A stretch of 64,000 nucleotides of DNA from Betaproteobacteria bacterium Ga0077526. GTDB taxonomy: Bacteria; Pseudomonadota; Gammaproteobacteria; Burkholderiales; Ga0077523. The position numbers and the translations under genes are program-made. Location of the stretch: contig LNDV01000038.1 in the NCBI GenBank assembly GCA_001464765.1, forward strand, positions 128,311 through 192,310. The letters run 5' to 3'. The notes beneath the pieces were generated by a model. That model saw only the letters and a program-made list of their open reading frames with translations. It made no database searches and was not told where the DNA came from. Of the stretch, positions 1 through 64,000 are shown piece after piece (the stretch's first letter is position 1; the number at the start of each line of letters is the position of its first letter).

Positions 1-495
1 CCAGAGCGCGCTCAGCGCCTGCGCCATCCGCCCGTGGGACTCGTCCGTGCCATCGCCAAGGCGCACCACCCAGTCCGCCGAGTGCTCGCGGTGGTAGCGC
101 GTTTCCTTGGCGCTCTTCGCGGCGATGGCCGCGAGTTCCGTGTCCGCAGATGCCGCAAGCCCCGCCCACAATTGCTCGAGGAAGCTGCTGAAGAGAAAGT
201 TGCGCAGGACGACGCGCCCGAAGTCCCCGTTGGGCAGTTCGGTGAGCGTGACATTGCGGAACTCCCCCTCGTTGCGCAGGAAGGCCAGCTGGTCTTCGTC
301 GCGCCCTGCGCCTTCGAGCTTGCCGGCGTGCGTGAGCAGCAGCCGCGCCTGCCCGATGCAGTCGAGCGCGATGTTGGTGATCGCGATGTCCTCCTCGAGC
401 ACCGGGCCGTGGCCACAAAGCTCCGAAAGGCGCTGCCCGAGGATCAGGGAGCTGTCCGCAATCCGCAGAACGTATTCCACATGGGGGGTCATCAT
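1..495 (-). CDS. paaC: phenylacetyl-CoA 1,2-epoxidase subunit C (partial, runs off the window edge)
   Basis: Hand translation from ATG 495 gives MMTPHVEYVLRIADSSLILGQRLSELCGHGPVLEEDIAITNIALDCIGQAR, the typical PaaC N-terminus; lies directly downstream of paaB. Absent from the ORF track because there is no stop in the window. Confidence 0.93.
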   Translation of the reverse strand, partial: MMTPHVEYVLRIADSSLILGQRLSELCGHGPVLEEDIAITNIALDCIGQARLLLTHAGKLEGAGRDEDQLAFLRNEGEFRNVTLTELPNGDFGRVVLRNFLFSSFLEQLWAGLAASADTELAAIAAKSAKETRYHREHSADWVVRLGDGTDESHGRMAQALSALW

Positions 496-510
496 CGGTG
501 CGGTCTGCCC

Positions 511-798
511 CTACATGTGGTCGACTTCGTCGGGCAGCCGATAGAAGGTCGGGTGACGGTAGATCTTGTCCGCGGCGGGATCGAACAGCTCCGGCTTGGC
601 ATCCGGATCGGAGGCCACGATGTGGTCCGACCGCACGACCCAGAGGCTCACGCCTTCCTGCCGCCGGGTGTACACGTCACGCGCCATCTGCAGCGCCAGC
701 TTGGGGTCCGGAGCATGCACGCTGCCGCAATGCTTGTGGTCGAGGCCGTTGCGGCTGCGCACGAACACTTCCCACAGGGGCCATTCCTTGTTGCTCAT
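511..798 (-). CDS. paaB: phenylacetyl-CoA 1,2-epoxidase subunit B
   Basis: MSNKEWPLWEVFVRS...HKHCGSVHAPD...ARDVYTRRQEGVSLWVV...DKIYRHPTFY; start trimmed to ATG 798 behind a GGAG RBS. Confidence 0.96.
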   Translation of the reverse strand: MSNKEWPLWEVFVRSRNGLDHKHCGSVHAPDPKLALQMARDVYTRRQEGVSLWVVRSDHIVASDPDAKPELFDPAADKIYRHPTFYRLPDEVDHM

Positions 799-808
799 CG
801 TCGTCTCC

Positions 809-1810
809 TCAGGCGGCCTGCCGCGCTTCGCGCTTGCGCGCATGGGCCAGCGCGGCCTCGCGGACCCACTCGCCGTCTTCCCACGCCTTGACCCGCTCGG
901 CGAGCCGTTCGCGGTTGCACGGCCCGTGACCGTTCACCACGTTCCAGAATTCGTCCCAGTCGATGGTGCCGAAATCGTGATGCCCGCGGGCTTCGTTCCA
1001 CTTCAACGCCGGGTCGGGGAGGCTCACGCCGAGCACGCGGGCCTGAGGCACGGTGGCGTCCACAAACTTCTGGCGCAGGTCGTCGTTGGAGATGCGCTTG
1101 ATGCCCCAATGCATGCTCTGGCCGCTGTTCGGCGAATCGCGATCGTGGGGGCCGAACATCATCAGCGACGGCCACCACCAGCGGTTCACGGCGTCCTGCA
1201 CCATGTCGCGCTGGGCCTGCGTGCCGCGCATCATCGCGAGCAGCAGGTCGTAGCCCTGGCGCTGGTGGAAGCTCTCCTCCTTGCAGATGCGGATCATCGC
1301 GCGGGCGTAGGGCCCGTAGGAGCAGCGGCACAGCGGGATCTGGTTCATGATCGCCGCGCCGTCCACGAGCCAGCCGATCACGCCGATGTCGGCCCAGGTG
1401 AGCGTCGGATAGTTGAAGATGGACGAGTACTTGGCCTTGCCAGAATGCAGCGCGTCGATGAGATCGTCGCGTGACACCCCGAGCGTCTCGGCGGCGGCGT
1501 AGAGGTACAGGCCGTGGCCGCCCTCGTCCTGCACCTTGGCAAGCAGGATTGCCTTGCGCTGCAGGGACGGCGCGCGCGTGATCCAGTTGCCCTCCGGCAG
1601 CATGCCCACGATCTCGGAATGTGCGTGCTGCGAGATCTGCCGCACGAGCGTCTTGCGGTAGGCCTCGGGCATCCAGTCCTTGGCCTCGATGAATTCGCCG
1701 CGATCCAGCCGATCGTCGAACTCCGTCTGGTAGTCGGCATTCGACGGGGCGGCGCCCGCCGCGGGCTCGTCGCCTTTCGGCTGGGGAATGTCCATCGCCT
1801 GGGTGTACAT
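809..1810 (-). CDS. paaA: phenylacetyl-CoA 1,2-epoxidase catalytic subunit A
   Basis: [30 protein letters not shown] and [11 protein letters not shown] di-iron motifs. Confidence 0.97.
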
Positions 1811-1831
1811 GGCGTGCGCTCCTGATGGGAC

Positions 1832-3148
1832 TCAGTTCTTCGGGCGGCGGTCTATCACGCGCCGCGCCTTGCCGACGACCACGCGCTCGATGGCGAACGG
1901 GGCCGTGACCTCCACCGTCGACGAGACGCCGATGTAGGACTTGATCTGGTGCTGCAGTTCCGATGCGGCGCGCGAACGCACGTCGTCGGCGCGATCCGCC
2001 TGGGGCTCGAGTTCCACCCGCACTGTCACGGTGTCGAGGTGACCCTCCTTGTCGAGGAGGATCTGGTAGTGCGGCGCGAGCTGCGGCACGCGCAGGATCA
2101 GCTCCTCGATCTGCGACGGGAACACGTTGACCCCGCGCACGATCATCATGTCGTCGGAACGCCCGGTGATCTTGTCCATGCGGCGCATGGCGCGCGCGGT
2201 GGGCGGCAGCAGGCGGGTGAGATCCCGCGTGCGGTAGCGGATGACCGGCAGCGCTTCCTTCGTGAGCGTCGTGAACACGAGCTCGCCCGGGCTGCCGTCG
2301 GGCAGCACCGCACCCGTCGAGGGATCGATGATCTCCGGGTAGAAGTGGTCCTCCCAGATGACCGGACCGTCCTTGGTCTCGATGCACTCGTTGGCCACGC
2401 CCGGCCCCATCACTTCCGACAGGCCGTAGATGTCGACGGCGTCCAGCCCGGCGCGCTTCTCGATGGCTTCGCGCATGCCCTGGGTCCAGGGCTCCGCCCC
2501 GAAGATGCCGATACGCAGCGACGAGGCCGCCGGATCGAGCCCCTGGCGCTCCATTTCGTCGACGATGGTGAGCATGTACGACGGCGTCACCATGATGATG
2601 TCTGGCCGGAAATCCTGGATGAGCTGCACCTGCTTCTCGGTCTGCCCCCCGGACATGGGAATGACCGTGCAGCCCAGCCGCTCCGCCCCGTAGTGCGCCC
2701 CCAGCCCGCCCGTGAAGAGGCCGTAACCGTAGGCGACATGCACGATGTCGCCGGCGCGACCGCCTGAAGCACGGATGGAGCGGGCGACGAGATCCGCCCA
2801 GTTGTCGATGTCGCGCTGGGTGTAGCCGACGACCGTGGGCTTGCCCGTGGTCCCGCTGGAGGCGTGGATGCGCACCACCTTCTCCCGCGGCACGGCGAAC
2901 ATGCCGAACGGGTAGTTGTCGCGCAGGTCCTGCTTGGAGGTGAACGGAAAGCGCGCGAGGTCCTCGTGGGACTTCAGATCGTCCGGGTGCACGCCGTGCG
3001 CTTCGAACTTGCGCCGGTAGTGCGGCACGTTGTCGTAGGCGTGGCGCACACTCCACCGCAGCCGGTCGAGCTGCAGGGCGCGCAGCTCATCCTGACTGGC
3101 GCGCTCGGCGGGATCCAGCGAGTCGGGAGCGGGTATCGGATGGGGCAT
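1832..3148 (-). CDS. paaK: phenylacetate--CoA ligase
   Basis: HASSGTTGKPTVVGYT P-loop, YGLSE, YRTRD, GRSDDMMIVRGVNVFPSQIE. Confidence 0.96.
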   Translation of the reverse strand: MPHPIPAPDSLDPAERASQDELRALQLDRLRWSVRHAYDNVPHYRRKFEAHGVHPDDLKSHEDLARFPFTSKQDLRDNYPFGMFAVPREKVVRIHASSGTTGKPTVVGYTQRDIDNWADLVARSIRASGGRAGDIVHVAYGYGLFTGGLGAHYGAERLGCTVIPMSGGQTEKQVQLIQDFRPDIIMVTPSYMLTIVDEMERQGLDPAASSLRIGIFGAEPWTQGMREAIEKRAGLDAVDIYGLSEVMGPGVANECIETKDGPVIWEDHFYPEIIDPSTGAVLPDGSPGELVFTTLTKEALPVIRYRTRDLTRLLPPTARAMRRMDKITGRSDDMMIVRGVNVFPSQIEELILRVPQLAPHYQILLDKEGHLDTVTVRVELEPQADRADDVRSRAASELQHQIKSYIGVSSTVEVTAPFAIERVVVGKARRVIDRRPKN

Positions 3149-3166
3149 CGGCGGTGCCTCGTTCGC

Positions 3167-3613
3167 TTACAGGGGAACGGTCTGGCGGTCCTTCAACCGG
3201 TAGGAGCGCCCGCGCAACACGGCCACGAGCACGCCCTCCTGATTGCGGACCTGCACGTCGTAGAGGCCGGTGCGTCCGGCCCGTGAGATTTCCTTGGCCT
3301 CGGCGACGAGAACATCGTCGAGGCGGGCCGGCGCGAGGAAGTCCACGGTGATGCCGGCCGCCACCGTGAGTTCGTTGTAGCTGTTGCAGGCGAAGGCAAA
3401 GGCGGAATCCGCCAGCGTGGTGATGTACCCGCCGTGGCAGATCTTGAAGCCGTTCAGCATTTCGGGGCGTACGCGCATGGACATGCGGGAGGTGCCGGGC
3501 CCCATGGCTTCGATCGTCATGCCGAGCCCGAGGGAGGCGGCGTCGTCCGCGAGCATGCCGCGACCGACATGGTCAGCGATCTGCTGCGGTGTCAGGGTGC
3601 CGGCATCACTCAT
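3167..3613 (-). CDS. paaI: (hydroxy)phenylacetyl-CoA thioesterase, hotdog fold
   Basis: MLNGFKICHGGYITTLADSAFAFACNS motif; start trimmed to ATG 3613, overlapping the paaH end. Confidence 0.93.
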   Translation of the reverse strand: MSDAGTLTPQQIADHVGRGMLADDAASLGLGMTIEAMGPGTSRMSMRVRPEMLNGFKICHGGYITTLADSAFAFACNSYNELTVAAGITVDFLAPARLDDVLVAEAKEISRAGRTGLYDVQVRNQEGVLVAVLRGRSYRLKDRQTVPL

Positions 3614-5129
3614 GGAAGGTTCCTCCGCTCCAGCGACGGCGCTGCAGGGCCGGCGAGACGCGATAGCGCTCCTCGCCGAAGTGGGCGCGCAGGTTGTCCA
3701 GCACCTCGGCCACGAGTTTCGCACCGAGGCGGTCCGCCCAGGCCAGCGGCCCGATCGGGTAGTTGGTGCCGAGGCGCATGGCGGTGTCGGCGTCTGCCGC
3801 GGACGCGATGCCCTGCGTGACGACGTCCGCGGCCTCGTTCGCGAGCATGGCCACGATGCGCATCACCACCATGCCGGCGATGTCGTCGACGCGGCTCACG
3901 ACGCAGCCTGCAGCCTGCAACGCGCCGACGACGCCCTCGTATTCCGCGTCGCCGCACTGATCGGCACGCGCCACCGCGACACGGCGGGTCTTCTCGAAGT
4001 CGAGTGCGAGATCGAGCGTCACGAAGTGCGGCGTCCCCTCCTCCGCCGCGCGGCGTGTGGCCGTGCGACCGTCCGTGAGCGCAAGACGGGCGCTGCCCAC
4101 GTGGATGGCGGAATCGTCCAGCGACAACCGCGCGACGCTCACGCCGTTGGCGGTCATGCGTGCGAGCAGTGGTTCGAGGGGACCCGCGTGCGTTGGTGCG
4201 GTGACGGCAGCGGGAGCCGCGCACGCGAGTTCGGACGGAATCTCCGGCGCGGCGGCGCCCTCGCCATAAGTGAAGAACCCGGCGCCCGACTTGCGCCCGT
4301 GGCGGCCGGACCGCACGAGTTCCTGCTGGATGAGCGACGGCGCATACCGGCGGTCGAAGCCCAGCGCGTGAAAAGTGGAGGTCGTGACCGCGAGGTTCAC
4401 GTCCAGGCCGATGAGGTCCATGAGTTCGCACGGGCCCATCGGAAAGCCGCCGCACTCGCGCAGCAGCGCGTCGAGCAGCGCGGAAGGTGCGGCCCTCTCG
4501 GTGAGCGTGCGCATGGCTTCGCCGTAGTACGGACGCGCAACCCGGTTCACGATGAAGCCCGGCGTGGACTTCGCCCGGACCGGCGTCTTGCCCCAGGCGC
4601 GAGAGGTGGCGAGCAGGGCTTCCGCCACGACACCATCGGTCTGCAGCCCGTCGATGACTTCTACCAGGGCCATGCGCGGCACCGGATTGAAGAAGTGCAT
4701 GCCGACGACCCGGCCGGGATGCTTCAGCCCGGCGGCGATGTCGGTGATGGAAATGGACGACGTGTTGGAAGCGAGGATGGCGTGCTCGGCCACGATGCCT
4801 TCGAGTTCGCGGAAGAGCGCGCGCTTGGCATCGCGGTCCTCGACGATGGCTTCGACCACTAGCCCGGCGTCGGCAAGCTCGGACAATGTCGACACGGTGC
4901 GGATGCGCGCGAGGGTAGCCTTGGCGTCCTCGTCGGCCATGCGGCCCTTCGAGACGAGGAACGCGAGGTCCTTTTCAATGGCCGCCCGCGCCTTCGCGAG
5001 CGCGGCAGGCTGAGCATCGAACAGAGCGACCGGATGTCCGGCACGCGCGGCCACGTGGGCGATGCCGCTGCCCATCGTTCCCGCACCGATGACGGCGACG
5101 GCGGTGCCGGCGGTCAAGGCAACGGCCAT
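3606..5129 (-). CDS. paaH: 3-hydroxyacyl(adipyl)-CoA dehydrogenase
   Basis: GAGTMGSG NAD-binding motif, SNTSS, GMHFFNP, PGFIVNR, duplicated C-terminal domain. Confidence 0.94.
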   Translation of the reverse strand: MAVALTAGTAVAVIGAGTMGSGIAHVAARAGHPVALFDAQPAALAKARAAIEKDLAFLVSKGRMADEDAKATLARIRTVSTLSELADAGLVVEAIVEDRDAKRALFRELEGIVAEHAILASNTSSISITDIAAGLKHPGRVVGMHFFNPVPRMALVEVIDGLQTDGVVAEALLATSRAWGKTPVRAKSTPGFIVNRVARPYYGEAMRTLTERAAPSALLDALLRECGGFPMGPCELMDLIGLDVNLAVTTSTFHALGFDRRYAPSLIQQELVRSGRHGRKSGAGFFTYGEGAAAPEIPSELACAAPAAVTAPTHAGPLEPLLARMTANGVSVARLSLDDSAIHVGSARLALTDGRTATRRAAEEGTPHFVTLDLALDFEKTRRVAVARADQCGDAEYEGVVGALQAAGCVVSRVDDIAGMVVMRIVAMLANEAADVVTQGIASAADADTAMRLGTNYPIGPLAWADRLGAKLVAEVLDNLRAHFGEERYRVSPALQRRRWSGGTFHE

Positions 5130-5132
5130 GGC

Positions 5133-5930
5133 TCAGTTCCCCGTGAAGCGGGGCGCGCGGCGTTCCATGAACGCGGTGACGCCTTCGCGATAGTCGTTGG
5201 AGAAGCCCAGCGCCCGCTGGGAATCCCGCTCGAGATCAAGCTGTGCCGTGAGCGTCGCAACCTCGGCCGCGTAGAGCGCGGCCTTGGTTCTGGCGAAGCC
5301 GGCGGTGGGGCCCGATGCAAGTTGCCGCGCCATCGCCTGCACCGTCGACTGCAGATCGGCGTCGTCCACGCACTTCCAGATGAGACCCCACTGCTCCGCC
5401 TGCTCGGCCGGCAACTTGTCGCCGAATAGCGCGAGACCCATCGCGCGCGGCGTGCCCAGCGCCCGCGCCAGGAAGTAGGTGCCGCCGGAATCGGGCACGA
5501 GACCCAGCCGGCAGAAGGCCTGCACGAAGGATGCGGACCGCGCCGCCACGACGAGGTCGCAGGCGAGCGCGAGATTGGCCCCCGCCCCCGCGGCCACGCC
5601 ATTGACGGCCGCGATGACCGGCTTGGGCATGGACCGCAGCATGAGCACGAGGGGCTTGTAATTGCGCTCGATGGAGTCCCCGAGGTCCACCGGGGCGCCG
5701 CCCGGCGCGACCTTGCGGTCGGAGAGATCCTGCCCGGCACAGAAGCCGCGTCCGGCGCCCGTGAGCACGAGGGCACGGACCTCCGGGGTGGCCGCGGCGT
5801 GACCGACGGCCTCCCGCACCTCGAGGTGCATGGCCTCGGTGAAGCTGTTGAGCTTGTCGGGCCGCGAAAGCGTGAGCGTGGCCACGCCCTCGACGATGTC
5901 GTACTGGATGTTCTGGTAGTTCGCTTGCAC
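5133..5930 (-). CDS. paaG: 2-(1,2-epoxy-1,2-dihydrophenyl)acetyl-CoA isomerase (crotonase fold)
   Basis: RPDKLNSF, GRGFCAGQDL, AAGAGANLALACD, GLVPDSGGT; start uncertain (GTG 5930 gives 265 aa, PaaG-sized; ATG 6011 is an alternative). Confidence 0.92.
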   Translation of the reverse strand: MQANYQNIQYDIVEGVATLTLSRPDKLNSFTEAMHLEVREAVGHAAATPEVRALVLTGAGRGFCAGQDLSDRKVAPGGAPVDLGDSIERNYKPLVLMLRSMPKPVIAAVNGVAAGAGANLALACDLVVAARSASFVQAFCRLGLVPDSGGTYFLARALGTPRAMGLALFGDKLPAEQAEQWGLIWKCVDDADLQSTVQAMARQLASGPTAGFARTKAALYAAEVATLTAQLDLERDSQRALGFSNDYREGVTAFMERRAPRFTGN

Positions 5931-6013
5931 GGGACCGCCCAGGGAGCCTGCGTCGTTGTCGTCGGGGAGCGCGCCTGAAGGCGCCGCCCGCCCCGCCTCG
6001 ACCGGATTCATTG

Positions 6014-6027
6014 ACCGACCGGTCGAT
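6014..6027. promoter_or_regulatory. PaaR (TetR-family)-type operator overlapping divergent sigma70 promoters
   Basis: ACCGACCGGTCGAT is a 13/14 match to the palindrome ACCGACCGGTCGGT known for PaaR-regulated paa promoters; flanked by TTGACC-N18-TAAAGT (+, 6011-6040) and TTGTCT-N17-TAATGT (-, 6031-6059). Confidence 0.8.
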
Positions 6028-6117
6028 CGAACATTAAAGTAAGCCGATCCCCAAGACAAGGGGCCGCCGCCGGCCATGCCGCCAGGCAGCCCCACCCATC
6101 CCTCCCCGGAGCGAACC

Positions 6118-7779
6118 ATGGCCCATCCCCTCTTCGACAAGCACAAGCCGACTCTCGATGCCGCCCTCGGCGCCCTGCGCACCCGCGGCTTCTGGAGCCC
6201 GTACCTGGAGATTCCGTCGCCCAAGGTCTACGGCGAGACGGCCGCGGCGGACGGCAAGGCGGCCTTCGACGCGTGGCTCGGCAAGCGCTTCGAGCTGGAT
6301 CAGCCCGGGATCACCGGCTGGGCCGCGCCGGAGCGCTCGCCTTTCGGTGTGGAACTGGGCGTGAGTTATCCGGTGTGCGATGCGCAGGCGCTGATCGACG
6401 CGGCCACCGCAACCATGCCCGCCTGGCGCAAGTTGGGCCCGGAGGGTCGGGTCGGCGTGTGCCTGGAAGTCCTTGCGCGAATCAACGCGCGCAGTTTCGA
6501 GATGTCCCACGCCGTGATGCTCACCACCGGCCAGGGCTGGGTGATGGCCTTCCAGGCCGGGGGCCCGCACGCGCAGGACCGCGCACTGGAAGCCGTGACC
6601 ACCGCCTGGCGCGAGATGGCCGAGGTGCCCCCTGAGGCCACGTGGGAGAAGCCCCAGGGCAAGAACCCGCCGCTGGTGATGCGCAAACAGTTCGAGATCG
6701 TCGGACGCGGCGTGGCGCTGGTGATCGGCTGCGGCACCTTCCCCACATGGAACACCTACCCCGGCCTGTTCGCAGCCCTGGCCACGGGCAACCCGGTGAT
6801 CGTGAAGCCGCATCCCAATGCCATCCTGCCCGCGGCCATTTCGGTGAAGATCATCCGCGAGGTGCTGGCCGAAAACGGCATCGACCCGAACGTCGTCACG
6901 CTCGCGGTGAGCGAAGACCCCGCCGTGACCCAGCGGCTGGCCACGCACCCAGCCGTCACGACGATCGACTTCACCGGCAGCAACGCCTTCGGGCAGTGGC
7001 TCATGGACAACGCGCGCCAGGCCACGCTCTACGCCGAGATGGCCGGCGTCAACACCGTGATGATCGAGTCCACCGACAACTACAAGGGCCTGCTGCGCAA
7101 CATGGCCTTCACGCTGTCGCTGTACTCCGGCCAGATGTGCACCACCACGCAGGCGATCCTAGTCCCGGCGGCAGGCATCTCGACCCCCGAAGGACAGGTG
7201 CCCTTCGACCAGGTGGCTGCAGACCTCGGCGCTGCCATCGACAAGTTCCTCTCCGACCCGGCCACTGCGCTGGGCGTGCTGGGCGCGGTGCAGTCGGAAG
7301 CCACGCTGCGGCGGATCGAGTCCGCGCCGTCCCTCGGCAAGGTCGTGCTCGCGTCGCGCGCCCTGGAGAACCCCGAGTTCCCGAAGGCCAACGTCCGCAC
7401 GCCGCTGCTGCTCTCCTGCGATGCCGCCGACGAAGCGGCGTGGATGGAAGAGCGCTTCGGACCGATCTCCTTCGTGGTGAAGGTGGCGGATGCGGCAGCC
7501 GGCGTGAAGCTCGCGGAGCGCGTGGTGCGAGAGAAGGGCGCCATCACCCTCGGGTTGTACTCCACGAACGCCGACGTCGTGGACGACATGACGGAGGCCA
7601 GCCTGCGCGCGGGCGTGGCGCTCTCCCTCAACCTGACCAGCGGCGTGTTCGTGAATCAGTCCGCCGGCTTCTCCGATTACCATGCGACCGGCGCCAACCC
7701 GGCCGCCAACGCGTCCTACACCGATGCGGCGTTCATCGCGAACCGGTTTCGCGTCGTGCAGCGCCGCTGGCACGTGTAG
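6118..7779 (+). CDS. paaN: phenylacetate degradation aldehyde dehydrogenase PaaN
   Basis: [51 protein letters not shown] (catalytic Cys); no fused MaoC domain. Confidence 0.92.
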
Positions 7780-7805
7780 TCGTTCCGGTCTTCCCGAGAG
7801 CCGCC

Positions 7806-8417
7806 ATGCCCTGCTACGAAATCGACGGAGTCCGCCCCGTGGTGCATCCCACGGCCTACGTCCACCCTACCGCCGTGCTCATCGGCGACGTGATCGTGGG
7901 GCCGCGGTGCTACATCGGGCCGCTGGCGAGCCTGCGCGGCGATTTCGGCCGCCTCATCGTGGAGGAAGGCGCCAACGTGCAAGACACCTGCGTGATGCAC
8001 GGCTTTCCGGGGACGGACACCGTGATCGAGGTGGACGGCCACATCGGCCACGGCGCCGTCATCCACGGCGCCCGCATCGGCCGCAATGCCCTGATCGGCA
8101 TGAACGCCGTGGTGATGGACAACGCCGTGGTCGGAGACAACAGTCTGGTGGCGGCATCCGCCTTCGTGAAGGCGGGGATGGTGATTCCCGCACGCAGCCT
8201 GGTGGCGGGTGTGCCCGCGAAGATCATCCGCGAGGTGACCGACGACGAGATCGCATGGAAGGGCGAAGGCACGAAGACCTATCAGGAACTCACCGTGCGC
8301 AGCATGGCGACGATGCATGAGGTGCACCCCGACACCGAGGTCCGGCCCGACCGGCCGAAACTCAACGTGGCCGTGACATTGCCGCTGGTGGAGCGGAAGA
8401 AACTTCAGGGACGATAG
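7806..8417 (+). CDS. paaY: PaaY, gamma-carbonic-anhydrase-like hexapeptide-repeat protein
   Basis: [29 protein letters not shown]...LRGDFG...[13 protein letters not shown]...[11 protein letters not shown]; this is the C-terminal part of track ORF 6642..8417. Confidence 0.92.
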
Positions 8418-8432
8418 TTCCTCTGCCGCGGC

Positions 8433-8514
8433 CCCGGAGTCGGCGCGATTGCGCCTCGTCCGGGCTACGCCACGGTCAGTAGCCCGGACGAGGCGTGACA
8501 ACGCCGACTCCGGG
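8433..8514. repeat. inverted doublet of GTAG-type REP elements (REPIN/BIME-like)
   Basis: Two 36-bp copies: 8479-8514 (+) GTAGCCCGGACGAGGCGTGACAACGCCGACTCCGGG and 8433-8468 (-) GTAGCCCGGACGAGGCGCAATCGCGCCGACTCCGGG, 10-bp spacer; lies between convergent paaY and the RTX gene. Confidence 0.85.
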
Positions 8515-8542
8515 AACTCGGCCGCGCGAACGCGAGTGGCCC

Positions 8543-11500
8543 CTACCCGCCGATCGCCTCGCCGGTCCGCAACCAGTCCATCCCTCGCAACGACTGCGGC
8601 CGCAAGCCCGGTGGCAAGTTCGCGAGGCTGTCCATGACGCCGAGGGTGCCGAGGCTGCCGAATCCGCCGGCGTCCGCCGCGTACGCCGCGGCGAGATCTC
8701 CGCCGAAGAGCGCATGGGCATCGGCCGGTGCAGCTGGCGCCGAAGGAGCGGGAACTGCTCCCGCGTTGGCATCGAGCCACTCCGCCATACGGATCGCCCC
8801 TGCAGGAGAGCCGTCGGGGGCGACGAACTGAACGGTCTCGACATTGCGGCGCGCGATGGCGCCGTACCAATTGCGAAGTGTCATCGCATCGTCGTGGCCG
8901 AACGTCAGGTGAAGATCATTGCCTCGACGCGATGCGACGAGATCGCCTTCGGTGATCCCGCCCCCCAGGGAAAGCACCGCGGTCGCCGTGCCCAGGAACT
9001 CGACGGTGTCCTGCCCGTCGCCACGATTGAAGGCCAGAACATGCCGCCCGGCGACGAGCTGCACGTGATCGTCTCCCTCGCCGCCCGCAATGAAGTCCCC
9101 CTCGGAATTGGCGAACAGCCAGTCGTGGCCGTCGTCTCCCCACAGCAGATTGCGACCGGGGCCTCCGCGCAGACTGTCGTGCCCTCCACCCCCGACGAGG
9201 ATGTCGTTACCCGTCCCGCCGCTGAAGTAGTCCTCTTTGCCGTTGCCTCGCAGCAGATCGTGACCGCCGTCTCCGAACGCGATGAGCGCTGCCATGCCAC
9301 TCCGGACAACGTCGTCGCCGGTATCGGCGCGGATCAGGCGCACGGGAGCACGGACCGTGATCCGATCGTCGCACGGCGTGGCCGTGATCCGCACCGCGGG
9401 CTCCTCGACGACCCACGTGCGCGTCGGCACGAAGAAATCCGTCGCGCTCCGCCGCGCGGCATTGCCGAAGTGGAACTGCTCGATCGGCATGGCACCTTCG
9501 CCTTCCCACAGCACATCGAATCCCTCTTCGGGCCCCGCCATTCCGCCTGCGGGACTCACTCGCACCCGCGCGATGGATTGATTTCCTGCGCGATGGAGAC
9601 GGATGGCGACCTGCTCAGGCGCGATCCCATCGCCGAATCGGATCGTGTCCAAACCAGCGCTATCGAAAATCCGGTCGACGCCACCTCCCCGCTCGAACCG
9701 ATACACGTCATCGCCGCGATAGCCGGTCAACGAATCGTTCCCGCCTGCGCCGAACAAGGTGTCCGGGCCGGTTCTGCCGCGGAGGTCGTCCGTAGCCGAC
9801 GTCCCGAGCAGCGTTCGACCCGGTCCGGCGAGGACGTCGATGCGAAGCACGGCGCCGGCCTCGGCACCGGCGCGATCCGAAGCCACCAGACGGACCAATA
9901 CCTCGGGGTCGTCCTCGGGGCCCGGTCGTCCTGACAGCGTCATCGACCCGGCGTCGAACGACAACCACGCGGGCAAAAGACCGCCAGCAACGCCCTCCGC
10001 CCGGACATTCAGGCGATCGCCGGTGTCGTCATCGCGGAACGCATCGGCGGGCAGAGTCCACTGGAGTGTCTCGCCCTCCACAACTGCGGCGGGCTGCAGC
10101 GATCTGGCGATGGGCGCGCTGTTGGCCAGACGCGTCGAGAGCGACTGAGGCGAGCCGTCGACCGAGAGGGTCGCGACCGCAGCGAGCAGCGCGGCATCGA
10201 CGTCGTACCCCGCAGCTTCGTCCGTCTCGAGCAATACGAGATCACCGCCGTAGGCACGATCGTCCCAGACCGCCGTCAGATGCCGTTGCCAGTCGATGAG
10301 GCCGGACTGGCCAGCGCTGGCCCCTGCGATGACTGCGGACAGATCGTAAACACGAACCTTGTCGGTGATCACCTGGAGCCGCAGCTGGCGCCCGTCCCAC
10401 TGAGACAGGTCCGACAGCCTGAGTCCGCCGCCATCGCCGAAGTCGACAAGCGCACCATCTCCCTCCACGCGAACCCGTACGTTGTCGAGAGACAAGTCTC
10501 TGCCGAGATTCACGGTCAGCGAACTCGCCGGGGCGCTCACCGTATCGACACCGTCTCCCCATCGATGACGAAGAAGCAGATGAGTGCCGGGCGCGTCGAT
10601 CGTGTCGTCTCCCGCACCGCCCTGCATGACGGCGGCCGGTCCCGAGGAGCGGAGCCGGTCCGCGCCGGAACCACCATCGAACCACGCAATGGCCTGCGCG
10701 AAGAGCGCGTCGTCGCCATCGCCTCCGATGAGCACTGCGCCACCGGCTGAGTCAGAGATGGCATCGCTGCCATCCCCGCCGCCGAGCCAGTCGAGTCCCT
10801 CGCCCCCCTCCAGCGTGTCGTCGCCCTCGGCGCCGAACACGCGATCGTCTCCCGCCAGGGCCGAAATCGTGTTGCCGCGACCGCCCTCGCCGATCAGGAG
10901 ATCGTTCCCGTCCGTGGCGGCGCGATAGAGCGCATAGGCGCCGACGTCATCGAGTCGCCATTCGCCACCGTCGTCGAAACCGATCACTTGCACCGGACGC
11001 GCGCCGCCCGCGCCGTACCAGTCCGCGAGCGTCACGCTGGTGCCCGTTGGCTCGTGGGTGATTCGCAGATCGGCCCCGTGCGCGCTGGGGCGCACTTCCC
11101 AGGGCCGGATGGACTCGCCGAAAAGAAGGGAACGTGCGGTGCCATCGGCCTGGACTCGCCGATCGGCCTCTCCCGCCTCCATCACGACCGAAGCGCCCGC
11201 AGCTATCACCTGCCGTCGCAGGTCTGCGATCCGCAAGACCTCTCCGTCGCCGAACTGCACCTGCTCCACGCCGCCGCCCAGGCCGCCGATGAGGCCCCAC
11301 TGGAAATGGGTGCTGTTCGTCGGGTCGGCGGTCTCGATGGGACGCGTCCAGTCCCCCATGTACAGCCGGACGCGCTGGTCGGCGCCCCAGGCGAGATCCA
11401 GCGTCTGCCACAGACGCGGCCGCACATCGAACAGGCTTTCGTCGTTGGTCAGGCGCGCAGCGGACTCTTCCGACAGGCCCAGCTCGGCCGCTGTGGCCGA

Positions 11501-14500
11501 TCCGAACGAGATGCGAACGTCCTCTCGCGTCACGGCTTCAGGCAGGACGACAGTATCCGTGGCGACCAGCCCCGCGGCGGCGAGCAAGGGATCGTCCCGC
11601 GCATAGGGTCGCCGCGGAATCGGCGCGTCCGGAAAGGTCTGCTGATGCCACGACTCGAACAACGCAAACGGCGGCGCTTCCGATGTGGCGAGTTCGAGGC
11701 TCACATCGAGAATGACGTCGCCATCGGCCTCGCCGGCGCGGATGACATAGCGATCGGCCCCCTCGCCGCCATCCAGCCGGTCGGCGCCTTCGCCACCCAC
11801 CAGCATGTCGGCGCCTGACCGACCGACGAGTTCGTCATCCCCTTCACCGCCGACCAATGTGTCGCCGTAGCCGCTGCCTTCGAGTCGGTCGTTGCCGCCC
11901 TGGCCGTCGACGAACACCCCCGGGCTGAACTCGTCGAGGCCGATGAAATTGAAGACGAGGGGCGACTGCCGCACGTCGTCATTCCCGCCACCCGCCAGAA
12001 TGATTGAACGCCCGCGGAACTGGATCTGCTCTGGGGCGTCACCGCCCGAGACCTCCGGGATGAAAGTCGATGTGCGAATGTTGTCGCGGGCCTTCGATGT
12101 GCCATCCACTTCCCGGAGAATCACGTCGCGTTCCCAAGCGATGTCGTGATAGGTCTCGACACCTGCGCCGGACGGAAGCGAAGTCGAGTCCTCGGGAATC
12201 GGCCGCCATCCGGCCAGCAGTGGCTGACCCTTTCGCTCTACGGTCACGTCGATCGAGACCGCACCGGCATCGGTCCAACTGGTGCGGGTCTGCGCGTTTG
12301 AAGTCACCGTGAAGGAAGCACCCTCGGCCATGACACTCTGGAAGTTCAAATCGCGCCAGCGCGCAGACAGCCTGGCGGGCTCCAGCCCCTGCCATGGCAC
12401 GATGTCCTGTGTGGTCGCAGTGACCACCCCGCCGCTCGCATCGATCAGCTGGGACAGCCGTTGCGTTCGAATCTGTGTGCCGAACACGTCGAGAAGCGGA
12501 CTGCGATAGCCCGCGCCGTCGTCGAGCGCCGCCAGCCCCTCTTCCTTTGCCACGCGATCGTGCGCGTGGACCAGGCTCCATCGGAACTCCCGCCGCAAGG
12601 CGGTATCGGGATCGGCAAACTCGCCCTCGGATTGGCTCCGAATCCAGTCTTCCACCGATACCTGGACGCCATCGACATCGATCTGCCAGAGTTCCGGCCT
12701 AGAGGCGAATCCCTTCACCAAAACGCCCTGAGCCGACTCACCGCTCGTCCCGGCGAGCCGCAGTGCGAGATTGGTGCCACGAAGCTCGGGCACCAGACCG
12801 TCGAGCGCCAGAGGCGCGTCCAGCACCAGGACGCCGCCCTCGCCGGGCTCCTCACGGATCTCGTCCCAACCCATGCCGAGCGACAGCACGTAGCGATCCG
12901 CTCCTGCGCCGCCGATGAGAACATCATTGCCGGCACCGCCATCGAGGAGGTCGTCTCCGCGAAGGCCGCGGAGGGTCTCGGAGAACGGACTCCCCTGCAG
13001 CGAATCGTTGCCGTCGGTGCCGTCGATTGGCGCCAGCGGCAGCGATGCAATTCCCGCCGAGTCGAGTTCGCTTCCGTCACCGAAGACGATTCGCTTCAGC
13101 TTGACGCCGTTGGGGTCGAACACGCCCGGCAGGAGAATCCGGTCGTCGCTTCCTGCCACGCGGACCTCCAGATCGCCCGTGGCGAAACGAAGCAGCGTCA
13201 CATCGGACCGGAAAAGGCCGCTTCCCAGCACGAGACTATCGCCCCACTGGGCATTCACGGTGTCGCGGCCATCGCCAGCGTCAAAGAGGTAAGTGTCCTC
13301 ACCGTCCCCACCGTCGAGACGATCATCCCCGCGCCCGCCGACGATGAAATCGTCGCCACCACCGCCTTCGATGCGATCGTCACCGGCGTGACCGTACAGT
13401 CGATCCCGCCCGAAGCCGCCGGAGAGTCGGTCCGCGCCGGCGAACCCTTCCAGAACGTCCTCGCCTGAGGTGCCGGTGAGAATCACGGGGTCGACGAGAG
13501 CTTCTCCGTAGAACTCGGCGGCGGTGAGGGATTCCTCGCCGTCGAAGACGACCACGAAGCTTCCGCCACCCGAGCTGCCAGTGTTGCCCGACGGCGCAGG
13601 GGAACCAACCGAAGGCGGATCGGAAACGAGAGGGATTCCGGCGTCACCGGAGCCTCCGATACCGAGCGGAGGTGGTGGAGCGGAAGGAATCGAGAGGTCC
13701 GGCGCAGGACTCGCTTCGGCCGGTGCACCGACACCCCGGGCGGCAACCTCGAACAGCGCACCGGTCCCGTCGGACACCGTGACGTAGACGACACCGCCGC
13801 GCTGGGAGGACGAAGCCGAAACAGCACCGCGGCCTGTGCCGTTGACGAACCGGATGATGTTCTCGCCTTCGTCGTCGACGATGACGTCCTCGTCGTCCAC
13901 CAGATAGACGTCGTCGCCAGCGCCGCCACGCAGAACGTCCCGGCCTTTGCCTCCTTCCAGGAAATCGTTGCCGGCACCGCCGTTCAGGACATCGTCGCCG
14001 TCGCCTCCGACCAGAGTGTCGTCACCATCGCCACCACGAAGCTGATCCTTGCCGCTGCCCCCGGAGAGCGAATCTCGACCGCCACCACCGTCGAGAACAT
14101 CGTCGCCGGCACCGCCCACCAGAACATCCGCTCCGTGCAACGCAGCGGCGACGTGCTCGCCGTCCCCGATAAGAATGTCGTTGCCGTCCCCGCCCGTCAG
14201 ATGGTCGTCGCCGCCCTCGCCCTGCAGCCAGTCATTGCCCGCGCCGCCTTCGATGACGTCATCGCCGTAAGCGACGACGTGGGCCTCGCCCACGACCGCC
14301 CGACCGCTGTCGCCGGTGATGACATCGTCGCCTTCGTCGCCGAGAAGGTGGTCATCGCCGTCGTTGCCGGCGATCGTGTCGATGCCATCGCCTCCGAAGA
14401 CGATGTCGTTGCCGCCGTAACCGAACACGAGGTCGTTGCCACCGCCGGCGAAGATGACGTCGTTGCCAGCCTCCCGGGCGTACACTGCTGTGGCGTTCGC

Positions 14501-17500
14501 GTGCTGGAACGCTTCGACCCCGTCCACCACGAATTCGAACCTGCCCAAGGCCGCAACGCGCCAGGTCCACGGACTCGGGTTCGATCTGTCGGCCAGATCG
14601 CGTCGCTCATCCCGGCCGACGAAGTCCGCGTCTCCGACGATAAGGTCGTTGCCCGTTCCACCCACCAGCTTGTCGGCACCGAGGCCGCCCGAGAGCAGGT
14701 CGTTGCCCTCCTCGCCGAACAGCCAGTCGTCGCCCTTGCCGCCCACGAGCCAGTCGCCTTCCCCCACACCGAAGCCTCCCGCAGCGCCCCGCTGGACGGC
14801 TGCATCGAGTTCAGTCCGGAAGTTTGCATACAGTCGGTCATCGCCATCGCCACCGGTCAGGACATCGCGTCCGGCGTCGCCGATCACGGTGTCGTTGTCC
14901 GCTCCGCCGTCGAGATAGTCGTCGCCGCTACCGCCGTCGATGAAATCGTCCCCGCCCCACTTCTCGGAAACGTAGTCCGAGCCAAGGAACGTACTGATCT
15001 CGGAAGGGCCCGGCGCGCCGACGAACTCGTCCGCGCGCGAAGGCTCCGGGGTCGTCGTCAGGACAGGGTTGCCCCACTCGTCCACCACCACCTGATCGGC
15101 AAGAACCGGCTTGAGGTCCCCCACGAAGGCCCGATCGAGACCTCGCGTCTCGCCTTTCTGGACGAGGTGAATGCCGTAGTCGCCATTGCGATAGCCGCGA
15201 ATGACGAGGCTGTCTGTCCCGCCGAAGGCAATCGCGAGGTCAGCGCCGATCAGCGTCGCGGAGATGCTGGCGTCTGCCTTCCAGCGATATGACGTGTCGG
15301 ACTTCTCGAACACGCCGGCCAGGTTGCGCCCGTTCTCCAGTCGGATGGTGCCCTTGTCCGTGTCGACTTCGATCGTGTCCGCCCCGAAGCCGACAATGTA
15401 CGTATCGAATCCTTCGCCGCCCGAGAGAACGTCGTCGCCCTTGCCACCGCGAAGCTCGTCCTGCTCGTCCCCACCTTCGAGCCGGTCGTTGTCCCACCCG
15501 CCATCGAGATTGTCCGCCCCGGCCTCGCCGAACAGCCTGTCGTCGCCGCGACCACCAAGCAGCGTGTCATTGCCCGACCCGCCGTGGAGTTCATCGTCCC
15601 CGTCGTTGCCTTCGAGGTGGTCGCGCAGCGCCTCGCCCTTCAGAACATCGTTGCCACCGCGACCGTAAAGACGATCCTCGCTGGGGCCGCCATTGAGCGT
15701 CTCGACCTCCTTGTTCTCGTCCAGTCCGAAGCGAACCAAGAACTTCGGACTTCCGCCTCTCTGGTCCTGGTCTGCGGACCCGTAGTCGATACGGATGTTC
15801 CGAAACAGGTCCTCGAGCACACCCGGCACCGCGCTGCGGATGAAGGGCTTCTGCTCGTTGTAGAGATTGCGTTCCAGCGTCCTGGACAAGAGAGTCGCGC
15901 GGTCCTTCACGTACTGCACGGAGTAGTGCTCTGCCGCGTACTTCTGGGAGTCGTAGATCCGCACATCCGCCGACACGACGAACGGCGCAAGATTGTCCAG
16001 CGCGACCCGGTTCGCCTCGGCAAGGGGTGAGTCTCCCGCCGCTCGGAGTACTAGCTGGGCAGACGTCGGGAACGTGCCCCTGACGTACGACACCGTCTTG
16101 TTGCTGAACGCTGCGGTAATGCCGCTTTCGCCCGTCCAGCGCATCTCGGCGATCGGCGTGATCGTGTAGCGTCGGGACCCGACCGTCTTGAGGTAGTCGG
16201 TGATCTCCGTGATCCGGTCGTAGAAGACGTTGCGGAAGTCGAGGTTGCCGAAGCCGTCTAGTCCAGGATCGAAGTCGGTCAGGCGCTTTCCCAGGACCGC
16301 CGCTGGCGGAAGGATCGCCCACCGCAGGGCATCGAGCGCGAGTTCCAGAGAATCACTTTCCGCGCGCGCTTCTGCCACCGCTAAGGAGCTGTCTGAAATC
16401 TGATTCGACGATGACGCGAAAACCGTGTCGACATTCTCCTGGGTGAGCGTGGCATCGATGGTCTGAAACAGCCGGGTCAGGGCCAGCGAGTCCATGAGGA
16501 GCGTGATGCTGTGGGATCGGAGGAAGTCACGCTCGAACTTGTCCTGTTCCGTCGGAGCGGGAGAGAGGTAGTTCCCACCGAAGAACGGCTGATCCTCAAT
16601 GAAGACTCGGACGCGGCCGGCCGTAGGGAGAATGCCGGAGAGCGACACGAAGGTATCGTCATGGTGAGTTGCCATCCCATAGACGTAGGTGATCTTCGAG
16701 TCGATCGCAGGGTCCAGAGTCACCGCGCCGAAGTCCCCACCGAGGAAAGTTGTGAACTCGCCGACGCGGGCCATGGCCCATCGATGCCGGGGGTCGACGT
16801 AGGCATCGTGCTCCCAGAGGGGATCGGGACTCCTCTCCGCGTTACGGGCCGCGCTGAGGAGAGCATCGAACTCGGCATTTCTTCCGCGCACGAACGGCAA
16901 CCCCGGTAGGTCCGCTTCCGGGTTGGCGACGATAGCGTTGTACGCGTCCAGCAACTGCCGGATGGAGAACCACGGCGCAACCCCGCCACGCCCGGGACTG
17001 TTGATCATGGTAGCGTGGCTCACCCGATCCGGATGCAGTTCCGTCATGACCATGGCGATGTGGCCGCCCAACGAGTAGCCGGACAGCTCTATGCGCCCGG
17101 CTCCAAACAGCGCGCCGCCCGGTGCGATCTGCTCTGTGAACCACCGGTCCGCCGCGGCGAGCTGCGCCCACGCCATTCCGCGAAACGCCAGACTCTTGTC
17201 GGCACCGTCCTTGTCCCGAGCACTGTCTCCGCCGAAGCGCTGTTCCACGAACTCGGTGCTTCGGAATGCCACGGTGTAGTGGCTGGGATCCTGACGCGAG
17301 CGAAGGATGGTCGCGGAGAAGCCGCTGGCGTCGTTCAGCGTTTGGGTGACTATCTCGAAACCGTTCGATTCCGCCAACTCACGGTTCATTGACTCCGTAA
17401 ACCGAGTGGCGCCAGGCAGTATTGGCCTGTCTGGGCGCGCACCTGGGAGCATCTGGAGAAGCTCGTTGTCTTGCAAACGACCGTTCACGCGAACTTGTGG

Positions 17501-17635
17501 CTCGAGATTGTTGCTTCCTGCTCGCAAGGCACTCGGGATGTCCGATGTGCGTTCCCCGGAGAGGAGCGTGATATACGACTCGGCCGCAAACTGCTTGAGC
17601 AATGCCGCGTACAAGACCTGCGTTCGGGTACTCAT
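8543..17635 (-). CDS. giant RTX (Ca-binding GGxGxDxUx repeat) protein, ~3030 aa, with N-terminal alpha/beta-hydrolase (lipase) domain and a cadherin/Ig-like domain; probable T1SS substrate
   Basis: Dozens of GGxGxD nonapeptides in several blocks; SGFSAT...TVAFRSTE...LSGYSLGGHIA...NSPG...SHSI lipase pattern (GYSLGG at 17063-17080); NSAPI...LPADAFRDDD...LPAWLSFD...LSGRP Ig-like unit (~9835-10125); no signal peptide; ATG 17635 overlaps the upstream TGA (ATGA). Confidence 0.9.
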   Translation of the reverse strand: MSTRTQVLYAALLKQFAAESYITLLSGERTSDIPSALRAGSNNLEPQVRVNGRLQDNELLQMLPGARPDRPILPGATRFTESMNRELAESNGFEIVTQTLNDASGFSATILRSRQDPSHYTVAFRSTEFVEQRFGGDSARDKDGADKSLAFRGMAWAQLAAADRWFTEQIAPGGALFGAGRIELSGYSLGGHIAMVMTELHPDRVSHATMINSPGRGGVAPWFSIRQLLDAYNAIVANPEADLPGLPFVRGRNAEFDALLSAARNAERSPDPLWEHDAYVDPRHRWAMARVGEFTTFLGGDFGAVTLDPAIDSKITYVYGMATHHDDTFVSLSGILPTAGRVRVFIEDQPFFGGNYLSPAPTEQDKFERDFLRSHSITLLMDSLALTRLFQTIDATLTQENVDTVFASSSNQISDSSLAVAEARAESDSLELALDALRWAILPPAAVLGKRLTDFDPGLDGFGNLDFRNVFYDRITEITDYLKTVGSRRYTITPIAEMRWTGESGITAAFSNKTVSYVRGTFPTSAQLVLRAAGDSPLAEANRVALDNLAPFVVSADVRIYDSQKYAAEHYSVQYVKDRATLLSRTLERNLYNEQKPFIRSAVPGVLEDLFRNIRIDYGSADQDQRGGSPKFLVRFGLDENKEVETLNGGPSEDRLYGRGGNDVLKGEALRDHLEGNDGDDELHGGSGNDTLLGGRGDDRLFGEAGADNLDGGWDNDRLEGGDEQDELRGGKGDDVLSGGEGFDTYIVGFGADTIEVDTDKGTIRLENGRNLAGVFEKSDTSYRWKADASISATLIGADLAIAFGGTDSLVIRGYRNGDYGIHLVQKGETRGLDRAFVGDLKPVLADQVVVDEWGNPVLTTTPEPSRADEFVGAPGPSEISTFLGSDYVSEKWGGDDFIDGGSGDDYLDGGADNDTVIGDAGRDVLTGGDGDDRLYANFRTELDAAVQRGAAGGFGVGEGDWLVGGKGDDWLFGEEGNDLLSGGLGADKLVGGTGNDLIVGDADFVGRDERRDLADRSNPSPWTWRVAALGRFEFVVDGVEAFQHANATAVYAREAGNDVIFAGGGNDLVFGYGGNDIVFGGDGIDTIAGNDGDDHLLGDEGDDVITGDSGRAVVGEAHVVAYGDDVIEGGAGNDWLQGEGGDDHLTGGDGNDILIGDGEHVAAALHGADVLVGGAGDDVLDGGGGRDSLSGGSGKDQLRGGDGDDTLVGGDGDDVLNGGAGNDFLEGGKGRDVLRGGAGDDVYLVDDEDVIVDDEGENIIRFVNGTGRGAVSASSSQRGGVVYVTVSDGTGALFEVAARGVGAPAEASPAPDLSIPSAPPPPLGIGGSGDAGIPLVSDPPSVGSPAPSGNTGSSGGGSFVVVFDGEESLTAAEFYGEALVDPVILTGTSGEDVLEGFAGADRLSGGFGRDRLYGHAGDDRIEGGGGDDFIVGGRGDDRLDGGDGEDTYLFDAGDGRDTVNAQWGDSLVLGSGLFRSDVTLLRFATGDLEVRVAGSDDRILLPGVFDPNGVKLKRIVFGDGSELDSAGIASLPLAPIDGTDGNDSLQGSPFSETLRGLRGDDLLDGGAGNDVLIGGAGADRYVLSLGMGWDEIREEPGEGGVLVLDAPLALDGLVPELRGTNLALRLAGTSGESAQGVLVKGFASRPELWQIDVDGVQVSVEDWIRSQSEGEFADPDTALRREFRWSLVHAHDRVAKEEGLAALDDGAGYRSPLLDVFGTQIRTQRLSQLIDASGGVVTATTQDIVPWQGLEPARLSARWRDLNFQSVMAEGASFTVTSNAQTRTSWTDAGAVSIDVTVERKGQPLLAGWRPIPEDSTSLPSGAGVETYHDIAWERDVILREVDGTSKARDNIRTSTFIPEVSGGDAPEQIQFRGRSIILAGGGNDDVRQSPLVFNFIGLDEFSPGVFVDGQGGNDRLEGSGYGDTLVGGEGDDELVGRSGADMLVGGEGADRLDGGEGADRYVIRAGEADGDVILDVSLELATSEAPPFALFESWHQQTFPDAPIPRRPYARDDPLLAAAGLVATDTVVLPEAVTREDVRISFGSATAAELGLSEESAARLTNDESLFDVRPRLWQTLDLAWGADQRVRLYMGDWTRPIETADPTNSTHFQWGLIGGLGGGVEQVQFGDGEVLRIADLRRQVIAAGASVVMEAGEADRRVQADGTARSLLFGESIRPWEVRPSAHGADLRITHEPTGTSVTLADWYGAGGARPVQVIGFDDGGEWRLDDVGAYALYRAATDGNDLLIGEGGRGNTISALAGDDRVFGAEGDDTLEGGEGLDWLGGGDGSDAISDSAGGAVLIGGDGDDALFAQAIAWFDGGSGADRLRSSGPAAVMQGGAGDDTIDAPGTHLLLRHRWGDGVDTVSAPASSLTVNLGRDLSLDNVRVRVEGDGALVDFGDGGGLRLSDLSQWDGRQLRLQVITDKVRVYDLSAVIAGASAGQSGLIDWQRHLTAVWDDRAYGGDLVLLETDEAAGYDVDAALLAAVATLSVDGSPQSLSTRLANSAPIARSLQPAAVVEGETLQWTLPADAFRDDDTGDRLNVRAEGVAGGLLPAWLSFDAGSMTLSGRPGPEDDPEVLVRLVASDRAGAEAGAVLRIDVLAGPGRTLLGTSATDDLRGRTGPDTLFGAGGNDSLTGYRGDDVYRFERGGGVDRIFDSAGLDTIRFGDGIAPEQVAIRLHRAGNQSIARVRVSPAGGMAGPEEGFDVLWEGEGAMPIEQFHFGNAARRSATDFFVPTRTWVVEEPAVRITATPCDDRITVRAPVRLIRADTGDDVVRSGMAALIAFGDGGHDLLRGNGKEDYFSGGTGNDILVGGGGHDSLRGGPGRNLLWGDDGHDWLFANSEGDFIAGGEGDDHVQLVAGRHVLAFNRGDGQDTVEFLGTATAVLSLGGGITEGDLVASRRGNDLHLTFGHDDAMTLRNWYGAIARRNVETVQFVAPDGSPAGAIRMAEWLDANAGAVPAPSAPAAPADAHALFGGDLAAAYAADAGGFGSLGTLGVMDSLANLPPGLRPQSLRGMDWLRTGEAIGG

Positions 17636-18699
17636 TCGCTGTAGGCCTTCCCTGACGGCTTCGCAACCTTGGTGAGAAACCACAGCCCGAAGTCATGGTG
17701 CTTGTTTCTGCGCAGGATCTTTCCTGGACCCTCCACCGACATGTAGTCTGGGCAGACATTTCCTCCGCCCCAACTGACACCTCCATCGGGTAGTTGACCT
17801 CCCAGGATGAACCCCCTGCGCAGACCAAGTAATTGGTTGGTTTTGAGGTCCACCACCGCGAGTTCTCCACCCGCAATGCCAAGTTCTCGATCCATCGGGC
17901 GCCGGATGCCTCGCCACGTGAAGCCGATGGTGCTGACGATCGATTCGACCCACACCATTCTCATCGTGTCGAATCGCCGCTGATCGAAGCCGTAATAGCG
18001 CTGGAATCGGCGTCCTGGGGACGGTTTCTCGCGAAGCGATCCGTCGCCGTTGAACGCCGGACGCGCGACGCCGGGATGCCACCCGCTCTCCAGATACGAG
18101 TAGCCAGGGAGTTCTCTGGTCCAGCGGTCCTTCGGCGCGAGGTAAGTGAACGCGATGTAGGCCTCCTCCTCACCCAGCGTGTTGCCGTAGGGGTCCTCCA
18201 CAATGTACCGATCCGCCATCGCGTAGTCCGTCTCGTGTTTGCGCGGGCGCACTTGGTAGACCCCCTCCACCTCCACCGTCCGGTAGATGAACTCCCCCGC
18301 CTCCGCCTTGCACAGCGCCCTCCAGTACTCGACTGGCGTCATCCCCTCCCGGTAGACACTCTCCTTCGGCGCCTCCGGCCACTTCAGCGGCGGAACATCC
18401 CGGTACGGCCAGATCTCCGGGTTCTCGTTTCGGCGGAGCAGGAATCTCTGGCAGCGGCCGTCCCCACGCTCGCGGTTTCGACATTTCTCGTGCTCAGCCT
18501 CGTCATACATCTGCCCATACGTCTCCCCCAACGGATGTGGCTTGACCGGCCTACGTTTCTCTTCGATGAAGGCACCACAGCCAGCGAGAACAACGCAGAG
18601 ACCCGAGACGGCAAGAGCCTGCAGCAACCGCGCAGTGGTCAACGCCAGGCGATGCGGGCCTCGCGAGAAGGAACATGGCGGGAGGGAATGGCGGGGCAT
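17632..18699 (-). CDS. hypothetical lipoprotein, partner of the RTX-lipase (candidate immunity or anchor protein)
   Basis: Hydrophobic stretch plus lipobox VLAG/C (Cys codon 18577-18579); TTG 18642 is an alternative start giving a canonical-length signal peptide; four further Cys; stop overlaps the RTX start. Confidence 0.8.
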   Translation of the reverse strand: MPRHSLPPCSFSRGPHRLALTTARLLQALAVSGLCVVLAGCGAFIEEKRRPVKPHPLGETYGQMYDEAEHEKCRNRERGDGRCQRFLLRRNENPEIWPYRDVPPLKWPEAPKESVYREGMTPVEYWRALCKAEAGEFIYRTVEVEGVYQVRPRKHETDYAMADRYIVEDPYGNTLGEEEAYIAFTYLAPKDRWTRELPGYSYLESGWHPGVARPAFNGDGSLREKPSPGRRFQRYYGFDQRRFDTMRMVWVESIVSTIGFTWRGIRRPMDRELGIAGGELAVVDLKTNQLLGLRRGFILGGQLPDGGVSWGGGNVCPDYMSVEGPGKILRRNKHHDFGLWFLTKVAKPSGKAYSE

Positions 18700-18741
18700 C
18701 GAAGGTCCTTGGTTTCGGGAGACCGGCGGAAAGGGGCGCCC

Positions 18742-18758
18742 TGCAAGTATCCTGCCGA
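18742..18758 (-). promoter_or_regulatory. sigma54 (-24/-12) promoter for the lipoprotein-RTX operon
   Basis: Minus strand TCGGCAGGATACTTGCA has exact GG-N10-GC spacing and TTGCA; ~45 bp upstream of ATG 18699. Confidence 0.65.
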
Positions 18759-19185
18759 TCCGGGCACGGATCGAGGCCGGAGAAACCCCCGCGCGAACCC
18801 GGATCGCGATTCGGCACGATGCCCTTCAACCACCGAGGCGGGTGGCGACTTGCGCTACTGTGAACGGAGGGCGTTTCCCCGGTGCGCCCAGGGGGCATGC
18901 GGCACCAGTCGCGTAGCGTCAGAGGCGCCGACAGCGATGAGCATGGTGCGCGACCCGACCGAACTGCGCACTCGTCGGTTCGGCACTCATCGGGGCAAGC
19001 CCCCAGAGCCGAACCCGCGGCCGGATGCCCTCCCTGTGTCGGCGCGGGAATCGATCATGCTCCAGCAGCCCCAGGTCACGCCACGCGGCTTGACCACCAT
19101 TCGAAACTGCGGGCGAGCGGGTGCGTAAGACGCGAAGCACCCGACCGGATGGACACCCGAGAAGACAGATTCGCGGCACGACAGG

Positions 19186-19202
19186 TGTCGGCCTTCTTGA
19201 CA
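19186..19202 (+). promoter_or_regulatory. enhancer-binding-protein site (TGT-N11-ACA), PrsR-like
   Basis: TGTCGGCCTTCTTGACA, 17 bp, ~53 bp upstream of a sigma54 element in front of a PEP-CTERM gene; a related copy TGTCGGCGCCTCTGACG lies on the minus strand at 18917-18933. Confidence 0.55.
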
Positions 19203-19253
19203 TTCCAGTACGGACATCGGGCGCGGACGCTTTCCCGTCAATGAGTTCCGTCC

Positions 19254-19270
19254 CTGGTCCCGCGATTGCT
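19254..19270 (+). promoter_or_regulatory. sigma54 (-24/-12) promoter of the PEP-CTERM gene
   Basis: CTGGTCCCGCGATTGCT has GG-N10-GC with TTGCT; 44 bp before ATG 19314. Confidence 0.7.
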
Positions 19271-19313
19271 GTCTCTCGGAGATTCCGACTCTTCCGGACA
19301 GAGGCCCCAACCG

Positions 19314-20132
19314 ATGAGACCGACCAGAACCCTCCTGACGCTCGCCCTCCTGTCCTTCGCCGCGTCCGCCCAGGCGGCAGATCCCGTCCCCGTCGCGACC
19401 TGGAGCTTCAACAACACGCTCGCCGCGGACGAAGCCGGCGTCCCGGCCCTCACCCCGATCGATCCGCTGGGCAGCAACGGGTTCCTGCTGGACGATGTGT
19501 TCGGAGAGTCGCGCTGGGTATACCGGTTCGACGGCAACGCTTCCGACGTGACGGAGCAGGCCGGACTCGTCGTTTCCGCCGCAGGGCTGCTGGACAACGA
19601 CGATGCCTATTCGGTCGACATCGTGTTCCAGTTCGAAGCGAATGAGGCTTCGTGGGAGAACATCTTAGGGGTCTCCAATCGCCAGAGCGACAACGCCTTC
19701 TATGTGTCGCCCGGCAATCAGCTCCAGGTCTGGCCGACTTCGACCGGGCCGTCTTTCTTCACGTTCGGCGAATACCACCGCATCACGCTCACCAACCGGG
19801 GCAACGGCACGGTGACTGCCTATCTGGATGGCATCCTCCAGTTCGACCTCGACACCCAGTCGATGGATTTCAGCGCCTATGCCGCGGACAACCCGGAGCG
19901 ACTGATCCATTTCTTCGCTGACAACGTCGCCGGTGGCGGTCAGTTCGAGTTCGCGGATGGGCGCGTCGCGCTGATTCGGCTCTATGACATCGAACTCACC
20001 GAGACGGAAGTCGGCGGTATCGATGTGCCACCGCCCCCGGTGCCGGAGCCCGGCACAATGGCACTGATGGGGGTCGGAGCCCTCGGGATTGCTGCGATGG
20101 TGCGGCGTCGCCGGGGAGCCACGTCGCACTGA
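19314..20132 (+). CDS. PEP-CTERM sorting-domain protein with LamG/concanavalin-like domain
   Basis: Sec signal (..AASAQA), YHRITLT...TAYLDG...VALIRLYDIELT LamG-like pattern, C-terminal VPEPGTMALMGVGALGIAAMVRRRR. Confidence 0.92.
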   Translation: MRPTRTLLTLALLSFAASAQAADPVPVATWSFNNTLAADEAGVPALTPIDPLGSNGFLLDDVFGESRWVYRFDGNASDVTEQAGLVVSAAGLLDNDDAYSVDIVFQFEANEASWENILGVSNRQSDNAFYVSPGNQLQVWPTSTGPSFFTFGEYHRITLTNRGNGTVTAYLDGILQFDLDTQSMDFSAYAADNPERLIHFFADNVAGGGQFEFADGRVALIRLYDIELTETEVGGIDVPPPPVPEPGTMALMGVGALGIAAMVRRRRGATSH

Positions 20133-20153
20133 GTCGGACTCGGTTCACGACCG

Positions 20154-20185
20154 AAACGGGGCGCCTTGGCGCCCCGTTTTCTTTT
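20154..20185 (+). terminator. rho-independent terminator
   Basis: AAACGGGGCGCC-TT-GGCGCCCCGTTT followed by TCTTTT; between convergent genes. Confidence 0.85.
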
Positions 20186-20210
20186 GCGGCCCCCGCGACC
20201 CGTAGCTGCG

Positions 20211-20654
20211 CTACTTCACCTCGATGGTGGCGCGCATACCGGCCTCCGTGTGCGTTCGTGTGGACATCACGTCGTCGAATCGACCAGTTCGGATCGGGAT
20301 AAACCACCATTCCGCGACTCCACCGGGTTTGAGTTCCATGCGACGTACGGGCCCGTACACCTCGGCAATCGGCGCCCCGTCCGGACCCACTACCATGACC
20401 TTCCGCGAGTACACCGCGTCAGCCAGACCCTGTGAACCGAAGTAATAGGCGTTGCGACTTGCGTTCTCCAGGCGCAATGCGTATAGCTTTCCGGTCTCGA
20501 AGCTGAGCGAGTCCGGCGAGAAGCGGTGCTCACCCTGCGCGTTTCCCAGCGTGAGGGTCACGACGATCGGCTCCTGCTTCGTGAGGTCACCGGCGGCCTG
20601 GACACTGGCGGGTCCGGATGCAGCGAGGGCAATGGCTAGCAAAAGCGGTTTCAC
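20211..20654 (-). CDS. exported cupredoxin-like protein with degenerate copper site
   Basis: GTG 20654 behind GGAG; signal peptide; [21 protein letters not shown]...[10 protein letters not shown]...[13 protein letters not shown] cupredoxin-like pattern; C-terminal part of track ORF 20211..21374. Confidence 0.75.
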
Positions 20655-20897
20655 GGGAAAGTCTCCGGGGTGAGGGATCGACTCGCATGCTCGTGGGATT
20701 CTCGCGGCGACCAGTTTCCAGACCGCCGCATGCTTTCGGAGTTCCCGATCGTGCGTCCCGGCGCACGTTTCGCCACGGCGCCATTTGCGATAATCGGCCC
20801 CCTCGTCCCGGAATTCCCGGGCGCCCCGCCGATCCATGCTTCGGTCCGCGGGCACGCACGGCCGGGCCCCATTTTCCCCACCTTGGAAACCACGACC

Positions 20898-21707
20898 ATG
20901 GCAGCAGACGTCATCGACTATCAGATCTTCGGCGAAGAGATGCAGTACGTGGAGATCGAGCTGGACCCCGGCGAGGCCGCGATCGGCGAGGCCGGTGGCA
21001 TGTTCTACATGCAGGACGGCATCTCGCTGGACACCGTCTTCGGCGACGGCACCCAGCAGGGCGGCATCTTCGGCAAGCTGATGGGCGCCGGCAAGCGGCT
21101 GCTCACGGGCGAGTCGCTGTTCATGACCATCTATTCCAACACCGGTAACGGCAAGCGACGTCTGGCGTTTGCGGCGCCCTACCCCGGCACCATCATCCCC
21201 ATCAACCTCGCCAAGATGGGCGGTCAGTTCATCTGCCAGAAGGATGCCTTCCTGTGCGCGGCGCGCGGCGTGTCCGTGGGCATCGCGTTCCAGAAGAAGC
21301 TGGGCGTCGGCTTCTTTGGCGGCGAGGGCTTCATCATGCAGAAGCTGGAAGGCGACGGCCTCGCATTCGTCCATGCTGGCGGCGCGCTCATGAAGAAGGA
21401 ACTCGCCCCCGGCGAACTGCTGCGCGTGGACACCGGCTGTCTCGTGGGCCTGCAGCCCTCGGTGGACTACGACATCGAGTACGTGGGCAAGATCAAGACG
21501 GCGCTGTTCGGCGGCGAGGGGATGTTCTTCGCCACGCTCCGCGGCCCGGGCACGATCTGGCTGCAGTCGCTTCCGCTCTCGCGGCTTGCCAGCCGCATCT
21601 TCGCGGCGGCGCCCCAGATGGGCGGCTCCCGTGAGCAGGGCTCCATCCTGGGCGGCATGCTCGGCGGCGCGGCCCTCGGGGGCCTGCTCGGCGGCGACGA
21701 CGAGTGA
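20898..21707 (+). CDS. TIGR00266 / AIM24 family protein
   Basis: [48 protein letters not shown]. Confidence 0.9.
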
Positions 21708-22789
21708 GCGACGCCGCAGGCATCGGATCGCGTTTCCGGGGCCGGCTGTTCGGTCCCGGCCTCGCGTCGGATGGCGTCGAGGTGCCTTTTTCCGCCTCGG
21801 CGCTCGGGCTCGCCATCGACCACGAACCGCCGGTCGACGTTCCGTCCTGGTCCGGCGTGCGCTGGCGGAACGGCGGTTTCAACAACTCGCAGCTGTTCTT
21901 GGAATGGCCGTCCGATGCAGGAGGCTATTCGCTCACGGTCTCCGACGAGTCGGCCAAGGCCGCCCTGCTTACGCACCTGAAGGCGGGGCAGCAGCACGTT
22001 CACACGGTCTCCCGAGGCACCCGACGGGCATCCATCGGCCTTCTGATCACCCTAGTGGGTGTGCCGCTCCTGCTGCTCGGGCTGTTTCTTTCGCAAACAG
22101 ACCGAATCGTCGACTGGGCCGTGAGCCGTATCCCTGTGGACACCGAGATCAAGCTCGGACGCCAGGCGTTCGCGCAACACAAGGCCACGCTGTCCATCGA
22201 GGACGATCATCCGGCACTGCCCATGCTCCGCGAGCTGGGTCGCAAGCTCACACAGGGCTCGCCCTATCCCTACGAGTTCTACATCGCGAAGGACGCGACG
22301 GTGAATGCCTTTGCCATGCCGGGGGGCTTCGTCGTGTTCCACTCGGGGCTGCTCGCCAAGGCCGACAGTGCGGAGGAGGTGGCGGGAGTGCTCGCCCACG
22401 AGATCCAGCACGTCGAACGTCGCCACGGTCTGCGCGGTCTGGTGCATTCGGCCGGGTGGCAGGTGATCCTGTCGCTGGTACTCGGTGAGGCAGGGGCATC
22501 CATGGCCGGCACCTGGGCCGCGAACCTCGGGGCGCTGCAGTTTTCGCGCTCGCAGGAGAGCGAGGCGGATGCCCTCGGGGCCACACGACTGATGACCTTC
22601 CAGATCGACCCGCGTGGCATGGCCACGTTCTTCCGCAAGCTCGCGAGTGAAGGCTCCAACGTCCCCACGCTGCTATCCAGCCACCCAGCGAGCGAAGATC
22701 GTCTACGGGCGGTGGAGGCCATGGTGCCTGCCGGCACCACCTTTCCCGCCCTGCCCTATGACTACGCCCGACTGAAGGGGTCGCCGTGA
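21704..22789 (+). CDS. M48 family zinc metallopeptidase, membrane anchored
   Basis: [14 protein letters not shown] (HExxH), [14 protein letters not shown]; one TM helix; GTGA overlap with the upstream gene. Confidence 0.9.
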
Positions 22790-23319
22790 CGATCGATCTC
22801 GCCCGGTTCATCCGCACGATCCCCGACTACCCGAAGACCGGCATCCTGTTCCGGGATATCACGACGCTTATCGCCGATGGTGCCGCGTTCCGCGAAACCA
22901 TCGACCGCCTGGCCGCTCGCTGCGAGTCGCTGGGTGCCAGCAAGGTGGCGGCGATCGAGTCACGCGGCTTTCTCTTCGGCGCGCCGCTGGCTGCAGCGCT
23001 CGGCATCGGCTTCGTGCCGATCCGCAAGCCGGGCAAGCTGCCGGGCAAGGTGATCGCGCAGGACTACAGCCTGGAGTACGGGCAGGATCGCGTGGAGATG
23101 CACGTCGACGTCATCGCGCCGGGGGAGAAGATCGTGCTGGTGGACGATCTGATCGCGACGGGCGGCACTGCGCTCGCGGCGCTCGCGCTCATCCGCAGCA
23201 CCGGTGCCGTAGTGCAGGAATGCCTGTTCGTGGTGGAGCTTCCCGATCTCGAGGGCCGACAGCGCATCGAAAGCGAAGGCGTACCCGTCCATTCGCTGGT
23301 GCTTTTCGAAGGGCACTGA
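22786..23319 (+). CDS. apt: adenine phosphoribosyltransferase
   Basis: IPDYPKTGILFRDIT, IESRGF, RKPGKLP, YSLEYG, LVDDLIATGGT (PRPP motif). Confidence 0.96.
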   Translation: MTIDLARFIRTIPDYPKTGILFRDITTLIADGAAFRETIDRLAARCESLGASKVAAIESRGFLFGAPLAAALGIGFVPIRKPGKLPGKVIAQDYSLEYGQDRVEMHVDVIAPGEKIVLVDDLIATGGTALAALALIRSTGAVVQECLFVVELPDLEGRQRIESEGVPVHSLVLFEGH

Positions 23320-23370
23320 CGGCCGGACCCGAATCGCAGGCCCGGCCGAGTTGCAGACGGGACTGCGTGA

Positions 23371-23850
23371 TTACTTGAGGTCGTCCTTCACGGCGTCGAG
23401 CGACGCCTGGGCGCAGATGCCGTCCTGCTCCGCGGTCGCGCCGCTCACGCCGATCGCGCCGATGTGCTCGCCGCTGCCGGTCTTGATGGGAATGCCGCCC
23501 TCGAAGGTCACGAGGCCGGGCACGTGGGCGATGCCGGGGATGCGCTGCGCGATCTCGCCGAGGAACTTGGAGGGGAACGGAAAGCTCGCGGAGGTATTGG
23601 CCTTCAATTGCGCGATCTGCACGCTGCCGAGGAAGGAGCCGTCCATCCGCTCGAAGTACTTGAGGTTCGCGCCGTCATCCAGGATGGCGATGTTCATGCG
23701 CCAGCCTTCGGCCTTGGCCTTGGCGACGCAGGCGGCTGCCATCTTGCGAGCCGTGTCGATGGTGAGGACGGTCTTCTTCTCCTGCGCGAACGCGGAGGAC
23801 GAAGTCACGGCAGCGATGAGAAGCGAACCGGCGATGAGAGAGAATTTCAT
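23371..23850 (-). CDS. exported GlcG/HbpS-family heme-binding protein
   Basis: Signal peptide MKFSLIAG...AFA; AILDDGANLKYFERMDG, KANTS, GGIPI, IGAIGVSG...QD. Confidence 0.87.
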   Translation of the reverse strand: MKFSLIAGSLLIAAVTSSSAFAQEKKTVLTIDTARKMAAACVAKAKAEGWRMNIAILDDGANLKYFERMDGSFLGSVQIAQLKANTSASFPFPSKFLGEIAQRIPGIAHVPGLVTFEGGIPIKTGSGEHIGAIGVSGATAEQDGICAQASLDAVKDDLK

Positions 23851-23951
23851 GGGCGATCTCCGAAGACGTTGAGGACGAAGCGAGCCGACGGCTCGCGCGG
23901 GCTGCAACGATAACAGCATATGGTGGACAATCCGGCGACGACCTCGTTCGA

Positions 23952-24737
23952 TCACATTACGCCCAGGATCCAGCCCTCGCAGTTCGCCACGGCACGCTCT
24001 GCCTCGGTGAGGGGCGGCTCCCAGAACCGGCCGAGCGCATCGCGGGCTTCCATGTCCTGGAGCCAGCGGGCCACGGCATAGGCATCCTGCTCGTCGGCCG
24101 TCCGCCCTGCCCGCGGATAGCGGCGCCGCGACAGCGAGGGGTAGACCTCGGCGATCACCGAGACGTCCCCAGGGGGACGCCAGCCGTCGAACGGCCACCA
24201 GAACAGCCGGTCACCACAGGCCTGCCGCAGCCACCGCAGCCAGGGAAGCCCCGCGTGCGTGGAGGTGGCCACCGAACCCTGCACATCGAACTGGAACACA
24301 CTCTTGGCGGAGGACGTCCACTGCTCGCACAGCCGGAACTCGGTGTTGCGGCCGGTTCGGCCAGCGAGGCCCGCAGCGGTTCCCTTGGTGCGTCCCTCGC
24401 GGACGTCGCGAACAGCTACGCCTGGGTCCGCCGTGGGCCAGTGGCGGCTGAAGTCATCGAGGAATTCCGGCCAAGCGTGCAGGCCAACGCGCCGGAAGTA
24501 GGCGATCGGAAAGGAGAACCCGTGGTCGACGCCGATAAGGACCCGCCGGTCGCCGGAAACGAGCTCCCGCAGATACCCGGCGAGGTCCCGTCGCGCCCAG
24601 TGCCGGCCGGTCCGGGGTGGTGTCCGTTCCGGCTCGCGGCCGGGCAGCGCAGAGTACATCTGCAGGCCGGGCAGTCGTGCTTCCGGATGCGCGGCGCCGG
24701 AGTAGTCGACACCCACGGTCAGATCGAACGATTTCAT
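23952..24737 (-). CDS. DUF429-like predicted RNase H-fold protein
   Basis: GVDYSGA, IGVDHGFSFP, FWWPFDGW, AEVYPSL, DEQDAY, EGWILG; start trimmed to ATG 24737. Confidence 0.65.
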   Translation of the reverse strand: MKSFDLTVGVDYSGAAHPEARLPGLQMYSALPGREPERTPPRTGRHWARRDLAGYLRELVSGDRRVLIGVDHGFSFPIAYFRRVGLHAWPEFLDDFSRHWPTADPGVAVRDVREGRTKGTAAGLAGRTGRNTEFRLCEQWTSSAKSVFQFDVQGSVATSTHAGLPWLRWLRQACGDRLFWWPFDGWRPPGDVSVIAEVYPSLSRRRYPRAGRTADEQDAYAVARWLQDMEARDALGRFWEPPLTEAERAVANCEGWILGVM

Positions 24738-24924
24738 GTGGAGCTGGTCTGTCCTGAGGTTGCCGGAGTGACCGCGGAAGACCTGGACAACCTGTGCATT
24801 CACGAAGATTGTCCAGGCGTCCCCGGATGGCAGGCGCGGTACTATCAGCCTATATTCCGAGATCCAGTGCCCGTGGCCGGCGGATTCGTCCCCGGGCCGG
24901 TGCCGTCCCTCCCTGGAGACGCCG

Positions 24925-25647
24925 TTGAGCACAACCAATCGAATAGTGCCAGTTCCCTCGCCTGCTGAGTCCGCAGCGTCCAGCGCTTCGGCACGCATCC
25001 GGCGACGCATCGAGATTGCCGGGCATCGCTACCATGCCAACGACAACATCGCCAAGTTCATCGAGGACCCGAAGGAACTCGACGCCCTCGAGGATGAAGT
25101 AGCGGAGCGCATGCAGGAAGTGCTGGAAGCGCTCGTCATCGACACGGTGAGCGACCACAACACGCAAGGCACCGCCCGTCGCGTAGCGCGCATGTTCCTG
25201 AACGAAGTGTTCCGCGGCCGTTACCAGGCTGCGCCCAACGTCACCGAGTTTCCGAACGTGGAGCGCGTCAACGAGCTGATGATGATCGGGCCGATCACGG
25301 TGCGCAGCGCGTGCTCGCACCATCTGGTTCCCATCATGGGCAAGCTGTGGATCGGCGTGCTGCCGAGCGAGCGATCCAACCTGATCGGCCTGTCCAAGTA
25401 CGCGCGTCTCGCGGACTGGGTCCTGAGCCGCCCGCAGATCCAGGAAGAAGCCGTGATGCAGCTCGCGGACCTGCTGGAAACCCGTCTGGAACCCGATGGC
25501 CTGGCGATCGTGCTGGAGGCCGACCACTTCTGCATGCAGTGGCGCGGCGTGAAAGACGACACGCAGATGACCAACAGCGTGATGCGAGGCGCTTTCCTCC
25601 ACAACCCCGAGCTTCGACGCGAGTTCCTGCAACTGTTGCGTCGCTGA
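24925..25647 (+). CDS. folE: GTP cyclohydrolase I
   Basis: SACSHHLVP, IGLSKYAR, RPQIQEE, HFCMQWRGV zinc ligands; TTG start with GGAG RBS. Confidence 0.94.
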   Translation: MSTTNRIVPVPSPAESAASSASARIRRRIEIAGHRYHANDNIAKFIEDPKELDALEDEVAERMQEVLEALVIDTVSDHNTQGTARRVARMFLNEVFRGRYQAAPNVTEFPNVERVNELMMIGPITVRSACSHHLVPIMGKLWIGVLPSERSNLIGLSKYARLADWVLSRPQIQEEAVMQLADLLETRLEPDGLAIVLEADHFCMQWRGVKDDTQMTNSVMRGAFLHNPELRREFLQLLRR

Positions 25648-25654
25648 GCGAGCC

Positions 25655-26626
25655 CTATTCCAGGCGGATGCCGGCAGCGTTGATGACTTGAGCCCAGCGC
25701 TGGCTCTCGTTGGAGACGAACCCGGCAAACTGCCCGGGCGCCGCACCGAAAAGCTCCACGCCGCCTTCCTCCAGCTTGCGTGCGACATCGCGCTGGCGGA
25801 GCGTCTCATCCACCGTGCGGTACAGGAGCGTCACGACGTCCATGGGCGTCTTGGCCGGCGCGACGATGCCCTGCCAGGCAAAGGCGTCGAACCCCTTGAT
25901 GCCGGACTCGTCCAGCGTCGGCACCTGAGGCAACGCGGCAAGACGCTGGCGGGTCGTCACCGCGAGCGCCTTGAGGCGATTGCCGCTCATGGCACCTCGC
26001 ACGGTCGGCAAGTCCAGAATCGCGAACGCCAGGCGTCCGCCGATCAGATCCTGAAGCACAGGGGCAGCCCCGCGATACGGCACATGCTGTGCGGACGCCC
26101 CCAACTGGCGCAGGTAGAGTTCCGTGGCCAGATGGTGCGGCGAACCCAGACCGGGGCTGCCGTAGTCCAGCTGCCCGGGACGGGCGCGGAGCTGCGCAGC
26201 CAGATCGGCGACGGACTGAATCGGGCTGTCCGCGTTTACCACGACCACCAGAGGAATTCTCGCCACCCGCGCCACCGGCATGAGATCCCGCTCGGGATCG
26301 TACGGCAGCTTCCGGTACAGACTGCGATTGGTCGCGAGGGTGGCGGTGTCCGCCAGCATCAGCGTGTGGCCGTCGGGGTTGGCCCTGGCGAGCACCTCCG
26401 CCGCGACCACGGTCGTCGCGCCCGGCTTGTTGTCGATCACCACCGACTGTCCCAGACGCGCCGACAGGTCCGCGCCGAGCGTGCGGGCGATGAAGTCGGT
26501 CGCGCCACCTGCCGGGTAGGGAACGAGGAGCCGGATCGGTCGGCTCGGAAACGTGCCGCCTAGCGCCGTCCGGACCGACAACGGGGCCGCGAGGGCCCCA
26601 AGGATCAGCGCGCGACGGGAGATCAC
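25655..26626 (-). CDS. Bug/TctC tripartite tricarboxylate transporter substrate-binding protein
   Basis: Twin-arginine-like SRRALI leader; FPSRPIRLLVPYPAGGATD, DNKPGA, HVPYRG; GTG 26626 overlaps the hmgA stop. Confidence 0.92.
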   Translation of the reverse strand: MISRRALILGALAAPLSVRTALGGTFPSRPIRLLVPYPAGGATDFIARTLGADLSARLGQSVVIDNKPGATTVVAAEVLARANPDGHTLMLADTATLATNRSLYRKLPYDPERDLMPVARVARIPLVVVVNADSPIQSVADLAAQLRARPGQLDYGSPGLGSPHHLATELYLRQLGASAQHVPYRGAAPVLQDLIGGRLAFAILDLPTVRGAMSGNRLKALAVTTRQRLAALPQVPTLDESGIKGFDAFAWQGIVAPAKTPMDVVTLLYRTVDETLRQRDVARKLEEGGVELFGAAPGQFAGFVSNESQRWAQVINAAGIRLE

Positions 26627-27762
26627 GACGGGGTCTCGACCTTTCGGCGCCACGAGTCCACGTAACGCGTCTGCTCCACCCCTTCGGGCATCGGCTCGAT
26701 CTCGACCGGGAAACGCGTGTCGATCATCACGGCGACCTCGTCCGTCTCCTTGCGGCCGGACTTGGCACCGATATCGAAGGCCTTGGGATGGGGCCCGTGT
26801 GTGAAGCCGCACGGATGCACGGTCATCATGCCGGGGTGGATGTTGTCGCGCGAGAAGAACTGTCCGCGGTGGTAGAAGATGATCTCGTCGTAGTCGTCGT
26901 TGTTGTGGAAGAACGGCACCTTCAGCGCACCGGGATCGGACTCGATCGGTCGCGGGCAGAAGGTGCACACCACGAAATTCTTCGCGACGAAGGTGGTGTG
27001 GGCCGAGGGTGGCAGGTGGTAGCGATGGCTCATCAGCGGCCGGATGTCGCGCCAGTTCACGCGGGCCACGCAGAGGTCGCCATGCCAGCCGACGGCATCC
27101 AGCGGGTTGAACGGGTACGCGATGGTTGCCACACGCCCGCGACGCTTCACCCGGACGCGAGTGGGCTGGTCGCCCTGCTGCGCGCGGAACGCGTCGTCGA
27201 TCTTCGGCGTATCGATCACGGCCGGATCGAAGATCGCATGGGGGCCGACGATGCCCTTCTCCGGGAGCTGGTAGGAACCTTCGGTGGCTTCCACCAGCAG
27301 CATCACGGTGGGTTCCGCCGGTTCGATGCGCCACATGGTGCCGCGCGGCAGCACGACATAGTCCCCGTCGCGGTAGCGTAGGTGACCCCAGTCACAGTAA
27401 AGCGATCCCGAGCCTTCGTGGACGAAGAGCAATTCGTCGCCGTCGGCATTGCGCACGAGGTGCGGCATCGGCGCGGACGTGCGCCAGATGCGCACCTGCA
27501 CATCGCCATTGCCGAGCACCTTCGCGGCCGCCCAGGGATCCTCCCCGTCGGACGGCAGCAGGTTGAGGTCGAACGCCTGCGGCTGCAGCGTACCGTCGAA
27601 GCTCACCCAGTCCGTCGGGCGATGGCGGTGATGGAAATGGCAACTGGGACCGAAGAAGCCCTCCTTGCCCATCTCGCGCTCGTATGTGCCTTCCGGCAGG
27701 TCGGCGTGGGCCTGTCGGGAGTACTCCCCTTCCGCCCTCGGGTAAGAGATCCATCGCTTCAT
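26623..27762 (-). CDS. hmgA: homogentisate 1,2-dioxygenase (short, 379-aa type)
   Basis: YEREMGKEGFFG, RNADGDELLFVHEG, PFFHNNDDYDE and HGPHP iron ligands. Confidence 0.88.
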   Translation of the reverse strand: MKRWISYPRAEGEYSRQAHADLPEGTYEREMGKEGFFGPSCHFHHRHRPTDWVSFDGTLQPQAFDLNLLPSDGEDPWAAAKVLGNGDVQVRIWRTSAPMPHLVRNADGDELLFVHEGSGSLYCDWGHLRYRDGDYVVLPRGTMWRIEPAEPTVMLLVEATEGSYQLPEKGIVGPHAIFDPAVIDTPKIDDAFRAQQGDQPTRVRVKRRGRVATIAYPFNPLDAVGWHGDLCVARVNWRDIRPLMSHRYHLPPSAHTTFVAKNFVVCTFCPRPIESDPGALKVPFFHNNDDYDEIIFYHRGQFFSRDNIHPGMMTVHPCGFTHGPHPKAFDIGAKSGRKETDEVAVMIDTRFPVEIEPMPEGVEQTRYVDSWRRKVETPS

Positions 27763-27980
27763 GGGTCGAGTCCTCCTTCGCTGCGATCGTCCACGCCCGC
27801 CCTGGCGATGGCCAGCGCCTCGCGCAGCACGGCGAGATCGCCGATGTGATTGGAAAGCAGCAGCACGAGCCGTGCGTTCAGCAGTGTGCTCTGCCCGTCG
27901 TCGAGGCCGGCGTGCGCATCGATGAGCGACTGATAGAAGTCGTCAGGCTGCGCGAGATTGGGTGCCGTCGTGAGTGTCAT
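27759..27980 (-). CDS. DUF2783 small protein (possible hydroxylase coupling subunit)
   Basis: PNLAQPDDFYQSLIDAHAGL...LNARLVLLLSNHIGDLAVLREAL. Confidence 0.85.
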   Translation of the reverse strand: MTLTTAPNLAQPDDFYQSLIDAHAGLDDGQSTLLNARLVLLLSNHIGDLAVLREALAIARAGVDDRSEGGLDP

Positions 27981-29655
27981 CTTCGATTCCGTACACACGC
28001 CGCAGGGCGCCTTCCACCGCCGCTGGCTTCCAGGCGCGCCAGCGTGCGGCCACATGCTGATCCGGGCGCAGCAGATAGAGCGTCCCCGGCTTCGCATCGA
28101 AACGCTGCGCGAGAATGCCGTCCGCGTCGACGACTGCGTTCGCGACGGCTCCGAGGGAGTCGGCGTCGGCTTCCGTGCGGGCCACGACCCAGATACGCGC
28201 CGTTTCGGCGTGCTGCCGTGACATCTCGCGCACTTCGGCGACGGTGGTCTGCGCTGAATCGTGTGCGAAGAGCACCAGCTCGCATCGTCCCCCGATGAGG
28301 TCCAGCCACCATCGCGGGCGGCCGCCGTAGCGAACCGGGGCATCGGCGCTTGGCGCGCCGGGCACCATGGTGCCGGCGAAAGTCGCCGAATCGGGCGTGG
28401 AAAGCGCACTGTCGCGATGGCTCGTCGGCAGCGACAGGCGCCCGCTGTTCACGAGCCTTCTGGCGAACGGGTGGTCGCGTGCCAGATCCAGCACGGCATC
28501 CCGGAACACGCGGCTCATCGCGCTCTTCGGGGTAATGAAGTCCGTGGCTCGGGTCGAGTTGAGGATGTTCTCGTCCGCGGCCTCGACGCGCTCCCGGTCG
28601 TAGCTCTCCAGCAGCGAGGGCGGGGACTTTCCGCCGAGAACCCGCGCGAGTTTCCAGCAGAGGTTGTCGGCGTCCTGGATGCCGCTGTTGGCGCCCCGGG
28701 CGCCGAACGGTGAAACCTGATGGGCGGCGTCGCCAGCGAAGATCACGCGGCCGTGCAGAAAGCGATCGAGGCGACGGCACTGGAACGTATAGACACTGAC
28801 CCATTGGAGCTCGAACGGCCGGTCGTCACCCAGCATCGCCCGGATGCGCGGGATCACGTTCTCGGGCTTCTTCTCTTCCTCGGGGTCGGCATCCCAGCCG
28901 AGCTGGAAATCGATGCGCCACACGTCATCCGCCTGGCGGTGCAGCAGGACGGACTGGTTGCGATGGAACGGCGGATCGAACCAGAACCAGCGCTCCGTCG
29001 GGAAGTCGCCCTGCATGTGCACATCGGCGATGAGGAAGCGGTCCCGGAAGACCTGCCCCTTCCATTCGAGGCCCAGGAAGTCGCGTACAGCACTGCGGGC
29101 ACCGTCGCACGCAATGACGTAGGCCGCGCGCAGGTCGTACTCGCCGTCTGCAGTGGCAACCCGAACGGTGACGCCGTCGGCGTCCTGCGAGATCCCGCAT
29201 ACACGGTTGCGCCAGCGCACCTCCGCACGGCCGAGCTCGAGGAGCCGCTCGAGCATCGCCTCTTCGAGGTGGTACTGCTGCAGATTGACGAAGGCGGGAC
29301 GCCGATGCCCGCTCTCCGGGAGAAGGTCGAACTGATAAGCGAGCCGGTCGCGGTGAAACACCTTGCCGATACGCCAGCCGATGCCGCGGTCGACCACCGG
29401 ATCGCCGCAGCCCAGGCGATCGAGGATCTCCAGCGTTCGCTTGGCGTAGCAGATGGCCCGCGAGCCGGTGCTCACGGTGTTGTTGTCGTCGAGCACCAGC
29501 ACATCGACGCCCTGGAGCGTGAGGTCGATGGCGCACGCGAGCCCGACCGGGCCCGCGCCCACGATGATCACCGGGTGCGGCGAGCCCCTGGCGCCGCCGT
29601 CGAGTTCCGGCGGACGGACGTAGTCGAACGACGGCGCACGGTAGGTGGTGGCCAT
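27943..29655 (-). CDS. FAD-dependent aromatic monooxygenase (MhpA/PheA-like)
   Basis: GAGPVG, ACDGARS, FAGDAAHQVSPFGARGANSG, C-terminal thioredoxin-like LLRPDQHVAAR. Confidence 0.9.
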   Translation of the reverse strand: MATTYRAPSFDYVRPPELDGGARGSPHPVIIVGAGPVGLACAIDLTLQGVDVLVLDDNNTVSTGSRAICYAKRTLEILDRLGCGDPVVDRGIGWRIGKVFHRDRLAYQFDLLPESGHRRPAFVNLQQYHLEEAMLERLLELGRAEVRWRNRVCGISQDADGVTVRVATADGEYDLRAAYVIACDGARSAVRDFLGLEWKGQVFRDRFLIADVHMQGDFPTERWFWFDPPFHRNQSVLLHRQADDVWRIDFQLGWDADPEEEKKPENVIPRIRAMLGDDRPFELQWVSVYTFQCRRLDRFLHGRVIFAGDAAHQVSPFGARGANSGIQDADNLCWKLARVLGGKSPPSLLESYDRERVEAADENILNSTRATDFITPKSAMSRVFRDAVLDLARDHPFARRLVNSGRLSLPTSHRDSALSTPDSATFAGTMVPGAPSADAPVRYGGRPRWWLDLIGGRCELVLFAHDSAQTTVAEVREMSRQHAETARIWVVARTEADADSLGAVANAVVDADGILAQRFDAKPGTLYLLRPDQHVAARWRAWKPAAVEGALRRVYGIEDDTHDGTQSRAA

Positions 29656-29665
29656 GACGCGCCGC

Positions 29666-30616
29666 TCAGCCTTCGAGGGATTCCCACATGTCCTTGTCGC
29701 GCTGGGCCGTCCAGATGCGCGGGTCCACCAGCCCTGAGGCTTCATCGTAGGCGCGGCTCACATCGAAGGGCAGGCAGTGGTCGAAGATCACCCACTGACC
29801 GAACTGCGGCTTGAGTCGCTCGTACGTATCGCGGTAGACCTGACGCAGCGGTTTGCCGGCCGCCTGCCCTTCGCGCACCGCCGAGAACATCTGCGTGATG
29901 AAGGCCCGGGTTTCGGCAAGGCCGCGCGCCACCATCTCGGGGGTGGCAAGAGCATCACCGCGGCCCGGGACGAGCTTCGCGGGGCCAAGCGCGGCGATAC
30001 GGTCGAGGGTGCCGGGCCAGTCGGTGAGGTAGGCGTCGCCGGTGTAAGGCGTGGCACCGAACTCCACGAGGTCGCCGGAGAACAGCACCTTGTCCTTCGG
30101 CAGCCACACCACGGTATCCCCCTTGGTGTGCCCGCGACCGAGATGGAGGATCTGCACCTCGAGCTTGCCCAGGTAGAGCGTGAGCGCGTTCTCGAACACG
30201 ACGTTCGGCCAGGTGAGTCCGGGAATAGACTCGACCGCCTGGAAGAGCCGCGGGAAGCGCTCGATCTCCGAGCGCATGTCGGCTTCGCCGCGTTCGCAGA
30301 TAAGGTCGTAGGTGGGCCGGCTGGCGATCACGTGACTCGCGCCGTAGGCGCTGGCGCCGAGCACCCGCACGGCGTGGTAGTGGGACATCAACACGTACTT
30401 GATGGGCTTGTCCGTCACTTCCCGGATGCGACGGATGACGTCCTGCGCCATCACTGGCGTGGCCTGGGTGTCCACCACCATCACCGCGTCGTCACCGATG
30501 ACGATGCCGGTGTTGGGATCGCCTTCCGCCGTGTACGCGTAGGCGGAATCGGAGAGCTTCACGAAGCTCACCTTCTTTTCGGCGAGGTCCGCCTGGGATG
30601 CGAATTTCTTTTCCAT
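29666..30616 (-). CDS. metallo-beta-lactamase-fold protein with atypical HYHAVR motif
   Basis: AEGDPNTG, VDTQATP, SHYHAVR, GHTKGD, FSGDLV, VPGRG. Confidence 0.88.
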   Translation of the reverse strand: MEKKFASQADLAEKKVSFVKLSDSAYAYTAEGDPNTGIVIGDDAVMVVDTQATPVMAQDVIRRIREVTDKPIKYVLMSHYHAVRVLGASAYGASHVIASRPTYDLICERGEADMRSEIERFPRLFQAVESIPGLTWPNVVFENALTLYLGKLEVQILHLGRGHTKGDTVVWLPKDKVLFSGDLVEFGATPYTGDAYLTDWPGTLDRIAALGPAKLVPGRGDALATPEMVARGLAETRAFITQMFSAVREGQAAGKPLRQVYRDTYERLKPQFGQWVIFDHCLPFDVSRAYDEASGLVDPRIWTAQRDKDMWESLEG

Positions 30617-30654
30617 GAACGTCCTCCGGGAGCCGACCGGTAACACCGGACGGA

Positions 30655-30692
30655 GATTACGAATAGGTGAAGGGATTGCACTAATCGTAATC
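30655..30692. promoter_or_regulatory. inverted-repeat operator, probably for the divergent IclR regulator
   Basis: GATTACGAATAG...CTAATCGTAATC; two inverted 15-mers TTACGAATAGGTGAA / TTACGATTAGTGCAA in an AT-rich spot of the divergent intergenic region. Confidence 0.65.
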
Positions 30693-30734
30693 GGCCCCTA
30701 GGATTCGGGTCAACCTCGAACCCGCCGCGTCGTC

Positions 30735-31523
30735 ATGTCCCAGCGTTCCGCCAGTCGCCAGCCCCAGGGCATCCAGTCCCTCGAGACCGGCGGGGCCCTC
30801 CTTCACGTTCTGGTCGAAGGGGGCGGGCCGCTCATGCTGAAGGACCTCGCCGCCCGGGCAGGCATGCCGCCCGCCAAGGCGCATCGGTACCTGGCGAGCT
30901 TCATCCGGCTGGGTCTGGTGGAACAGGACCCTTCCCTTGGCCGTTACGCGCTCGGCCCCTTCGCGCTCTCGCTCGGCCTCGCCGCCCTGGGCCGTCTCGA
31001 TGCCGTGCGGCTCGCAACGCCTGTGCTACCCGCGCTCGCGCAGGATCTGGGCGCCACCGTGGCCGCCGCGGTATGGGGCAACAAGGGAGCCACCATCGTG
31101 CGCTGGGAGGACTCACGGGATATCGTCACCGTGAACGTCCGCGCCGGGGGTGTGATGCCCCTGCTGCGCTCCGCCACGGGCCGCTGTTTCGGCGCCTGGC
31201 TCCCGGAGGGGCGCACCGGCGCGATCGTGGCCGAAGAACTGCGCCTGGACCGCAATCCGCCCCGCGGCGTTCCCGCTTCCCTCGACGCGGCGAGGCGCCT
31301 GTGGGCGAAGATCCGGCGGGAAGGCGTGGTCAGAGTCCAGGGCGCCCTCATTCCGGGCATCGATGCCCTGTCGGCGCCCGTGTTCGATCATCGCAATGCC
31401 ATGGTGCTCGCCCTCACGGTGCTCGGCTATGCAGGCACGGTCGACTGCTCTCCCGGCGGACGCGTCGAACGCACGCTCAAGGAGGCTGCGGCGGACCTGT
31501 CAGCCCGTCTGGGGAAGACCTGA
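30735..31523 (+). CDS. IclR family transcriptional regulator (HmgR-like)
   Basis: GIQSLETG...AKAHRYL HTH, SATGR, SAPVFDH. Confidence 0.92.
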   Translation: MSQRSASRQPQGIQSLETGGALLHVLVEGGGPLMLKDLAARAGMPPAKAHRYLASFIRLGLVEQDPSLGRYALGPFALSLGLAALGRLDAVRLATPVLPALAQDLGATVAAAVWGNKGATIVRWEDSRDIVTVNVRAGGVMPLLRSATGRCFGAWLPEGRTGAIVAEELRLDRNPPRGVPASLDAARRLWAKIRREGVVRVQGALIPGIDALSAPVFDHRNAMVLALTVLGYAGTVDCSPGGRVERTLKEAAADLSARLGKT

Positions 31524-31585
31524 TCACGCGATGCAGCCGCGCCATCCGGGCAGACCATCCATCGGACGCCCCTGAGACCAAGCCT

Positions 31586-31602
31586 CTGGCACATCGCGTG
31601 CG
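31586..31602 (+). promoter_or_regulatory. sigma54 promoter of acetoacetate--CoA ligase
   Basis: CTGGCACATCGCGTGCG: TGGCAC with exact GG-N10-GC spacing, 60 bp before the start. Confidence 0.65.
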
Positions 31603-31662
31603 ATAACATCGCCCCATGCAGCCCCGCGCTGCCCTCTTCCGCCGTTTTCGGAGTTTTCCGTC

Positions 31663-33615
31663 GTGACACAAGCCGTCTGGACCCCTTCCCCGGAGCGCAA
31701 GGCCCGGGCGAATCTCGCCGCATTCAGCGATCTCGTGGCCACCCGCCACGGCCAACGCTTCACCGATTACCCCTCGCTTTACGACTGGTCCGTGCGCGAG
31801 CCGGCGCAGTTCTGGACCGCCATCTGGGATTTCTGCGGCGTGGTCGCGCAGACGCGCGGTGAGCGCGCCCTGATCGACGCCGACCGCATGCCCGGGGCAA
31901 AGTGGTTCCCCGATGCGCGTCTGAATTTCGCCGAGAACATGCTGCGTCGGCGTGATGACCACCCGGCAATGGTGTTCCGCGGCGAAAACAAGATCCGCCG
32001 CGAACTTACCTACCGCGATGTGTACGACGAAGTCTCGCGCCTTTCCCAGGCACTCCGGGGCCTGGGCATCCAGCCGGGCGATCGCGTTGCCGCTGTCGTC
32101 TCCAACATGCCTGAAGCCATCATCGGCATGCTCGCCGCCTCCAGCGTCGGCGCCATCTGGTCGTCGTGCTCCCCGGATTTCGGGGTGCAGGGCATTCTCG
32201 ACCGCTTCGGTCAGATCGAGCCGAAGGTGCTGCTCACCGTGGACGGCTACTGGTACAGCGGCAAGCAGATCGATGTGCTCGGCAAGATCGCCGAAGTGGT
32301 GAAGTCGCTGCCCAGCCTCCAGCGCGTGGCCGTCATTCCGTACCTGTCGACACAGGCCGACCTGTCGGCGATTCCGCAGGCGCAGCAGTGGGCGGAGTTC
32401 GTGTCGGTGCATACACCCGGCGACATCGCGTTCGAGCACTTGCCCTTCGATCATCCGCTTTGCATTCTTTATTCGTCAGGCACCACCGGTGTGCCCAAGT
32501 GCATCGTGCACGGCCAGGGCGGGACCCTGCTGCAGCACTTGAAGGAGCACCAGCTGCAGACGGACCTGATGCCCGACGATCGCCTGTTCTACTTCACGAC
32601 CTGCGGCTGGATGATGTGGAACTGGCTTGCGTCGGGGCTTGCCACGGGTGCGACACTGCTCCTGTACGACGGCTCGCCCTTCTATCCGGGATCGGGCGCA
32701 CTCTGGGACCTCGCCCAGCAGGAGCGCATGACTGTCTTCGGCACGTCCGCCAAGTACATCGATGCCATCGCGAAGCTCAAGCTGAAGCCGGCGGAGACCC
32801 ATGATCTCTCGGCCCTGCGCACGATGACCTCGACCGGCAGTCCGCTGGTCGCCGAGGCCTTCGACTACGTGTACGCGAACATCAAGTCGGACCTGCTGCT
32901 CTCCTCGATCTCCGGCGGAACAGACATCGTGTCGTGCTTCGTGCTGGGCAGTCCCTGGCTGCCCGTGTGGCGCGGCGAAATCCAGTGCCGGGGCCTGGGA
33001 ATGAAGGTCGAGGTCTACGACGAACACGGCAAACCCGTGATCGGCGAGAAGGGCGAGCTCGTTTGCACAGCCCCCTTCCCGTCGATGCCGGTGATGTTCT
33101 GGAACGATCCCGACGGGAAGAAGTACCGCGCCGCGTATTTCGAGCGATTCCCGAACGTGTGGTGCCATGGCGACTACATGGAGATCACGGAACACGGCAG
33201 CACGATCATCTATGGACGCTCGGATGCGGTACTCAATCCGGGCGGCGTGCGCATCGGCACGGCGGAGATCTATCGTCAGGTAGAGCAGCTGGACGAGATC
33301 GTGGAGAGCCTTGTCATCGGGCAGGACTGGAACAACGACGTGCGCGTGGTGCTGTTCGTGCGGCTGCGCGACGGCATCCGACTCGACGACGTGCTGACCA
33401 AGCGCATCAAGGAACGCATCCGCACCAACACCACGCCGCGGCACGTGCCCGACAAGATCGTCGCCGTCGCGGACATCCCTCGCACCAAGAGCGGAAAGAT
33501 CGTGGAACTCGCCGTGCGGGATGTCGTGCATGGGCGAGCGGTGAAGAATCAGGAGGCGCTGGCCAACCCCGAGGCCCTCGAGCTGTTCCGTGGTCTGCCG
33601 GAACTGGCCCGGTAG
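31663..33615 (+). CDS. acetoacetate--CoA ligase (AacS/AcsA2 type)
   Basis: [71 protein letters not shown]. Confidence 0.94.
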
Positions 33616-33718
33616 CCGGCAATGGCTTGAACCATTGGCACCGATCGCGATGCCGCCGCCATCGAGCGCGGATCCGGGGGAACAGGCTGTCGGGATCGGA
33701 GAGTGCGCGGACCGCGCG

Positions 33719-34372
33719 TCAGCGCGGTGTGGGACAGGTGCAGCCCGACCGCGGTGCAGGACCGGGTTCGGCAGCGGGCGCTTCCGGCGCCGCCGTGGCG
33801 AGCATGGCGTCGACGGGGCCGCCCCGCGCGGCGCTGCAGTGGCCTTCGCGGGAGTACGCCCCCGCGAATTGCGCCTGGCCGTCCGCGTCGAACACCACGA
33901 TGCCAGGTGCGGCCGGCATCGTGCGCCACAGGCCTTCGGACACGGCGGCAGGCAGCCTCGTGAACCGTTCGAGCCCGCGAACCGGCTGGACGGGTGTGCC
34001 GGGCGGCTCGGAGAAGGCAAACACCACATCGCTACCTGCGTGCCGGCTCGCCAGCGCGAGGAAGCGCGCATCGGCGAGTTCGGAGCAGGGACATCCCGGG
34101 AGGCGGACATGCACCACCCAGGCGCGGCCCGCCGTGGCGCCGGATGCCGTCCACCCCATGGCACCGCGAGTGGCCGCCCGTATCGCGGACGGATCGAATG
34201 CGACCACCGTCTCCTCGGGGAGCAAGCCCTCGGAGGGCTCTCTCTCGAGCGATTCCCCGACGGCCAGCGCAAGCACCGCCAGCAGCAGAACGAGAAGAAG
34301 ACCCTGCCGACGACCGTGGCGCGGATGCGTATCCGACGGCGGAGGATCGACGGGGGCGGTGGCGAGGCTCAT
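33719..34372 (-). CDS. membrane-anchored thioredoxin-like hypothetical protein (DUF6436-like)
   Basis: N-terminal TM helix; VVHVRLPGCPCS, PAAPGIVVFDADG...FAGAYS..GHC, terminal GCTCP; sigma28-type promoter directly upstream. Confidence 0.6.
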   Translation of the reverse strand: MSLATAPVDPPPSDTHPRHGRRQGLLLVLLLAVLALAVGESLEREPSEGLLPEETVVAFDPSAIRAATRGAMGWTASGATAGRAWVVHVRLPGCPCSELADARFLALASRHAGSDVVFAFSEPPGTPVQPVRGLERFTRLPAAVSEGLWRTMPAAPGIVVFDADGQAQFAGAYSREGHCSAARGGPVDAMLATAAPEAPAAEPGPAPRSGCTCPTPR

Positions 34373-34382
34373 GACATCCGGG

Positions 34383-34409
34383 TTATCGGCCCCGATCGCC
34401 GGCGATTGA
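34383..34409 (-). promoter_or_regulatory. sigma28 (FliA)-type promoter
   Basis: Minus strand TCAA-N15-GCCGATAA (perfect -10), 10 bp upstream of ATG 34372. Confidence 0.7.
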
Positions 34410-34443
34410 ATCTCCGCCGGCCGACCCCCATCTTCCCCTGACC

Positions 34444-36651
34444 ATGAATGCCCGCACGCCACAGGATGCCGCGGCCCTCACGCTTGCGATCGAGGGAATG
34501 ACCTGCGCTGCCTGCGCGAGCCGGATCGAGCGGGTCGTGAACAAGCTCGAGGGCGTACATATCGATGTGAACCTCGCGGCCGAGAGCGGTCGACTCACCC
34601 TGACGCCGGGCGGCGCCGATCTCGGCGCCGTGCTGGACCGTGTCCGGATGGCCGGGTTTCAGGCCCACCCTGCCCGCGCGGATACCGCGCTGCAGGAGCG
34701 CCGGGAACAGACGGAGCGGGAGTTGCGGGTCGAACGGATCGAGTTCGGCCTCGGCGCGATCCTCGCCGCGCCGTTCCTCGTGCAGATGGCCCTGATGACG
34801 GCCGGCAGTCACCACCACGACTGGCTGCCCCTGTGGCTGCAATGGCTGCTCGCGACGCCGGTTCAGCTCTGGGTCGGCCGTCGCTTTCACCTGGGCGCCT
34901 TTCGTTCCCTCCGGGGCGGCAGCGCCAACATGGACGTGCTGGTCTCGCTGGGAACCACCGTAGCGTATTCGTTCAGCACGGTCGTCTGGCTGACGGGCCG
35001 CACGGATCTCCCCGTGTATTTCGAGGCGGCGGCGATGGTCATCGTGCTCGTGCGTCTCGGAAAACTCCTCGAACGACAGGCACGCCAGAAGGCGTCCAGC
35101 GCCGTCGAGCAGTTGCTGCGTCTGCAGCCGCGCACCGCCCGCGTGCAGCGGCCCGACGGCGCCCTCGAAGACGTCGACATCGCACATCTCGTCCCGGGAG
35201 ACCTGGTGGTGGTTCGCGACCACGAGTTCGTCCCTGTCGATGGCGAGGTCGTGGAAGGACGCTCGTTCGTCACCGAGTCGATGCTGACGGGAGAGAGCAT
35301 CCCGGTGCCGAAATCCCCCGGTGAGCGGGTGTTCGCCGCGACCCGAAACGAAGACGGGACTCTCCTCGTCCGCGCATCGGGCGTGGGAGCGCAGACCCGC
35401 CTTGCGCGCATCGCCCGCATGGTGGCGGATGCACAGGGTTCGAAAGCGCCCATCCAGCACCTCGCGGACCGGGTTTCCGCCGTGTTTGTCCCGACCGTCG
35501 TCGGCATTGCGGCATTGACCTTCCTCGGGTGGTGGTGGGTCTCGGGCGACACCGTAACGGCCATGGTGAACGCGGTCGCGGTGCTGGTAATCGCGTGCCC
35601 TTGCGCACTTGGCCTTGCGACCCCGGTCGCGGTGATGGTCGGCACGGGCCGGGCCGCCCAGCTCGGCGTGCTCGTCCGGAACGCCTCGGCACTGGAACAC
35701 GCAGAGAAGATGAATGTTCTTGTGTTTGACAAGACCGGCACGCTGACGGAGGGTCGCCCGGCCGTCGTGGGGGTACTTGCCGGCGCAGGTGCGACCGAAG
35801 CCGATGTGCTGTCCCTCGCAGCCGGACTGGAACGCGGAGCACAGCATCCCGTGGCTCGCGCCATCGTCGCCCATGCCGCCGCAGTCGGTGTTCCGCTTGC
35901 CAGCGTCAGCGAGGTCCGGGCAGTACCCGGCGCCGGCGTGACCGCACTGGCCGACGGGAAATCCGTCTTTGCGGGGTCGCCAGCCTTCCTTCGCGAGAAC
36001 GGCGTCGCTGTGGATACTGCGATGCTCGATGCGCTTGAGCGGGACGGAGCGACCGTCGTCGCGATCGCCCGGAACGGACAGACTCTCGGCTACGTGTCGC
36101 TGCAGGATGAGCTGCGCTCTTCGGCGCCAGCCGCGGTGCGATGGCTCGAGGCGCTCGGCGTGAAGCCCATGCTGCTGTCGGGGGACAACGCGGGCGCGGT
36201 AGCCGGCATCGCCAGGACGCTCGCGATCGGCGACGCGAGGGGCCGCCAGCATCCGGAGGACAAGGCCCGTGTCATCCAGGAACTTCGCGCGACGGGTTCC
36301 GTAGTCGGCATGGCAGGCGACGGTGTGAACGATGCCCCTGCGCTCGCCGTGGCGGATGTAAGCATAGCGCTGGGGTCGGGCAGCGAAATCGCTGTCGAAA
36401 CCGCTGACATTACCCTTGGGAGGGACGACCTCGGCGCCTGCGCCGTGGCCATCGAATTGTCCCGCGCGACCATGCGGAAGATACGGCAGAATCTTTTCTT
36501 CGCGTTCGTCTACAACGTCGCCGGCATTCCCCTCGCGGTGATCGGGTACCTCGATCCCGTGGTGGCGGGTGGGGCCATGGCCCTCAGTTCCGTGTGCGTC
36601 GTGACGAACGCTCTCCTGCTGCGACGTTGGCGGCCTTCCAGACCTTACTGA
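34444..36651 (+). CDS. copA: Cu(I)-translocating P1B-type ATPase
   Basis: GMTCAAC, TGES, CPC, DKTGT, HP, GDGVND, YN and MALSS (P1B-1 signature). Confidence 0.93.
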   Translation: MNARTPQDAAALTLAIEGMTCAACASRIERVVNKLEGVHIDVNLAAESGRLTLTPGGADLGAVLDRVRMAGFQAHPARADTALQERREQTERELRVERIEFGLGAILAAPFLVQMALMTAGSHHHDWLPLWLQWLLATPVQLWVGRRFHLGAFRSLRGGSANMDVLVSLGTTVAYSFSTVVWLTGRTDLPVYFEAAAMVIVLVRLGKLLERQARQKASSAVEQLLRLQPRTARVQRPDGALEDVDIAHLVPGDLVVVRDHEFVPVDGEVVEGRSFVTESMLTGESIPVPKSPGERVFAATRNEDGTLLVRASGVGAQTRLARIARMVADAQGSKAPIQHLADRVSAVFVPTVVGIAALTFLGWWWVSGDTVTAMVNAVAVLVIACPCALGLATPVAVMVGTGRAAQLGVLVRNASALEHAEKMNVLVFDKTGTLTEGRPAVVGVLAGAGATEADVLSLAAGLERGAQHPVARAIVAHAAAVGVPLASVSEVRAVPGAGVTALADGKSVFAGSPAFLRENGVAVDTAMLDALERDGATVVAIARNGQTLGYVSLQDELRSSAPAAVRWLEALGVKPMLLSGDNAGAVAGIARTLAIGDARGRQHPEDKARVIQELRATGSVVGMAGDGVNDAPALAVADVSIALGSGSEIAVETADITLGRDDLGACAVAIELSRATMRKIRQNLFFAFVYNVAGIPLAVIGYLDPVVAGGAMALSSVCVVTNALLLRRWRPSRPY

Positions 36652-36667
36652 CCTCGGAAACGACCCC

Positions 36668-36883
36668 ATGGAACAGACTCAGAAGCTCGCGATCGACGGC
36701 ATGACCTGCGGTGGATGCTCGTCCAGTGTGACCCGGGTTCTGCTTCAGGTTCCGGGAGTTAGCGACGCCCAGGTGTCCCTTGCCGAGCGCTCCGCGGTGG
36801 TACGGTTCGACACCGCCAGAACCTCGCCGGCAAAGCTGATCGAAGCCGTCGAGAACGCCGGGTTCACGGCCGCCCAAGGCTGA
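36668..36883 (+). CDS. copZ: heavy-metal-associated (HMA) copper chaperone
   Basis: 71 aa, IDGMTCGGC, IEAVENAGF; follows copA. Confidence 0.88.
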   Translation: MEQTQKLAIDGMTCGGCSSSVTRVLLQVPGVSDAQVSLAERSAVVRFDTARTSPAKLIEAVENAGFTAAQG

Positions 36884-37078
36884 CCGGAGCCGACGGCACA
36901 CCCGCTGTTCAGGTCGCGCGGCAAGCGGCGGAGGTCGCGGCAGTGAGCGGTATCGCCCTTCCGGGTCGAGGCCCTCCGCCTGCTTCCAACCGGTGATTAA
37001 TCCACCCCTCCGGCGCGGCGCGTAATCCCTCCTGCCATCCAAGGTGTCTTTTTTGCTCATGAACCTCACAGTCCGAGA

Positions 37079-37105
37079 GGTTTCGAAAATCGAAACCGCT
37101 AGAAT
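37079..37105 (+). promoter_or_regulatory. palindromic operator-like site abutting a -10 element
   Basis: GGTTTCGA-AAA-TCGAAACC (perfect 8-bp arms) followed by TAGAAT at 37100-37105, upstream of the diguanylate cyclase. Confidence 0.5.
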
Positions 37106-37142
37106 CTTCAAGTCTGTCGCAGGGTATACCGGGTTTCATGGC

Positions 37143-38942
37143 ATGAACGCGCTCGAAGTGTTTCGCAAGGCCCTTCGGGAGCTTTCCGAACGTCATGCCC
37201 AGGAGCTTCCAAGAAAGCTCACAGAGATAGAAGATCTCTGGCGCATCGTCGTCGATGCGGGAGGGGCACGGGACGGACTGGTTCAGGTGCAGCGCCTCGC
37301 CCACGGTCTGGACGTGGCCTCGAGCATGCTGGGGCTGCCCGATCTGTCATCTCCCGCGAGACGCCTGGCCAGAACCCTGGCTGCGGGCCTCGCCGCCGGG
37401 GCGGACTTCACCGCCGTGGACCGCGACCGAGTCGACGAACTCCTCGCAGAACTCCGCCGCGCTGCCTCCAGTCTCTCGACCGTGGTCCCACTGCCAGCCC
37501 CCGTGTCGGAGGCGCCGGCGGAAATGACACCGCCCGGGTCGCCCTCCTCGCTCCCAGCGGCGGCCGCAGTCACCGCCGATCCCGCCACCCTGCCCCGGCG
37601 CGCCCCGCCAAGGGACCCCGCCGCAAGCTTCGCCGACCTCCCCGCGCCGCCCGTGACGATCGAGGGCGAAAGGCGGCTGGTGTACATCCTGGAATCCGGC
37701 GAGGAGGCCGCGACCAACCTGGCCGGCCAGTTGTCCCGTTTCGGGTACGAAGCCCGCATCCTCGAGACGGCTACTGCGCTGGTCGACGCCCTGTCCGAGC
37801 GCCAGCCCTACGCCATGCTGGTCGATGTGGATCTGGCGGGCGACAGCTTCCATGCGGCGCAGGCCATCGCGTCCGTCTCGAACGCTGCGATTGCCCGAGT
37901 CCCACTGCTGCTACTGTCCTCACGCACCGACGTCCAGGCGCGCCTCGAAAGCGTACGGGCAGGCGCGGTGGCGTATTTCTCGAAGCCGCTGCGCATCGGC
38001 GAACTGGTCGACAAGCTCGATTCGCTCGCCTCGCGGGAGACGCCCGAACCCTATCGGGTGATGATCGTCGACTCGGACAACAACCGCGCCGATCTCTGCC
38101 GGGCTATCCTGCACGAGGTGGGGATGGAGGTTTCCGTGGTTCGCTCCCCGGCGGATCTGGTCGCTGCGCTCGGAGACTTCAATCCCGAACTGCTCCTGAT
38201 CGCACTGAAGCTCCCCGAGTGCGGCGGAGATGAGATCGCGCAGGTAGTCCATCAGATTCCGTCATACGTGAGCCTGCCGGTCGTGTTCCTGTCGGAGCAT
38301 TGGAACCTCGACCGCCAGATCGGGCTGATGAACGTGGGCGGCGATGCGCTTCTGCCGCTGCCGTTGCAGGCATCGCAACTGATTTCCACTGTCATCGCCC
38401 GGGTCGAACGGTACCGGACGCTCTCCGCACTCATGCAGCACGACAGCCTCACGGGTTTGCTCAATCATTCCCGCCTGCAGCAGTACCTGGAGATCGAAGG
38501 TCTGCGCGCTGTGCGCCAGTCACACCCCCTCGCCTTCGCCATGATCGACATCGACCACTTCAAGCTGGTGAACGATCAGTTTGGTCACCCGGTGGGGGAT
38601 CGGATACTGAAGAACCTCGCGCGATTCCTGCGCCAGCAACTGCGCAAGAGCGACATCGTGGGCCGTTACGGCGGCGAGGAATTCGCGATCATCCTGACAG
38701 ACACGGACGGTCCTGCCGCGATTGCGGTAATGGAAAAGCTGTGCAGTGATTTCTCGCGGCTGGAACACGAGGTGGACGGCGCCACGCTGACCGTCGCGTT
38801 CAGCGCGGGCGTGGCATCGATGTCAGGAAGACAATCCGCGAGAGAACTCGTCCTGGCGGCCGATCGGGCCCTTTACGCCGCGAAGCGGGCAGGACGTAAC
38901 CGCGTGGTGCTCGCCCCGGACGAATCCCAGCAGCAAGCCTGA
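37143..38942 (+). CDS. Hpt-REC-REC-GGDEF diguanylate cyclase
   Basis: LAHGL Hpt-like helix, Pro-rich linker, two receiver folds, HDSLTGLLN, DIDHFKLVNDQFGHPVGD, RKSD I-site, GGEEF. Confidence 0.9.
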   Translation: MNALEVFRKALRELSERHAQELPRKLTEIEDLWRIVVDAGGARDGLVQVQRLAHGLDVASSMLGLPDLSSPARRLARTLAAGLAAGADFTAVDRDRVDELLAELRRAASSLSTVVPLPAPVSEAPAEMTPPGSPSSLPAAAAVTADPATLPRRAPPRDPAASFADLPAPPVTIEGERRLVYILESGEEAATNLAGQLSRFGYEARILETATALVDALSERQPYAMLVDVDLAGDSFHAAQAIASVSNAAIARVPLLLLSSRTDVQARLESVRAGAVAYFSKPLRIGELVDKLDSLASRETPEPYRVMIVDSDNNRADLCRAILHEVGMEVSVVRSPADLVAALGDFNPELLLIALKLPECGGDEIAQVVHQIPSYVSLPVVFLSEHWNLDRQIGLMNVGGDALLPLPLQASQLISTVIARVERYRTLSALMQHDSLTGLLNHSRLQQYLEIEGLRAVRQSHPLAFAMIDIDHFKLVNDQFGHPVGDRILKNLARFLRQQLRKSDIVGRYGGEEFAIILTDTDGPAAIAVMEKLCSDFSRLEHEVDGATLTVAFSAGVASMSGRQSARELVLAADRALYAAKRAGRNRVVLAPDESQQQA

Positions 38943-38956
38943 CGGTGGCGCGCCGC

Positions 38957-39727
38957 TCAGGCGCCGCCGGCACTCGCTTCGGCGTTGACGCGGGCGTTGG
39001 GGAAGTTGAGATCCAGCAGACGCTGTGCGTCCCGCTGCAGATCGGTGAGCCCCATGGCCTGATAAGCCTTGACCAGCACGGTGAACGCACGCTCCAGCGC
39101 CGGCGTCTCGGGGTAATTCCGGATGGCGTACTGCGCACGATTCACGGCAGCCACATAAGCCCGCCGCCGCAGATAGTACTCGGCGATGATCACTTCGGAC
39201 GACGCCAGCGCATTCACCAGATAGCGCATGCGCTTGATGGAGTCCGGCGCGTACTTGCTCTCGGGAAATCTCGTGACGAGCTGCTGGAGCGAATCGAAGG
39301 ATTCGCGCATCGCCTCCGGGTCGCGCTCGCTCGGATTCTGGTCCGAGAACTTGGCGACGATCCCCTGATCCTCGTTGAAGGTGATCAGCCCTTTGAGGTA
39401 GTACGCGTAGTCCACGTTTTCGTGGTTCGGATACAGCTTGATGAACCGGTCGCAGGTCGCTAGCGCCGAGGCCCGCTCGCTGTTCTTGAAATACGCATAG
39501 GCCAGCTCCAGCTGCGACTGCTGGGCGTACTTGCCGTACGGATAGCGGGCCGACAGCTTCTCGTAGTGGCTGGTGGCGCGCTTGTAGTTGCCGGCGTCGA
39601 GTTCCGCCTTGGCCTCACGATAGAGCCGTTCGACGGACCAGCCCCGGGTGACGTCCTTCGTGGGTGTGGCACCGGTGCACGCGGCAACGGCAAGGACGAT
39701 GAAGATCGCGGATAGAATTCGGCGCAT
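38957..39727 (-). CDS. bamD: outer membrane protein assembly lipoprotein BamD
   Basis: Lipobox VAAC; YPYGKYAQQSQLELAYAYFK, YPNHENVDYAYYLKGL, RFPESKYA, YVAAVNRA. Confidence 0.95.
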   Translation of the reverse strand: MRRILSAIFIVLAVAACTGATPTKDVTRGWSVERLYREAKAELDAGNYKRATSHYEKLSARYPYGKYAQQSQLELAYAYFKNSERASALATCDRFIKLYPNHENVDYAYYLKGLITFNEDQGIVAKFSDQNPSERDPEAMRESFDSLQQLVTRFPESKYAPDSIKRMRYLVNALASSEVIIAEYYLRRRAYVAAVNRAQYAIRNYPETPALERAFTVLVKAYQAMGLTDLQRDAQRLLDLNFPNARVNAEASAGGA

Positions 39728-40703
39728 GGAAAGTTCTGCACAGGGGACGGCGGATTATAGCCCGGCGGCATCGGGCGACGTTCGCGAGATCGTGCTCGCC
39801 ACGGGCTGCGCCGGCATGCGCCTGGACCAAGCACTCGCCCAGGCCGTGCCCGAGTACTCCCGGACTCAGCTCCGCGGATGGGTGGACGCCGGACTTGTCA
39901 CCATCGATGGCCGGCCGGCAGTGGCGAAGCATCGCGTATTCGGCGGAGAGCGCGTCCTGCTGCAGGCGGCACCGGCCTCCCGCCAGTCGGAGGACCCCGC
40001 ACAGGCCCTCGATCTTCGGATCGTGTTCGAGGACGACCAGGTGATCGTCATCGACAAGCACGCGGGGCTCGTGGTCCATCCCGGCGCGGGAAATCACACT
40101 GGCACCTTGCTGAATGCCCTGCTCGCCCACGCGCCCGAAGTGCGGGAGCTTCCGCGCGCGGGCATCGTGCACCGCCTCGACAAGGACACCACGGGACTTC
40201 TCGTGGTCGCCAAGACTCTGGCCGCACAGACTGCTCTCTCGCGACAACTCCACGAGAGGTCCGTGTCGCGCATCTACCATGCCGTGGTTCACGGACGCAT
40301 CACCACAGGTGGCATCGTGGATGCGCCCATCGGCCGCCACCCCGTGCATCGCACCCGCATGGCCGTGGTCTCGAGAGGCCGCTCGGCCCGGACGCACTAT
40401 CGCCCCCTCGCGGCGGGCCAGCAGTGGACTCTGGTCGAGTGCCGCCTGGAATCGGGCCGCACCCACCAGATCCGGGTCCACATGGACCACCTCGGCCACC
40501 CACTCCTCGGTGACCCCGTCTACGGCCCGCGCCGCATGCAGCCTGCTCTGGCGGCCGCCCTCGGAACCTTCTCCAGGCAGGCGCTGCACGCGGTGGCCCT
40601 GCGGTTCGAGCATCCCGGCGACGGCTCGCCCTGGCAGGGGGAATCCCCGTTGCCCCAGGACATGACCGACCTGCTGCACCGGCTGGAATCGGCCGCATGC
40701 TGA
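39726..40703 (+). CDS. rluD: 23S rRNA pseudouridine synthase RluD
   Basis: S4 domain RLDQAL, VVHPGAGN, GIVHRLDKDTTG, SGRTHQIRVH, RQALHA. Confidence 0.94.
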   Translation: MESSAQGTADYSPAASGDVREIVLATGCAGMRLDQALAQAVPEYSRTQLRGWVDAGLVTIDGRPAVAKHRVFGGERVLLQAAPASRQSEDPAQALDLRIVFEDDQVIVIDKHAGLVVHPGAGNHTGTLLNALLAHAPEVRELPRAGIVHRLDKDTTGLLVVAKTLAAQTALSRQLHERSVSRIYHAVVHGRITTGGIVDAPIGRHPVHRTRMAVVSRGRSARTHYRPLAAGQQWTLVECRLESGRTHQIRVHMDHLGHPLLGDPVYGPRRMQPALAAALGTFSRQALHAVALRFEHPGDGSPWQGESPLPQDMTDLLHRLESAAC

Positions 40704-41449
40704 CACCTGACCAATGCATCGTCCCGTCGTGGAGCGCACCGCAATCGGTGAAGGCCCTAGTGACCACCCGCCAGGGAGGCGTCAGCGCGGCCCCCTACGA
40801 CAGCCTCAATCTGGGGATCGCCGTCGGCGACAACCCGGAGCACGTGGCACTCAACCGGGCCCGCGTCAGTGCCTTCCTGCCCTCGACGCCCCGCTGGCTG
40901 AAGCAGGTCCATGGCCCGCGGGTCGTGTCGGCGGACGACATCTCTACCCCTCCCGAGGCGGACGCCGCCGTGACCTCGACGCCCGGCGTCGTGTGCGTGG
41001 TTCAGATGGCGGACTGTCTCCCCGTACTGTTCGCGACGGGCGACGGCCGAAAGGTGGGCGCCGCCCACGCCGGATGGCGTGGACTCGCCGCGGGAGTCCT
41101 GGAAAGCACGGTCGCCGCCCTCGATGCCGATCCGGCGACCGTGTCCGCGTGGCTCGGGCCCGCAATCGGACCCACGGCGTTCGAAGTGGGTGACGAGGTC
41201 CGGGACGCGTTCGTCGGACACGATCCGCGCGCCGCTGATGCCTTCGTCCCTCACGGACCCGGCAAGTGGCTGGCCGATCTGTTCTCGCTGGCGCGTTTGC
41301 GTCTCGCGGCAGCGGGGCTCACACAGATTTTCGGCGGCGGGTTGTGTACCGTGTCGGACCCGGCGCGCTTCTTCTCGCATCGCCGGGACCGAGTCTCAGG
41401 TCGCATGGCGGCCATGGTCTGGATCGACCGCCCGGGCACGGCTGTCTGA
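40697..41449 (+). CDS. pgeF: PgeF/YfiH purine nucleoside phosphorylase-like peptidoglycan editing factor
   Basis: TTRQGGVS, LNLG, QVHG, ADCLPV, AHAGWRG, GPAIG, FFSHRR. Confidence 0.93.
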   Translation: MLTPDQCIVPSWSAPQSVKALVTTRQGGVSAAPYDSLNLGIAVGDNPEHVALNRARVSAFLPSTPRWLKQVHGPRVVSADDISTPPEADAAVTSTPGVVCVVQMADCLPVLFATGDGRKVGAAHAGWRGLAAGVLESTVAALDADPATVSAWLGPAIGPTAFEVGDEVRDAFVGHDPRAADAFVPHGPGKWLADLFSLARLRLAAAGLTQIFGGGLCTVSDPARFFSHRRDRVSGRMAAMVWIDRPGTAV

Positions 41450-41465
41450 CCCACGCGGCGGCCCT

Positions 41466-41702
41466 CTAGCGCGACTCTGGCGGAACGTCGTCGGGTGAAT
41501 CGGAAACCGCTGCCACCGTTGGCTCTGCCGCCACCGCCTGACGCCGGTCGCGGGCCCGCCTCGGAATGCCGAAGAGCCAGAGCAGCAGCAACAGCGGGCC
41601 GAGGCCGTAGAACACGAACGTGAGCACTCCAGCGACCACCGAGCGCTCGGCAACCGCCATGAGGAGCGTGACGTAGAGCCACGCGACCGCAACGATATAC
41701 AC
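41466..41702 (-). CDS. small two-TM membrane protein (78 aa)
   Basis: GTG start; (M)YIVAVAWLYVTLLMAVAE..VVAGVLTFVFYGLGPLLLLLWLFG followed by basic residues; C-terminal part of track ORF 41466..42152. Confidence 0.7.
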   Translation of the reverse strand: MYIVAVAWLYVTLLMAVAERSVVAGVLTFVFYGLGPLLLLLWLFGIPRRARDRRQAVAAEPTVAAVSDSPDDVPPESR

Positions 41703-41743
41703 GCTTGACCACCTCGTTCGAAGGTCCGGACAATCCCGGATCC

Positions 41744-43549
41744 ATGTCTTCCTCCAACGATCCGCCTCCCGCCGGGCCGTCCGCCGGCACTGCGTGGTTC
41801 GACCTCGCGAACGCCCTCGGGCCGGAAGGGAGCCTTGCGGGCCTGTTTCGCCGCGCCCTTCCGCCTCTGCCCGCCCTGGCGGACGCACCAGCCGTGCTCG
41901 CGCGCGCCACGCTGTCGCACCCGGAACGCTATCAGTCACTCGCCGCCGACTACTACCGCCGTCAGATGGGGTTGTGGGAGTCGCTGCTGCAGCCCGCGCC
42001 GGCAGAACCAACCACCGCCGATGAAGCGACCTCCGGGACGCAGACCCTCGCCAGCCAGCCATGGTTCCGGTTCGTCCGCGACCAGCACGCGTTGTGGGTC
42101 GGATGGATGGGCGGCATGACCGCGCTGCTGGACGACGACAGCGCCGAGGCAAGACGAGTCCGCTTCGTCATGGAGCAATGGATCGAGGCCAGCAACCCCG
42201 ACAACTTCTTCGTGACGAATCCGGCGGCCGTGGCGCGAGCCCTGGACACGGAAGGCGAATCGGTGCGCCGCGGGCTGTCCAATCTGGCCCACGACATCGG
42301 GCTTGGCCGGATCACGATGAGCGACGGCGCAGCGTTTCAGGTCGGGGTCAACCTCGCCACCACGGAGGGGGCAGTGATCCACGAGTCCCCCATCGCGCAA
42401 CTCATCCGCTATCGGCCGACCACGCCCACCGTCCACAGCGTGCCGCTGCTGATCATTCCACCGTTCATCAACCGGTACTACGTCCTCGACCTCCAGCCGG
42501 ACAACTCGTTCGTGCGACATGCTCTGGCATCGGGATTCCAGGTGTTCATGGTCTCCTGGCGCAGCGCGTGCGCGGAGACGGCAGGAAGCACCTGGGCCGA
42601 CTATGTGCGGGACGGCGTGCTCTCGATGGCGCAAGTCGCGATGTCGCTGTGCCGCACATCGACTTTCCACCTGCTGGGCTATTGCGTGGGCGGCACGCTG
42701 GCCGCGACCGCAGCCTCGGCGCTGTCGGCGCGCCCCAAGTGCCCTCTCGCGTCATTGACGCTGCTCAACACGATGCTCGACTTCGCCGAGCCCGGCGAGA
42801 TCGGTGTCTACCTGGGGGACCCGCCGACGGGCGCGGCCGAGGGCGCGGAGGACATCTTCCCCGGGTCGCGCCTGGCGGCAGCCTTCGCGAGCCTGCGTGC
42901 CCGGGAACTCATCTGGCACTTCGTCACCCACAACTATCTGCTGGGTGAGACGCCGCCACCCCTCGACCTCCTCCACTGGAACGGAGACGCCGCCGACATC
43001 CCGGGCCCGCTGTTCCGCGAGTACCTCCGCGACATGTACCAGCACAATCGTCTGCGCGAGCCTGGCTCCCTCTCCCTCGACGGCACCGGAATCGACCTCG
43101 ACAGCATCCGCGTTCCGGCCTACGTGCTCGCGGCAAAGAACGACCATATCGTTCCCTGGCAGTCCGCACTGCGCAGTGCAGCCCTTCTGGGCGCCCAGCC
43201 GCGCTTCGCGCTCACGCAGGGCGGTCACATCGCGGGGGTCGTCAACCCTCCATCGGGACGCCGCGTGCGGGGGCACTGGGCGGCCGAAAACGGCCGCATT
43301 GCGCCCGATGCAGATCGGTGGTTTGATGGCGCGACCTACCGCGCGACGAGCTGGTGGCAGGACTGGACGCAATGGATCGAACCTCTCGGGGGTGCCATGA
43401 AGCCCGCCCCCGCGTCACCGGGGTCCGCCCGCCATCCGGTCGTCGAGGCAGCGCCCGGACGTTACGTCCTGGCGCCGGCCTGCGCCGCGGCGACATCGAA
43501 CAACGGTTCCGCTTTCCCAACCAAACCCGAGGAGAATGACAATGGCTAA
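41744..43549 (+). CDS. phaC: class I polyhydroxyalkanoate synthase
   Basis: PLLIIPPFINRYYVLDL, lipase box GYCVGG, DHIVPW, GHIAGV, APGRYV. Confidence 0.9.
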   Translation: MSSSNDPPPAGPSAGTAWFDLANALGPEGSLAGLFRRALPPLPALADAPAVLARATLSHPERYQSLAADYYRRQMGLWESLLQPAPAEPTTADEATSGTQTLASQPWFRFVRDQHALWVGWMGGMTALLDDDSAEARRVRFVMEQWIEASNPDNFFVTNPAAVARALDTEGESVRRGLSNLAHDIGLGRITMSDGAAFQVGVNLATTEGAVIHESPIAQLIRYRPTTPTVHSVPLLIIPPFINRYYVLDLQPDNSFVRHALASGFQVFMVSWRSACAETAGSTWADYVRDGVLSMAQVAMSLCRTSTFHLLGYCVGGTLAATAASALSARPKCPLASLTLLNTMLDFAEPGEIGVYLGDPPTGAAEGAEDIFPGSRLAAAFASLRARELIWHFVTHNYLLGETPPPLDLLHWNGDAADIPGPLFREYLRDMYQHNRLREPGSLSLDGTGIDLDSIRVPAYVLAAKNDHIVPWQSALRSAALLGAQPRFALTQGGHIAGVVNPPSGRRVRGHWAAENGRIAPDADRWFDGATYRATSWWQDWTQWIEPLGGAMKPAPASPGSARHPVVEAAPGRYVLAPACAAATSNNGSAFPTKPEENDNG

Positions 43550-44285
43550 ACGCATCGTGCTGGTCACCGGCGGCATGGGCGGCCTGGGTGAATCCATCTG
43601 CACCGGCATGGCCGATCAGGGGTACACCGTCGTGGCGACCGCGTCGCCGTCCAATAAGTCAGCGCCCGAGTGGATCGCCGCCATGAAGGAGAAAGGCTAC
43701 GACTTCCGCGTGGTGCCCTGCGACGTGGGTGACTACGATTCCTGCGCAGCAGCCGTCAAGGAAGTCACGGAGGCCGTCGGCCCGGTGGACGTACTGGTCA
43801 ACAACGCCGGCATCACGCGCGACATGACGTTCAAGAAGATGACGAAGGCCGACTGGGATGCCGTCATCCGCACCAACCTCGACAGCGTCTTCAACATGAC
43901 CAAGCAGGTCATGGACGGCATGGTCGACCGCGGATGGGGACGCGTCATCAACATCTCTTCGGTCAACGGTCAGAAGGGCGCCTTCGGCCAGACAAACTAC
44001 TCGGCGGCGAAGGCGGGCATGCACGGCTTCACCAAGGCACTCGCGCTGGAAGTCTCGAAGAAAGGCGTGACGGTAAACACGATCTCGCCCGGCTACATCG
44101 GCACGAAGATGGTGACCGCCATCCCCAAGGAGATCCTCGATTCCAAGATCCTGCCGCAGATTCCTGTGGGTCGCCTCGGGAAGCCGGAAGAAGTCGCAGG
44201 CCTCATCATCTATCTGGCATCGGACGAAGCGGCGTTCCTGACGGGCGCCAACATCTCGATCAACGGCGGTCAGCACATGCAGTAG
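43542..44285 (+). CDS. phaB: acetoacetyl-CoA reductase
   Basis: VTGGMGGLG, NNAGITRD, SSVNGQKGAFGQTNYSAAKAG; ATG 43536 is an alternative start. Confidence 0.95.
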   Translation: MAKRIVLVTGGMGGLGESICTGMADQGYTVVATASPSNKSAPEWIAAMKEKGYDFRVVPCDVGDYDSCAAAVKEVTEAVGPVDVLVNNAGITRDMTFKKMTKADWDAVIRTNLDSVFNMTKQVMDGMVDRGWGRVINISSVNGQKGAFGQTNYSAAKAGMHGFTKALALEVSKKGVTVNTISPGYIGTKMVTAIPKEILDSKILPQIPVGRLGKPEEVAGLIIYLASDEAAFLTGANISINGGQHMQ

Positions 44286-44340
44286 TTGCCGCCGGCATAT
44301 CCGGCCCCGGCAATTTTTGCCGGCATGGCGACGTCATGGC

Positions 44341-44371
44341 AAAAAAAACCCCGGCGTTTTGCGCCGGGGTT
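44341..44371 (-). terminator. rho-independent terminator of a minus-strand transcript
   Basis: Minus strand AACCCCGGCG-CAAAA-CGCCGGGG followed by T8; the U-tract is on the minus strand, opposite to phaB. Confidence 0.88.
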
Positions 44372-44545
44372 GAACCTTTATCTTGCGATAAAGGGGGAGG
44401 AGCCTTGATCGGACCGCGGCGCGATGTCATCGCCACCGCCGGCCATCCCCCGCGAAATCGCGGGGCCTGAAATTCCTGGTTGGTTCCGATCGGGAGATCG
44501 GTCGGGCAGTCTTGCTTCACTGCCCTGCGGTAACCCGCCGCACCG
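44341..44545 (-). ncRNA. putative sigma54-dependent structured small RNA with anti-SD CUCCUCC motif
   Basis: Bounded by a -24/-12 promoter (44556-44572) and a U8 terminator; six consecutive hairpins before the terminator, including a GCAA tetraloop on this strand; unpaired CUCCUCC at 44396-44402; the 5' end is inferred from promoter geometry. Confidence 0.72.
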
Positions 44546-44555
44546 TATTGCTATA

Positions 44556-44572
44556 AGCCAATTTTATGCCAG
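44556..44572 (-). promoter_or_regulatory. sigma54 (-24/-12) promoter
   Basis: Minus strand CTGGCATAAAATTGGCT: TGGCA with exact GG-N10-GC spacing. Confidence 0.75.
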
Positions 44573-44710
44573 ACCAAACTTGCTTCCTGTCCGAGGGTCC
44601 CGCAGCGCGTCTTTCCTTACGCTGTCTGGCCAAACTCACCGTTGGCCCCCAAACCTTCCCGCCGCTTTCCCGCCGACCGCGCTTTTGTTCAGCGCACTAT
44701 CCGAGCATGC

Positions 44711-44725
44711 GCACCGAGTCGGTGC
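44711..44725. promoter_or_regulatory. NtrC-type enhancer box
   Basis: GCACC-GAGTC-GGTGC fits GCACC-N5-GGTGC; ~140 bp upstream of the sigma54 element. Confidence 0.55.
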
Positions 44726-44783
44726 CCAAGCCCCTGAAAACTAGGGACTGGGGAGTGCAACTCGCCACCACATCGACGTCGCG

Positions 44784-44857
44784 TTGCTGCATTGCACAAG
44801 ATGAATACTAAACAGCGTTTACAGGAATCGTCAACAATTTTTTGCGCGCCGCATCAA
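44784..44857. promoter_or_regulatory. PhaR-type TGC-N3-GCA boxes in the phaR upstream region
   Basis: TTGCTGCATTGCACAA (44784-44799, near-palindrome containing TGC-ATT-GCA) and a weaker TTGCGCGCCGCATCAA (44842-44857). Confidence 0.55.
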
Positions 44858-44970
44858 ACATCCGTTACATTGTGCGCCCGCTGGCTTCCGCGCGACCTGC
44901 TTGGACGCCGCAACGGTGTGCACGTGCCACATTTCGATGCGCATTCCTCCTGCATCCGAGAGACCCTGCC

Positions 44971-45567
44971 ATGGCTGAAGAGCTGAGACTCATAAAGAAG
45001 TATCCGAACCGGCGGCTCTACGACACGGCAACCAGCAGCTACATCACGCTCGCCGACGTCAAGACTCTGGTGCTGGAGCAGGTGGTGTTCAAGGTACTCG
45101 ACGCCAAGTCCGGCGAAGACCTCACCCGTAGCATCCTGCTCCAGATCATTCTGGAAGAGGAAACCGCCGGGGCACCGATGTTCTCCAGCGACATGCTGTC
45201 CCAGATCATCCGGTTCTACGGCCACGCCATGCAGGGAATGATGGGGAACTACCTGGAGAAGAACATCCAGACCTTCCTGGAAATCCAGCGCAAGCTGCAG
45301 GAACAGGCCATGTCCAAGCTCGGCGACAACCCGGCCCTGGGGTCGGACGCCTGGACCCAGTTCGTGAAGATGCAAGGTCCTGCCGTACAAGGTCTCATGA
45401 GCAGCTATCTCGAGCAGAGCGCCAATACGTTCGTCGAGATGCAGCAGCAGTTGCAGCGTCAGGCACGCAGCATGTTCTCCGCCTTCCCGTTCCAGGGCTT
45501 CGGCGCCACCGGACCGGCCCCGGGCGATGATGCCCCGCCCGACGCCGGCGGTAAGAAGTCTTCCTGA
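44971..45567 (+). CDS. phaR: polyhydroxyalkanoate synthesis repressor PhaR
   Basis: [44 protein letters not shown]. Confidence 0.96.
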
Positions 45568-45577
45568 GCGGTACTGC

Positions 45578-46924
45578 GTGGCAATCAAGGCGAGGCCCCG
45601 CCCCAAGGCGGCCCCCCGCGTAGGTTTCGTGTCGCTGGGCTGCCCCAAGGCCCTGGTGGATTCCGAGCAGATCCTCACCCGCCTGCGGGCCGAGGGCTAC
45701 GACATCTCCCCCAGCTACGGCGACGCCGATGTGGTGGTCGTGAACACCTGCGGCTTCATCGATTCGGCCGTGGAGGAATCCCTCGACGCCATCGGCGAAG
45801 CCCTCCAGGAGAATGGCAAGGTCATCGTCACGGGCTGCCTGGGTGCCAAGGGCTCTGTCGTGAAGGAGGAACACCCCCAGGTCCTGGCGGTGACCGGTCC
45901 CCACGCCACCGACGAAGTCATGGCGGCGATCCACGAGCACCTGCCCAAGCCCCATGACCCGTATGTCGACCTCGTGCCACCGCAGGGCATCAAGCTCACG
46001 CCGCGGCACTACGCGTACCTGAAGATCTCCGAAGGCTGCAACCACCGCTGCACGTTCTGCATCATCCCGTCCATGCGCGGCGACCTCGTGAGCCGGCCGG
46101 TGGGCGACGTCCTGCAGGAAGCCGAGCACCTCGTGCGGGCCGGCGTGAAGGAACTGCTGGTGATATCGCAGGACACAAGCGCCTACGGGGTGGACGTCAA
46201 GTACCGGACGGGCTTCTTCAAGGGCCGCCCGGTTCGCACGCGCATGACGGAACTGGTTTCGGCCCTGTCCGAATTCGGTGTCTGGGTACGCCTCCACTAC
46301 GTGTATCCGTATCCGCACGTGGACGAAGTCATCCCGCTGATGGCCGAAGGCAAGCTCCTGCCCTACCTGGATGTCCCATTCCAGCACGCGAGTCCCAGGA
46401 TTCTCAAGCGGATGCGGCGTCCGGCCAGCGCCGAGAACAACCTCGCGCGCATTCGCGGCTGGCGGCAGATCTGTCCGGACATCACGATCCGCTCCACGTT
46501 CATCGTCGGCTTTCCGGGCGAGACCGAGGAAGAGTTCGAATCCCTGCTCGATTTCCTTGACGAAGCCAAACTTGATCGCGTCGGCTGCTTCGCCTATTCG
46601 CCCGTGGAAGGCGCGGCGGCCAATGAGCTCGACGGTGCCGTTCCCGAGGAAGTGAAGGAGGAACGGCGGCAGCGTTTCATGGAACGGCAGGCTGCGATTT
46701 CCGAGAAGCGCCTTGCCCGTAAGGTCGGAAGCGAAATCGACGTGCTGATCGACGGCGCGGAAGGCAGCGACGCCATCGGCCGGTCGGCTGGCGACGCCCC
46801 GGAAATCGACGGGGTGGTGTATGTGGCCGATGCTGCCGAACTCCCGCCCGGTACCCTGGTGCGAGTGCGCGTGGTCGCAGCAGACACGCACGATCTGCAC
46901 GCCGAGCTCGTTCCGGCGAGCTGA
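45578..46924 (+). CDS. rimO: ribosomal protein S12 methylthiotransferase
   Basis: [28 protein letters not shown] radical-SAM motif, C-terminal TRAM domain (APEIDG); GTG start approximate. Confidence 0.96.
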
Positions 46925-46983
46925 GCCCATGGCACGATCCGGGCGTTCACGCCTCGTCGTGTCTCGCCTGGACTGAAACGCCC

Positions 46984-47370
46984 ATGTGGCAACGTGTGAA
47001 AGCGTGGGCCAGGCGGCTCAAGGCAGACGTCCTCACCCTCTGGTTCTGTGCGCGCGACCCACGCACGCCGTGGGCGCCCAAGCTGCTCGCCGCCGCCCTC
47101 GCCGCCTACGCGTTGAGCCCCATCGATCTCATCCCGGACTTCATTCCCGTCCTGGGCTATCTGGACGAGGTGATCCTCCTGCCGATCGGGATCTGGATCT
47201 GCCTCGCGATGATTCCACCGCACGTGCTGGCCGACGGGCGCCGCCAGACCGAGGAATGGCTGGCCGCGAAGCGCGGCAAGCCGACAAGCTATGCCGGCAT
47301 GGCCTTCATCCTCGGCGTCTGGATCGTGGTCGCGGCGGTCGTGGCCTGGGCACTGCTGCGCGAACCCTGA
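46984..47370 (+). CDS. YkvA/DUF1232 membrane protein
   Basis: DPRTPW...YALSPIDLIPDFIPVLGYLD. Confidence 0.9.
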   Translation: MWQRVKAWARRLKADVLTLWFCARDPRTPWAPKLLAAALAAYALSPIDLIPDFIPVLGYLDEVILLPIGIWICLAMIPPHVLADGRRQTEEWLAAKRGKPTSYAGMAFILGVWIVVAAVVAWALLREP

Positions 47371-47382
47371 TCCCTTCCGATC

Positions 47383-49323
47383 TCACGACACCGGCGCAGC
47401 AGCCCCAGCGAGAAAAGCCACGGCGTCATCACGCACGCGCGTTCTTCGCATCGGCGGCAGGCTCTGCCAGATCCGTCGTCCGTAGGGCTTCCCCACCAGT
47501 CGCGGGTCGCAGATCATGAGGACCCCCGTGTCGGTCTCGTCACGGATGAGGCGCCCCGCGCCCTGCTTGAGGGTGATCACCGCCTGCGGCAGCTGATACT
47601 CCATGAACGGATTGCCGCCGGCCTCGCGGATTCGATCGATTCTTGCCTGCAGAACCGGATCGTCGGGCGGCGCGAACGGAAGCCGGTCGATCACCACGAG
47701 CGAGAGCGTCGGTCCGCGTACATCCACTCCCTCCCAGAACGACTGACTCCCCACCAGCACCGCATTGCCCAACGCGCGGAAGCGGCTCAGCAGTTCGGTC
47801 TTCCCGCTGTCGCCCTGCACCAGCACCGGATAAGGCAGCCCGCGGAACTCGAAGGCGGCGCGCAGTTTCTCCGCCGCGAAGCGCATCGCCCGCAGACTCG
47901 TGAAGAGGCAGAACGCCCTGCCGCCACTTGCTTCGATGAGCGGCAGCGCCGCGTCGACGACAGCCTGGGTGTAGCCCTCCGTATTCGGATCGGGCAGACC
48001 TTCCGGCACGTAGAGGAGCGCCTGATGGTCGTAGTCGAACGGACTGTCCCAGCAGGCCGTCTGCGCGCCGTCGAGCCCGAGTTCCGCGAGGTAGTGGCCG
48101 AAGTCCCCGCGCACGGAGAGCGTCGCGGATGTGAGGATCCAGGCTCGCGCATGCCCCGTGACCTGCTTGCGGAAGATGGAGCCCACCGAAAGTGGCGTGG
48201 CGTTGAGCTGCAGCGAAGTCGCGAACACCTCCACCCAGTAGATCGCATCCTGATCCAGAGCACGATGCCATCGTTCCAGCGCAGCCTGCAGTTCCATCGC
48301 GCGCTCCGCGCATCGCTGCAGGCCTTCGCTGCGTTCGGCCTGGGTCTCGAGCAGGGCTGACAGGTGTGCGAGGGCACCGAGAAGCGTGTCGACTGCCACG
48401 CCGAATCCGGGTTTGCGCCGCGCCTCATCGGAAGACATGCGACCGTTATCGTTCGCCATGCACAGCCGCAGATCGCGGGCCGCCTTGTCCGCTCCCCGCG
48501 CGGCTTCCGTGAGTTCGGGAAAATCCTTTGCGTGTGCGGCGGCCTCCATCCGGGTGTCGCGGGCCAGGTCCACCACCTGGGCCGTGGCAAACCGTTCGCC
48601 GAAGAACGTGCTCGCCGTCTCCGGCAGCTGATGGGCCTCGTCGAGGATCACGGTGTTGCAGCTGGGCAGCAGTTCGGCCACGCCCTCGTCCCGGAGCATC
48701 ACGTCCGCGAAGAACAGGTGGTGGTTCACGACGACCACGTCGGCTTCGAGCGCGTCCTTGCGCGCCTTCATCACGAAACAGTCCTTGTAGTGCGGACACT
48801 CGTTGCCCAGGCAGCTCTCGCGCGTGGAGGTGACGAGCCCCCAAACCGACGCGTCCTCGGGTACTTCCGCGAGGCCGGCGCGATCGCCCGAGGGGCTGGT
48901 GCGGGCGTAGCGCCCGATGGCTTCGAGGTAAGCCACGTCCGCCCGGCTCTCGAGACGGCCGTCCGTGCGCGCGCGCTCCAGATGCTGGAGACACAGATAG
49001 TTCGACCGGCCCTTGAGCAGCGCGATGGTCACCGGCATGCCGAGCGCCTCCCTCACGAGGGGCAGATCGCGCTGGAACAGCTGATCCTGAAGCGTCTTGG
49101 TGCCCGTGGAAACGATCACCTTGCCACCGGACGCCAGCGCCGGGACCAGATACGCGAAGGTCTTGCCGGTGCCCGTTCCAGCCTCCGCCACCAGCACTTC
49201 CTGGTGCGTCATGGCCTGCGCGATCGCGCGCGCCATTTCGAGCTGCTGGGGGCGGACCGAGAATCCGGGAACCGCGCGCGCCAGCGGGCCATCCGCAGAG
49301 AAGTAGTCGTCGATGTCGGGCAT
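47383..49323 (-). CDS. DinG/YoaA-family Fe-S DNA helicase
   Basis: EAGTGTGKT, KGRSNYLC, Cys cluster (SCLGNECPHYKDC), DEAH, SATL, FWEGVD, QGAGRLIR. Confidence 0.93.
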   Translation of the reverse strand: MPDIDDYFSADGPLARAVPGFSVRPQQLEMARAIAQAMTHQEVLVAEAGTGTGKTFAYLVPALASGGKVIVSTGTKTLQDQLFQRDLPLVREALGMPVTIALLKGRSNYLCLQHLERARTDGRLESRADVAYLEAIGRYARTSPSGDRAGLAEVPEDASVWGLVTSTRESCLGNECPHYKDCFVMKARKDALEADVVVVNHHLFFADVMLRDEGVAELLPSCNTVILDEAHQLPETASTFFGERFATAQVVDLARDTRMEAAAHAKDFPELTEAARGADKAARDLRLCMANDNGRMSSDEARRKPGFGVAVDTLLGALAHLSALLETQAERSEGLQRCAERAMELQAALERWHRALDQDAIYWVEVFATSLQLNATPLSVGSIFRKQVTGHARAWILTSATLSVRGDFGHYLAELGLDGAQTACWDSPFDYDHQALLYVPEGLPDPNTEGYTQAVVDAALPLIEASGGRAFCLFTSLRAMRFAAEKLRAAFEFRGLPYPVLVQGDSGKTELLSRFRALGNAVLVGSQSFWEGVDVRGPTLSLVVIDRLPFAPPDDPVLQARIDRIREAGGNPFMEYQLPQAVITLKQGAGRLIRDETDTGVLMICDPRLVGKPYGRRIWQSLPPMRRTRVRDDAVAFLAGAAAPVS

Positions 49324-49501
49324 GGGAACCTGGATTCTAGGCAATCTCGCCGGCATCGGGGCGATTCACGCCGCGTCGACAGGCGCATGCATCAGAGCAG
49401 AGCGCATCCGCATCATGCCGAACACTGCATCGGTGTCCGATCGCGCTTTCCGGCACTCAGGCTCGACGTCCGGACACGGTCAGTAGCGGCCGGGCTGGAC
49501 C

Positions 49502-50914
49502 TCAGTCCGCGCAGTGGCGCTCGATGTAGGCCTTGACCACAGCGACGTCCGGATCCACAACCTCGAAGCGGCGCGGCCGGGCCTCGAGATCCTCGAAGCC
49601 CGGAGGTCTCGGGGCTTCCTCGCCGAGGGCCTCGCGGATCGTGTCTGCGAACTTGGCGGGCAGCGCCGTCTCCAGGCAGATCATGGGCACGCCGGGTTCG
49701 CGATAGGCTTCGGCCGCCTTCAATCCGTCGGCCGTATGCGTGTCGACGACCACACCGTACTTCTCACGAACGCGACGGATGGTCGCCAGCCGGTCGGCAT
49801 GGGAACTGCGGCTGGACACGAAGCCGAACTCGGCGATCCGCGCGAAGTGAGGAGTCCCCGCCAGGTCGAAGGCGCCGCCCTTGTCCACGGATTTCCAGAG
49901 GTCCGCGACCACGTCACCGCGCCGGCCCACGAGATCGAACACGAAACGCTCGAAGTTGGATGCCTTCGAGATATCCATCGACGGACTGCTGGTCTGGAAT
50001 ACGTCCGCCGAGGCGCGAACGCGATAGGAACCCGTGCGAAAGAACTCGTCCAGCACGTCGTTCTCGTTGGTCGCCGCAACAAGCCGCCGCACGGGCAGAC
50101 CCATCATGCGTGCCACATGGCCGGCACACACGTTCCCGAAGTTGCCGGAGGGCACGGAGAAGCTCACCTGCTCGTCGTTGCTCCGGGTCGTCGCGAAGTA
50201 CGCCTTGAAGTAGTAGACGACCTGGGCCATGAGACGCGCCCAGTTGATGGAGTTGACGGTACCGATCCGGTACTTCGCCTTGAAGGCGAGATCGTTCGAC
50301 ACGGCCTTCACGATGTCCTGGCAGTCGTCGAACACGCCACGCACCGCGAGGTTGAAGATGTTCGCGTCCTGCAGCGAGTACATCTGCGCGGTCTGGAAGG
50401 GGCTCATCTTGCCGTTCGGCGAGAGCATGAACACGCGCACACCGCGCTTGCCGCGCATCGCGTACTCTGCCGCCGAACCCGTGTCGCCCGAAGTCGCACC
50501 GAGAATGTTGAGCGTCTCGCCGCGTTTGGCCAGGACGTACTCGAACAGGTTGCCGAGCAACTGCATCGCAACGTCCTTGAACGCGAGCGTCGGGCCGTTC
50601 GACAGATGCAGGACGTGCAGGCCGGGTTCGAGCGTAGACACGGGCGTGATGTCTTCGGAGCCGAACGCCTTCGCGGTGTAGGTACGATCGACCAGCGTCC
50701 GCAGGTCTGCCGCCGGGATGTCTTCCATGAACAGCCGGAAGATCTCGTAGGCGAGATCGCGATAGCCCAGCGGGCGCCAGGCGGCGAGCGTGCGGGCATC
50801 CACGACCGGATAGGCGTCGGGGATGCTGAGGCCGCCGTCCGGCGCGAGCCCTTCCAGCAGGATGTCGGTGAAGGGCGCGGGCGCCATGCCGCCGCGGGTG
50901 GAGATGTACTTCAT
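49502..50914 (-). CDS. thrC: threonine synthase
   Basis: MKYISTRG, GLAPDGGL, GPTLAFKD (PLP Lys), ATSGDTGSAA, NSINWAR, VPSGNFGN. Confidence 0.96.
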   Translation of the reverse strand: MKYISTRGGMAPAPFTDILLEGLAPDGGLSIPDAYPVVDARTLAAWRPLGYRDLAYEIFRLFMEDIPAADLRTLVDRTYTAKAFGSEDITPVSTLEPGLHVLHLSNGPTLAFKDVAMQLLGNLFEYVLAKRGETLNILGATSGDTGSAAEYAMRGKRGVRVFMLSPNGKMSPFQTAQMYSLQDANIFNLAVRGVFDDCQDIVKAVSNDLAFKAKYRIGTVNSINWARLMAQVVYYFKAYFATTRSNDEQVSFSVPSGNFGNVCAGHVARMMGLPVRRLVAATNENDVLDEFFRTGSYRVRASADVFQTSSPSMDISKASNFERFVFDLVGRRGDVVADLWKSVDKGGAFDLAGTPHFARIAEFGFVSSRSSHADRLATIRRVREKYGVVVDTHTADGLKAAEAYREPGVPMICLETALPAKFADTIREALGEEAPRPPGFEDLEARPRRFEVVDPDVAVVKAYIERHCAD

Positions 50915-50945
50915 CGTGCGGACCTCGGGACGCGTGCGAGCGGAC

Positions 50946-52262
50946 TCAATGCCGGCCCAGTTCTTCGAGACGGATACGGGTCACCTTGCCGGAGACGCTG
51001 GGCAGCGCCTCCATGCGGGCGATCGCCGCGTTGACGTGCTTCTCGACGGTGAGGTGGGTGAGCATCACGATGTCCGCATGCTCCTCCCCTTCGGCCGGTT
51101 CCTTCTGCACCATCGCGTCGATGGAGATCGTGTGATCCGCGAGGATGCGCGTGATGTCGGCGAGCACGCCGGGCCGGTCGTAAACACGCAGACGCAGGTA
51201 ATACGCGGTCTCCACGTCCTCCATCGGGAGGATGGGAAAGTCGCTCAACTGGTCCGGCTGGAACGCGAGGTGCGGCACGCGGTTCTCGGGGTCGGAGGTC
51301 TGCATGCGCGTGATGTCGACGAGGTCGGCCACGACGGCCGATGCCGTGGGCTCCGCCCCCGCGCCCGCGCCGTAATAGAGCGTGGCGCCGACGGCATCGC
51401 CCTTCACCAGCACGGCGTTCATCACGCCCTCCACGTTCGCGATGAGCCGGCGCGCGGGGATGAGGGTCGGATGCACGCGCAGTTCGATGCCCTTCGCGGT
51501 GCGACGGGTGATCCCCAGCAGCTTGATGCGATAGCCCAGCTGCTCGGCGTAACGGATGTCCTCACGCGTGAGGCGCGCAATGCCTTCGGTGTAGGCGCGA
51601 TCGAACTGCATTGGAATGCCGAAGGCGATGGCCGCCATGATCGTGAGCTTGTGTGCGGCGTCGATGCCCTCGATGTCGAAGGTCGGGTCGGCCTCCGCGT
51701 ATCCGAGCCGCTGGGCTTCCTGCAGCACGGTGTCGAAGGCGGCCCCCTTATCGCGCATCTCCGACAGGATGAAGTTGGACGTGCCGTTGATGATGCCCGC
51801 CACCCACTCGATGCGGTTGGCCGTGAGGCCTTCGCGGAGTGCCTTGATGATCGGAATGCCGCCCGCCACTGCGGCCTCGAAGGCGACCATCACGCCCTTC
51901 GCGCGGGCCGCGGCGAAGATCTCGTTGCCGTGCGTCGCGAGCAGCGCCTTGTTGGCGGTCACCACGTGCTTGCCGTTCTCGATCGCGGCGAGGATCAGGT
52001 CCTTCGCCACCGTATAGCCGCCGATCAGCTCGATCACGATGTCGATGGAGGGGTCCCGGACGACCGAAAAGGCGTCGTCCGTGACTTGTGCGGCATCGCC
52101 GACGATTTCGCGGGCGCGGTCGACCGCCTTGTCCGCAACAACGGCGATCTCGATCCCCCGGCCCGCGCGGCGGAGGATCTCCTCCTGGTTGCGCCTGAGC
52201 ACGCGGAACACGCCGCCGCCCACCGTGCCGATACCGAGCAATCCGACCTTTATGGGGTTCAT
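50946..52262 (-). CDS. hom: homoserine dehydrogenase with C-terminal ACT domain
   Basis: GIGTVGGG, VTANK, EAAVAGGIP, NGTSNFIL, GYAEADP, DRPGVLA. Confidence 0.96.
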   Translation of the reverse strand: MNPIKVGLLGIGTVGGGVFRVLRRNQEEILRRAGRGIEIAVVADKAVDRAREIVGDAAQVTDDAFSVVRDPSIDIVIELIGGYTVAKDLILAAIENGKHVVTANKALLATHGNEIFAAARAKGVMVAFEAAVAGGIPIIKALREGLTANRIEWVAGIINGTSNFILSEMRDKGAAFDTVLQEAQRLGYAEADPTFDIEGIDAAHKLTIMAAIAFGIPMQFDRAYTEGIARLTREDIRYAEQLGYRIKLLGITRRTAKGIELRVHPTLIPARRLIANVEGVMNAVLVKGDAVGATLYYGAGAGAEPTASAVVADLVDITRMQTSDPENRVPHLAFQPDQLSDFPILPMEDVETAYYLRLRVYDRPGVLADITRILADHTISIDAMVQKEPAEGEEHADIVMLTHLTVEKHVNAAIARMEALPSVSGKVTRIRLEELGRH

Positions 52263-52708
52263 CCCAATGCCTTTCTGAAACTGAAACTGGTCACGAAGTA
52301 CCCTTCGCGGAAGTAGAAGCGATGCGCCCGCGTGCGCTGCGTGCCGGACTCGAGATCGATGTTGCCGGCGCCGCGCGCCCGCGCCTCCTGTTCCAGCCAG
52401 GAGAGCAGCGCGTGCCCGACGCCCGTGGATCGCTGCGAGTCATCGGTCACCAGATCGTCCACATAGAAGCGGCGGCCGACATGGGTGTTCGCGAAGCATC
52501 GGAACACCGCGACACCGGCGACCTCGCCGTCGAGGACGGCCACCGCCATTTCCCCGCCTTCGCGGAAGATGCCGTTCATCTGTGACACGTAATCGGTCGA
52601 GAGGTCGGGACGAAGTTGCCGATGCACGCGCTCTGCCCGGGCGAGCCATTGCGGTTCCAGCACCGTCCCGGCGCGATCGGCGACGCGGAAGACGGCGGGC
52701 GCGGTCAT
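52259..52708 (-). CDS. GNAT family N-acetyltransferase
   Basis: [34 protein letters not shown]; ATGA overlaps with both neighbours. Confidence 0.9.
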
Positions 52709-53913
52709 CCGGCCTTGGCCTGCGCGGCCGACAGCAGCCCGTCGCGGCGGAACATGTCGCGGATGCCGCGGACTGCCTGGCGGATCCGGGCTTCGTTCTC
52801 GATGAGCGAGAACCGCACGTGGTCGTCGCCGTAGTCGCCGAACCCGATGCCGGGCGAGACTGCTACCTTGGCTTCCGCCAGAAGCTTCTTGGAGAATTCG
52901 AGGGAGCCCATGGCGCGATACGGCTCGGGGATCTGCGCCCAGATGTACATGGTCGCCTTCGGGATCTCCACCATCCAGTCCACGGCATGCAGGCCGGTGG
53001 CAAGCACGTCGCGCCGGCGCTGGTACATGGACTGGATCTCGGTGACGCAATCCTGCGGGCCTTCCAGCGCCACGATCGAGGCGATCTGGATGGGCGTGAA
53101 GGTGCCGTAGTCGTGGTAGCTCTTCATCCGCCCCAGCGCGGCGACGAGTTCCTTGTTGCCCACCATGAAGCCCACGCGCCAGCCGGCCATGTTGTAGCTC
53201 TTCGACAGCGTGAAGAACTCCACGGCGACGTCCGTCGCGCCGGGCACCTGCAGGATGGACGGGCACTTCCAGCCGTCGTACACGATGTCCGCGTAGGCCA
53301 GGTCGTGCACGACGAAGATGTCGTGCTCCCGGGCCAGCGCGACGATGCGCTCGAAGAACGGCAGTTCCACGCACTGGGCGGTGGGATTGGCCGGGAAGTT
53401 GAGGATGAGCATCTTGGGCTTCGGGTAGGAGTCGCGGATCGCACGCTCCAGTTCCTCGAAGAAGTCCCGTCCAGGCACGAGCGGCACGTGGCGGATGTCC
53501 GCTCCGGCGATGACCGGCCCGTAGATGTGGATCGGGTAGCTGGGATTGGGCACGAGCACGATGTCGCCGCGATCGAGCGTGGCGAGCGCGAGGTGGGCAA
53601 TGCCCTCCTTCGAACCGATGGTGACGATGGCCTCGCTGTCCGGATCGATGTCGACCTGGTAGCGGGTGCGGTACCAGTTGGCGATCGCCCGGCGCAGCCT
53701 CGGGATGCCCTTGGACACCGAATAGCGGTGGGTATCCAGCCTCTGGGCGGATTCCACGAGCTTGTCGACGATGTGGCGCGGCGTCGGCTGGTCGGGGTTG
53801 CCCATGCCGAAGTCGATGATGTCCTCCCCGCGCCGACGGGCGGCCGCCTTGAGCTCGCCGGTGATGTTGAACACGTAAGGCGGCAGGCGCTTAATGCGGG
53901 GAAACTCATGCAT
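52705..53913 (-). CDS. alaC: alanine transaminase (class I PLP aminotransferase)
   Basis: [39 protein letters not shown]. Confidence 0.92.
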
Positions 53914-54009
53914 GAGAGGGAGACTCCGAAGACCCGGGTAATGGGGAACGAGGTAAAGTCCGCAATGTTAGTGGGCGCTCGGGAGTAGCGCAAACAGGAG
54001 GCACGGAAC

Positions 54010-54390
54010 TTGAAGCTTCATCTGGACAGATTCGAGGGCCAGAACGCGTTCTCCGGGTACGGCCCGGACCATGTGGCGGTCAACGGTGCCCCGTACCGGA
54101 CCAGCCTGATCGTGTTCCCCGACCGGATCGTTGACCCCTGGCCGGTACCGGCCCTGGAACACCTCTCGCCCGAATCGCTGGCAGGGATTGCCGCCGAACC
54201 CCTCGAAATCCTGCTGATCGGCACGGGCTGGACCCATGGGTTCGTGCACCCTCGGACCTACGGTGCCCTGCTCGGCGCCCGCATCGGCGTCGAAGTCATG
54301 GAGACCCGGGCCGCCTGCCGCACCTACAACATCCTGCTGGCCGAAGGCCGAAAGGTCGCCGCCGCGCTGATCCTGCCTGCCGGGAACTGA
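54010..54390 (+). CDS. Mth938-like (DUF498) protein
   Basis: LLIGTG, GVEVMETRAACRTYNILLAEGRKVAAAL; TTG start with GGAGG RBS. Confidence 0.92.
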   Translation: MKLHLDRFEGQNAFSGYGPDHVAVNGAPYRTSLIVFPDRIVDPWPVPALEHLSPESLAGIAAEPLEILLIGTGWTHGFVHPRTYGALLGARIGVEVMETRAACRTYNILLAEGRKVAAALILPAGN

Positions 54391-54411
54391 GGCTCGGACG
54401 GTATCCGCCCC

Positions 54412-56115
54412 TCAGCCGAGGCGGCTGGCCGGATCCCGCATGACCGTCGGATCGATCCCGATCCGTACAGCGCCCCAGTGGCGGCCGGCGACAGTCACGG
54501 GCATGGACAGATCGTTCAGCAGTTCCCCCGTATCCCGCAGATAGGTCTGAAGCAGGGAGGCGCTCCGGTTGCGCGCACTCTTCAGTGCCGTGTCGTCGTT
54601 GAAGATCCGCTTGTCGCGCGATGCCACCAGGTCACGGGTCCGATCCCCCGTCGGCGGCTGGCAGAACTGCCGGTTGTGGGTGGGCGCGTAGCCGTTCTCG
54701 TCCACGCAGATGGCGAACCGGGCGCCCGGCACCGAGGCGACCATCTCTTCCCCGAGACGCTGCAGTTCGGATTCGCAGACCCGGTCGTAGGCGGTCCGGA
54801 ACTTGGGCGGGTCGGTCCCCGGTATCGGCTGATAGCCGCGGTCGAACACGTTCACGCCCCGGGCGAACTGCCCCTCCAGGTACCCAGCCACATCGTCGCG
54901 GTAGGCCCGGGCCTGGCCGAGGATGCGGTCGAAGGTGCTGTCCCCCAGCCGGAAGGCCGATCCGAGTTCGAGAATGCCCTCCGAAGCGCTGCGCAGTTCA
55001 CCCGACCGCTCGTTCGCCGACTTCATGTGAGCGGTGACGGCCGCACTCGCATCGTGGATCTCGTTCACGCTGCCGTGGATGTCCGCATTGGATCGCCGCA
55101 CGCCGTCCAGCGCCGTGAGCATCCCGTCCAGTTCGCGGAACATGGTCTCGAAGGACACGACCATCGCGTCGAAGCTCTCGCTGGAATCCCGCACGACGTC
55201 CACCGTGCGGGACGTGTCGTCGTGAATGCGGTCCGTGTCGCGCGCGGTGGCTTCCACCAGATCGATCATCTCGCCGGTGCCCGTGGCAATGGTGCCCGTG
55301 GCCACCTTCACCCGCTCCGCCAGCTTGCGGACCTCATCGGCCACGACCGCGAAGCCGCGCCCCACCTCGCCGGCACGGGCAGCCTCGATGGCGGCATTCA
55401 GGGCAAGGAGGTTGGTCTGGTCGGAGATGTCGTTGATGAGCCCGCCGATGTCTCGGATGGAGCGCGAGTGTTCCGAAAGCTTGGAGACGTTCTCCCGGAA
55501 GGCTGCGAGGCTGGAGCGCACGGCGATCATCCGCGCTGCGACATCCCGGAGTTGCGCCGCCGAGGCGCGCGCCGTCTCGAGGTTCACGGTAGTGCTCTGC
55601 GCGACGGTCCCGGCCTGCTGGGACATGGACTCCACGGCCAGTGTCACTGCCTCGCTCTGCTGGAACACGCGTTCCGCGACTTCCTGCTGGGAGGCGGCTT
55701 CGCGCGCAGCTTCCTGGGTTTCGCGCAGGAGCCGGGCGGCCGACGTGGCGACGTCGATGCCGCCGTTGCGGGCCCGGCCCACGAGCGCCTCCACACGACC
55801 GCCGAACCGGGCGAGGCTGGCGCCCGCGTCCCCGTCCGTCGCGGCAAGAAGGGGCGAGACATCGCCTTCGTCGGAGGCGCGCTTCAGGATGTGCTCGAGT
55901 CTGCCGAGCACGCGAACGTGACGCCCGGCCATCCAGGTTCCCGCCACCCCGGCACCCACGATCGCTGCCAGCACCCCCCCAGCGGCAGCCCACGGGAGGT
56001 TGGCGCCGCCCCACACCCCGAGCCCGATGGCCAGGATGGGGAAGGCCGCTGCCACGGCAGGCGGTCCATAGGCTTCGACGATATGGGAGAAAGCACGGGA
56101 GGACGGACGGGCCAT
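54412..56115 (-). CDS. methyl-accepting chemotaxis protein with C-terminal extra (Cache-like) domain
   Basis: [38 protein letters not shown]; two adjacent N-terminal TM helices; C-terminal GTDPPKF...[10 protein letters not shown]...YLRDTGE...HWGAVR domain. Confidence 0.92.
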
Positions 56116-56147
56116 GGGAGGTTCCGGTCGATAGGGCGACGGGATCG

Positions 56148-56174
56148 ATAACGGCAGTCCGACCGGAAACTCCA
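56148..56174 (-). promoter_or_regulatory. sigma28 (FliA)-type promoter of the MCP gene
   Basis: Minus strand TGGAGTTT-N11-GCCGTTAT versus consensus TAAAGTTT-N11-GCCGATAA. Confidence 0.6.
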
Positions 56175-56252
56175 GTCAAGCCGCCGCCGGATCAGGGAAA
56201 CCACGGAAGGTGCGCCCAACCTGCGCGATCGGGTGGAATCTGCGGACCTTGC

Positions 56253-57176
56253 CTAGACTCCGATCATGGCCCGCAGGTGAGCCGCCGCGCTTCGCCCGAG
56301 GGAACCGAGGTCGTAGCCACCTTCCAGCAGTGACACCATCCGGCCCGCCGCGCTGTCCCGGGTCGCCTCGAGAAGGCGTTCGGTCACCCAGGCATAGTCG
56401 GCCTCGACCAGCGCCAGGGACGCCATGTCGTCGTCCCGGTGCGCGTCGAAGCCCGCGGAAACGAACACCACTTCGGGGCGGAATGCGGCGAGCGCAGGGA
56501 TCCAGGCGCTCTCCACCGCCTCGCGAAAATGCCGGCCGGTGCTGTAAGCGGCCAGAGGCACGTTGACCATCCGTTCCGAACGGCCTTCCGTGCCGCTGTA
56601 AGGATAGAAAGGGTGCTGGAAGGTCGACACCATGAGCACCCGCTCGTCGTCGCGGAAGATGTGCTCGGTGCCGTTGCCGTGGTGCACATCGAAATCGACG
56701 ATGGCCACCCGACTGCAGCCATGGGCCTCCAGGGCGTGTGCGGCAGCCACCGCCACATTGTTGAAGAAGCAGAAGCCCATCGCCCTCGCCCGTTCGGCGT
56801 GGTGTCCCGGCGGGCGCACGTTGCAGAACGCCCCGCGGACCTTCCCGGTCAGCACGAGATCGGTGGCAAGGACCGCAGCGCCGGCAGCGCGCAAGGCGGC
56901 CTGCAGGGTGAACGGATTCATCGCGGTGTCCGGATCGAGGTGCACGATGCCGGCCCCGGGCGCCGAACTGATCACCGTGTCCACGTGATCGTCGGTGTGG
57001 ACGCGCAGAAGCTGTTCGCGGGTTGCAGCAGGCGCCTCATGGACTTCGAGCAGACCCATGAGCCCGGACGCGATCAGCTGGTCCTCGACCGCACCGAGCC
57101 TCGCCGGGCATTCGGGATGATGGGCACCCATATCGTGCCGCTGGCACTCGTCGTGGCGTAGGAAGGCGATCGTCAT
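56253..57176 (-). CDS. Zn-dependent histone-deacetylase-family (lysine/acetylpolyamine) deacylase
   Basis: HPECPARL, RPPGHHA, GFCFFNN, DFDVHHGNGT, SAGFDAH, LEGGY; start trimmed to ATG 57176. Confidence 0.93.
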   Translation of the reverse strand: MTIAFLRHDECQRHDMGAHHPECPARLGAVEDQLIASGLMGLLEVHEAPAATREQLLRVHTDDHVDTVISSAPGAGIVHLDPDTAMNPFTLQAALRAAGAAVLATDLVLTGKVRGAFCNVRPPGHHAERARAMGFCFFNNVAVAAAHALEAHGCSRVAIVDFDVHHGNGTEHIFRDDERVLMVSTFQHPFYPYSGTEGRSERMVNVPLAAYSTGRHFREAVESAWIPALAAFRPEVVFVSAGFDAHRDDDMASLALVEADYAWVTERLLEATRDSAAGRMVSLLEGGYDLGSLGRSAAAHLRAMIGV

Positions 57177-57402
57177 GCGGACACCCGGAGCATGGGGAAA
57201 ACCTGATGGTAGCGCTGCCGGCGCGAGCCGTCGCCGCTCCCCGTCACGGCAGGCCTGCCACTGCGGCTGCTGAGGGTTCACGCCCGCGCCAGGCGGCAGT
57301 ACCCGAATGGCATGGCGCAAACGGCGCCCGCGCTGAAACGTGCTACGGTTGCCGCATGCCGAATTTGAGGATCCCCGGGACCCGTCCCGCACTGACGACT
57401 CC

Positions 57403-60099
57403 GTGACCCACCCCTTGCAGAGTCTGTTCGAGCCCGCCGTGGTCGCGGTGGTCGGGGCGTCTGACACCCCGGATACCGTCGGCGGCGCGGTGCTGCGCCG
57501 GATGCAAGCCGCTGGCTTCGCAGGTGCGCTTTACCCGGTCAATCCGCGGCACGCGGAGGTTGCCGGCCTGCCCTGCTTCCCTTCCCTGCTCGCCCTTCCG
57601 GGGCGTCCTGACGTGGCGTTCGTCGCCTCTCCCGCCGCCACGCTGCCCGCCGTCCTTCGCGACGCCGTCGAGGCCCGCTGCAAGGCTGTCGTGCTTCTCG
57701 GCACGGCGGCCGGGAGTCAGGACGACAACACCGCTGCCCTCCGCGAGGACGCCCTCGCGTCGGCCCGGCACGCGGGGCTGCGCATCCTCGGCCCGAACAC
57801 CCTGGGCGTGATCCGGCCGCGCCACCGCTTCAATGGTTCCTTCACCGCCACCGACGTGAAGGCCGGCACGACCGCGCTGCTGGCGCAGTCCGGCGGGCTC
57901 ACGAGTGCGATGCTGGACCGCGGCGCGGCCGAAGGTCTCGGCTTCTCCTGCGTGGTGTCGCTCGGCAATCAGACCGACCTGGATTTCGCCGACGTGCTGG
58001 ACTTCGTAACCCACGATCCGGCGACGGAAAGCGTGGTGATGTACATCGAGGGCATCCGCTCGGCACGACGGTTCGTGAGCGCATTGCGGGCGGCGGCGCG
58101 GATCAAGCCCGTGATCGTGCTGAAATCCGGTCGGGAGACGGCCGGCAGCCGCGCCGCCTCGACACATACCGGCGCCATCACCGGTCCGGACGAAGCGTTC
58201 GACGCCGCGCTCCGGCGCTGCGGCGCTGTCCGCGTCGATGATTTCCTGCAGCTCTATGCGGCGACCAAGTATCTGGCCTCGCGCTATCGGCCCGTGGCGC
58301 GCAACGTCGCCATCGTCACGAACGGTGGCGGTCCCGGTGTCATGGCAGCGGATCGCGCCGGCCGTGTCGGCCTGACGCTCGCGACGCTGAGTCCGGCCAC
58401 GATGGACCGCCTGGAGCGGGAGCTTAGCGGCCGCTGGTCGCGGGACAATCCCGTCGACCTGATGGAGGACGCGAGGCCCGCCGCTTTCGCGCAGGCGCTG
58501 GACGCGTGCCTCACCGACCCCGCGGTCGACGGTGTGATCGCGATAGTCACCCCGCAGGTCATGACCGATCCGTCCGCGGTCGCGGACCTCATCCTCGCAG
58601 CCGCGGGCCGCACCACGAAACCGCTCATCGCCTGCCTGCTGGGCGACACCAGCATCCGCGCCGCGCTGCCGCGTCTGCAGGCCGCCCGCATTCCGACGTT
58701 CCGGGCACCCGAGCCAGCCGTCGAGGCCTTCGCGGACATCGCCCGCTTCTACGAGAACCAGCGACTGCTCATGCAGGTTCCGGGACCGCGATCCCACGAG
58801 GAACGCGAGCCGGACGTGGAAGGCGCGCGAGCGATCGTGACCGAGGCGCTCGCGACCGGTCGCGACAGCCTGTCGCCGATGGAGACCAAAGCGCTGCTCG
58901 GCGCATTCCGCATTCCGGTGTCGCCGTCGGCCGTCGCACGGACGCCCTCGGAGGCCATTGTCCTGGCCCAGCAGTTCGGATTTCCCGTGGTGCTGAAGGC
59001 CAACGCGCGGGGGCTGGAACACAAGTCCGACGTGGGAGGCGTACGTCTCGACCTCCGCAATGCCACCGAGGTGCGCGAGGCGATGCTCACCATCGAGCGC
59101 GATCTGCAGGCGTCGCGTCCCGACCTCGGTGTGGATGGCGCGACGGTGGAACCCATGGTCGTGAAGGCGCACGGCCGCGAACTAATCCTCGGCGTGCTGA
59201 GGGACCCGGTGTTCGGCCCGGTGATTTCCTTCGGGGCCGGCGGCCGGGCTGTGGAGGTGTTCCGGGACCATGCCGTGGCACTGCCACCCCTCAATGCGGA
59301 ACTCGCGCGCGCCCTGATCTCGCGCACGCAGGTCGGTGTCACTCTGTCCGCCTGGCGCGGGTGGCCGGCCGCGGACGCGACGGCGCTCGAGGACGTCCTG
59401 CTGCGCTTGTCGGAACTCGCCTGCGCGCTTCCCGAACTGGAAGTGCTGGAGATCAATCCGCTCATCATCGACGAGGCCGGCGCCATCGCCGTGGACGCGC
59501 GCGCCGTGCTGAGCAAGGTCTCGGCGATATCGGAGACCGGGCGATACGGCCACATGGCCATCATGCCCTACCCCACCGAGCTCACCACCGGATGGACGCT
59601 GGCCGACGGCCGGCACGTCACGGTCCGGGCCATCCGTCCCGAAGACGCGGCCATGGAGCAGGCCTTCGTCCGTGCGCTGTCCGACGAGTCCCGCTACTTC
59701 CGGTTCGCCAACGCGCTGCACGAATTGTCCGAGTCGCTGCTCGTCCGGTTCACCCAGATCGACTACGACCGCGAACTCGCGCTGGTCGCCGTGGTCGACG
59801 AAGACAACGCCCCGGAGCAGATTGGCGTCGCCCGCTACGTGATCGATGCCGACGGCATCACCTGCGAGTTTGCGATTGCGCTCGCGGACGCCTGGCAGGG
59901 CCAGGGTATCGGGCGCCGGCTGCTGACCCGCCTGACGGAGGCCGCGCGGGCCCGTGGACTCCGTACGATGGTGGGCCAGGTGCTGTCGCACAACAGCCGC
60001 ATGCTGGGCCTGATGAACGCGATGGGCTTCACCGTCGGCCCGGACCCCGACGAGGCCACCATGCGGCGCGTCGTGCTCGATCTCGCCCGCGTCGCCTGA
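57403..60099 (+). CDS. Pat-type protein lysine acetyltransferase (NDP-forming acyl-CoA synthetase-like domains + C-terminal GNAT)
   Basis: VVGAS, YPVNP, GPNTLG, QSG, TNGGG, NPVD, HKSDVGGV, DPVFGP, IMPYP, SRYFRF, DYDRELA, WQGQGIG; GTG start approximate. Confidence 0.92.
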   Translation: MTHPLQSLFEPAVVAVVGASDTPDTVGGAVLRRMQAAGFAGALYPVNPRHAEVAGLPCFPSLLALPGRPDVAFVASPAATLPAVLRDAVEARCKAVVLLGTAAGSQDDNTAALREDALASARHAGLRILGPNTLGVIRPRHRFNGSFTATDVKAGTTALLAQSGGLTSAMLDRGAAEGLGFSCVVSLGNQTDLDFADVLDFVTHDPATESVVMYIEGIRSARRFVSALRAAARIKPVIVLKSGRETAGSRAASTHTGAITGPDEAFDAALRRCGAVRVDDFLQLYAATKYLASRYRPVARNVAIVTNGGGPGVMAADRAGRVGLTLATLSPATMDRLERELSGRWSRDNPVDLMEDARPAAFAQALDACLTDPAVDGVIAIVTPQVMTDPSAVADLILAAAGRTTKPLIACLLGDTSIRAALPRLQAARIPTFRAPEPAVEAFADIARFYENQRLLMQVPGPRSHEEREPDVEGARAIVTEALATGRDSLSPMETKALLGAFRIPVSPSAVARTPSEAIVLAQQFGFPVVLKANARGLEHKSDVGGVRLDLRNATEVREAMLTIERDLQASRPDLGVDGATVEPMVVKAHGRELILGVLRDPVFGPVISFGAGGRAVEVFRDHAVALPPLNAELARALISRTQVGVTLSAWRGWPAADATALEDVLLRLSELACALPELEVLEINPLIIDEAGAIAVDARAVLSKVSAISETGRYGHMAIMPYPTELTTGWTLADGRHVTVRAIRPEDAAMEQAFVRALSDESRYFRFANALHELSESLLVRFTQIDYDRELALVAVVDEDNAPEQIGVARYVIDADGITCEFAIALADAWQGQGIGRRLLTRLTEAARARGLRTMVGQVLSHNSRMLGLMNAMGFTVGPDPDEATMRRVVLDLARVA

Positions 60100-60286
60100 T
60101 CGCGTTCTGGAACTCAAGATCGGGACGAATTGCTCGAAGATACAGAGGTCCCGACCCATTGCCGCAAAGTGGTCGGCCCATTGGAACAGAACAAGTTGCT
60201 GATCCTGCACCCACAAGCAGATCCCGAGGTCGCGGAAGGGATGCGCAAGCCGCCCCGCCCACGGCTCCACGGAGCCCACCATACCC

Positions 60287-61204
60287 ATGAATCGTGACAT
60301 CCAGCCCGTCCTCGCCGCCATCGGCGCCATCGTCCTCGGCAAGGAGACGCAGCTGCGGCTCACCGTCGCCTGCATCCTGGCCCGAGGCCATCTGCTGATC
60401 GAGGACCTGCCCGGGGTCGGAAAGACCACACTCGCCCATGCCCTTGCCCGCGTGCTGGGACTGGAGTTCCAGCGCGTCCAGTTCACGGCGGACCTCCTCC
60501 CCGCGGACATCCTCGGTTCCTCGATATTCAATCGGGACACCGGCGGGTTCGAGTTCCATCCGGGTCCGGTGTTCACGCAGGTCATCCTCGCGGACGAGAT
60601 CAACCGTGCGACACCGAAGGCGCAGAGCGCGCTGCTGGAAGCGATGGAGGAACAGCAGGTGACCGTCGAAGGCAACACCCGGCGTCTGCCCGAGCCCTTC
60701 TTCGTGATCGCGACCCAGAACCCCGCTCACCAGGTCGGCACGTTCCCCCTGCCGGAGTCCCAGCTCGATCGCTTTCTGATGCGCATTCGCCTCGGATATC
60801 CGGATGCGGCCGCGGAGCGGGCACTGCTCGCCGGCGAGGAACGCCGGGCGATGATCGCCGCCCTGCAGCCCGTTCTGAACGCCAAGACCCTGGCCGCCCT
60901 GCAACAGGCAGTCCGCGCGATCCACGTGGCGCCAGCACTGCTCGACTACGTGCAGGCCATCCTCGCCCACACCCGTCGCGCCACGCAGTTCGCCTCGGGA
61001 ATGAGCCCCCGGGCCGGCCTTGCACTGCTCAACGCGGCGCGGGCATGGGCGTTCCTGGACGGACGCAGCGCGGTGCTGCCCGAAGACGTGCAGACCGTGT
61101 TCGCGGCCGTGGCCGGCCACCGTCTCGTGCCTGCGGCCGGTGACGGCACCGGCGACGGCGAGGAAGCCGCCAGACGAGTGATCGCGGCCGTCGCCATTCC
61201 GTGA
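60287..61204 (+). CDS. MoxR-family AAA+ ATPase
   Basis: EDLPGVGKT, QFTADLLPADI, ADEINRATPKAQSALLEAM, ATQNP, FPLPESQLDRF. Confidence 0.94.
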   Translation: MNRDIQPVLAAIGAIVLGKETQLRLTVACILARGHLLIEDLPGVGKTTLAHALARVLGLEFQRVQFTADLLPADILGSSIFNRDTGGFEFHPGPVFTQVILADEINRATPKAQSALLEAMEEQQVTVEGNTRRLPEPFFVIATQNPAHQVGTFPLPESQLDRFLMRIRLGYPDAAAERALLAGEERRAMIAALQPVLNAKTLAALQQAVRAIHVAPALLDYVQAILAHTRRATQFASGMSPRAGLALLNAARAWAFLDGRSAVLPEDVQTVFAAVAGHRLVPAAGDGTGDGEEAARRVIAAVAIP

Positions 61205-61223
61205 CCCGGGGGCATCACCGGCA

Positions 61224-62186
61224 ATGAAAATCGGCTCTCTCACCCTGGGGCGGCCGCCGCGAAGCGAGGCTGCGGTCTCGAGCGACCCGATCGCGCTCAC
61301 GCAGAACCGCATCTTCATCATGCCCTCCCGCATGGGGGCCCTTTACTGCCTCACGCTGGCGCTGATGCTGCTTGGCTCCATCAACTACAACCTGGGACTG
61401 GGCTTCGTGCTCACATTCCTGCTGGGCGGCCTTGGCGTGGTGGGGATGCTGCATGCATGGCGCAATCTTGCGGGCGTGTCCGTGCGGCCGGGACGCTCGG
61501 AGCCCGTGTTCGCCGGCGAGCATGCGCGCTTCCGGTTCACGCTCCACAATCCGACCGAGGCACCGCGCTTCGCCATCGGGATGCGTCGGGGCAACGAGCA
61601 CGCCAACTTCACGAACGTACCCGCGCGCGACGACGGAGAATGTTTCGTCGAACTCATCGCGACGAAGCGCGGTTGGCTCGCGCCGGGCCGGGTGGAAGTG
61701 GCAACGAGCTATCCGATCGGCCTGTTTCGCGCCTGGAGCTACGTTCGCTTCGATCAGCGAACGCTCGTGTATCCGCGACCCGAGGCCGGCAACCCGCCGC
61801 TGCCCCCGGCCGCCGCGACATCGGGCGCCGGCCTGAGCTCCGCCGCGGGTGAGGACGACTTCGCCGGTCTTAGGGATTACCGGCCCGGGGACTCGCTGCA
61901 CCGGATGGCCTGGAAGGCGATCGCCCGAAGGGAAGTGCCCGTGGTGAAGGAGTTCTCCGGCGGACAGGGCACCGCCGACCTCTGGCTCGACTGGAGCGCC
62001 TGCCCGCGGGACTTCGACGTCGAACAGCGCCTCGCGCGTCTGTCGGCGTGGGTGGTCTCGGCATCGCTTCAGAACCTGCGCTACGGCATCCGCCTGCCGC
62101 ACCAGACCATCGCGCCCGACACCGGCCGGGCTCATCGCGATCTGTGCCTTCGTACGCTGGCCCTGCACGGCGTGCACGGATCGTGA
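61224..62186 (+). CDS. DUF58 domain membrane protein
   Basis: Two TM helices, KRGW, YPIGLFRAWS, LVYPRP, LRDYRPGD...AWKA. Confidence 0.92.
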   Translation: MKIGSLTLGRPPRSEAAVSSDPIALTQNRIFIMPSRMGALYCLTLALMLLGSINYNLGLGFVLTFLLGGLGVVGMLHAWRNLAGVSVRPGRSEPVFAGEHARFRFTLHNPTEAPRFAIGMRRGNEHANFTNVPARDDGECFVELIATKRGWLAPGRVEVATSYPIGLFRAWSYVRFDQRTLVYPRPEAGNPPLPPAAATSGAGLSSAAGEDDFAGLRDYRPGDSLHRMAWKAIARREVPVVKEFSGGQGTADLWLDWSACPRDFDVEQRLARLSAWVVSASLQNLRYGIRLPHQTIAPDTGRAHRDLCLRTLALHGVHGS

Positions 62187-64000
62187 TCAAGTCGAAGCCG
62201 CGCGCGCCGAAGAGCCTGCTCGAATCCGAGGCCCTCACCACGTCGAGGGTGCTCGCCCTGGTCGGGTGCCTGGGTCTCGTGCTTGCGCCGCACGCGCTGC
62301 ACGTCCCGCTTTGGATCACCCTGCTCGCCGGTCTCACGATGGCGCTGCGAGCGGGCTTTGCATGGCGCGGTTACGGCCTGCCGGGACAGTGGATTCTGGC
62401 GCTGCTCGCCGTTGCCGCAGCCGCCGGCACGTGGCTGTCCTACGGCATGCTGTTCGGGCGCGACGCCGCAGTCGCACTCCTCATCCTCATGCTGTGCCTG
62501 AAGCTGTTGGAACTGCGCAGCGGACGCGATGCCATCGCTGTCGTGTTCCTCGCCTACTTTGCGGTCGTCACGAACTTTCTCTACTCGCAGACGATCCCGA
62601 TGGGGCTGTACCTTCTCGGGTGTGTCTGGCTCATCACCGCCTATCTGATCGGGATGCAGCGGCAGGCGGGCCCGCGAACGGCGTTCGCCCTGCTGCGGCA
62701 CTCGGCCGTGCTGCTGGCGCAGGCCACGCCGGTGATGCTCGTCCTGTTCTTCCTGTTTCCGCGGATCCAGGGTCCGTTGTGGGCTCTCCCGCACTCCTCG
62801 GCGAGCGGCATCACTGGACTGTCCGATCGCATGGCGCCGGGCAGCCTGTCCAATCTCAGCCTGTCCGACGAGGTCGCTTTCCGAGTGCAGTTCCGAGGGA
62901 AGGCCCCGGAAACCCCGAAGCTGTACTGGCGCGGTCCGCTCATGTGGGACTTCGACGGACGCACCTGGACCGTGGGGGAAGGCAGCATGGGCTTCCGCCG
63001 CGACGTTCAGGTCGCCGGGGCACCCCTCGAGTACGTCGTGACCCTGGAGCCGCACTACATGCGCTGGATGTTCGGCCTCGATATCCCGGCCGTGCGTCCC
63101 GAGGACGGGCTGATGACCTCGGACTTCGAGTTGCTGTCGATGCGCCCCGTGCGTACGCGCCTGCGCTACGAAATGAGTTCCTACCTCACCTATCGCGTCG
63201 GTGCTTCCGAGACGCCGGGGATCCTCCAGCGGGCGCTGCGATTGCCGGACGGGTTCAATCCGAGAACGCGCGCGCTCGCGGAGCGCCTGCGCGGAGAAGC
63301 CACCTCGTCTCGCGCGCTGGTGGAGCGCGTTCTCGGGATGTTCCGCGAACAGCCGTTCTTCTACACACTCGCTCCGCCTGAGCTGGGAACTCATTCCGTC
63401 GACGAGTTTCTGTTCGAGGCACGGCGCGGCTTCTGCGAGCACTTCGCGTCGAGCTTCACTTTCCTCATGCGAGCCGCTGGAGTACCTGCGCGCGTCGTCA
63501 CGGGCTACCAGGGAGGCGTGCTAAATCCCGTGGGCGGCTACATGATCGTGCGCCAGTCCGATGCGCACGCCTGGGCCGAAGTCTGGCTGCCCGAGGAGGG
63601 CTGGGTCCGGGTCGACCCCACCGCGGCCGTCTCGCCGCAGCGTATCGAGTCGGGCGTCGCTGCGGCGGTTCCCGCCGGCGATCCGCTGCCGCTGCTCGCC
63701 CGCAGCGACAGCGCGTGGCTGTTGCGCACACGCTTCGCGCTGGACACGATGACCAACGGATGGAACCAGTGGGTGCTGGGATACAACCATGAGCGCCAGC
63801 TCATCGTGATGTCCCGACTGACCGGACACGCGCTCACATGGAAAGGCGTGGCTGCCTTGCTGGTGGCGGGCACAGCTCTCGTCGTGGCACTGCTCACCAT
63901 CTTCACGCTTCGCCAGAACCGGATCCGCCCCCGGGAACCGGTGACGGTCCTGTGGAACGCACTTTCCCGGAAGCTCGCCCGCCGCGATCTGGCACGCCTC
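62183..64000 (+). CDS. tgpA: DUF3488 + transglutaminase-domain membrane protein TgpA (partial)
   Basis: Hand translation from GTG 62183: multi-TM N-terminus, LKLLE, FPRIQGPLW, TGLSD, LYWRG, RRGFCEHFAS (catalytic Cys), DAHAWAEVW, VDPT; runs off the window end. Confidence 0.88.
   Translation, partial: MIKSKPRAPKSLLESEALTTSRVLALVGCLGLVLAPHALHVPLWITLLAGLTMALRAGFAWRGYGLPGQWILALLAVAAAAGTWLSYGMLFGRDAAVALLILMLCLKLLELRSGRDAIAVVFLAYFAVVTNFLYSQTIPMGLYLLGCVWLITAYLIGMQRQAGPRTAFALLRHSAVLLAQATPVMLVLFFLFPRIQGPLWALPHSSASGITGLSDRMAPGSLSNLSLSDEVAFRVQFRGKAPETPKLYWRGPLMWDFDGRTWTVGEGSMGFRRDVQVAGAPLEYVVTLEPHYMRWMFGLDIPAVRPEDGLMTSDFELLSMRPVRTRLRYEMSSYLTYRVGASETPGILQRALRLPDGFNPRTRALAERLRGEATSSRALVERVLGMFREQPFFYTLAPPELGTHSVDEFLFEARRGFCEHFASSFTFLMRAAGVPARVVTGYQGGVLNPVGGYMIVRQSDAHAWAEVWLPEEGWVRVDPTAAVSPQRIESGVAAAVPAGDPLPLLARSDSAWLLRTRFALDTMTNGWNQWVLGYNHERQLIVMSRLTGHALTWKGVAALLVAGTALVVALLTIFTLRQNRIRPREPVTVLWNALSRKLARRDLARL

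Follow-up and report, generated by a model that had tools for sequence, protein, structure and literature searches.

The window analysed here, 64,000 nucleotides of a contig of Betaproteobacteria bacterium Ga0077526, carries on its minus strand a gene for a predicted lipoprotein (P0001) immediately upstream of one for a giant RTX protein (P0002). The features of the pair are as follows:

17632-18699, minus strand: lipoprotein gene P0001, 355 aa (open reading frame and translation)
17632-18699, minus strand: putative role of P0001 as periplasmic inhibitor or immunity partner
18577-18588, minus strand: lipobox L38-A39-G40-C41 with Gly at +2 (read from the translation)
17632-17635, minus strand: ATGA overlap of lipoprotein stop codon and RTX start codon, indicating translational coupling (from the sequence)
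8543-17635, minus strand: RTX gene P0002, 3030 aa (translation; stop codon 8543-8545)
16466-17635, minus strand: class-3-lipase-like alpha/beta-hydrolase domain, residues 1 to about 390 (predicted model)
17072-17074, minus strand: codon of Ser188, the nucleophile in GYSLGG (conservation and model position)
16658-16660, minus strand: codon of Asp326, candidate triad acid, with Glu347 as the alternative (conservation and model)
16511-16513, minus strand: codon of His375, candidate catalytic base (conservation and model)
15851-16465, minus strand: conserved helical/beta module behind the lipase, residues about 391-595 (conservation and mostly high pLDDT)
9056-15718, minus strand: RTX beta-roll blocks with intervening non-repeat segments, residues about 640-2860 (Pfam and motif positions)
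9845-10114, minus strand: He_PIG Ig-like domain, residues 2508-2597 (Pfam E 2.7e-8, 34.6 bits, above the cut-off)
10949-11071, minus strand: HCBP_related domain, residues 2189-2229 (Pfam E 6.5e-14)
8546-8905, minus strand: C-terminal 120 residues, presumed uncleaved T1SS secretion signal (from position only)

An earlier note made from the letters alone had described most of this, and its statements on the sequence hold: the lipobox with Gly at +2 is in the translation (L-A-G-C, with Cys41), the TGA and ATG overlap as it said (ATGA, 17632-17635), the RTX protein, put at about 3030 aa, has 3030 codons counted from the ATG, and the GYSLGG elbow (17063-17080), the AFRSTE segment and the downstream HS motif fall at residues 186-191, 123-128 and 375-376, respectively. 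We take the ATG at 17635 as the start of the RTX gene, rather than an upstream GTG at 17683, because lipase-head homologues begin at residues 1-13 of the ATG reading. Neither promoter nor terminator was found in a scan of 8300-19400. The note's statements on what the window lacks also stand, in that no T1SS, T6SS or acyltransferase family was found among the 60 window ORFs scanned (those of at least 200 aa), and no VgrG, PAAR or Hcp gene that would link the pair to a T6SS; nor does P0002 have a hydrophobic segment of the pore-forming HlyA/CyaA type (maximum 19-residue Kyte-Doolittle mean, 1.61).

That P0002 is an RTX protein is plain from its 39 GGxGxD-type motifs in about 10 blocks, from the match to HemolysinCabind (PF00353) in 25 stretches (Pfam E 3.5e-114), and from its acidic, cysteine-poor composition (491 acidic and 247 basic residues, with a single Cys). 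Matches of the whole protein to PDB sequences are confined to these blocks (CyaA, serralysins and family I.3 lipases). There is no N-terminal signal peptide, the N-terminus being, in the predicted model, a helix of the lipase domain. The signals recognised by type I secretion systems (T1SS) are C-terminal; the last 120 residues of P0002 matched no family model in Pfam or NCBIfam. By sequence, P0002 shows no Asp-Pro self-processing module.

The lipase head is recognised by fold more readily than by family. P0002 has no Lipase_3 match at the Pfam cut-off and only a sub-threshold one to Abhydrolase_1 (22.5 bits, against a cut-off of 25.8), and a PDB sequence search with the head gave weak matches only (6i8w at 0.0025, 1ex9 at 0.041). 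The predicted model of the head (pLDDT 82, pTM 0.85), compared by VIA-align, reaches Z 11-14.5 solely with class-3 lipases, feruloyl esterase A, a family I.3 lipase, the T6SS effector Tle6 and plant PLA1, the best matches being 6xok (Z 14.5, 203 residues aligned, rmsd 3.3), 4tgl (13.8) and 1uza (13.7), while all other hydrolases score 6.2 or less. On the model, then, the head belongs to the fungal lipase/PLA1 group, and residues 1 to about 390 are predicted to form a class-3 (fungal/plant PLA1-type) lipase fold. The GxSxG elbow and a Ser-Asp/Glu-His triad occur in the canonical order, both in the sequence and relative to the strands of the model: Ser188 follows strand 181-187, Asp326 lies in the loop behind strand 315-321, and His375 is between strand 341-345 and helix 377-393. 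None of the three varies among the 27 paired sequences. In wider sets Ser188 is 99% conserved (129 sequences) and His375 again invariant, and for the acid Asp326 is conserved at 86% and Glu347 at 100%. Short matches to the head are mostly truncated metagenome fragments. In the module behind the lipase, E426, L430, E431, R468 and R579 are conserved together with the head. As feruloyl esterases also have the class-3 fold, P0002 might act on something other than a membrane lipid.

What kind of protein is the partner? At least 499 homologues of P0001 exist, none of them with a Pfam family, and P0001 itself matches no Pfam or NCBIfam family at E ≤ 0.01 (neither Lipase_chap nor ankyrin). Among 35 sequences of the family, extending down to 39% identity, 35 columns are invariant, including many charged residues (Glu, Asp and Arg) and four cysteines (C73, C83, C130 and C316). 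The model of P0001 (pLDDT 85, pTM 0.81) is of mixed alpha/beta type. It found no match in the PDB by Foldseek at E ≤ 0.001, and no chain at Z ≥ 5 among 48,161 compared by VIA-align, the best match being PelC at Z 4.5; small envelope lipoproteins such as PelC, TraT and LptE are weakly similar to it (Z 4.5 or less). FrpD (5EDF), Smlt3025 (6PDK) and protease inhibitors are not among the best 50 VIA-align matches listed, and a search of PDB sequences with a profile of the family gave nothing at E ≤ 10. The window protein is absent from the ESM Atlas, where its homologue P0067 led to unnamed clusters only. Close homologues keep the lipobox at the same place, and more widely, by a crude pattern on which these counts rest, at least 56 of 112 homologues have one (with Asp at +2 in nine of the 56), the others having a plain signal peptide.

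The two genes travel together. In 34 of 46 informative loci in other genomes, the lipoprotein homologue is followed within 350 nt by a lipase-head homologue; in three more there is one within 3 kb, and in nine there is none. In a class-level sample of 400 genomes, only five bear the lipoprotein, and all five have a lipase head on the same contig; in four the two are neighbours, while in the fifth, G094, they are about 1.1 kb apart and the lipoprotein match spans 48 residues only. In congeneric genomes holding both genes these are adjacent in 10 of 10 cases, as two co-segregating sequence types; the module occurs in only about half of the genus, and one congener has it at a different chromosomal site, which indicates mobility. 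The pairing is thus far beyond chance, and the earlier note's proposal, which would have fallen had homologues of the two genes not co-occurred, survives this comparison. A single longer protein was found in which a lipase fragment is joined to a protein of the lipoprotein family. Partner and lipase head co-diverge (r = 0.70), and the partner has the higher identity in 75% of 300 pairs.

The neighbourhood survey that the note had suggested, with its question about tandem paralogues, revealed tandem lipoprotein genes at six loci (L009, L012, L017, L035, L043 and L064). Orphan lipoprotein genes also occur, and four of the five genomes that bear them have no lipase head at E ≤ 1e-5. These orphans could be relics of decayed loci: the lipase gene at L037 is broken by five internal stops, and lipase remnants are present at L035 and L045. 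Tandem and orphan partner genes make for an asymmetry typical of toxin/immunity pairs. A gene order comparable to that of the pair is seen with more distant lipase-RTX genes whose elbow reads GHSLGG, which are preceded by a gene for a small protein in nine of nine cases examined. This protein (about 190 aa, at least 415 database clusters) has a hydrophobic, apparently membrane-spanning N-terminus and two invariant cysteines, and it is possibly a remote homologue of the 355-aa lipoprotein.

How might P0002 be exported? The genome itself has an ABC and HlyD gene pair on another contig (C35) with no substrate gene nearby. At four other loci (L005, L009, L034 and L052) an ABC gene 55-60% identical to the C35 gene adjoins the pair on its upstream side, and at L016 genes for an ABC protein with a C39 domain, an HlyD and an OEP are directly upstream. 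Export of the giant RTX protein probably uses the C35 ABC/HlyD pair. A search of the genome for the HlyC family gave no match, either for HlyC or for the controls.

We suggest that the pair comprises a phospholipase on an RTX stalk, exported by a T1SS, and its cognate periplasmic inhibitor or immunity protein, a reading to which we give somewhat better than an even chance. The giant protein would be a type I secretion substrate, with a long, acidic, calcium-binding RTX stalk carrying at its N-terminus an active lipase or phospholipase of class-3 type. From the coupled upstream gene would come an exported, disulfide-bonded protein at the periplasmic side of the envelope, which would bind and neutralise the lipase head and so shield the producer's own membranes, and likewise those of kin, or of cells keeping only the partner gene. 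Binding of partner to head, inhibition, a lipid substrate and the target (a rival bacterium or some other membrane) are all things that we infer. This reading is favoured by the fold shared with an antibacterial effector, the conserved triad, the strict pairing, the tandem and orphan partners, and the combination of export with variable anchoring. Against it, we know of no route by which the N-terminal head of a T1SS-secreted giant could enter the periplasm of another cell, and type I secretion has no periplasmic intermediate in the producer. Nor is the partner fast-evolving, and it has many invariant charged residues, as might equally well be said of an enzyme or a structural partner. An immunity protein might have been expected to evolve faster than its toxin, an expectation that was disappointed: mean identity is 0.43 in the aligned core of the partner and slightly lower, at 0.39, in the lipase head.

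That conservation, and the co-divergence with the head, would also be expected of a maturation factor, folding helper or activator of the lipase, comparable to the lipase-specific foldases or to Tli for Tle6, and such a protein might inhibit as well. Translational coupling would suit it too. It is nevertheless unlikely: in the textbook account T1SS substrates exit unfolded, C-terminus first, with no periplasmic stage, yet this partner is exported; the partner matched neither Lipase_chap nor an ankyrin family; and orphan copies exist with no lipase to mature. A precedent for it is a lipase of the same fold group that, in the available part of its description, requires its immunity protein for activation (PMC11470151).

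The earlier note had left two possibilities side by side, toxin with immunity protein and anchor with cargo, and the comparative evidence favours the first. In the second, the lipoprotein would serve as an anchor or retention partner, the part proposed for FrpD towards FrpC, gripping the RTX protein by its N-terminus, keeping enzyme and stalk on the surface of the producer and protecting nothing. The gene order is that of frpD-frpC, the pairing is strict, Gly at +2 is compatible with outer-membrane sorting, and FrpD is described, in the portion of the report available, as binding the N-terminal domain of the RTX protein FrpC with a Kd of about 0.2 nM (PMC5233953). However, at least half of the relatives have no recognisable lipobox, and the possibly related sister proteins begin with apparently membrane-spanning segments; neither kind of protein would be able to keep a cargo attached at the cell surface. 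With Asp at +2 in some of the lipoboxes, no similarity to any solved lipoprotein in the profile search of PDB sequences, and orphan and tandem copies that would have no role in lipase-free genomes, we think an anchor improbable. Least probable is that the partner has an enzymatic or envelope function of its own (acting, for example, on the lipase product or on the envelope) and shares no more than its regulation with the RTX protein, as its invariant acidic, arginine and cysteine columns and faint likeness to PelC, TraT and LptE might suggest, since no family or fold match points to any chemistry, and fusions or other fixed contexts of the gene are all but absent, its position and coupling being fixed relative to the lipase gene.

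If the pair is indeed one of phospholipase toxin and immunity protein, a wider proposal can be put forward, tentatively and with a good deal more reserve: that lipase-headed giant RTX proteins are widespread, unrecognised T1SS toxins, interbacterial or otherwise membrane-attacking, with a dedicated periplasm-facing immunity superfamily of new fold (the 355-aa lipoproteins and, probably, the membrane-anchored family of about 190 aa). They would form a T1SS-built polymorphic system in Nitrospira, Burkholderiales, Rhodocyclales, Desulfuromonadales and others, in which free-standing immunity genes defend non-producers. Interbacterial toxins that are enzymes and come with an immunity protein are not accepted as cargo of type I secretion, and the module offers a concrete and tractable case, with predictable head chemistry, one mutable serine and clear export signals on the partner. 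Hundreds of environmental lineages have the pair, among them nitrifiers that matter in water treatment; the module may partly explain the giant RTX genes of such bacteria, and a role would fall to two large "hypothetical" exported families (at least 499 and at least 415 database clusters). Should the partner turn out to be an anchor or an activator, T1SS substrates would nonetheless have gained a new accessory component.

No description of a lipoprotein/lipase-RTX pair was found in the literature searched. Among known systems, family I.3 lipases (PML of Pseudomonas sp. MIS38, LipA of Serratia) resemble P0002 in having an N-terminal GxSLGG lipase followed by RTX repeats, and are T1SS-exported. 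The head aligns with the I.3 lipase 3a6z over 259 residues (Z 12.1); similarity at the level of sequence is seen for the RTX blocks but not for the catalytic domain. To our knowledge the I.3 lipases, at about 615 residues, have no partner gene, and the protein here is five times as long. Serralysin-type T1SS proteases are co-encoded with a small periplasmic inhibitor of the N-terminal catalytic domain, which protects the producer (AprA/AprI, Inh, SmaPI). The logic is the one proposed here, whereas enzyme class and inhibitor family differ, and we know of no orphan or tandem genes as a feature of serralysin inhibitors. Lipase-specific foldases (Lif) are set apart by Lipase_chap, which P0001 does not match. 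Tle/Tli pairs likewise combine a Ser-acid-His triad with an adjoining gene for an exported partner, and Tle6 of Enterobacter cloacae (9CYS, PMC11470151) falls with the head in one lipase fold group (200 residues aligned at Z 12.1); but Tle toxins ride on a VgrG/PAAR-type carrier, while the putative toxin here is the N-terminus of an RTX protein, and the immunity proteins of Tle6 are, in the part of that paper available, ankyrin-repeat proteins, unlike the partner here, which is of mixed alpha/beta type and has no ankyrin match.

The closest parallels in gene order are Smlt3024/Smlt3025 of Stenotrophomonas maltophilia and FrpC/FrpD, in both of which, as far as the accessible text goes, an upstream lipoprotein gene is followed by one for a protein with an N-terminal head of the type found in large RTX proteins, just as the lipoprotein gene here lies directly upstream of the RTX-head gene. 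In the periplasm Smlt3024 acts as a toxin, which Smlt3025 neutralises, and the authors of that work proposed FrpC/FrpD as a T1SS effector/immunity pair (PMC6759196, available portion), the sole statement of the idea that we found in the literature. The FrpD fold comprises N-terminal hairpins, an eight-stranded sheet and a C-terminal helix; P0001, whose model reaches Z 5 with no solved chain, might or might not share it. Smlt3024, in the same portion of that paper, is delivered by a T4SS, whereas the RTX protein here is a presumed T1SS substrate; and the heads of Smlt3024 and FrpC have no known function, whereas the head of P0002 is recognisably a lipase.

The module consists of two genes read from the minus strand:

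17632-18699, minus strand: lipoprotein ORF of 355 residues, whose long signal sequence closes in a lipobox, LAG|C (Cys41; +2 residue Gly)
17632-17635, minus strand: ATGA in the sequence, in which the lipoprotein TGA overlaps the RTX ATG
ending at 8543, minus strand: RTX ORF, 3030 codons from the ATGA start
15851-16465, minus strand: helical/beta module after the lipase (RTX residues ~391-595), well modelled and conserved with the lipase

ORF analysis and translation bear out the lipobox protein and overlapping start reported in the earlier note, and the motifs named there in the RTX protein are all in place (GYSLGG at residues 186-191, 17063-17080; AFRSTE at 123-128; HS at 375-376). In the RTX protein, Pfam recognizes 25 RTX stretches (E 3.5e-114) and a single copy each of the HCBP_related and He_PIG domains, together with a sub-threshold alpha/beta-hydrolase match; the lipoprotein has no Pfam match. 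The RTX protein is strongly acidic (491 acidic versus 247 basic residues) and contains only one Cys; as had been supposed, it has no hydrophobic pore-type segment, and neither T1SS, T6SS nor acyltransferase families were present among the 60 long ORFs scanned in the window, again as anticipated. Phenylacetate-catabolism genes end convergently at 8417, and a gene for a PEP-CTERM protein begins at 19266, in divergent orientation to the lipoprotein gene; these flanking genes being unrelated, the pair can be treated as a two-gene unit. The phenylacetate cluster (1-8417) comprises genes for PaaA/C-like proteins, a PaaK-like ligase, 3-hydroxyacyl-CoA dehydrogenase, enoyl-CoA hydratase, aldehyde dehydrogenase and a hexapeptide transferase; on the other side, AIM24-family and M48 peptidase genes come after the PEP-CTERM gene (19266-22789), and polyhydroxyalkanoate (PHA) genes (PhaC synthase, a short-chain reductase and the PhaR regulator) lie at 41705-45567. 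The G+C content is 0.62-0.65 over the lipase head, lipoprotein gene and upstream spacer (16001-20000), compared with 0.66-0.70 in the flanks, a drop that would fit a module that had been acquired.

When 1.84 billion representatives were searched with RTX residues 1-650, 704 relatives emerged, of which 97 were at E <= 1e-30; almost all are located at the extreme N-terminus of host proteins of up to ~4,800 residues. Ser188 is conserved in 99%, and His375, Glu347 and Asn212 in 100%, of a 129-sequence alignment of lipase heads, and Ser188, Asp326, His375 and Asp382 are invariant in the 27 heads from paired loci. In the AlphaFold model (pLDDT 82, pTM 0.85), the conserved residues follow strands 181-187, 315-321 and 341-345, so that residues and strands are predicted to occur in the canonical alpha/beta hydrolase order. 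The model gave Z scores of 11 to 14.5 for the class-3 lipase group only, other hydrolases all being at Z <= 6.2. Within this group are Thermomyces and Rhizomucor lipases, feruloyl esterase A, plant PLA1, the T1SS family I.3 lipase PML (Z 12.1, 259 residues) and an Enterobacter cloacae T6SS phospholipase effector whose structure was solved together with that of its immunity protein (9CYS, Z 12.1). The latter effector, 'Tle6', is described in PMC11470151 as fungal-lipase/PLA1-like; its triad is Ser-Glu-His, and its immunity protein is of the ankyrin-repeat type. The helical/beta module that follows the lipase is hardly covered by structural matches; it might serve to bind the partner or a membrane. 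Because the class-3 match is so sharp and the catalytic residues are conserved in canonical order, the head is very probably an active lipase or phospholipase. It falls below the Pfam Lipase_3 threshold and is therefore left outside that sequence family.

The partner family has at least 499 homologues at E <= 0.001, all unnamed and without a Pfam domain, in Burkholderiales, Rhodocyclaceae, Nitrospira, Gammaproteobacteria and others. Across 35 sequences (identity down to 39%), 35 columns are invariant, including four Cys (73, 83, 130 and 316) and many Arg, Asp and Glu residues. The confident model (pLDDT 85, pTM 0.81) combines alpha and beta elements, among them a long antiparallel sheet, and Foldseek found nothing for it among solved structures at E <= 0.001; the best VIA-align match, to small envelope lipoproteins, has a Z of 4.5, inside the tool's stated noise range. 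Of 112 homologues, at least 56 have a lipobox, the +2 residue being Gly, Ala, Asp, Ser or another; many of the remainder have an ordinary signal peptide or hydrophobic anchor, and some are truncated.

To survey pairing, one genome per species was taken, giving 53 loci with a lipoprotein homologue, of which 46 were informative (seven had less than 1 kb of downstream sequence and were set aside). The co-occurrence of homologues on which the earlier proposal depended was found: a lipase-head homologue starts no more than 350 nt downstream in 34 of the 46, and no more than 3 kb downstream, behind an extra ORF, in three. Nine had no downstream lipase head detectable by tblastn, though in one of these (L051) a giant RTX protein whose lipase head is of another kind, with GQSLGG, is encoded 1.4 kb away. 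Complete downstream genes mostly encode RTX proteins of 2,200-3,100 residues, and a few are short or broken (five internal stops in locus L037; remnants in L035 and L045). ORFs that we take to resemble REP-associated/IS200-type transposases (N-terminus MPR(R/K)PR...H(I/V)(V/I)QRG) sit in or beside degenerate or sister modules (L045:10997-11737 and L075:2538-3239).

In an even, class-level sample of 400 scored genomes, the lipoprotein family occurred in five, always with a lipase head on the same contig and in four cases adjacent to it; in the fifth (G094), the head is ~1.1 kb from a lipoprotein match only 48 residues long. That match is in a 944-codon frame (L065, G094:C12, 9655-12489, minus strand) upstream of a 2300-residue lipase-RTX gene whose start it overlaps. 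Pfam assigns the frame to no family; it may encode a divergent or fused partner, or else be spurious, an effect of high G+C. A further 14 genomes gave weaker, partial lipase-head matches only, without the lipoprotein. Within the window's genus, the lipoprotein family is present in 12 of 24 other species, and the genes are adjacent in all ten congeners holding both (three contig-end lipase heads were uninformative, and three lipoprotein matches were fragments or stop-bearing). Two sequence types can be told apart among these pairs, partner and lipase of the same type always going together (4/4 and 6/6), and in one congener the module is beside rhamnose-biosynthesis genes, a site differing from that in the window. 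Over 300 locus pairs, partner and lipase identities co-vary (r = 0.70).

The tandem paralogues about which the earlier note had asked do occur: lipoprotein genes are in tandem in L012, L017, L035 and L043, the intervening ORF of L009 is a divergent lipoprotein paralogue (hhalign 99.6%), and in L064, from a complete genome, a lipoprotein gene is followed by one for a 419-residue lipase without RTX and then by two more lipoprotein genes. Four of five tested genomes with a lipoprotein gene lacking an adjacent lipase (genome completeness not given) had no lipase head genome-wide at E <= 1e-5, and one of the four is a cultured Undibacterium isolate with two intact tandem lipoprotein copies. A 747-aa metagenomic protein (P0273), encoded in a single frame, joins a truncated lipase head (GYSLGG present, His region absent) and a hydrophobic segment to a complete lipoprotein-family domain, and resembles a displaced toxin fragment that runs on into the next partner gene. 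In these sequences, then, the lipase appears always to be accompanied by the partner, and the partner to be at times alone or multiplied, which is the pattern expected of toxin/immunity pairs and unexpected for an anchor or a foldase. It is accordingly unlikely that the partner is a maturation or activation factor of the lipase. Of the two alternatives offered in the earlier note, the comparative evidence favours toxin and immunity; the other, a surface anchor, is improbable, since anchoring in the family is variable and often non-lipid and orphan partner copies occur. Least probable is a partner with an independent function.

Nine genomes (L068-L076) with distant lipase-head matches only proved to contain a sister system. 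All have a giant RTX gene with a GHSLGG lipase head, directly preceded (often with overlapping stop and start) by a gene for a 184-260-residue protein. The N-terminus of this protein is hydrophobic, and two of its Cys are invariant. In two of the nine, T1SS ABC and HlyD genes are upstream, and L069 has two sister modules in tandem. The small family has at least 415 homologues, all unnamed and typically of ~190 residues. Profile comparison with the lipoprotein family gave two separate, collinear local matches, at an LCxxEAGxxxYxTV motif (probability 62%) and an ELxVVDxxTGExLG...W...CP region (46%), within which both invariant Cys of the small family fall. A remote homology of the two families is probable but unproven. 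Homologous or not, lipase-headed RTX proteins as a class appear to have an upstream, envelope-located partner.

In L016 (Nitrospiraceae), genes for an ABC transporter carrying a C39-like domain, an HlyD adaptor and an outer-membrane factor come immediately before the pair, and an ABC gene is just upstream of the pair in four other loci. Since these four are 55-60% identical to an ABC gene of the window's genome (contig C35, 76557-78878), which adjoins an HlyD gene and has no substrate gene nearby, we infer that the C35 pair may export the RTX protein. The same genome has many more giant RTX-type open frames of 4,000-12,700 codons (e.g. C34:970013-995506, C18:73229-111265, C31:306963-337142, C28:74074-100182 and C29:157754-181357), and several T1SS-type ABC genes are near some of these frames (e.g. 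C34:1012471 beside C34:1008365-1012171).

We lean, with moderate confidence, towards the partner as a candidate inhibitor or immunity protein of the lipase head. The RTX protein would be exported by a T1SS, its head would act as an interfacial lipase or phospholipase, and the co-translated partner would be a periplasm-facing inhibitor shielding the cells that carry it. This reading is weakened by the partner's conservation, which is unusually high for an immunity protein, and we know of no route that takes the head of a secreted giant protein into another cell's periplasm; the fold group of the head also holds non-lipid esterases, which weakens the case for membrane lipids as substrate. No description of the pair or of either partner family was found in the literature searched.

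Self-protection has a T1SS precedent in the serralysin proteases and their periplasmic inhibitors (AprI, Inh). In Tle/Tli systems (PMC11470151), phospholipase effectors that act in the periplasm come with immunity proteins located there, as is proposed here. In the Smlt3024/Smlt3025 pair of PMC6759196, the effector has homology to RTX N-terminal domains, its toxicity is confined to the periplasm, and a lipoprotein encoded upstream neutralizes it; on that basis the authors proposed FrpC/FrpD as a T1SS effector/immunity pair. An enzyme paired with a cognate inhibitor is already a known concept, and a T1SS version had been hypothesized; what is new is a giant RTX stalk bearing a lipase head, together with the partner family (or families) described here and the comparative evidence.

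Follow-up and report, generated by a model that had tools for sequence, protein, structure and literature searches.

The interval between phaB and phaR in the window analysed here, a 64-kb (64,000-nt) stretch of a contig from Betaproteobacteria bacterium Ga0077526, appears to encode on its minus strand a CU-rich double-hairpin RNA module of about 62-70 nt with an anti-Shine-Dalgarno (anti-SD) seed, which would form part of a PhaR-controlled unit of the pha locus whose phasin gene is absent here. We assign this reading a probability of roughly 55%. The module is conserved, forms the tail of a phasin gene in many relatives and survives here without that gene, which together suggest that it is probably a PhaR-switched small regulatory RNA. 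Judged by its conservation, the functional core of the minus-strand unit is predicted to be just these 3' 62-70 nt. The coordinates of the relevant features are collected in Table 1.

Table 1. Features of the phaB-phaR region in the window, ordered by position
Feature	Position	Strand	Remarks
phaB	43536-44285	+	adh_short domain; acetoacetyl-CoA reductase type; convergent with the module
CU-rich double-hairpin module	44341-44402	-	Seed, helix 1, terminator and U8 tail
Terminator stem	44347-44371	-	U8 tail at 44341-44348
Helix 1 hairpin, CCUUUAUC-GCAA-GAUAAAGG	44375-44394	-	GNRA-type cap
Seed, CUCCUCCCCC	44393-44402	-	Includes CUCCUCC at 44396-44402
Variable hairpin-rich stretch	44409-44545	-	Between the sigma-54 motif and the module
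Sigma-54-type -24/-12 element, TGGCAT-AAAAT-TGGCT (TGGCATAAAATTGGCT)	44556-44571	-	Start at ~44545 from usual spacing
Perfect palindrome, GCACCGACTCGGTGC	44711-44725	.	140-155 bp upstream of the -24 element
PhaR box 2, CTTGTGCAATGCAGCAA (minus strand)	44784-44800	.	17/17 to YTKNTGCRNYGCANMAR; overlaps the predicted sigma-70 start
Sigma-70-type promoter, TTGACG-18 nt-TAGTAT	44805-44834	-	A-tract before it; predicted start ~44798
PhaR box 1, TTGATGCGGCGCGCAAA (minus strand)	44841-44857	.	16/17 to the consensus; 6 nt upstream of the -35 hexamer
phaR	44971-45567	+	PHB_acc_N and PHB_acc domains; ATG at 44971; divergent from the minus-strand unit

An initial annotation of this DNA had recognized a minus-strand non-coding unit inside the pha locus which ends in a CU-rich anti-SD module and a Rho-independent terminator, and our analysis agrees with this description. 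Its view that the 685-bp gap holds no credible ORF is likewise borne out, as none of the five scanned gap ORFs of 40-106 aa has a Pfam match (a sixth, at 44286-44408 on the plus strand with 40 aa, was outside the scan), and a 63-aa frame which is open in L002, an 88%-identical relative, is broken in the window.

The most invariant part of the module is the single-stranded CU seed, with the CUCCUCC stretch being unchanged across 24 copies from the genus. Within the genus 7 of the 8 base pairs of helix 1 are also invariant, and its loop is either GCAA or GAAA. Such strong sequence conservation might point to helix 1 being bound by a protein or serving as a site of processing, as opposed to being a scaffold for the seed. 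Energy-based folding gives z = -5.36 for the 70-nt form and z = -4.74 for the 205-nt form (44341-44545); only the former leaves the whole seed single-stranded, whereas in the latter 44399-44403, including part of the seed, pair over a long range with the very 5' end in a weak helix of 4 bp. The module stems covary in relatives: in an alignment of 40 copies, which was fitted to the covariance model itself, standard pairs occupy 98.6% of the cells and 10 of the 16 pairs show changes on both sides (3 in helix 1 and 7 in the terminator). None of 500 shuffles reached the observed pairing values, and sliding the pairing partner by 1-3 columns lowered the paired fraction to 39-58%, as against the 98.6% of the true structure. 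Conservation does not extend over the whole unit as initially delineated, with the 3' 62-70 nt being kept in relatives and the 5' hairpin array not.

These patterns bear on the possibility that the region has no function at the RNA level, and is instead conserved as DNA, for instance as a terminator working in both directions or as a site bound by protein between the convergent genes, the other motifs being due to chance. Such an interpretation could accommodate the strand-symmetric hairpins, as well as the closeness of the module to the phaB stop codon, which lies 7-161 nt away in the loci measured, with a 3-nt overlap in one locus. Nevertheless, we consider it very improbable, given that the U-tract is always found on the minus (phasin) strand with the A-tract on the phaB strand, that compensatory changes preserve the pairing, and that a terminator leaves the invariance of the single-stranded seed unexplained.

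The phyletic distribution of the module is closely tied to the pha locus. Within the genus it is kept in 22 of 24 genomes with 83-90% identity (window ~44335-44420; query ~552-637), and matches to the model R1 were recovered from 46 of the 150 genomes surveyed in the order, representing 31 of 96 genera. All strong matches adjoin phaR, phaB or both: this is the case for all 25 loci of the first set, and in the loci L035-L061 phaR is present in 26 of 27, the remaining one having a phaB-like gene and a phasin gene. The 11 best loci found outside the order all lack an adjacent pha gene, and a search of a plasmid collection for the module gave no match. The genome from which the window derives has a single strong R1 match (87.3 bits), the next ones scoring 30.3, 22.8 and 20.9 bits and all lacking the CU seed. 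In family f7 the module occurs in tandem copies, a feature also seen in sibling sRNAs. The genus-type pattern was found in 21 records, all of which are uncultured MAGs labeled as Burkholderiales, Rhodocyclaceae, Betaproteobacteria or, in one instance, Pseudomonadota.

Rather than being nested de novo in the pha locus, the module coincides in 26 of the 46 loci with the 3' end of a phasin gene, where it begins 3-45 nt past the phasin stop codon and exactly 3 nt past it in 12 of them. The upstream ORFs are of the Phasin_2 type, and all four that were tested passed the Pfam comparison. In the remaining 20 loci, including the window, the phasin gene is absent. In a quick, midpoint-drawn tree of PhaR and PhaB, these phasin-less loci are scattered over 9 separate positions; the tree covers 41 of the 46 loci (four had too short a PhaR match and L045 had none). 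The direction of change is presumed to be loss of the phasin gene rather than its gain. In one locus, L050, the final ~44 nt of the phasin gene present in its sister L051 are still there while the rest is gone, and this was the sole match in a blastn comparison of 24 phasin genes with the 20 phasin-less spacers. A tblastn search of the window gap with 10 phasin proteins for a remnant yielded scattered, non-collinear matches with a best E of 0.09. Two short stretches of the gap, GTGCGCTGAACAA at 44685-44697 and ACCAGGAATTTCAGG at 44466-44480, recall the codons for AAVNN and TEFA of phasins, respectively, and were rejected as remnants given the weakness of the resemblance.

The frequent location immediately after a phasin stop codon favors an alternative in which the module is a 3'-end element acting only in cis, by terminating or stabilizing the phaP mRNA or by pairing with the ribosome-binding site of the same message. 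The window would then contain a leftover that does nothing in trans and serves only as the terminator which guards the phaB-phaR region. Staphylococcus aureus offers a precedent in icaR, whose mRNA undergoes anti-SD pairing of its 3' UTR with its 5' UTR, and in the phasin-bearing loci action in cis alone could be all that the module performs. The lack of a trans target in a simple pairing scan (see below) points in the same direction, as does the presence of a single copy in the genome in contrast to the 3-5 dispersed copies reported per genome for the Burkholderia double-hairpin sRNAs (PMC5688073). However, the seed and helix 1 remain invariant within the genus in loci which have neither a phasin gene nor its ribosome-binding site to pair with, and the PhaR-boxed promoter is retained in phasin-less loci, sometimes just 99-211 nt upstream of the module. 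Further, a bare terminator has no need of an invariant CUCCUCCCCC, and tandem copies exist. Taken together, these observations make a cis-only element unlikely.

In the pairing scan, a crude ranking by duplex energy over 6863 crude ORF starts placed those of phaC, phaB, phaR and both phasins at fractions of 0.58-0.96, that is, in its weaker part; hence simple pairing energies do not favor the pha genes, which had been put forward as targets. Counts of GGGAGGAG near start codons, combined with this ranking, gave no coherent target set in this unannotated and noisy gene set. Given the state of the gene set, the scan neither strongly supports nor excludes targets among the pha genes.

On motif evidence, the most widely kept control element of the unit is a PhaR-boxed sigma-70-type promoter and not the sigma-54 element. 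The block containing this promoter lies ~390 nt upstream of the module and is the most conserved one besides the module itself. The PhaR-type boxes that the initial annotation had placed further upstream prove to be two real matches to YTKNTGCRNYGCANMAR, the PhaR consensus of R. eutropha (PMC12849132). They are the only sites in the 64 kb with at most one mismatch to it, box 2 having none and box 1 having one; the expectation for chance matches is 0.42, and 6 of 100 shuffles contained at least two. Across the 46 loci, a PhaR box with at most one mismatch is present in 41, and in 37 of those 41 a TTGAC-like word occurs within 50 nt upstream of the box, mostly at 32-35 nt. The distance from the box to the module downstream of it is 99-409 nt in phasin-less loci as opposed to 506-734 nt in the phasin-bearing ones, with the shortest distances being seen in L060 (-99), L053 (-124) and L049 (-190). 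The proximity of box and module in several of the phasin-less loci suggests that these are compact units of the size of an sRNA.

The same promoter layout precedes a phasin gene elsewhere in the same genome, on contig C27. It also resembles the phaP1 promoter of R. eutropha, which is of the sigma-70 type and has one PhaR site immediately before the -35 hexamer and another around the start (PMC12849132); the position of box 1 corresponds to that of the site termed BS1 in phaP1 (PMC12849132). Unlike in phaP1, no phasin gene follows the promoter in the window, and the PhaR sites are recognized here by motif alone. Box 1 may additionally have a role for the divergent phaR gene.

The initial annotation had offered a different account, namely a ~205-nt sRNA (44545 to 44341) transcribed from a sigma-54/NtrC promoter and induced by nitrogen starvation, with a functional 5' hairpin array acting as a scaffold or precursor, which represses phasin, phaC and phaB as an analogue of MmgR. 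Several components of this model are present. The -24/-12 element has its GG and GC 10 nt apart and agrees with 9 of the 11 specified positions of TGGCAC-N5-TTGCW; the pattern TGGCAY-N5-TKGCW has no other match on the two strands of the window, and rpoN is present in the genome. A sigma-N-like promoter has moreover been reported for phaP3 of R. eutropha (PMC12849132). With a chance expectation of 0.23 and at least one match in 22 of 100 shuffles, the motif of the window is not significant when considered alone. It nonetheless recurs in 9 of the 20 phasin-less loci, at -143 to -268 nt from the module, and was found on the opposite strand in none of the 46 loci. In L060 it lies upstream of the sigma-70 promoter and was accordingly not counted as a promoter of the module, leaving 8 correctly placed instances in three families. 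Against this, the motif is missing from 11 of the 20 phasin-less loci and 24 of the 26 phasin-bearing loci, the other two having a TGGAAC variant within the coding sequence. These distributions suggest that the sigma-54 motif is probably real but lineage-specific; its recurrence upholds part of what had been proposed, but it is not the promoter that has been most widely kept.

The remaining components of that model fare less well. The palindrome, putatively NtrC-like, is situated upstream of the -24 element as had been described, but is exact in the window only: L002 has a weaker version (GCAC-N7-GTGC), none was seen in six other sigma-54 loci that were examined, and no shared activator site was found upstream of the sigma-54 motifs of the 8 loci. 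The minimum-energy fold of 44341-44545 reproduces all five hairpins of the proposed 5' array (~44527-44538, 44504-44525, 44486-44501, 44448-44465 and 44421-44433), and with z = -2.76 (own control, -3.0) the 5' 137 nt outdo 138 of the 140 control windows taken from the 64-kb stretch, the other 2 having values of -2.76 or lower. However, the opposite strand folds about equally well (z = -2.7), indicating that the array is not strand-specific, and the stretch could be aligned by BLAST with L002 only. It also shows no similarity to phasin genes in tblastn and blastn searches. Given also the poor match of the seed to the pha start regions and the lack of an MmgR match in Rfam, the nitrogen-responsive model in its complete form seems quite improbable. 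A module under PhaR control, with sigma-54 as an addition in some lineages, remains the reading that we prefer.

Comparisons with Rfam place this module near a known class of small RNAs, while no Rfam family reaches its cut-off for it. The best match is to anti-hemB (RF02837; 33.8 bits, E = 1e-5, cut-off 49.5), and the Betaproteobacteria toxic sRNA (RF02278) gives 26.6 bits with E = 0.0087 at a gathering cut-off of 50, a level which none of the loci from 18 relatives attains. That these two are the nearest families supports the initially suggested likeness to the CU-rich sRNAs of Burkholderia. Like the RF02278 members ncS03, ncS05, ncS27 and ncS62 (~57-92 nt), the module combines an unpaired 5' CU stretch, a hairpin and a U-tailed terminator, and ncS27 is described as being processed from a longer form (PMC5688073, PMC4603805). 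Experiments reported for this family tie the CU-rich stretches to ribosome-binding sites (PMC5688073). Unlike RF02278, in which loop 1 is CU-rich, the module has GCAA as loop 1, and it occupies a fixed position in the pha locus with PhaR boxes, mostly as the 3' UTR of a phasin gene. Anti-hemB/ncS04, a proposed non-coding RNA of betaproteobacteria (PMC1950547), shares with it the CUCCUCC stretch followed by a hairpin and terminator; in contrast, anti-hemB has three hairpins, the first of which is deleted in the alignment of the module to the Rfam model, and its genomic context differs.

The analogy with MmgR of Sinorhizobium meliloti is of a different kind. No MmgR or suhB family appears among the 15 Rfam matches with E up to 10, and MmgR (alpha-r8) is, unlike the module, a free-standing gene located elsewhere in the alphaproteobacterial chromosome. 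MmgR is reported to be activated by NtrC and repressed by AniA (PMC8401924), its promoter is described as nitrogen-responsive with a PhaR/AniA box, and the sRNA is tied to PHB metabolism (PMC12542648, PMC8401924). Box 2 of the window is highly similar to PhaR sites that have been listed for S. meliloti, an example being SMa1961. Given these PhaR boxes upstream, which parallel the repression of MmgR by PhaR/AniA, the analogy is valid at the level of regulatory logic. It does not extend to the NtrC link, as the palindrome of the window is not conserved, nor to the repression of phasin, which the pairing scan does not support here.

A closer parallel in terms of origin is offered by sRNAs derived from 3' UTRs, with which the module shares the use of the mRNA terminator and a beginning right after the stop codon in the 26 phasin-bearing loci. 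In Rhodobacter sphaeroides, Northern blots reportedly reveal a stable RNA of ~75-88 nt, 0381_3', that comes from the 3' terminal part of a PhaP-like mRNA (PMC4179960); its likeness to the module is at the level of this description. Unlike such sRNAs, the module of the window has no upstream gene, and loci that have kept the module and promoter repeatedly lack the parental coding sequence. In our view, the module represents a new family within a known class of sRNAs, and its origin is unusual. Our searches of a limited set of literature on betaproteobacteria found no sRNA described at the phaB-phaR or phaP 3' position.

Given the above observations, the unit may operate as follows. In many relatives it consists of phaP and the 3' module, and in the window of the PhaR-boxed promoter and the module with ~390 nt of unconserved non-coding sequence in between. 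Accumulating PHB granules would titrate PhaR off boxes 1 and 2, allowing synthesis of a primary transcript of ~460 nt that ends at 44341. In the lineage of the window, the sigma-54 promoter might provide a second input, yielding an RNA of ~205 nt. A stable 3' module, perhaps released by processing, would bind Hfq via its terminator and U-tail and act in trans, the CU seed pairing with target mRNAs at ribosome-binding sites of the GGAGG type and thereby reducing their translation. More tentatively, one might envisage a riboregulator of PHB status that was born in the phasin 3' UTR. Where the phaP mRNA ends in the anti-SD module, as it does in many betaproteobacterial families, the release of PhaR by nascent granules would yield both phasin and the sRNA; in at least 9 places of the tree, where the phasin coding sequence is absent, the module has the look of an sRNA gene standing on its own under PhaR control, and in at least 3 families such loci also have a sigma-54 promoter. 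We rate this scenario as possible though less likely than not.

If this scenario is true, the loci would represent a natural series of a 3' UTR turning into an independent sRNA gene, and the sRNA would form the first riboregulatory arm of the betaproteobacterial PhaR regulon. The loci with and without the phasin gene, in compact and extended forms, and with and without a sigma-54 promoter provide a comparative series on how 3' UTR-derived sRNAs gain independence. The sections on PHA riboregulation in the reviews examined present only MmgR, ArrF and the Rsm/Crc systems, and one review calls the role of riboregulation in the betaproteobacterial model producer 'undeciphered' (PMC8401924, PMC9049629). 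Occurring in about a third of the sampled genera, the module is a concrete candidate for the missing layer of PHA riboregulation and a possible handle for the engineering of PHB producers. For annotation, R1 is a usable model of a family that Rfam 15, searched at its curated thresholds, does not contain.

The region 43536-45567 was also compared with four public sequencing runs, in the form of assembled contigs, which are blind to strand, ends and level. Run X1 contributed one contig of 259 nt over 44557-44815 with 4 differences and a depth of 2.6, while runs X2 and X3 are probably DNA. A 464-nt contig of run X4 matches 44338-44411 only and is unlike the window on both sides, indicating that it carries the module of a relative.

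The 685-bp gap between phaB and phaR lies in a gene series comprising rluD, pgeF, phaC, phaB, phaR, rimO and a DinG-type helicase. All the minus-strand features that the initial annotation listed in this gap are present (see table), and its view that the gap holds no credible ORF is borne out by the absence of Pfam matches in the five ORFs scanned (40–106 amino acids) out of six, the other being 44286-44408 (plus strand, 40 amino acids). A BLAST search with the whole gap as query, run on 60 relatives, gave matches in 26 genomes including the window's own, and only two blocks survive outside a single 88%-identical genome, namely 44338-44406, which contains the CU stretch, hairpin and terminator (hereafter the CU module), and 44781-44877 near phaR. 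A 14-nt overlap joins phaC and phaB (43536-43549), with no phaA between them, and the rimO ORF starts 41 nt ahead of the phaR stop codon (45527-45567). The segment from the phaB stop to the U8 tract (44286-44340) contains three short palindromes, GCCGGCATATCCGGC, CCGGCAATTTTTGCCGG and CATGGCGACGTCATGGC, and no plus-strand U-tail.

Features of the pha locus and of the tandem modules in family f7
Feature	Position	Strand	Remarks
phaC	41705-43549		
phaB	43536-44285		
Terminator and U8 tail	44341-44371	minus	
GCAA hairpin	44375-44394	minus	
CUCCUCC	44396-44402	minus	
Five hairpins	between 44421 and 44538	minus	
-24/-12 motif	44556-44571	minus	
15-nt palindrome	44711-44725		in the gap
Predicted PhaR site	44784-44800		17/17 to YTKNTGCRNYGCANMAR; over predicted start
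Sigma-70 -10, TAGTAT	44805-44810	minus	
Sigma-70 -35, TTGACG	44829-44834	minus	18-nt spacer
Predicted PhaR site	44841-44857		16/17 to YTKNTGCRNYGCANMAR; six nt upstream of -35
phaR	ATG at 44971		
Tandem copies, f7	L043:1501-1568 and 1623-1687	minus	
Tandem copies, f7	L047:1501-1565 and 1579-1646	plus	

The CUCCUCC seed and the adjoining helix 1 are invariant in 24 copies from the genus, and the terminator shows compensatory changes. Across 40 module copies, 98.6% of the pairing cells are paired and 10 of 16 pairs have changed on both sides, in an alignment that was fitted to the model and thus favours the structure; none of 500 shuffles reached these values, and versions with slid partners pair at 39–58%. 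It is very improbable, given such pairing, that the module has no RNA function at all. The covariance model R1, built on the module, recovers a single true copy in the window's own genome and hits 46 of the 150 Burkholderiales genomes sampled (31 of 96 genera); no Rfam family corresponds to it at curated cut-offs. Among the 27 loci L035-L061, phaR is present in 26, the remaining one having a phaB-like gene and a phasin. In a class-wide sample of one genome per family, R1 matched weakly in 23 of 151 genomes, its own included, the best other match scoring 41 bits, and none of the 11 loci fetched had a pha gene adjoining the match. The best matches outside the order (L088, ~1500-1565; L089, ~1500-1560) are other CUCCUCC, hairpin and terminator units away from pha genes, so the general design extends beyond the pha-linked family.

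Of 46 non-redundant loci, 26 carry a same-strand Phasin_2-type ORF upstream of the module; it stops 3–45 nt short of the CU seed, the distance being exactly 3 nt in 12 of them. The other 20 loci, including that of the window, have no upstream phasin gene. Phasin status was taken from ORFs and their translations within the genus and from tblastn with four phasin queries elsewhere, with Pfam confirming all four of the phasin ORFs submitted to it. The phasin ORFs of L010 and L045 are cut or short, and two long ORFs, in L013 and L023, flagged automatically as candidates, proved not to be phasins. A quick tree from PhaR and PhaB covered 41 of these loci (the other five dropped out, four for too short a PhaR match and L045 for having none) and scatters the phasin-less ones over nine distinct positions. 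One sister pair shows the change directly: L050 has kept the promoter together with the final ~44 nt of L051's phasin gene and lacks some 410 nt between the two. Comparison of the phasin-less spacers with phasin genes by blastn, along with tblastn, detected no remnant in the window's own spacer, and we therefore infer loss of the phasin gene in its genome from the distribution and the conserved flanks. A block GCNGYGAACAA, at 44685-44697 (~120 nt downstream of the -10 hexamer) and in the matching place in relatives, encodes AAVNN or AAMNK in phasin-bearing loci and is also found in most phasin-less ones. Either a relic of the gene or an additional PhaR site comparable to the intragenic ones reported for R. 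eutropha could account for it, both being readings without statistical support.

Of the two conserved blocks, the one near phaR is a sigma-70 promoter on the minus strand, flanked by the only two matches in the 64-kb window to the palindromic PhaR consensus deduced for Ralstonia eutropha (PMC12849132). Its layout is that described for the PhaR-repressed phaP1 promoter of R. eutropha (PMC12849132), and the box sequence resembles Sinorhizobium meliloti PhaR sites with shown binding, including that of the mmgR promoter (PMC12542648). A PhaR box with at most one mismatch occurs in 41 of the 46 loci, 37 of which have a TTGAC-like word within 50 nt upstream of it. The box precedes the module by 506–734 nt where a phasin gene intervenes and by 99–409 nt where none does; in several of the latter loci the unit is accordingly compact, PhaR-boxed and of sRNA size. 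The same promoter layout recurs at the genome's free-standing phasin gene (L085; contig C27, ~86.4-86.7 kb), where TTGACA-17-TAGAAT is followed by the PhaR-like box TTGCGATGCAGCA, and this gene ends in an ordinary terminator with no CU seed. The predicted boxes suggest that the module's unit is probably under PhaR control.

Taken together, we favour, at a probability of about 0.55, the reading that the module is a PhaR-controlled base-pairing sRNA of the CU-rich double-hairpin class, which would act in trans on ribosome-binding sites. In phasin-bearing loci it would be produced as the end of the phaP transcript and, in the window, as the end of a transcript left without its coding sequence, with the sigma-54 promoter as a probable second input in the window's lineage. 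The close apposition to phasin ORFs is also what a purely cis-acting 3'-end element would give, the window copy then being a leftover; set beside the compact phasin-less units and the invariant seed, this appears unlikely. In L024 and L047 the 43–45 nt between the phasin stop and the CU seed include a terminator-like hairpin of their own with a short U-run, so that the module there is distinct from the 3' end of the mRNA itself. Family f7 has two tandem modules after the phasin gene, 54 nt (L043) and 13 nt (L047) apart, the upstream copy having a weak U-tail.

The initial annotation had instead proposed a sigma-54/NtrC-type transcript with the 5' hairpins as a possible precursor or scaffold. 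Its -24/-12 motif taken alone is not beyond chance in the 64-kb window, but like motifs (GG and GC fixed, at least 9 of 11 positions matching) recur 143–268 nt upstream of the module in 9 of the 20 phasin-less loci. Two of the 26 phasin-bearing loci have one, as a TGGAAC variant inside coding sequence, and none of the 46 loci has one on the opposite strand. The motif of L060 lies upstream of the sigma-70 promoter and hence is not a module promoter; the genus accounts for six of the remaining eight, five of these from a single subclade, and two further families supply one each, that of L044 being a perfect TGGCAC-N5-TTGCA. The genome has rpoN, and the sigma-54 promoter is probably real and probably lineage-specific. 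Only the window has the NtrC-like palindrome in exact form, and no activator-type site common to the eight loci was found. The five hairpins exist, and 138 of the 140 control windows fold less well than the array, but the fold is equally strong on both strands and is conserved only in one close relative, whose three stem changes, all to G-U pairs, are too few to weigh. The array is best regarded as a spacer of uncertain meaning, doubtfully functional, and the sigma-54/NtrC scaffold model is improbable. In a modelled 205-nt fold, the extreme 5' end forms a weak helix with part of the seed, from which, speculatively, processing could free it.

In kind, the candidate sRNA would belong with the already known Hfq-type, 3'UTR-derived anti-SD sRNAs. 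Among sRNAs with experimental data, those nearest to it in architecture are the Burkholderia double-hairpin sRNAs, whose CU stretches have been linked to ribosome-binding sites and one of which, ncS27, has an effect on growth (PMC5688073). In the published record the nearest parallel is a stable RNA that derives from the 3' end of a PhaP-like mRNA of Rhodobacter sphaeroides (PMC4179960). Neither Rfam nor the main texts searched describe the module family, its constant location in the pha locus, its PhaR boxes or the recurrent lack of the parental gene. A crude duplex ranking of start regions yielded no convincing targets, and the suggestion that pha genes are regulated finds no favour in it: phaC, phaB, phaR and both phasin start regions rank at fractions 0.58–0.96 of the crude background. 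Several start regions of the genome with GGGAGGAG precede N-termini that, by eye, resemble those of periplasmic solute-binding proteins.
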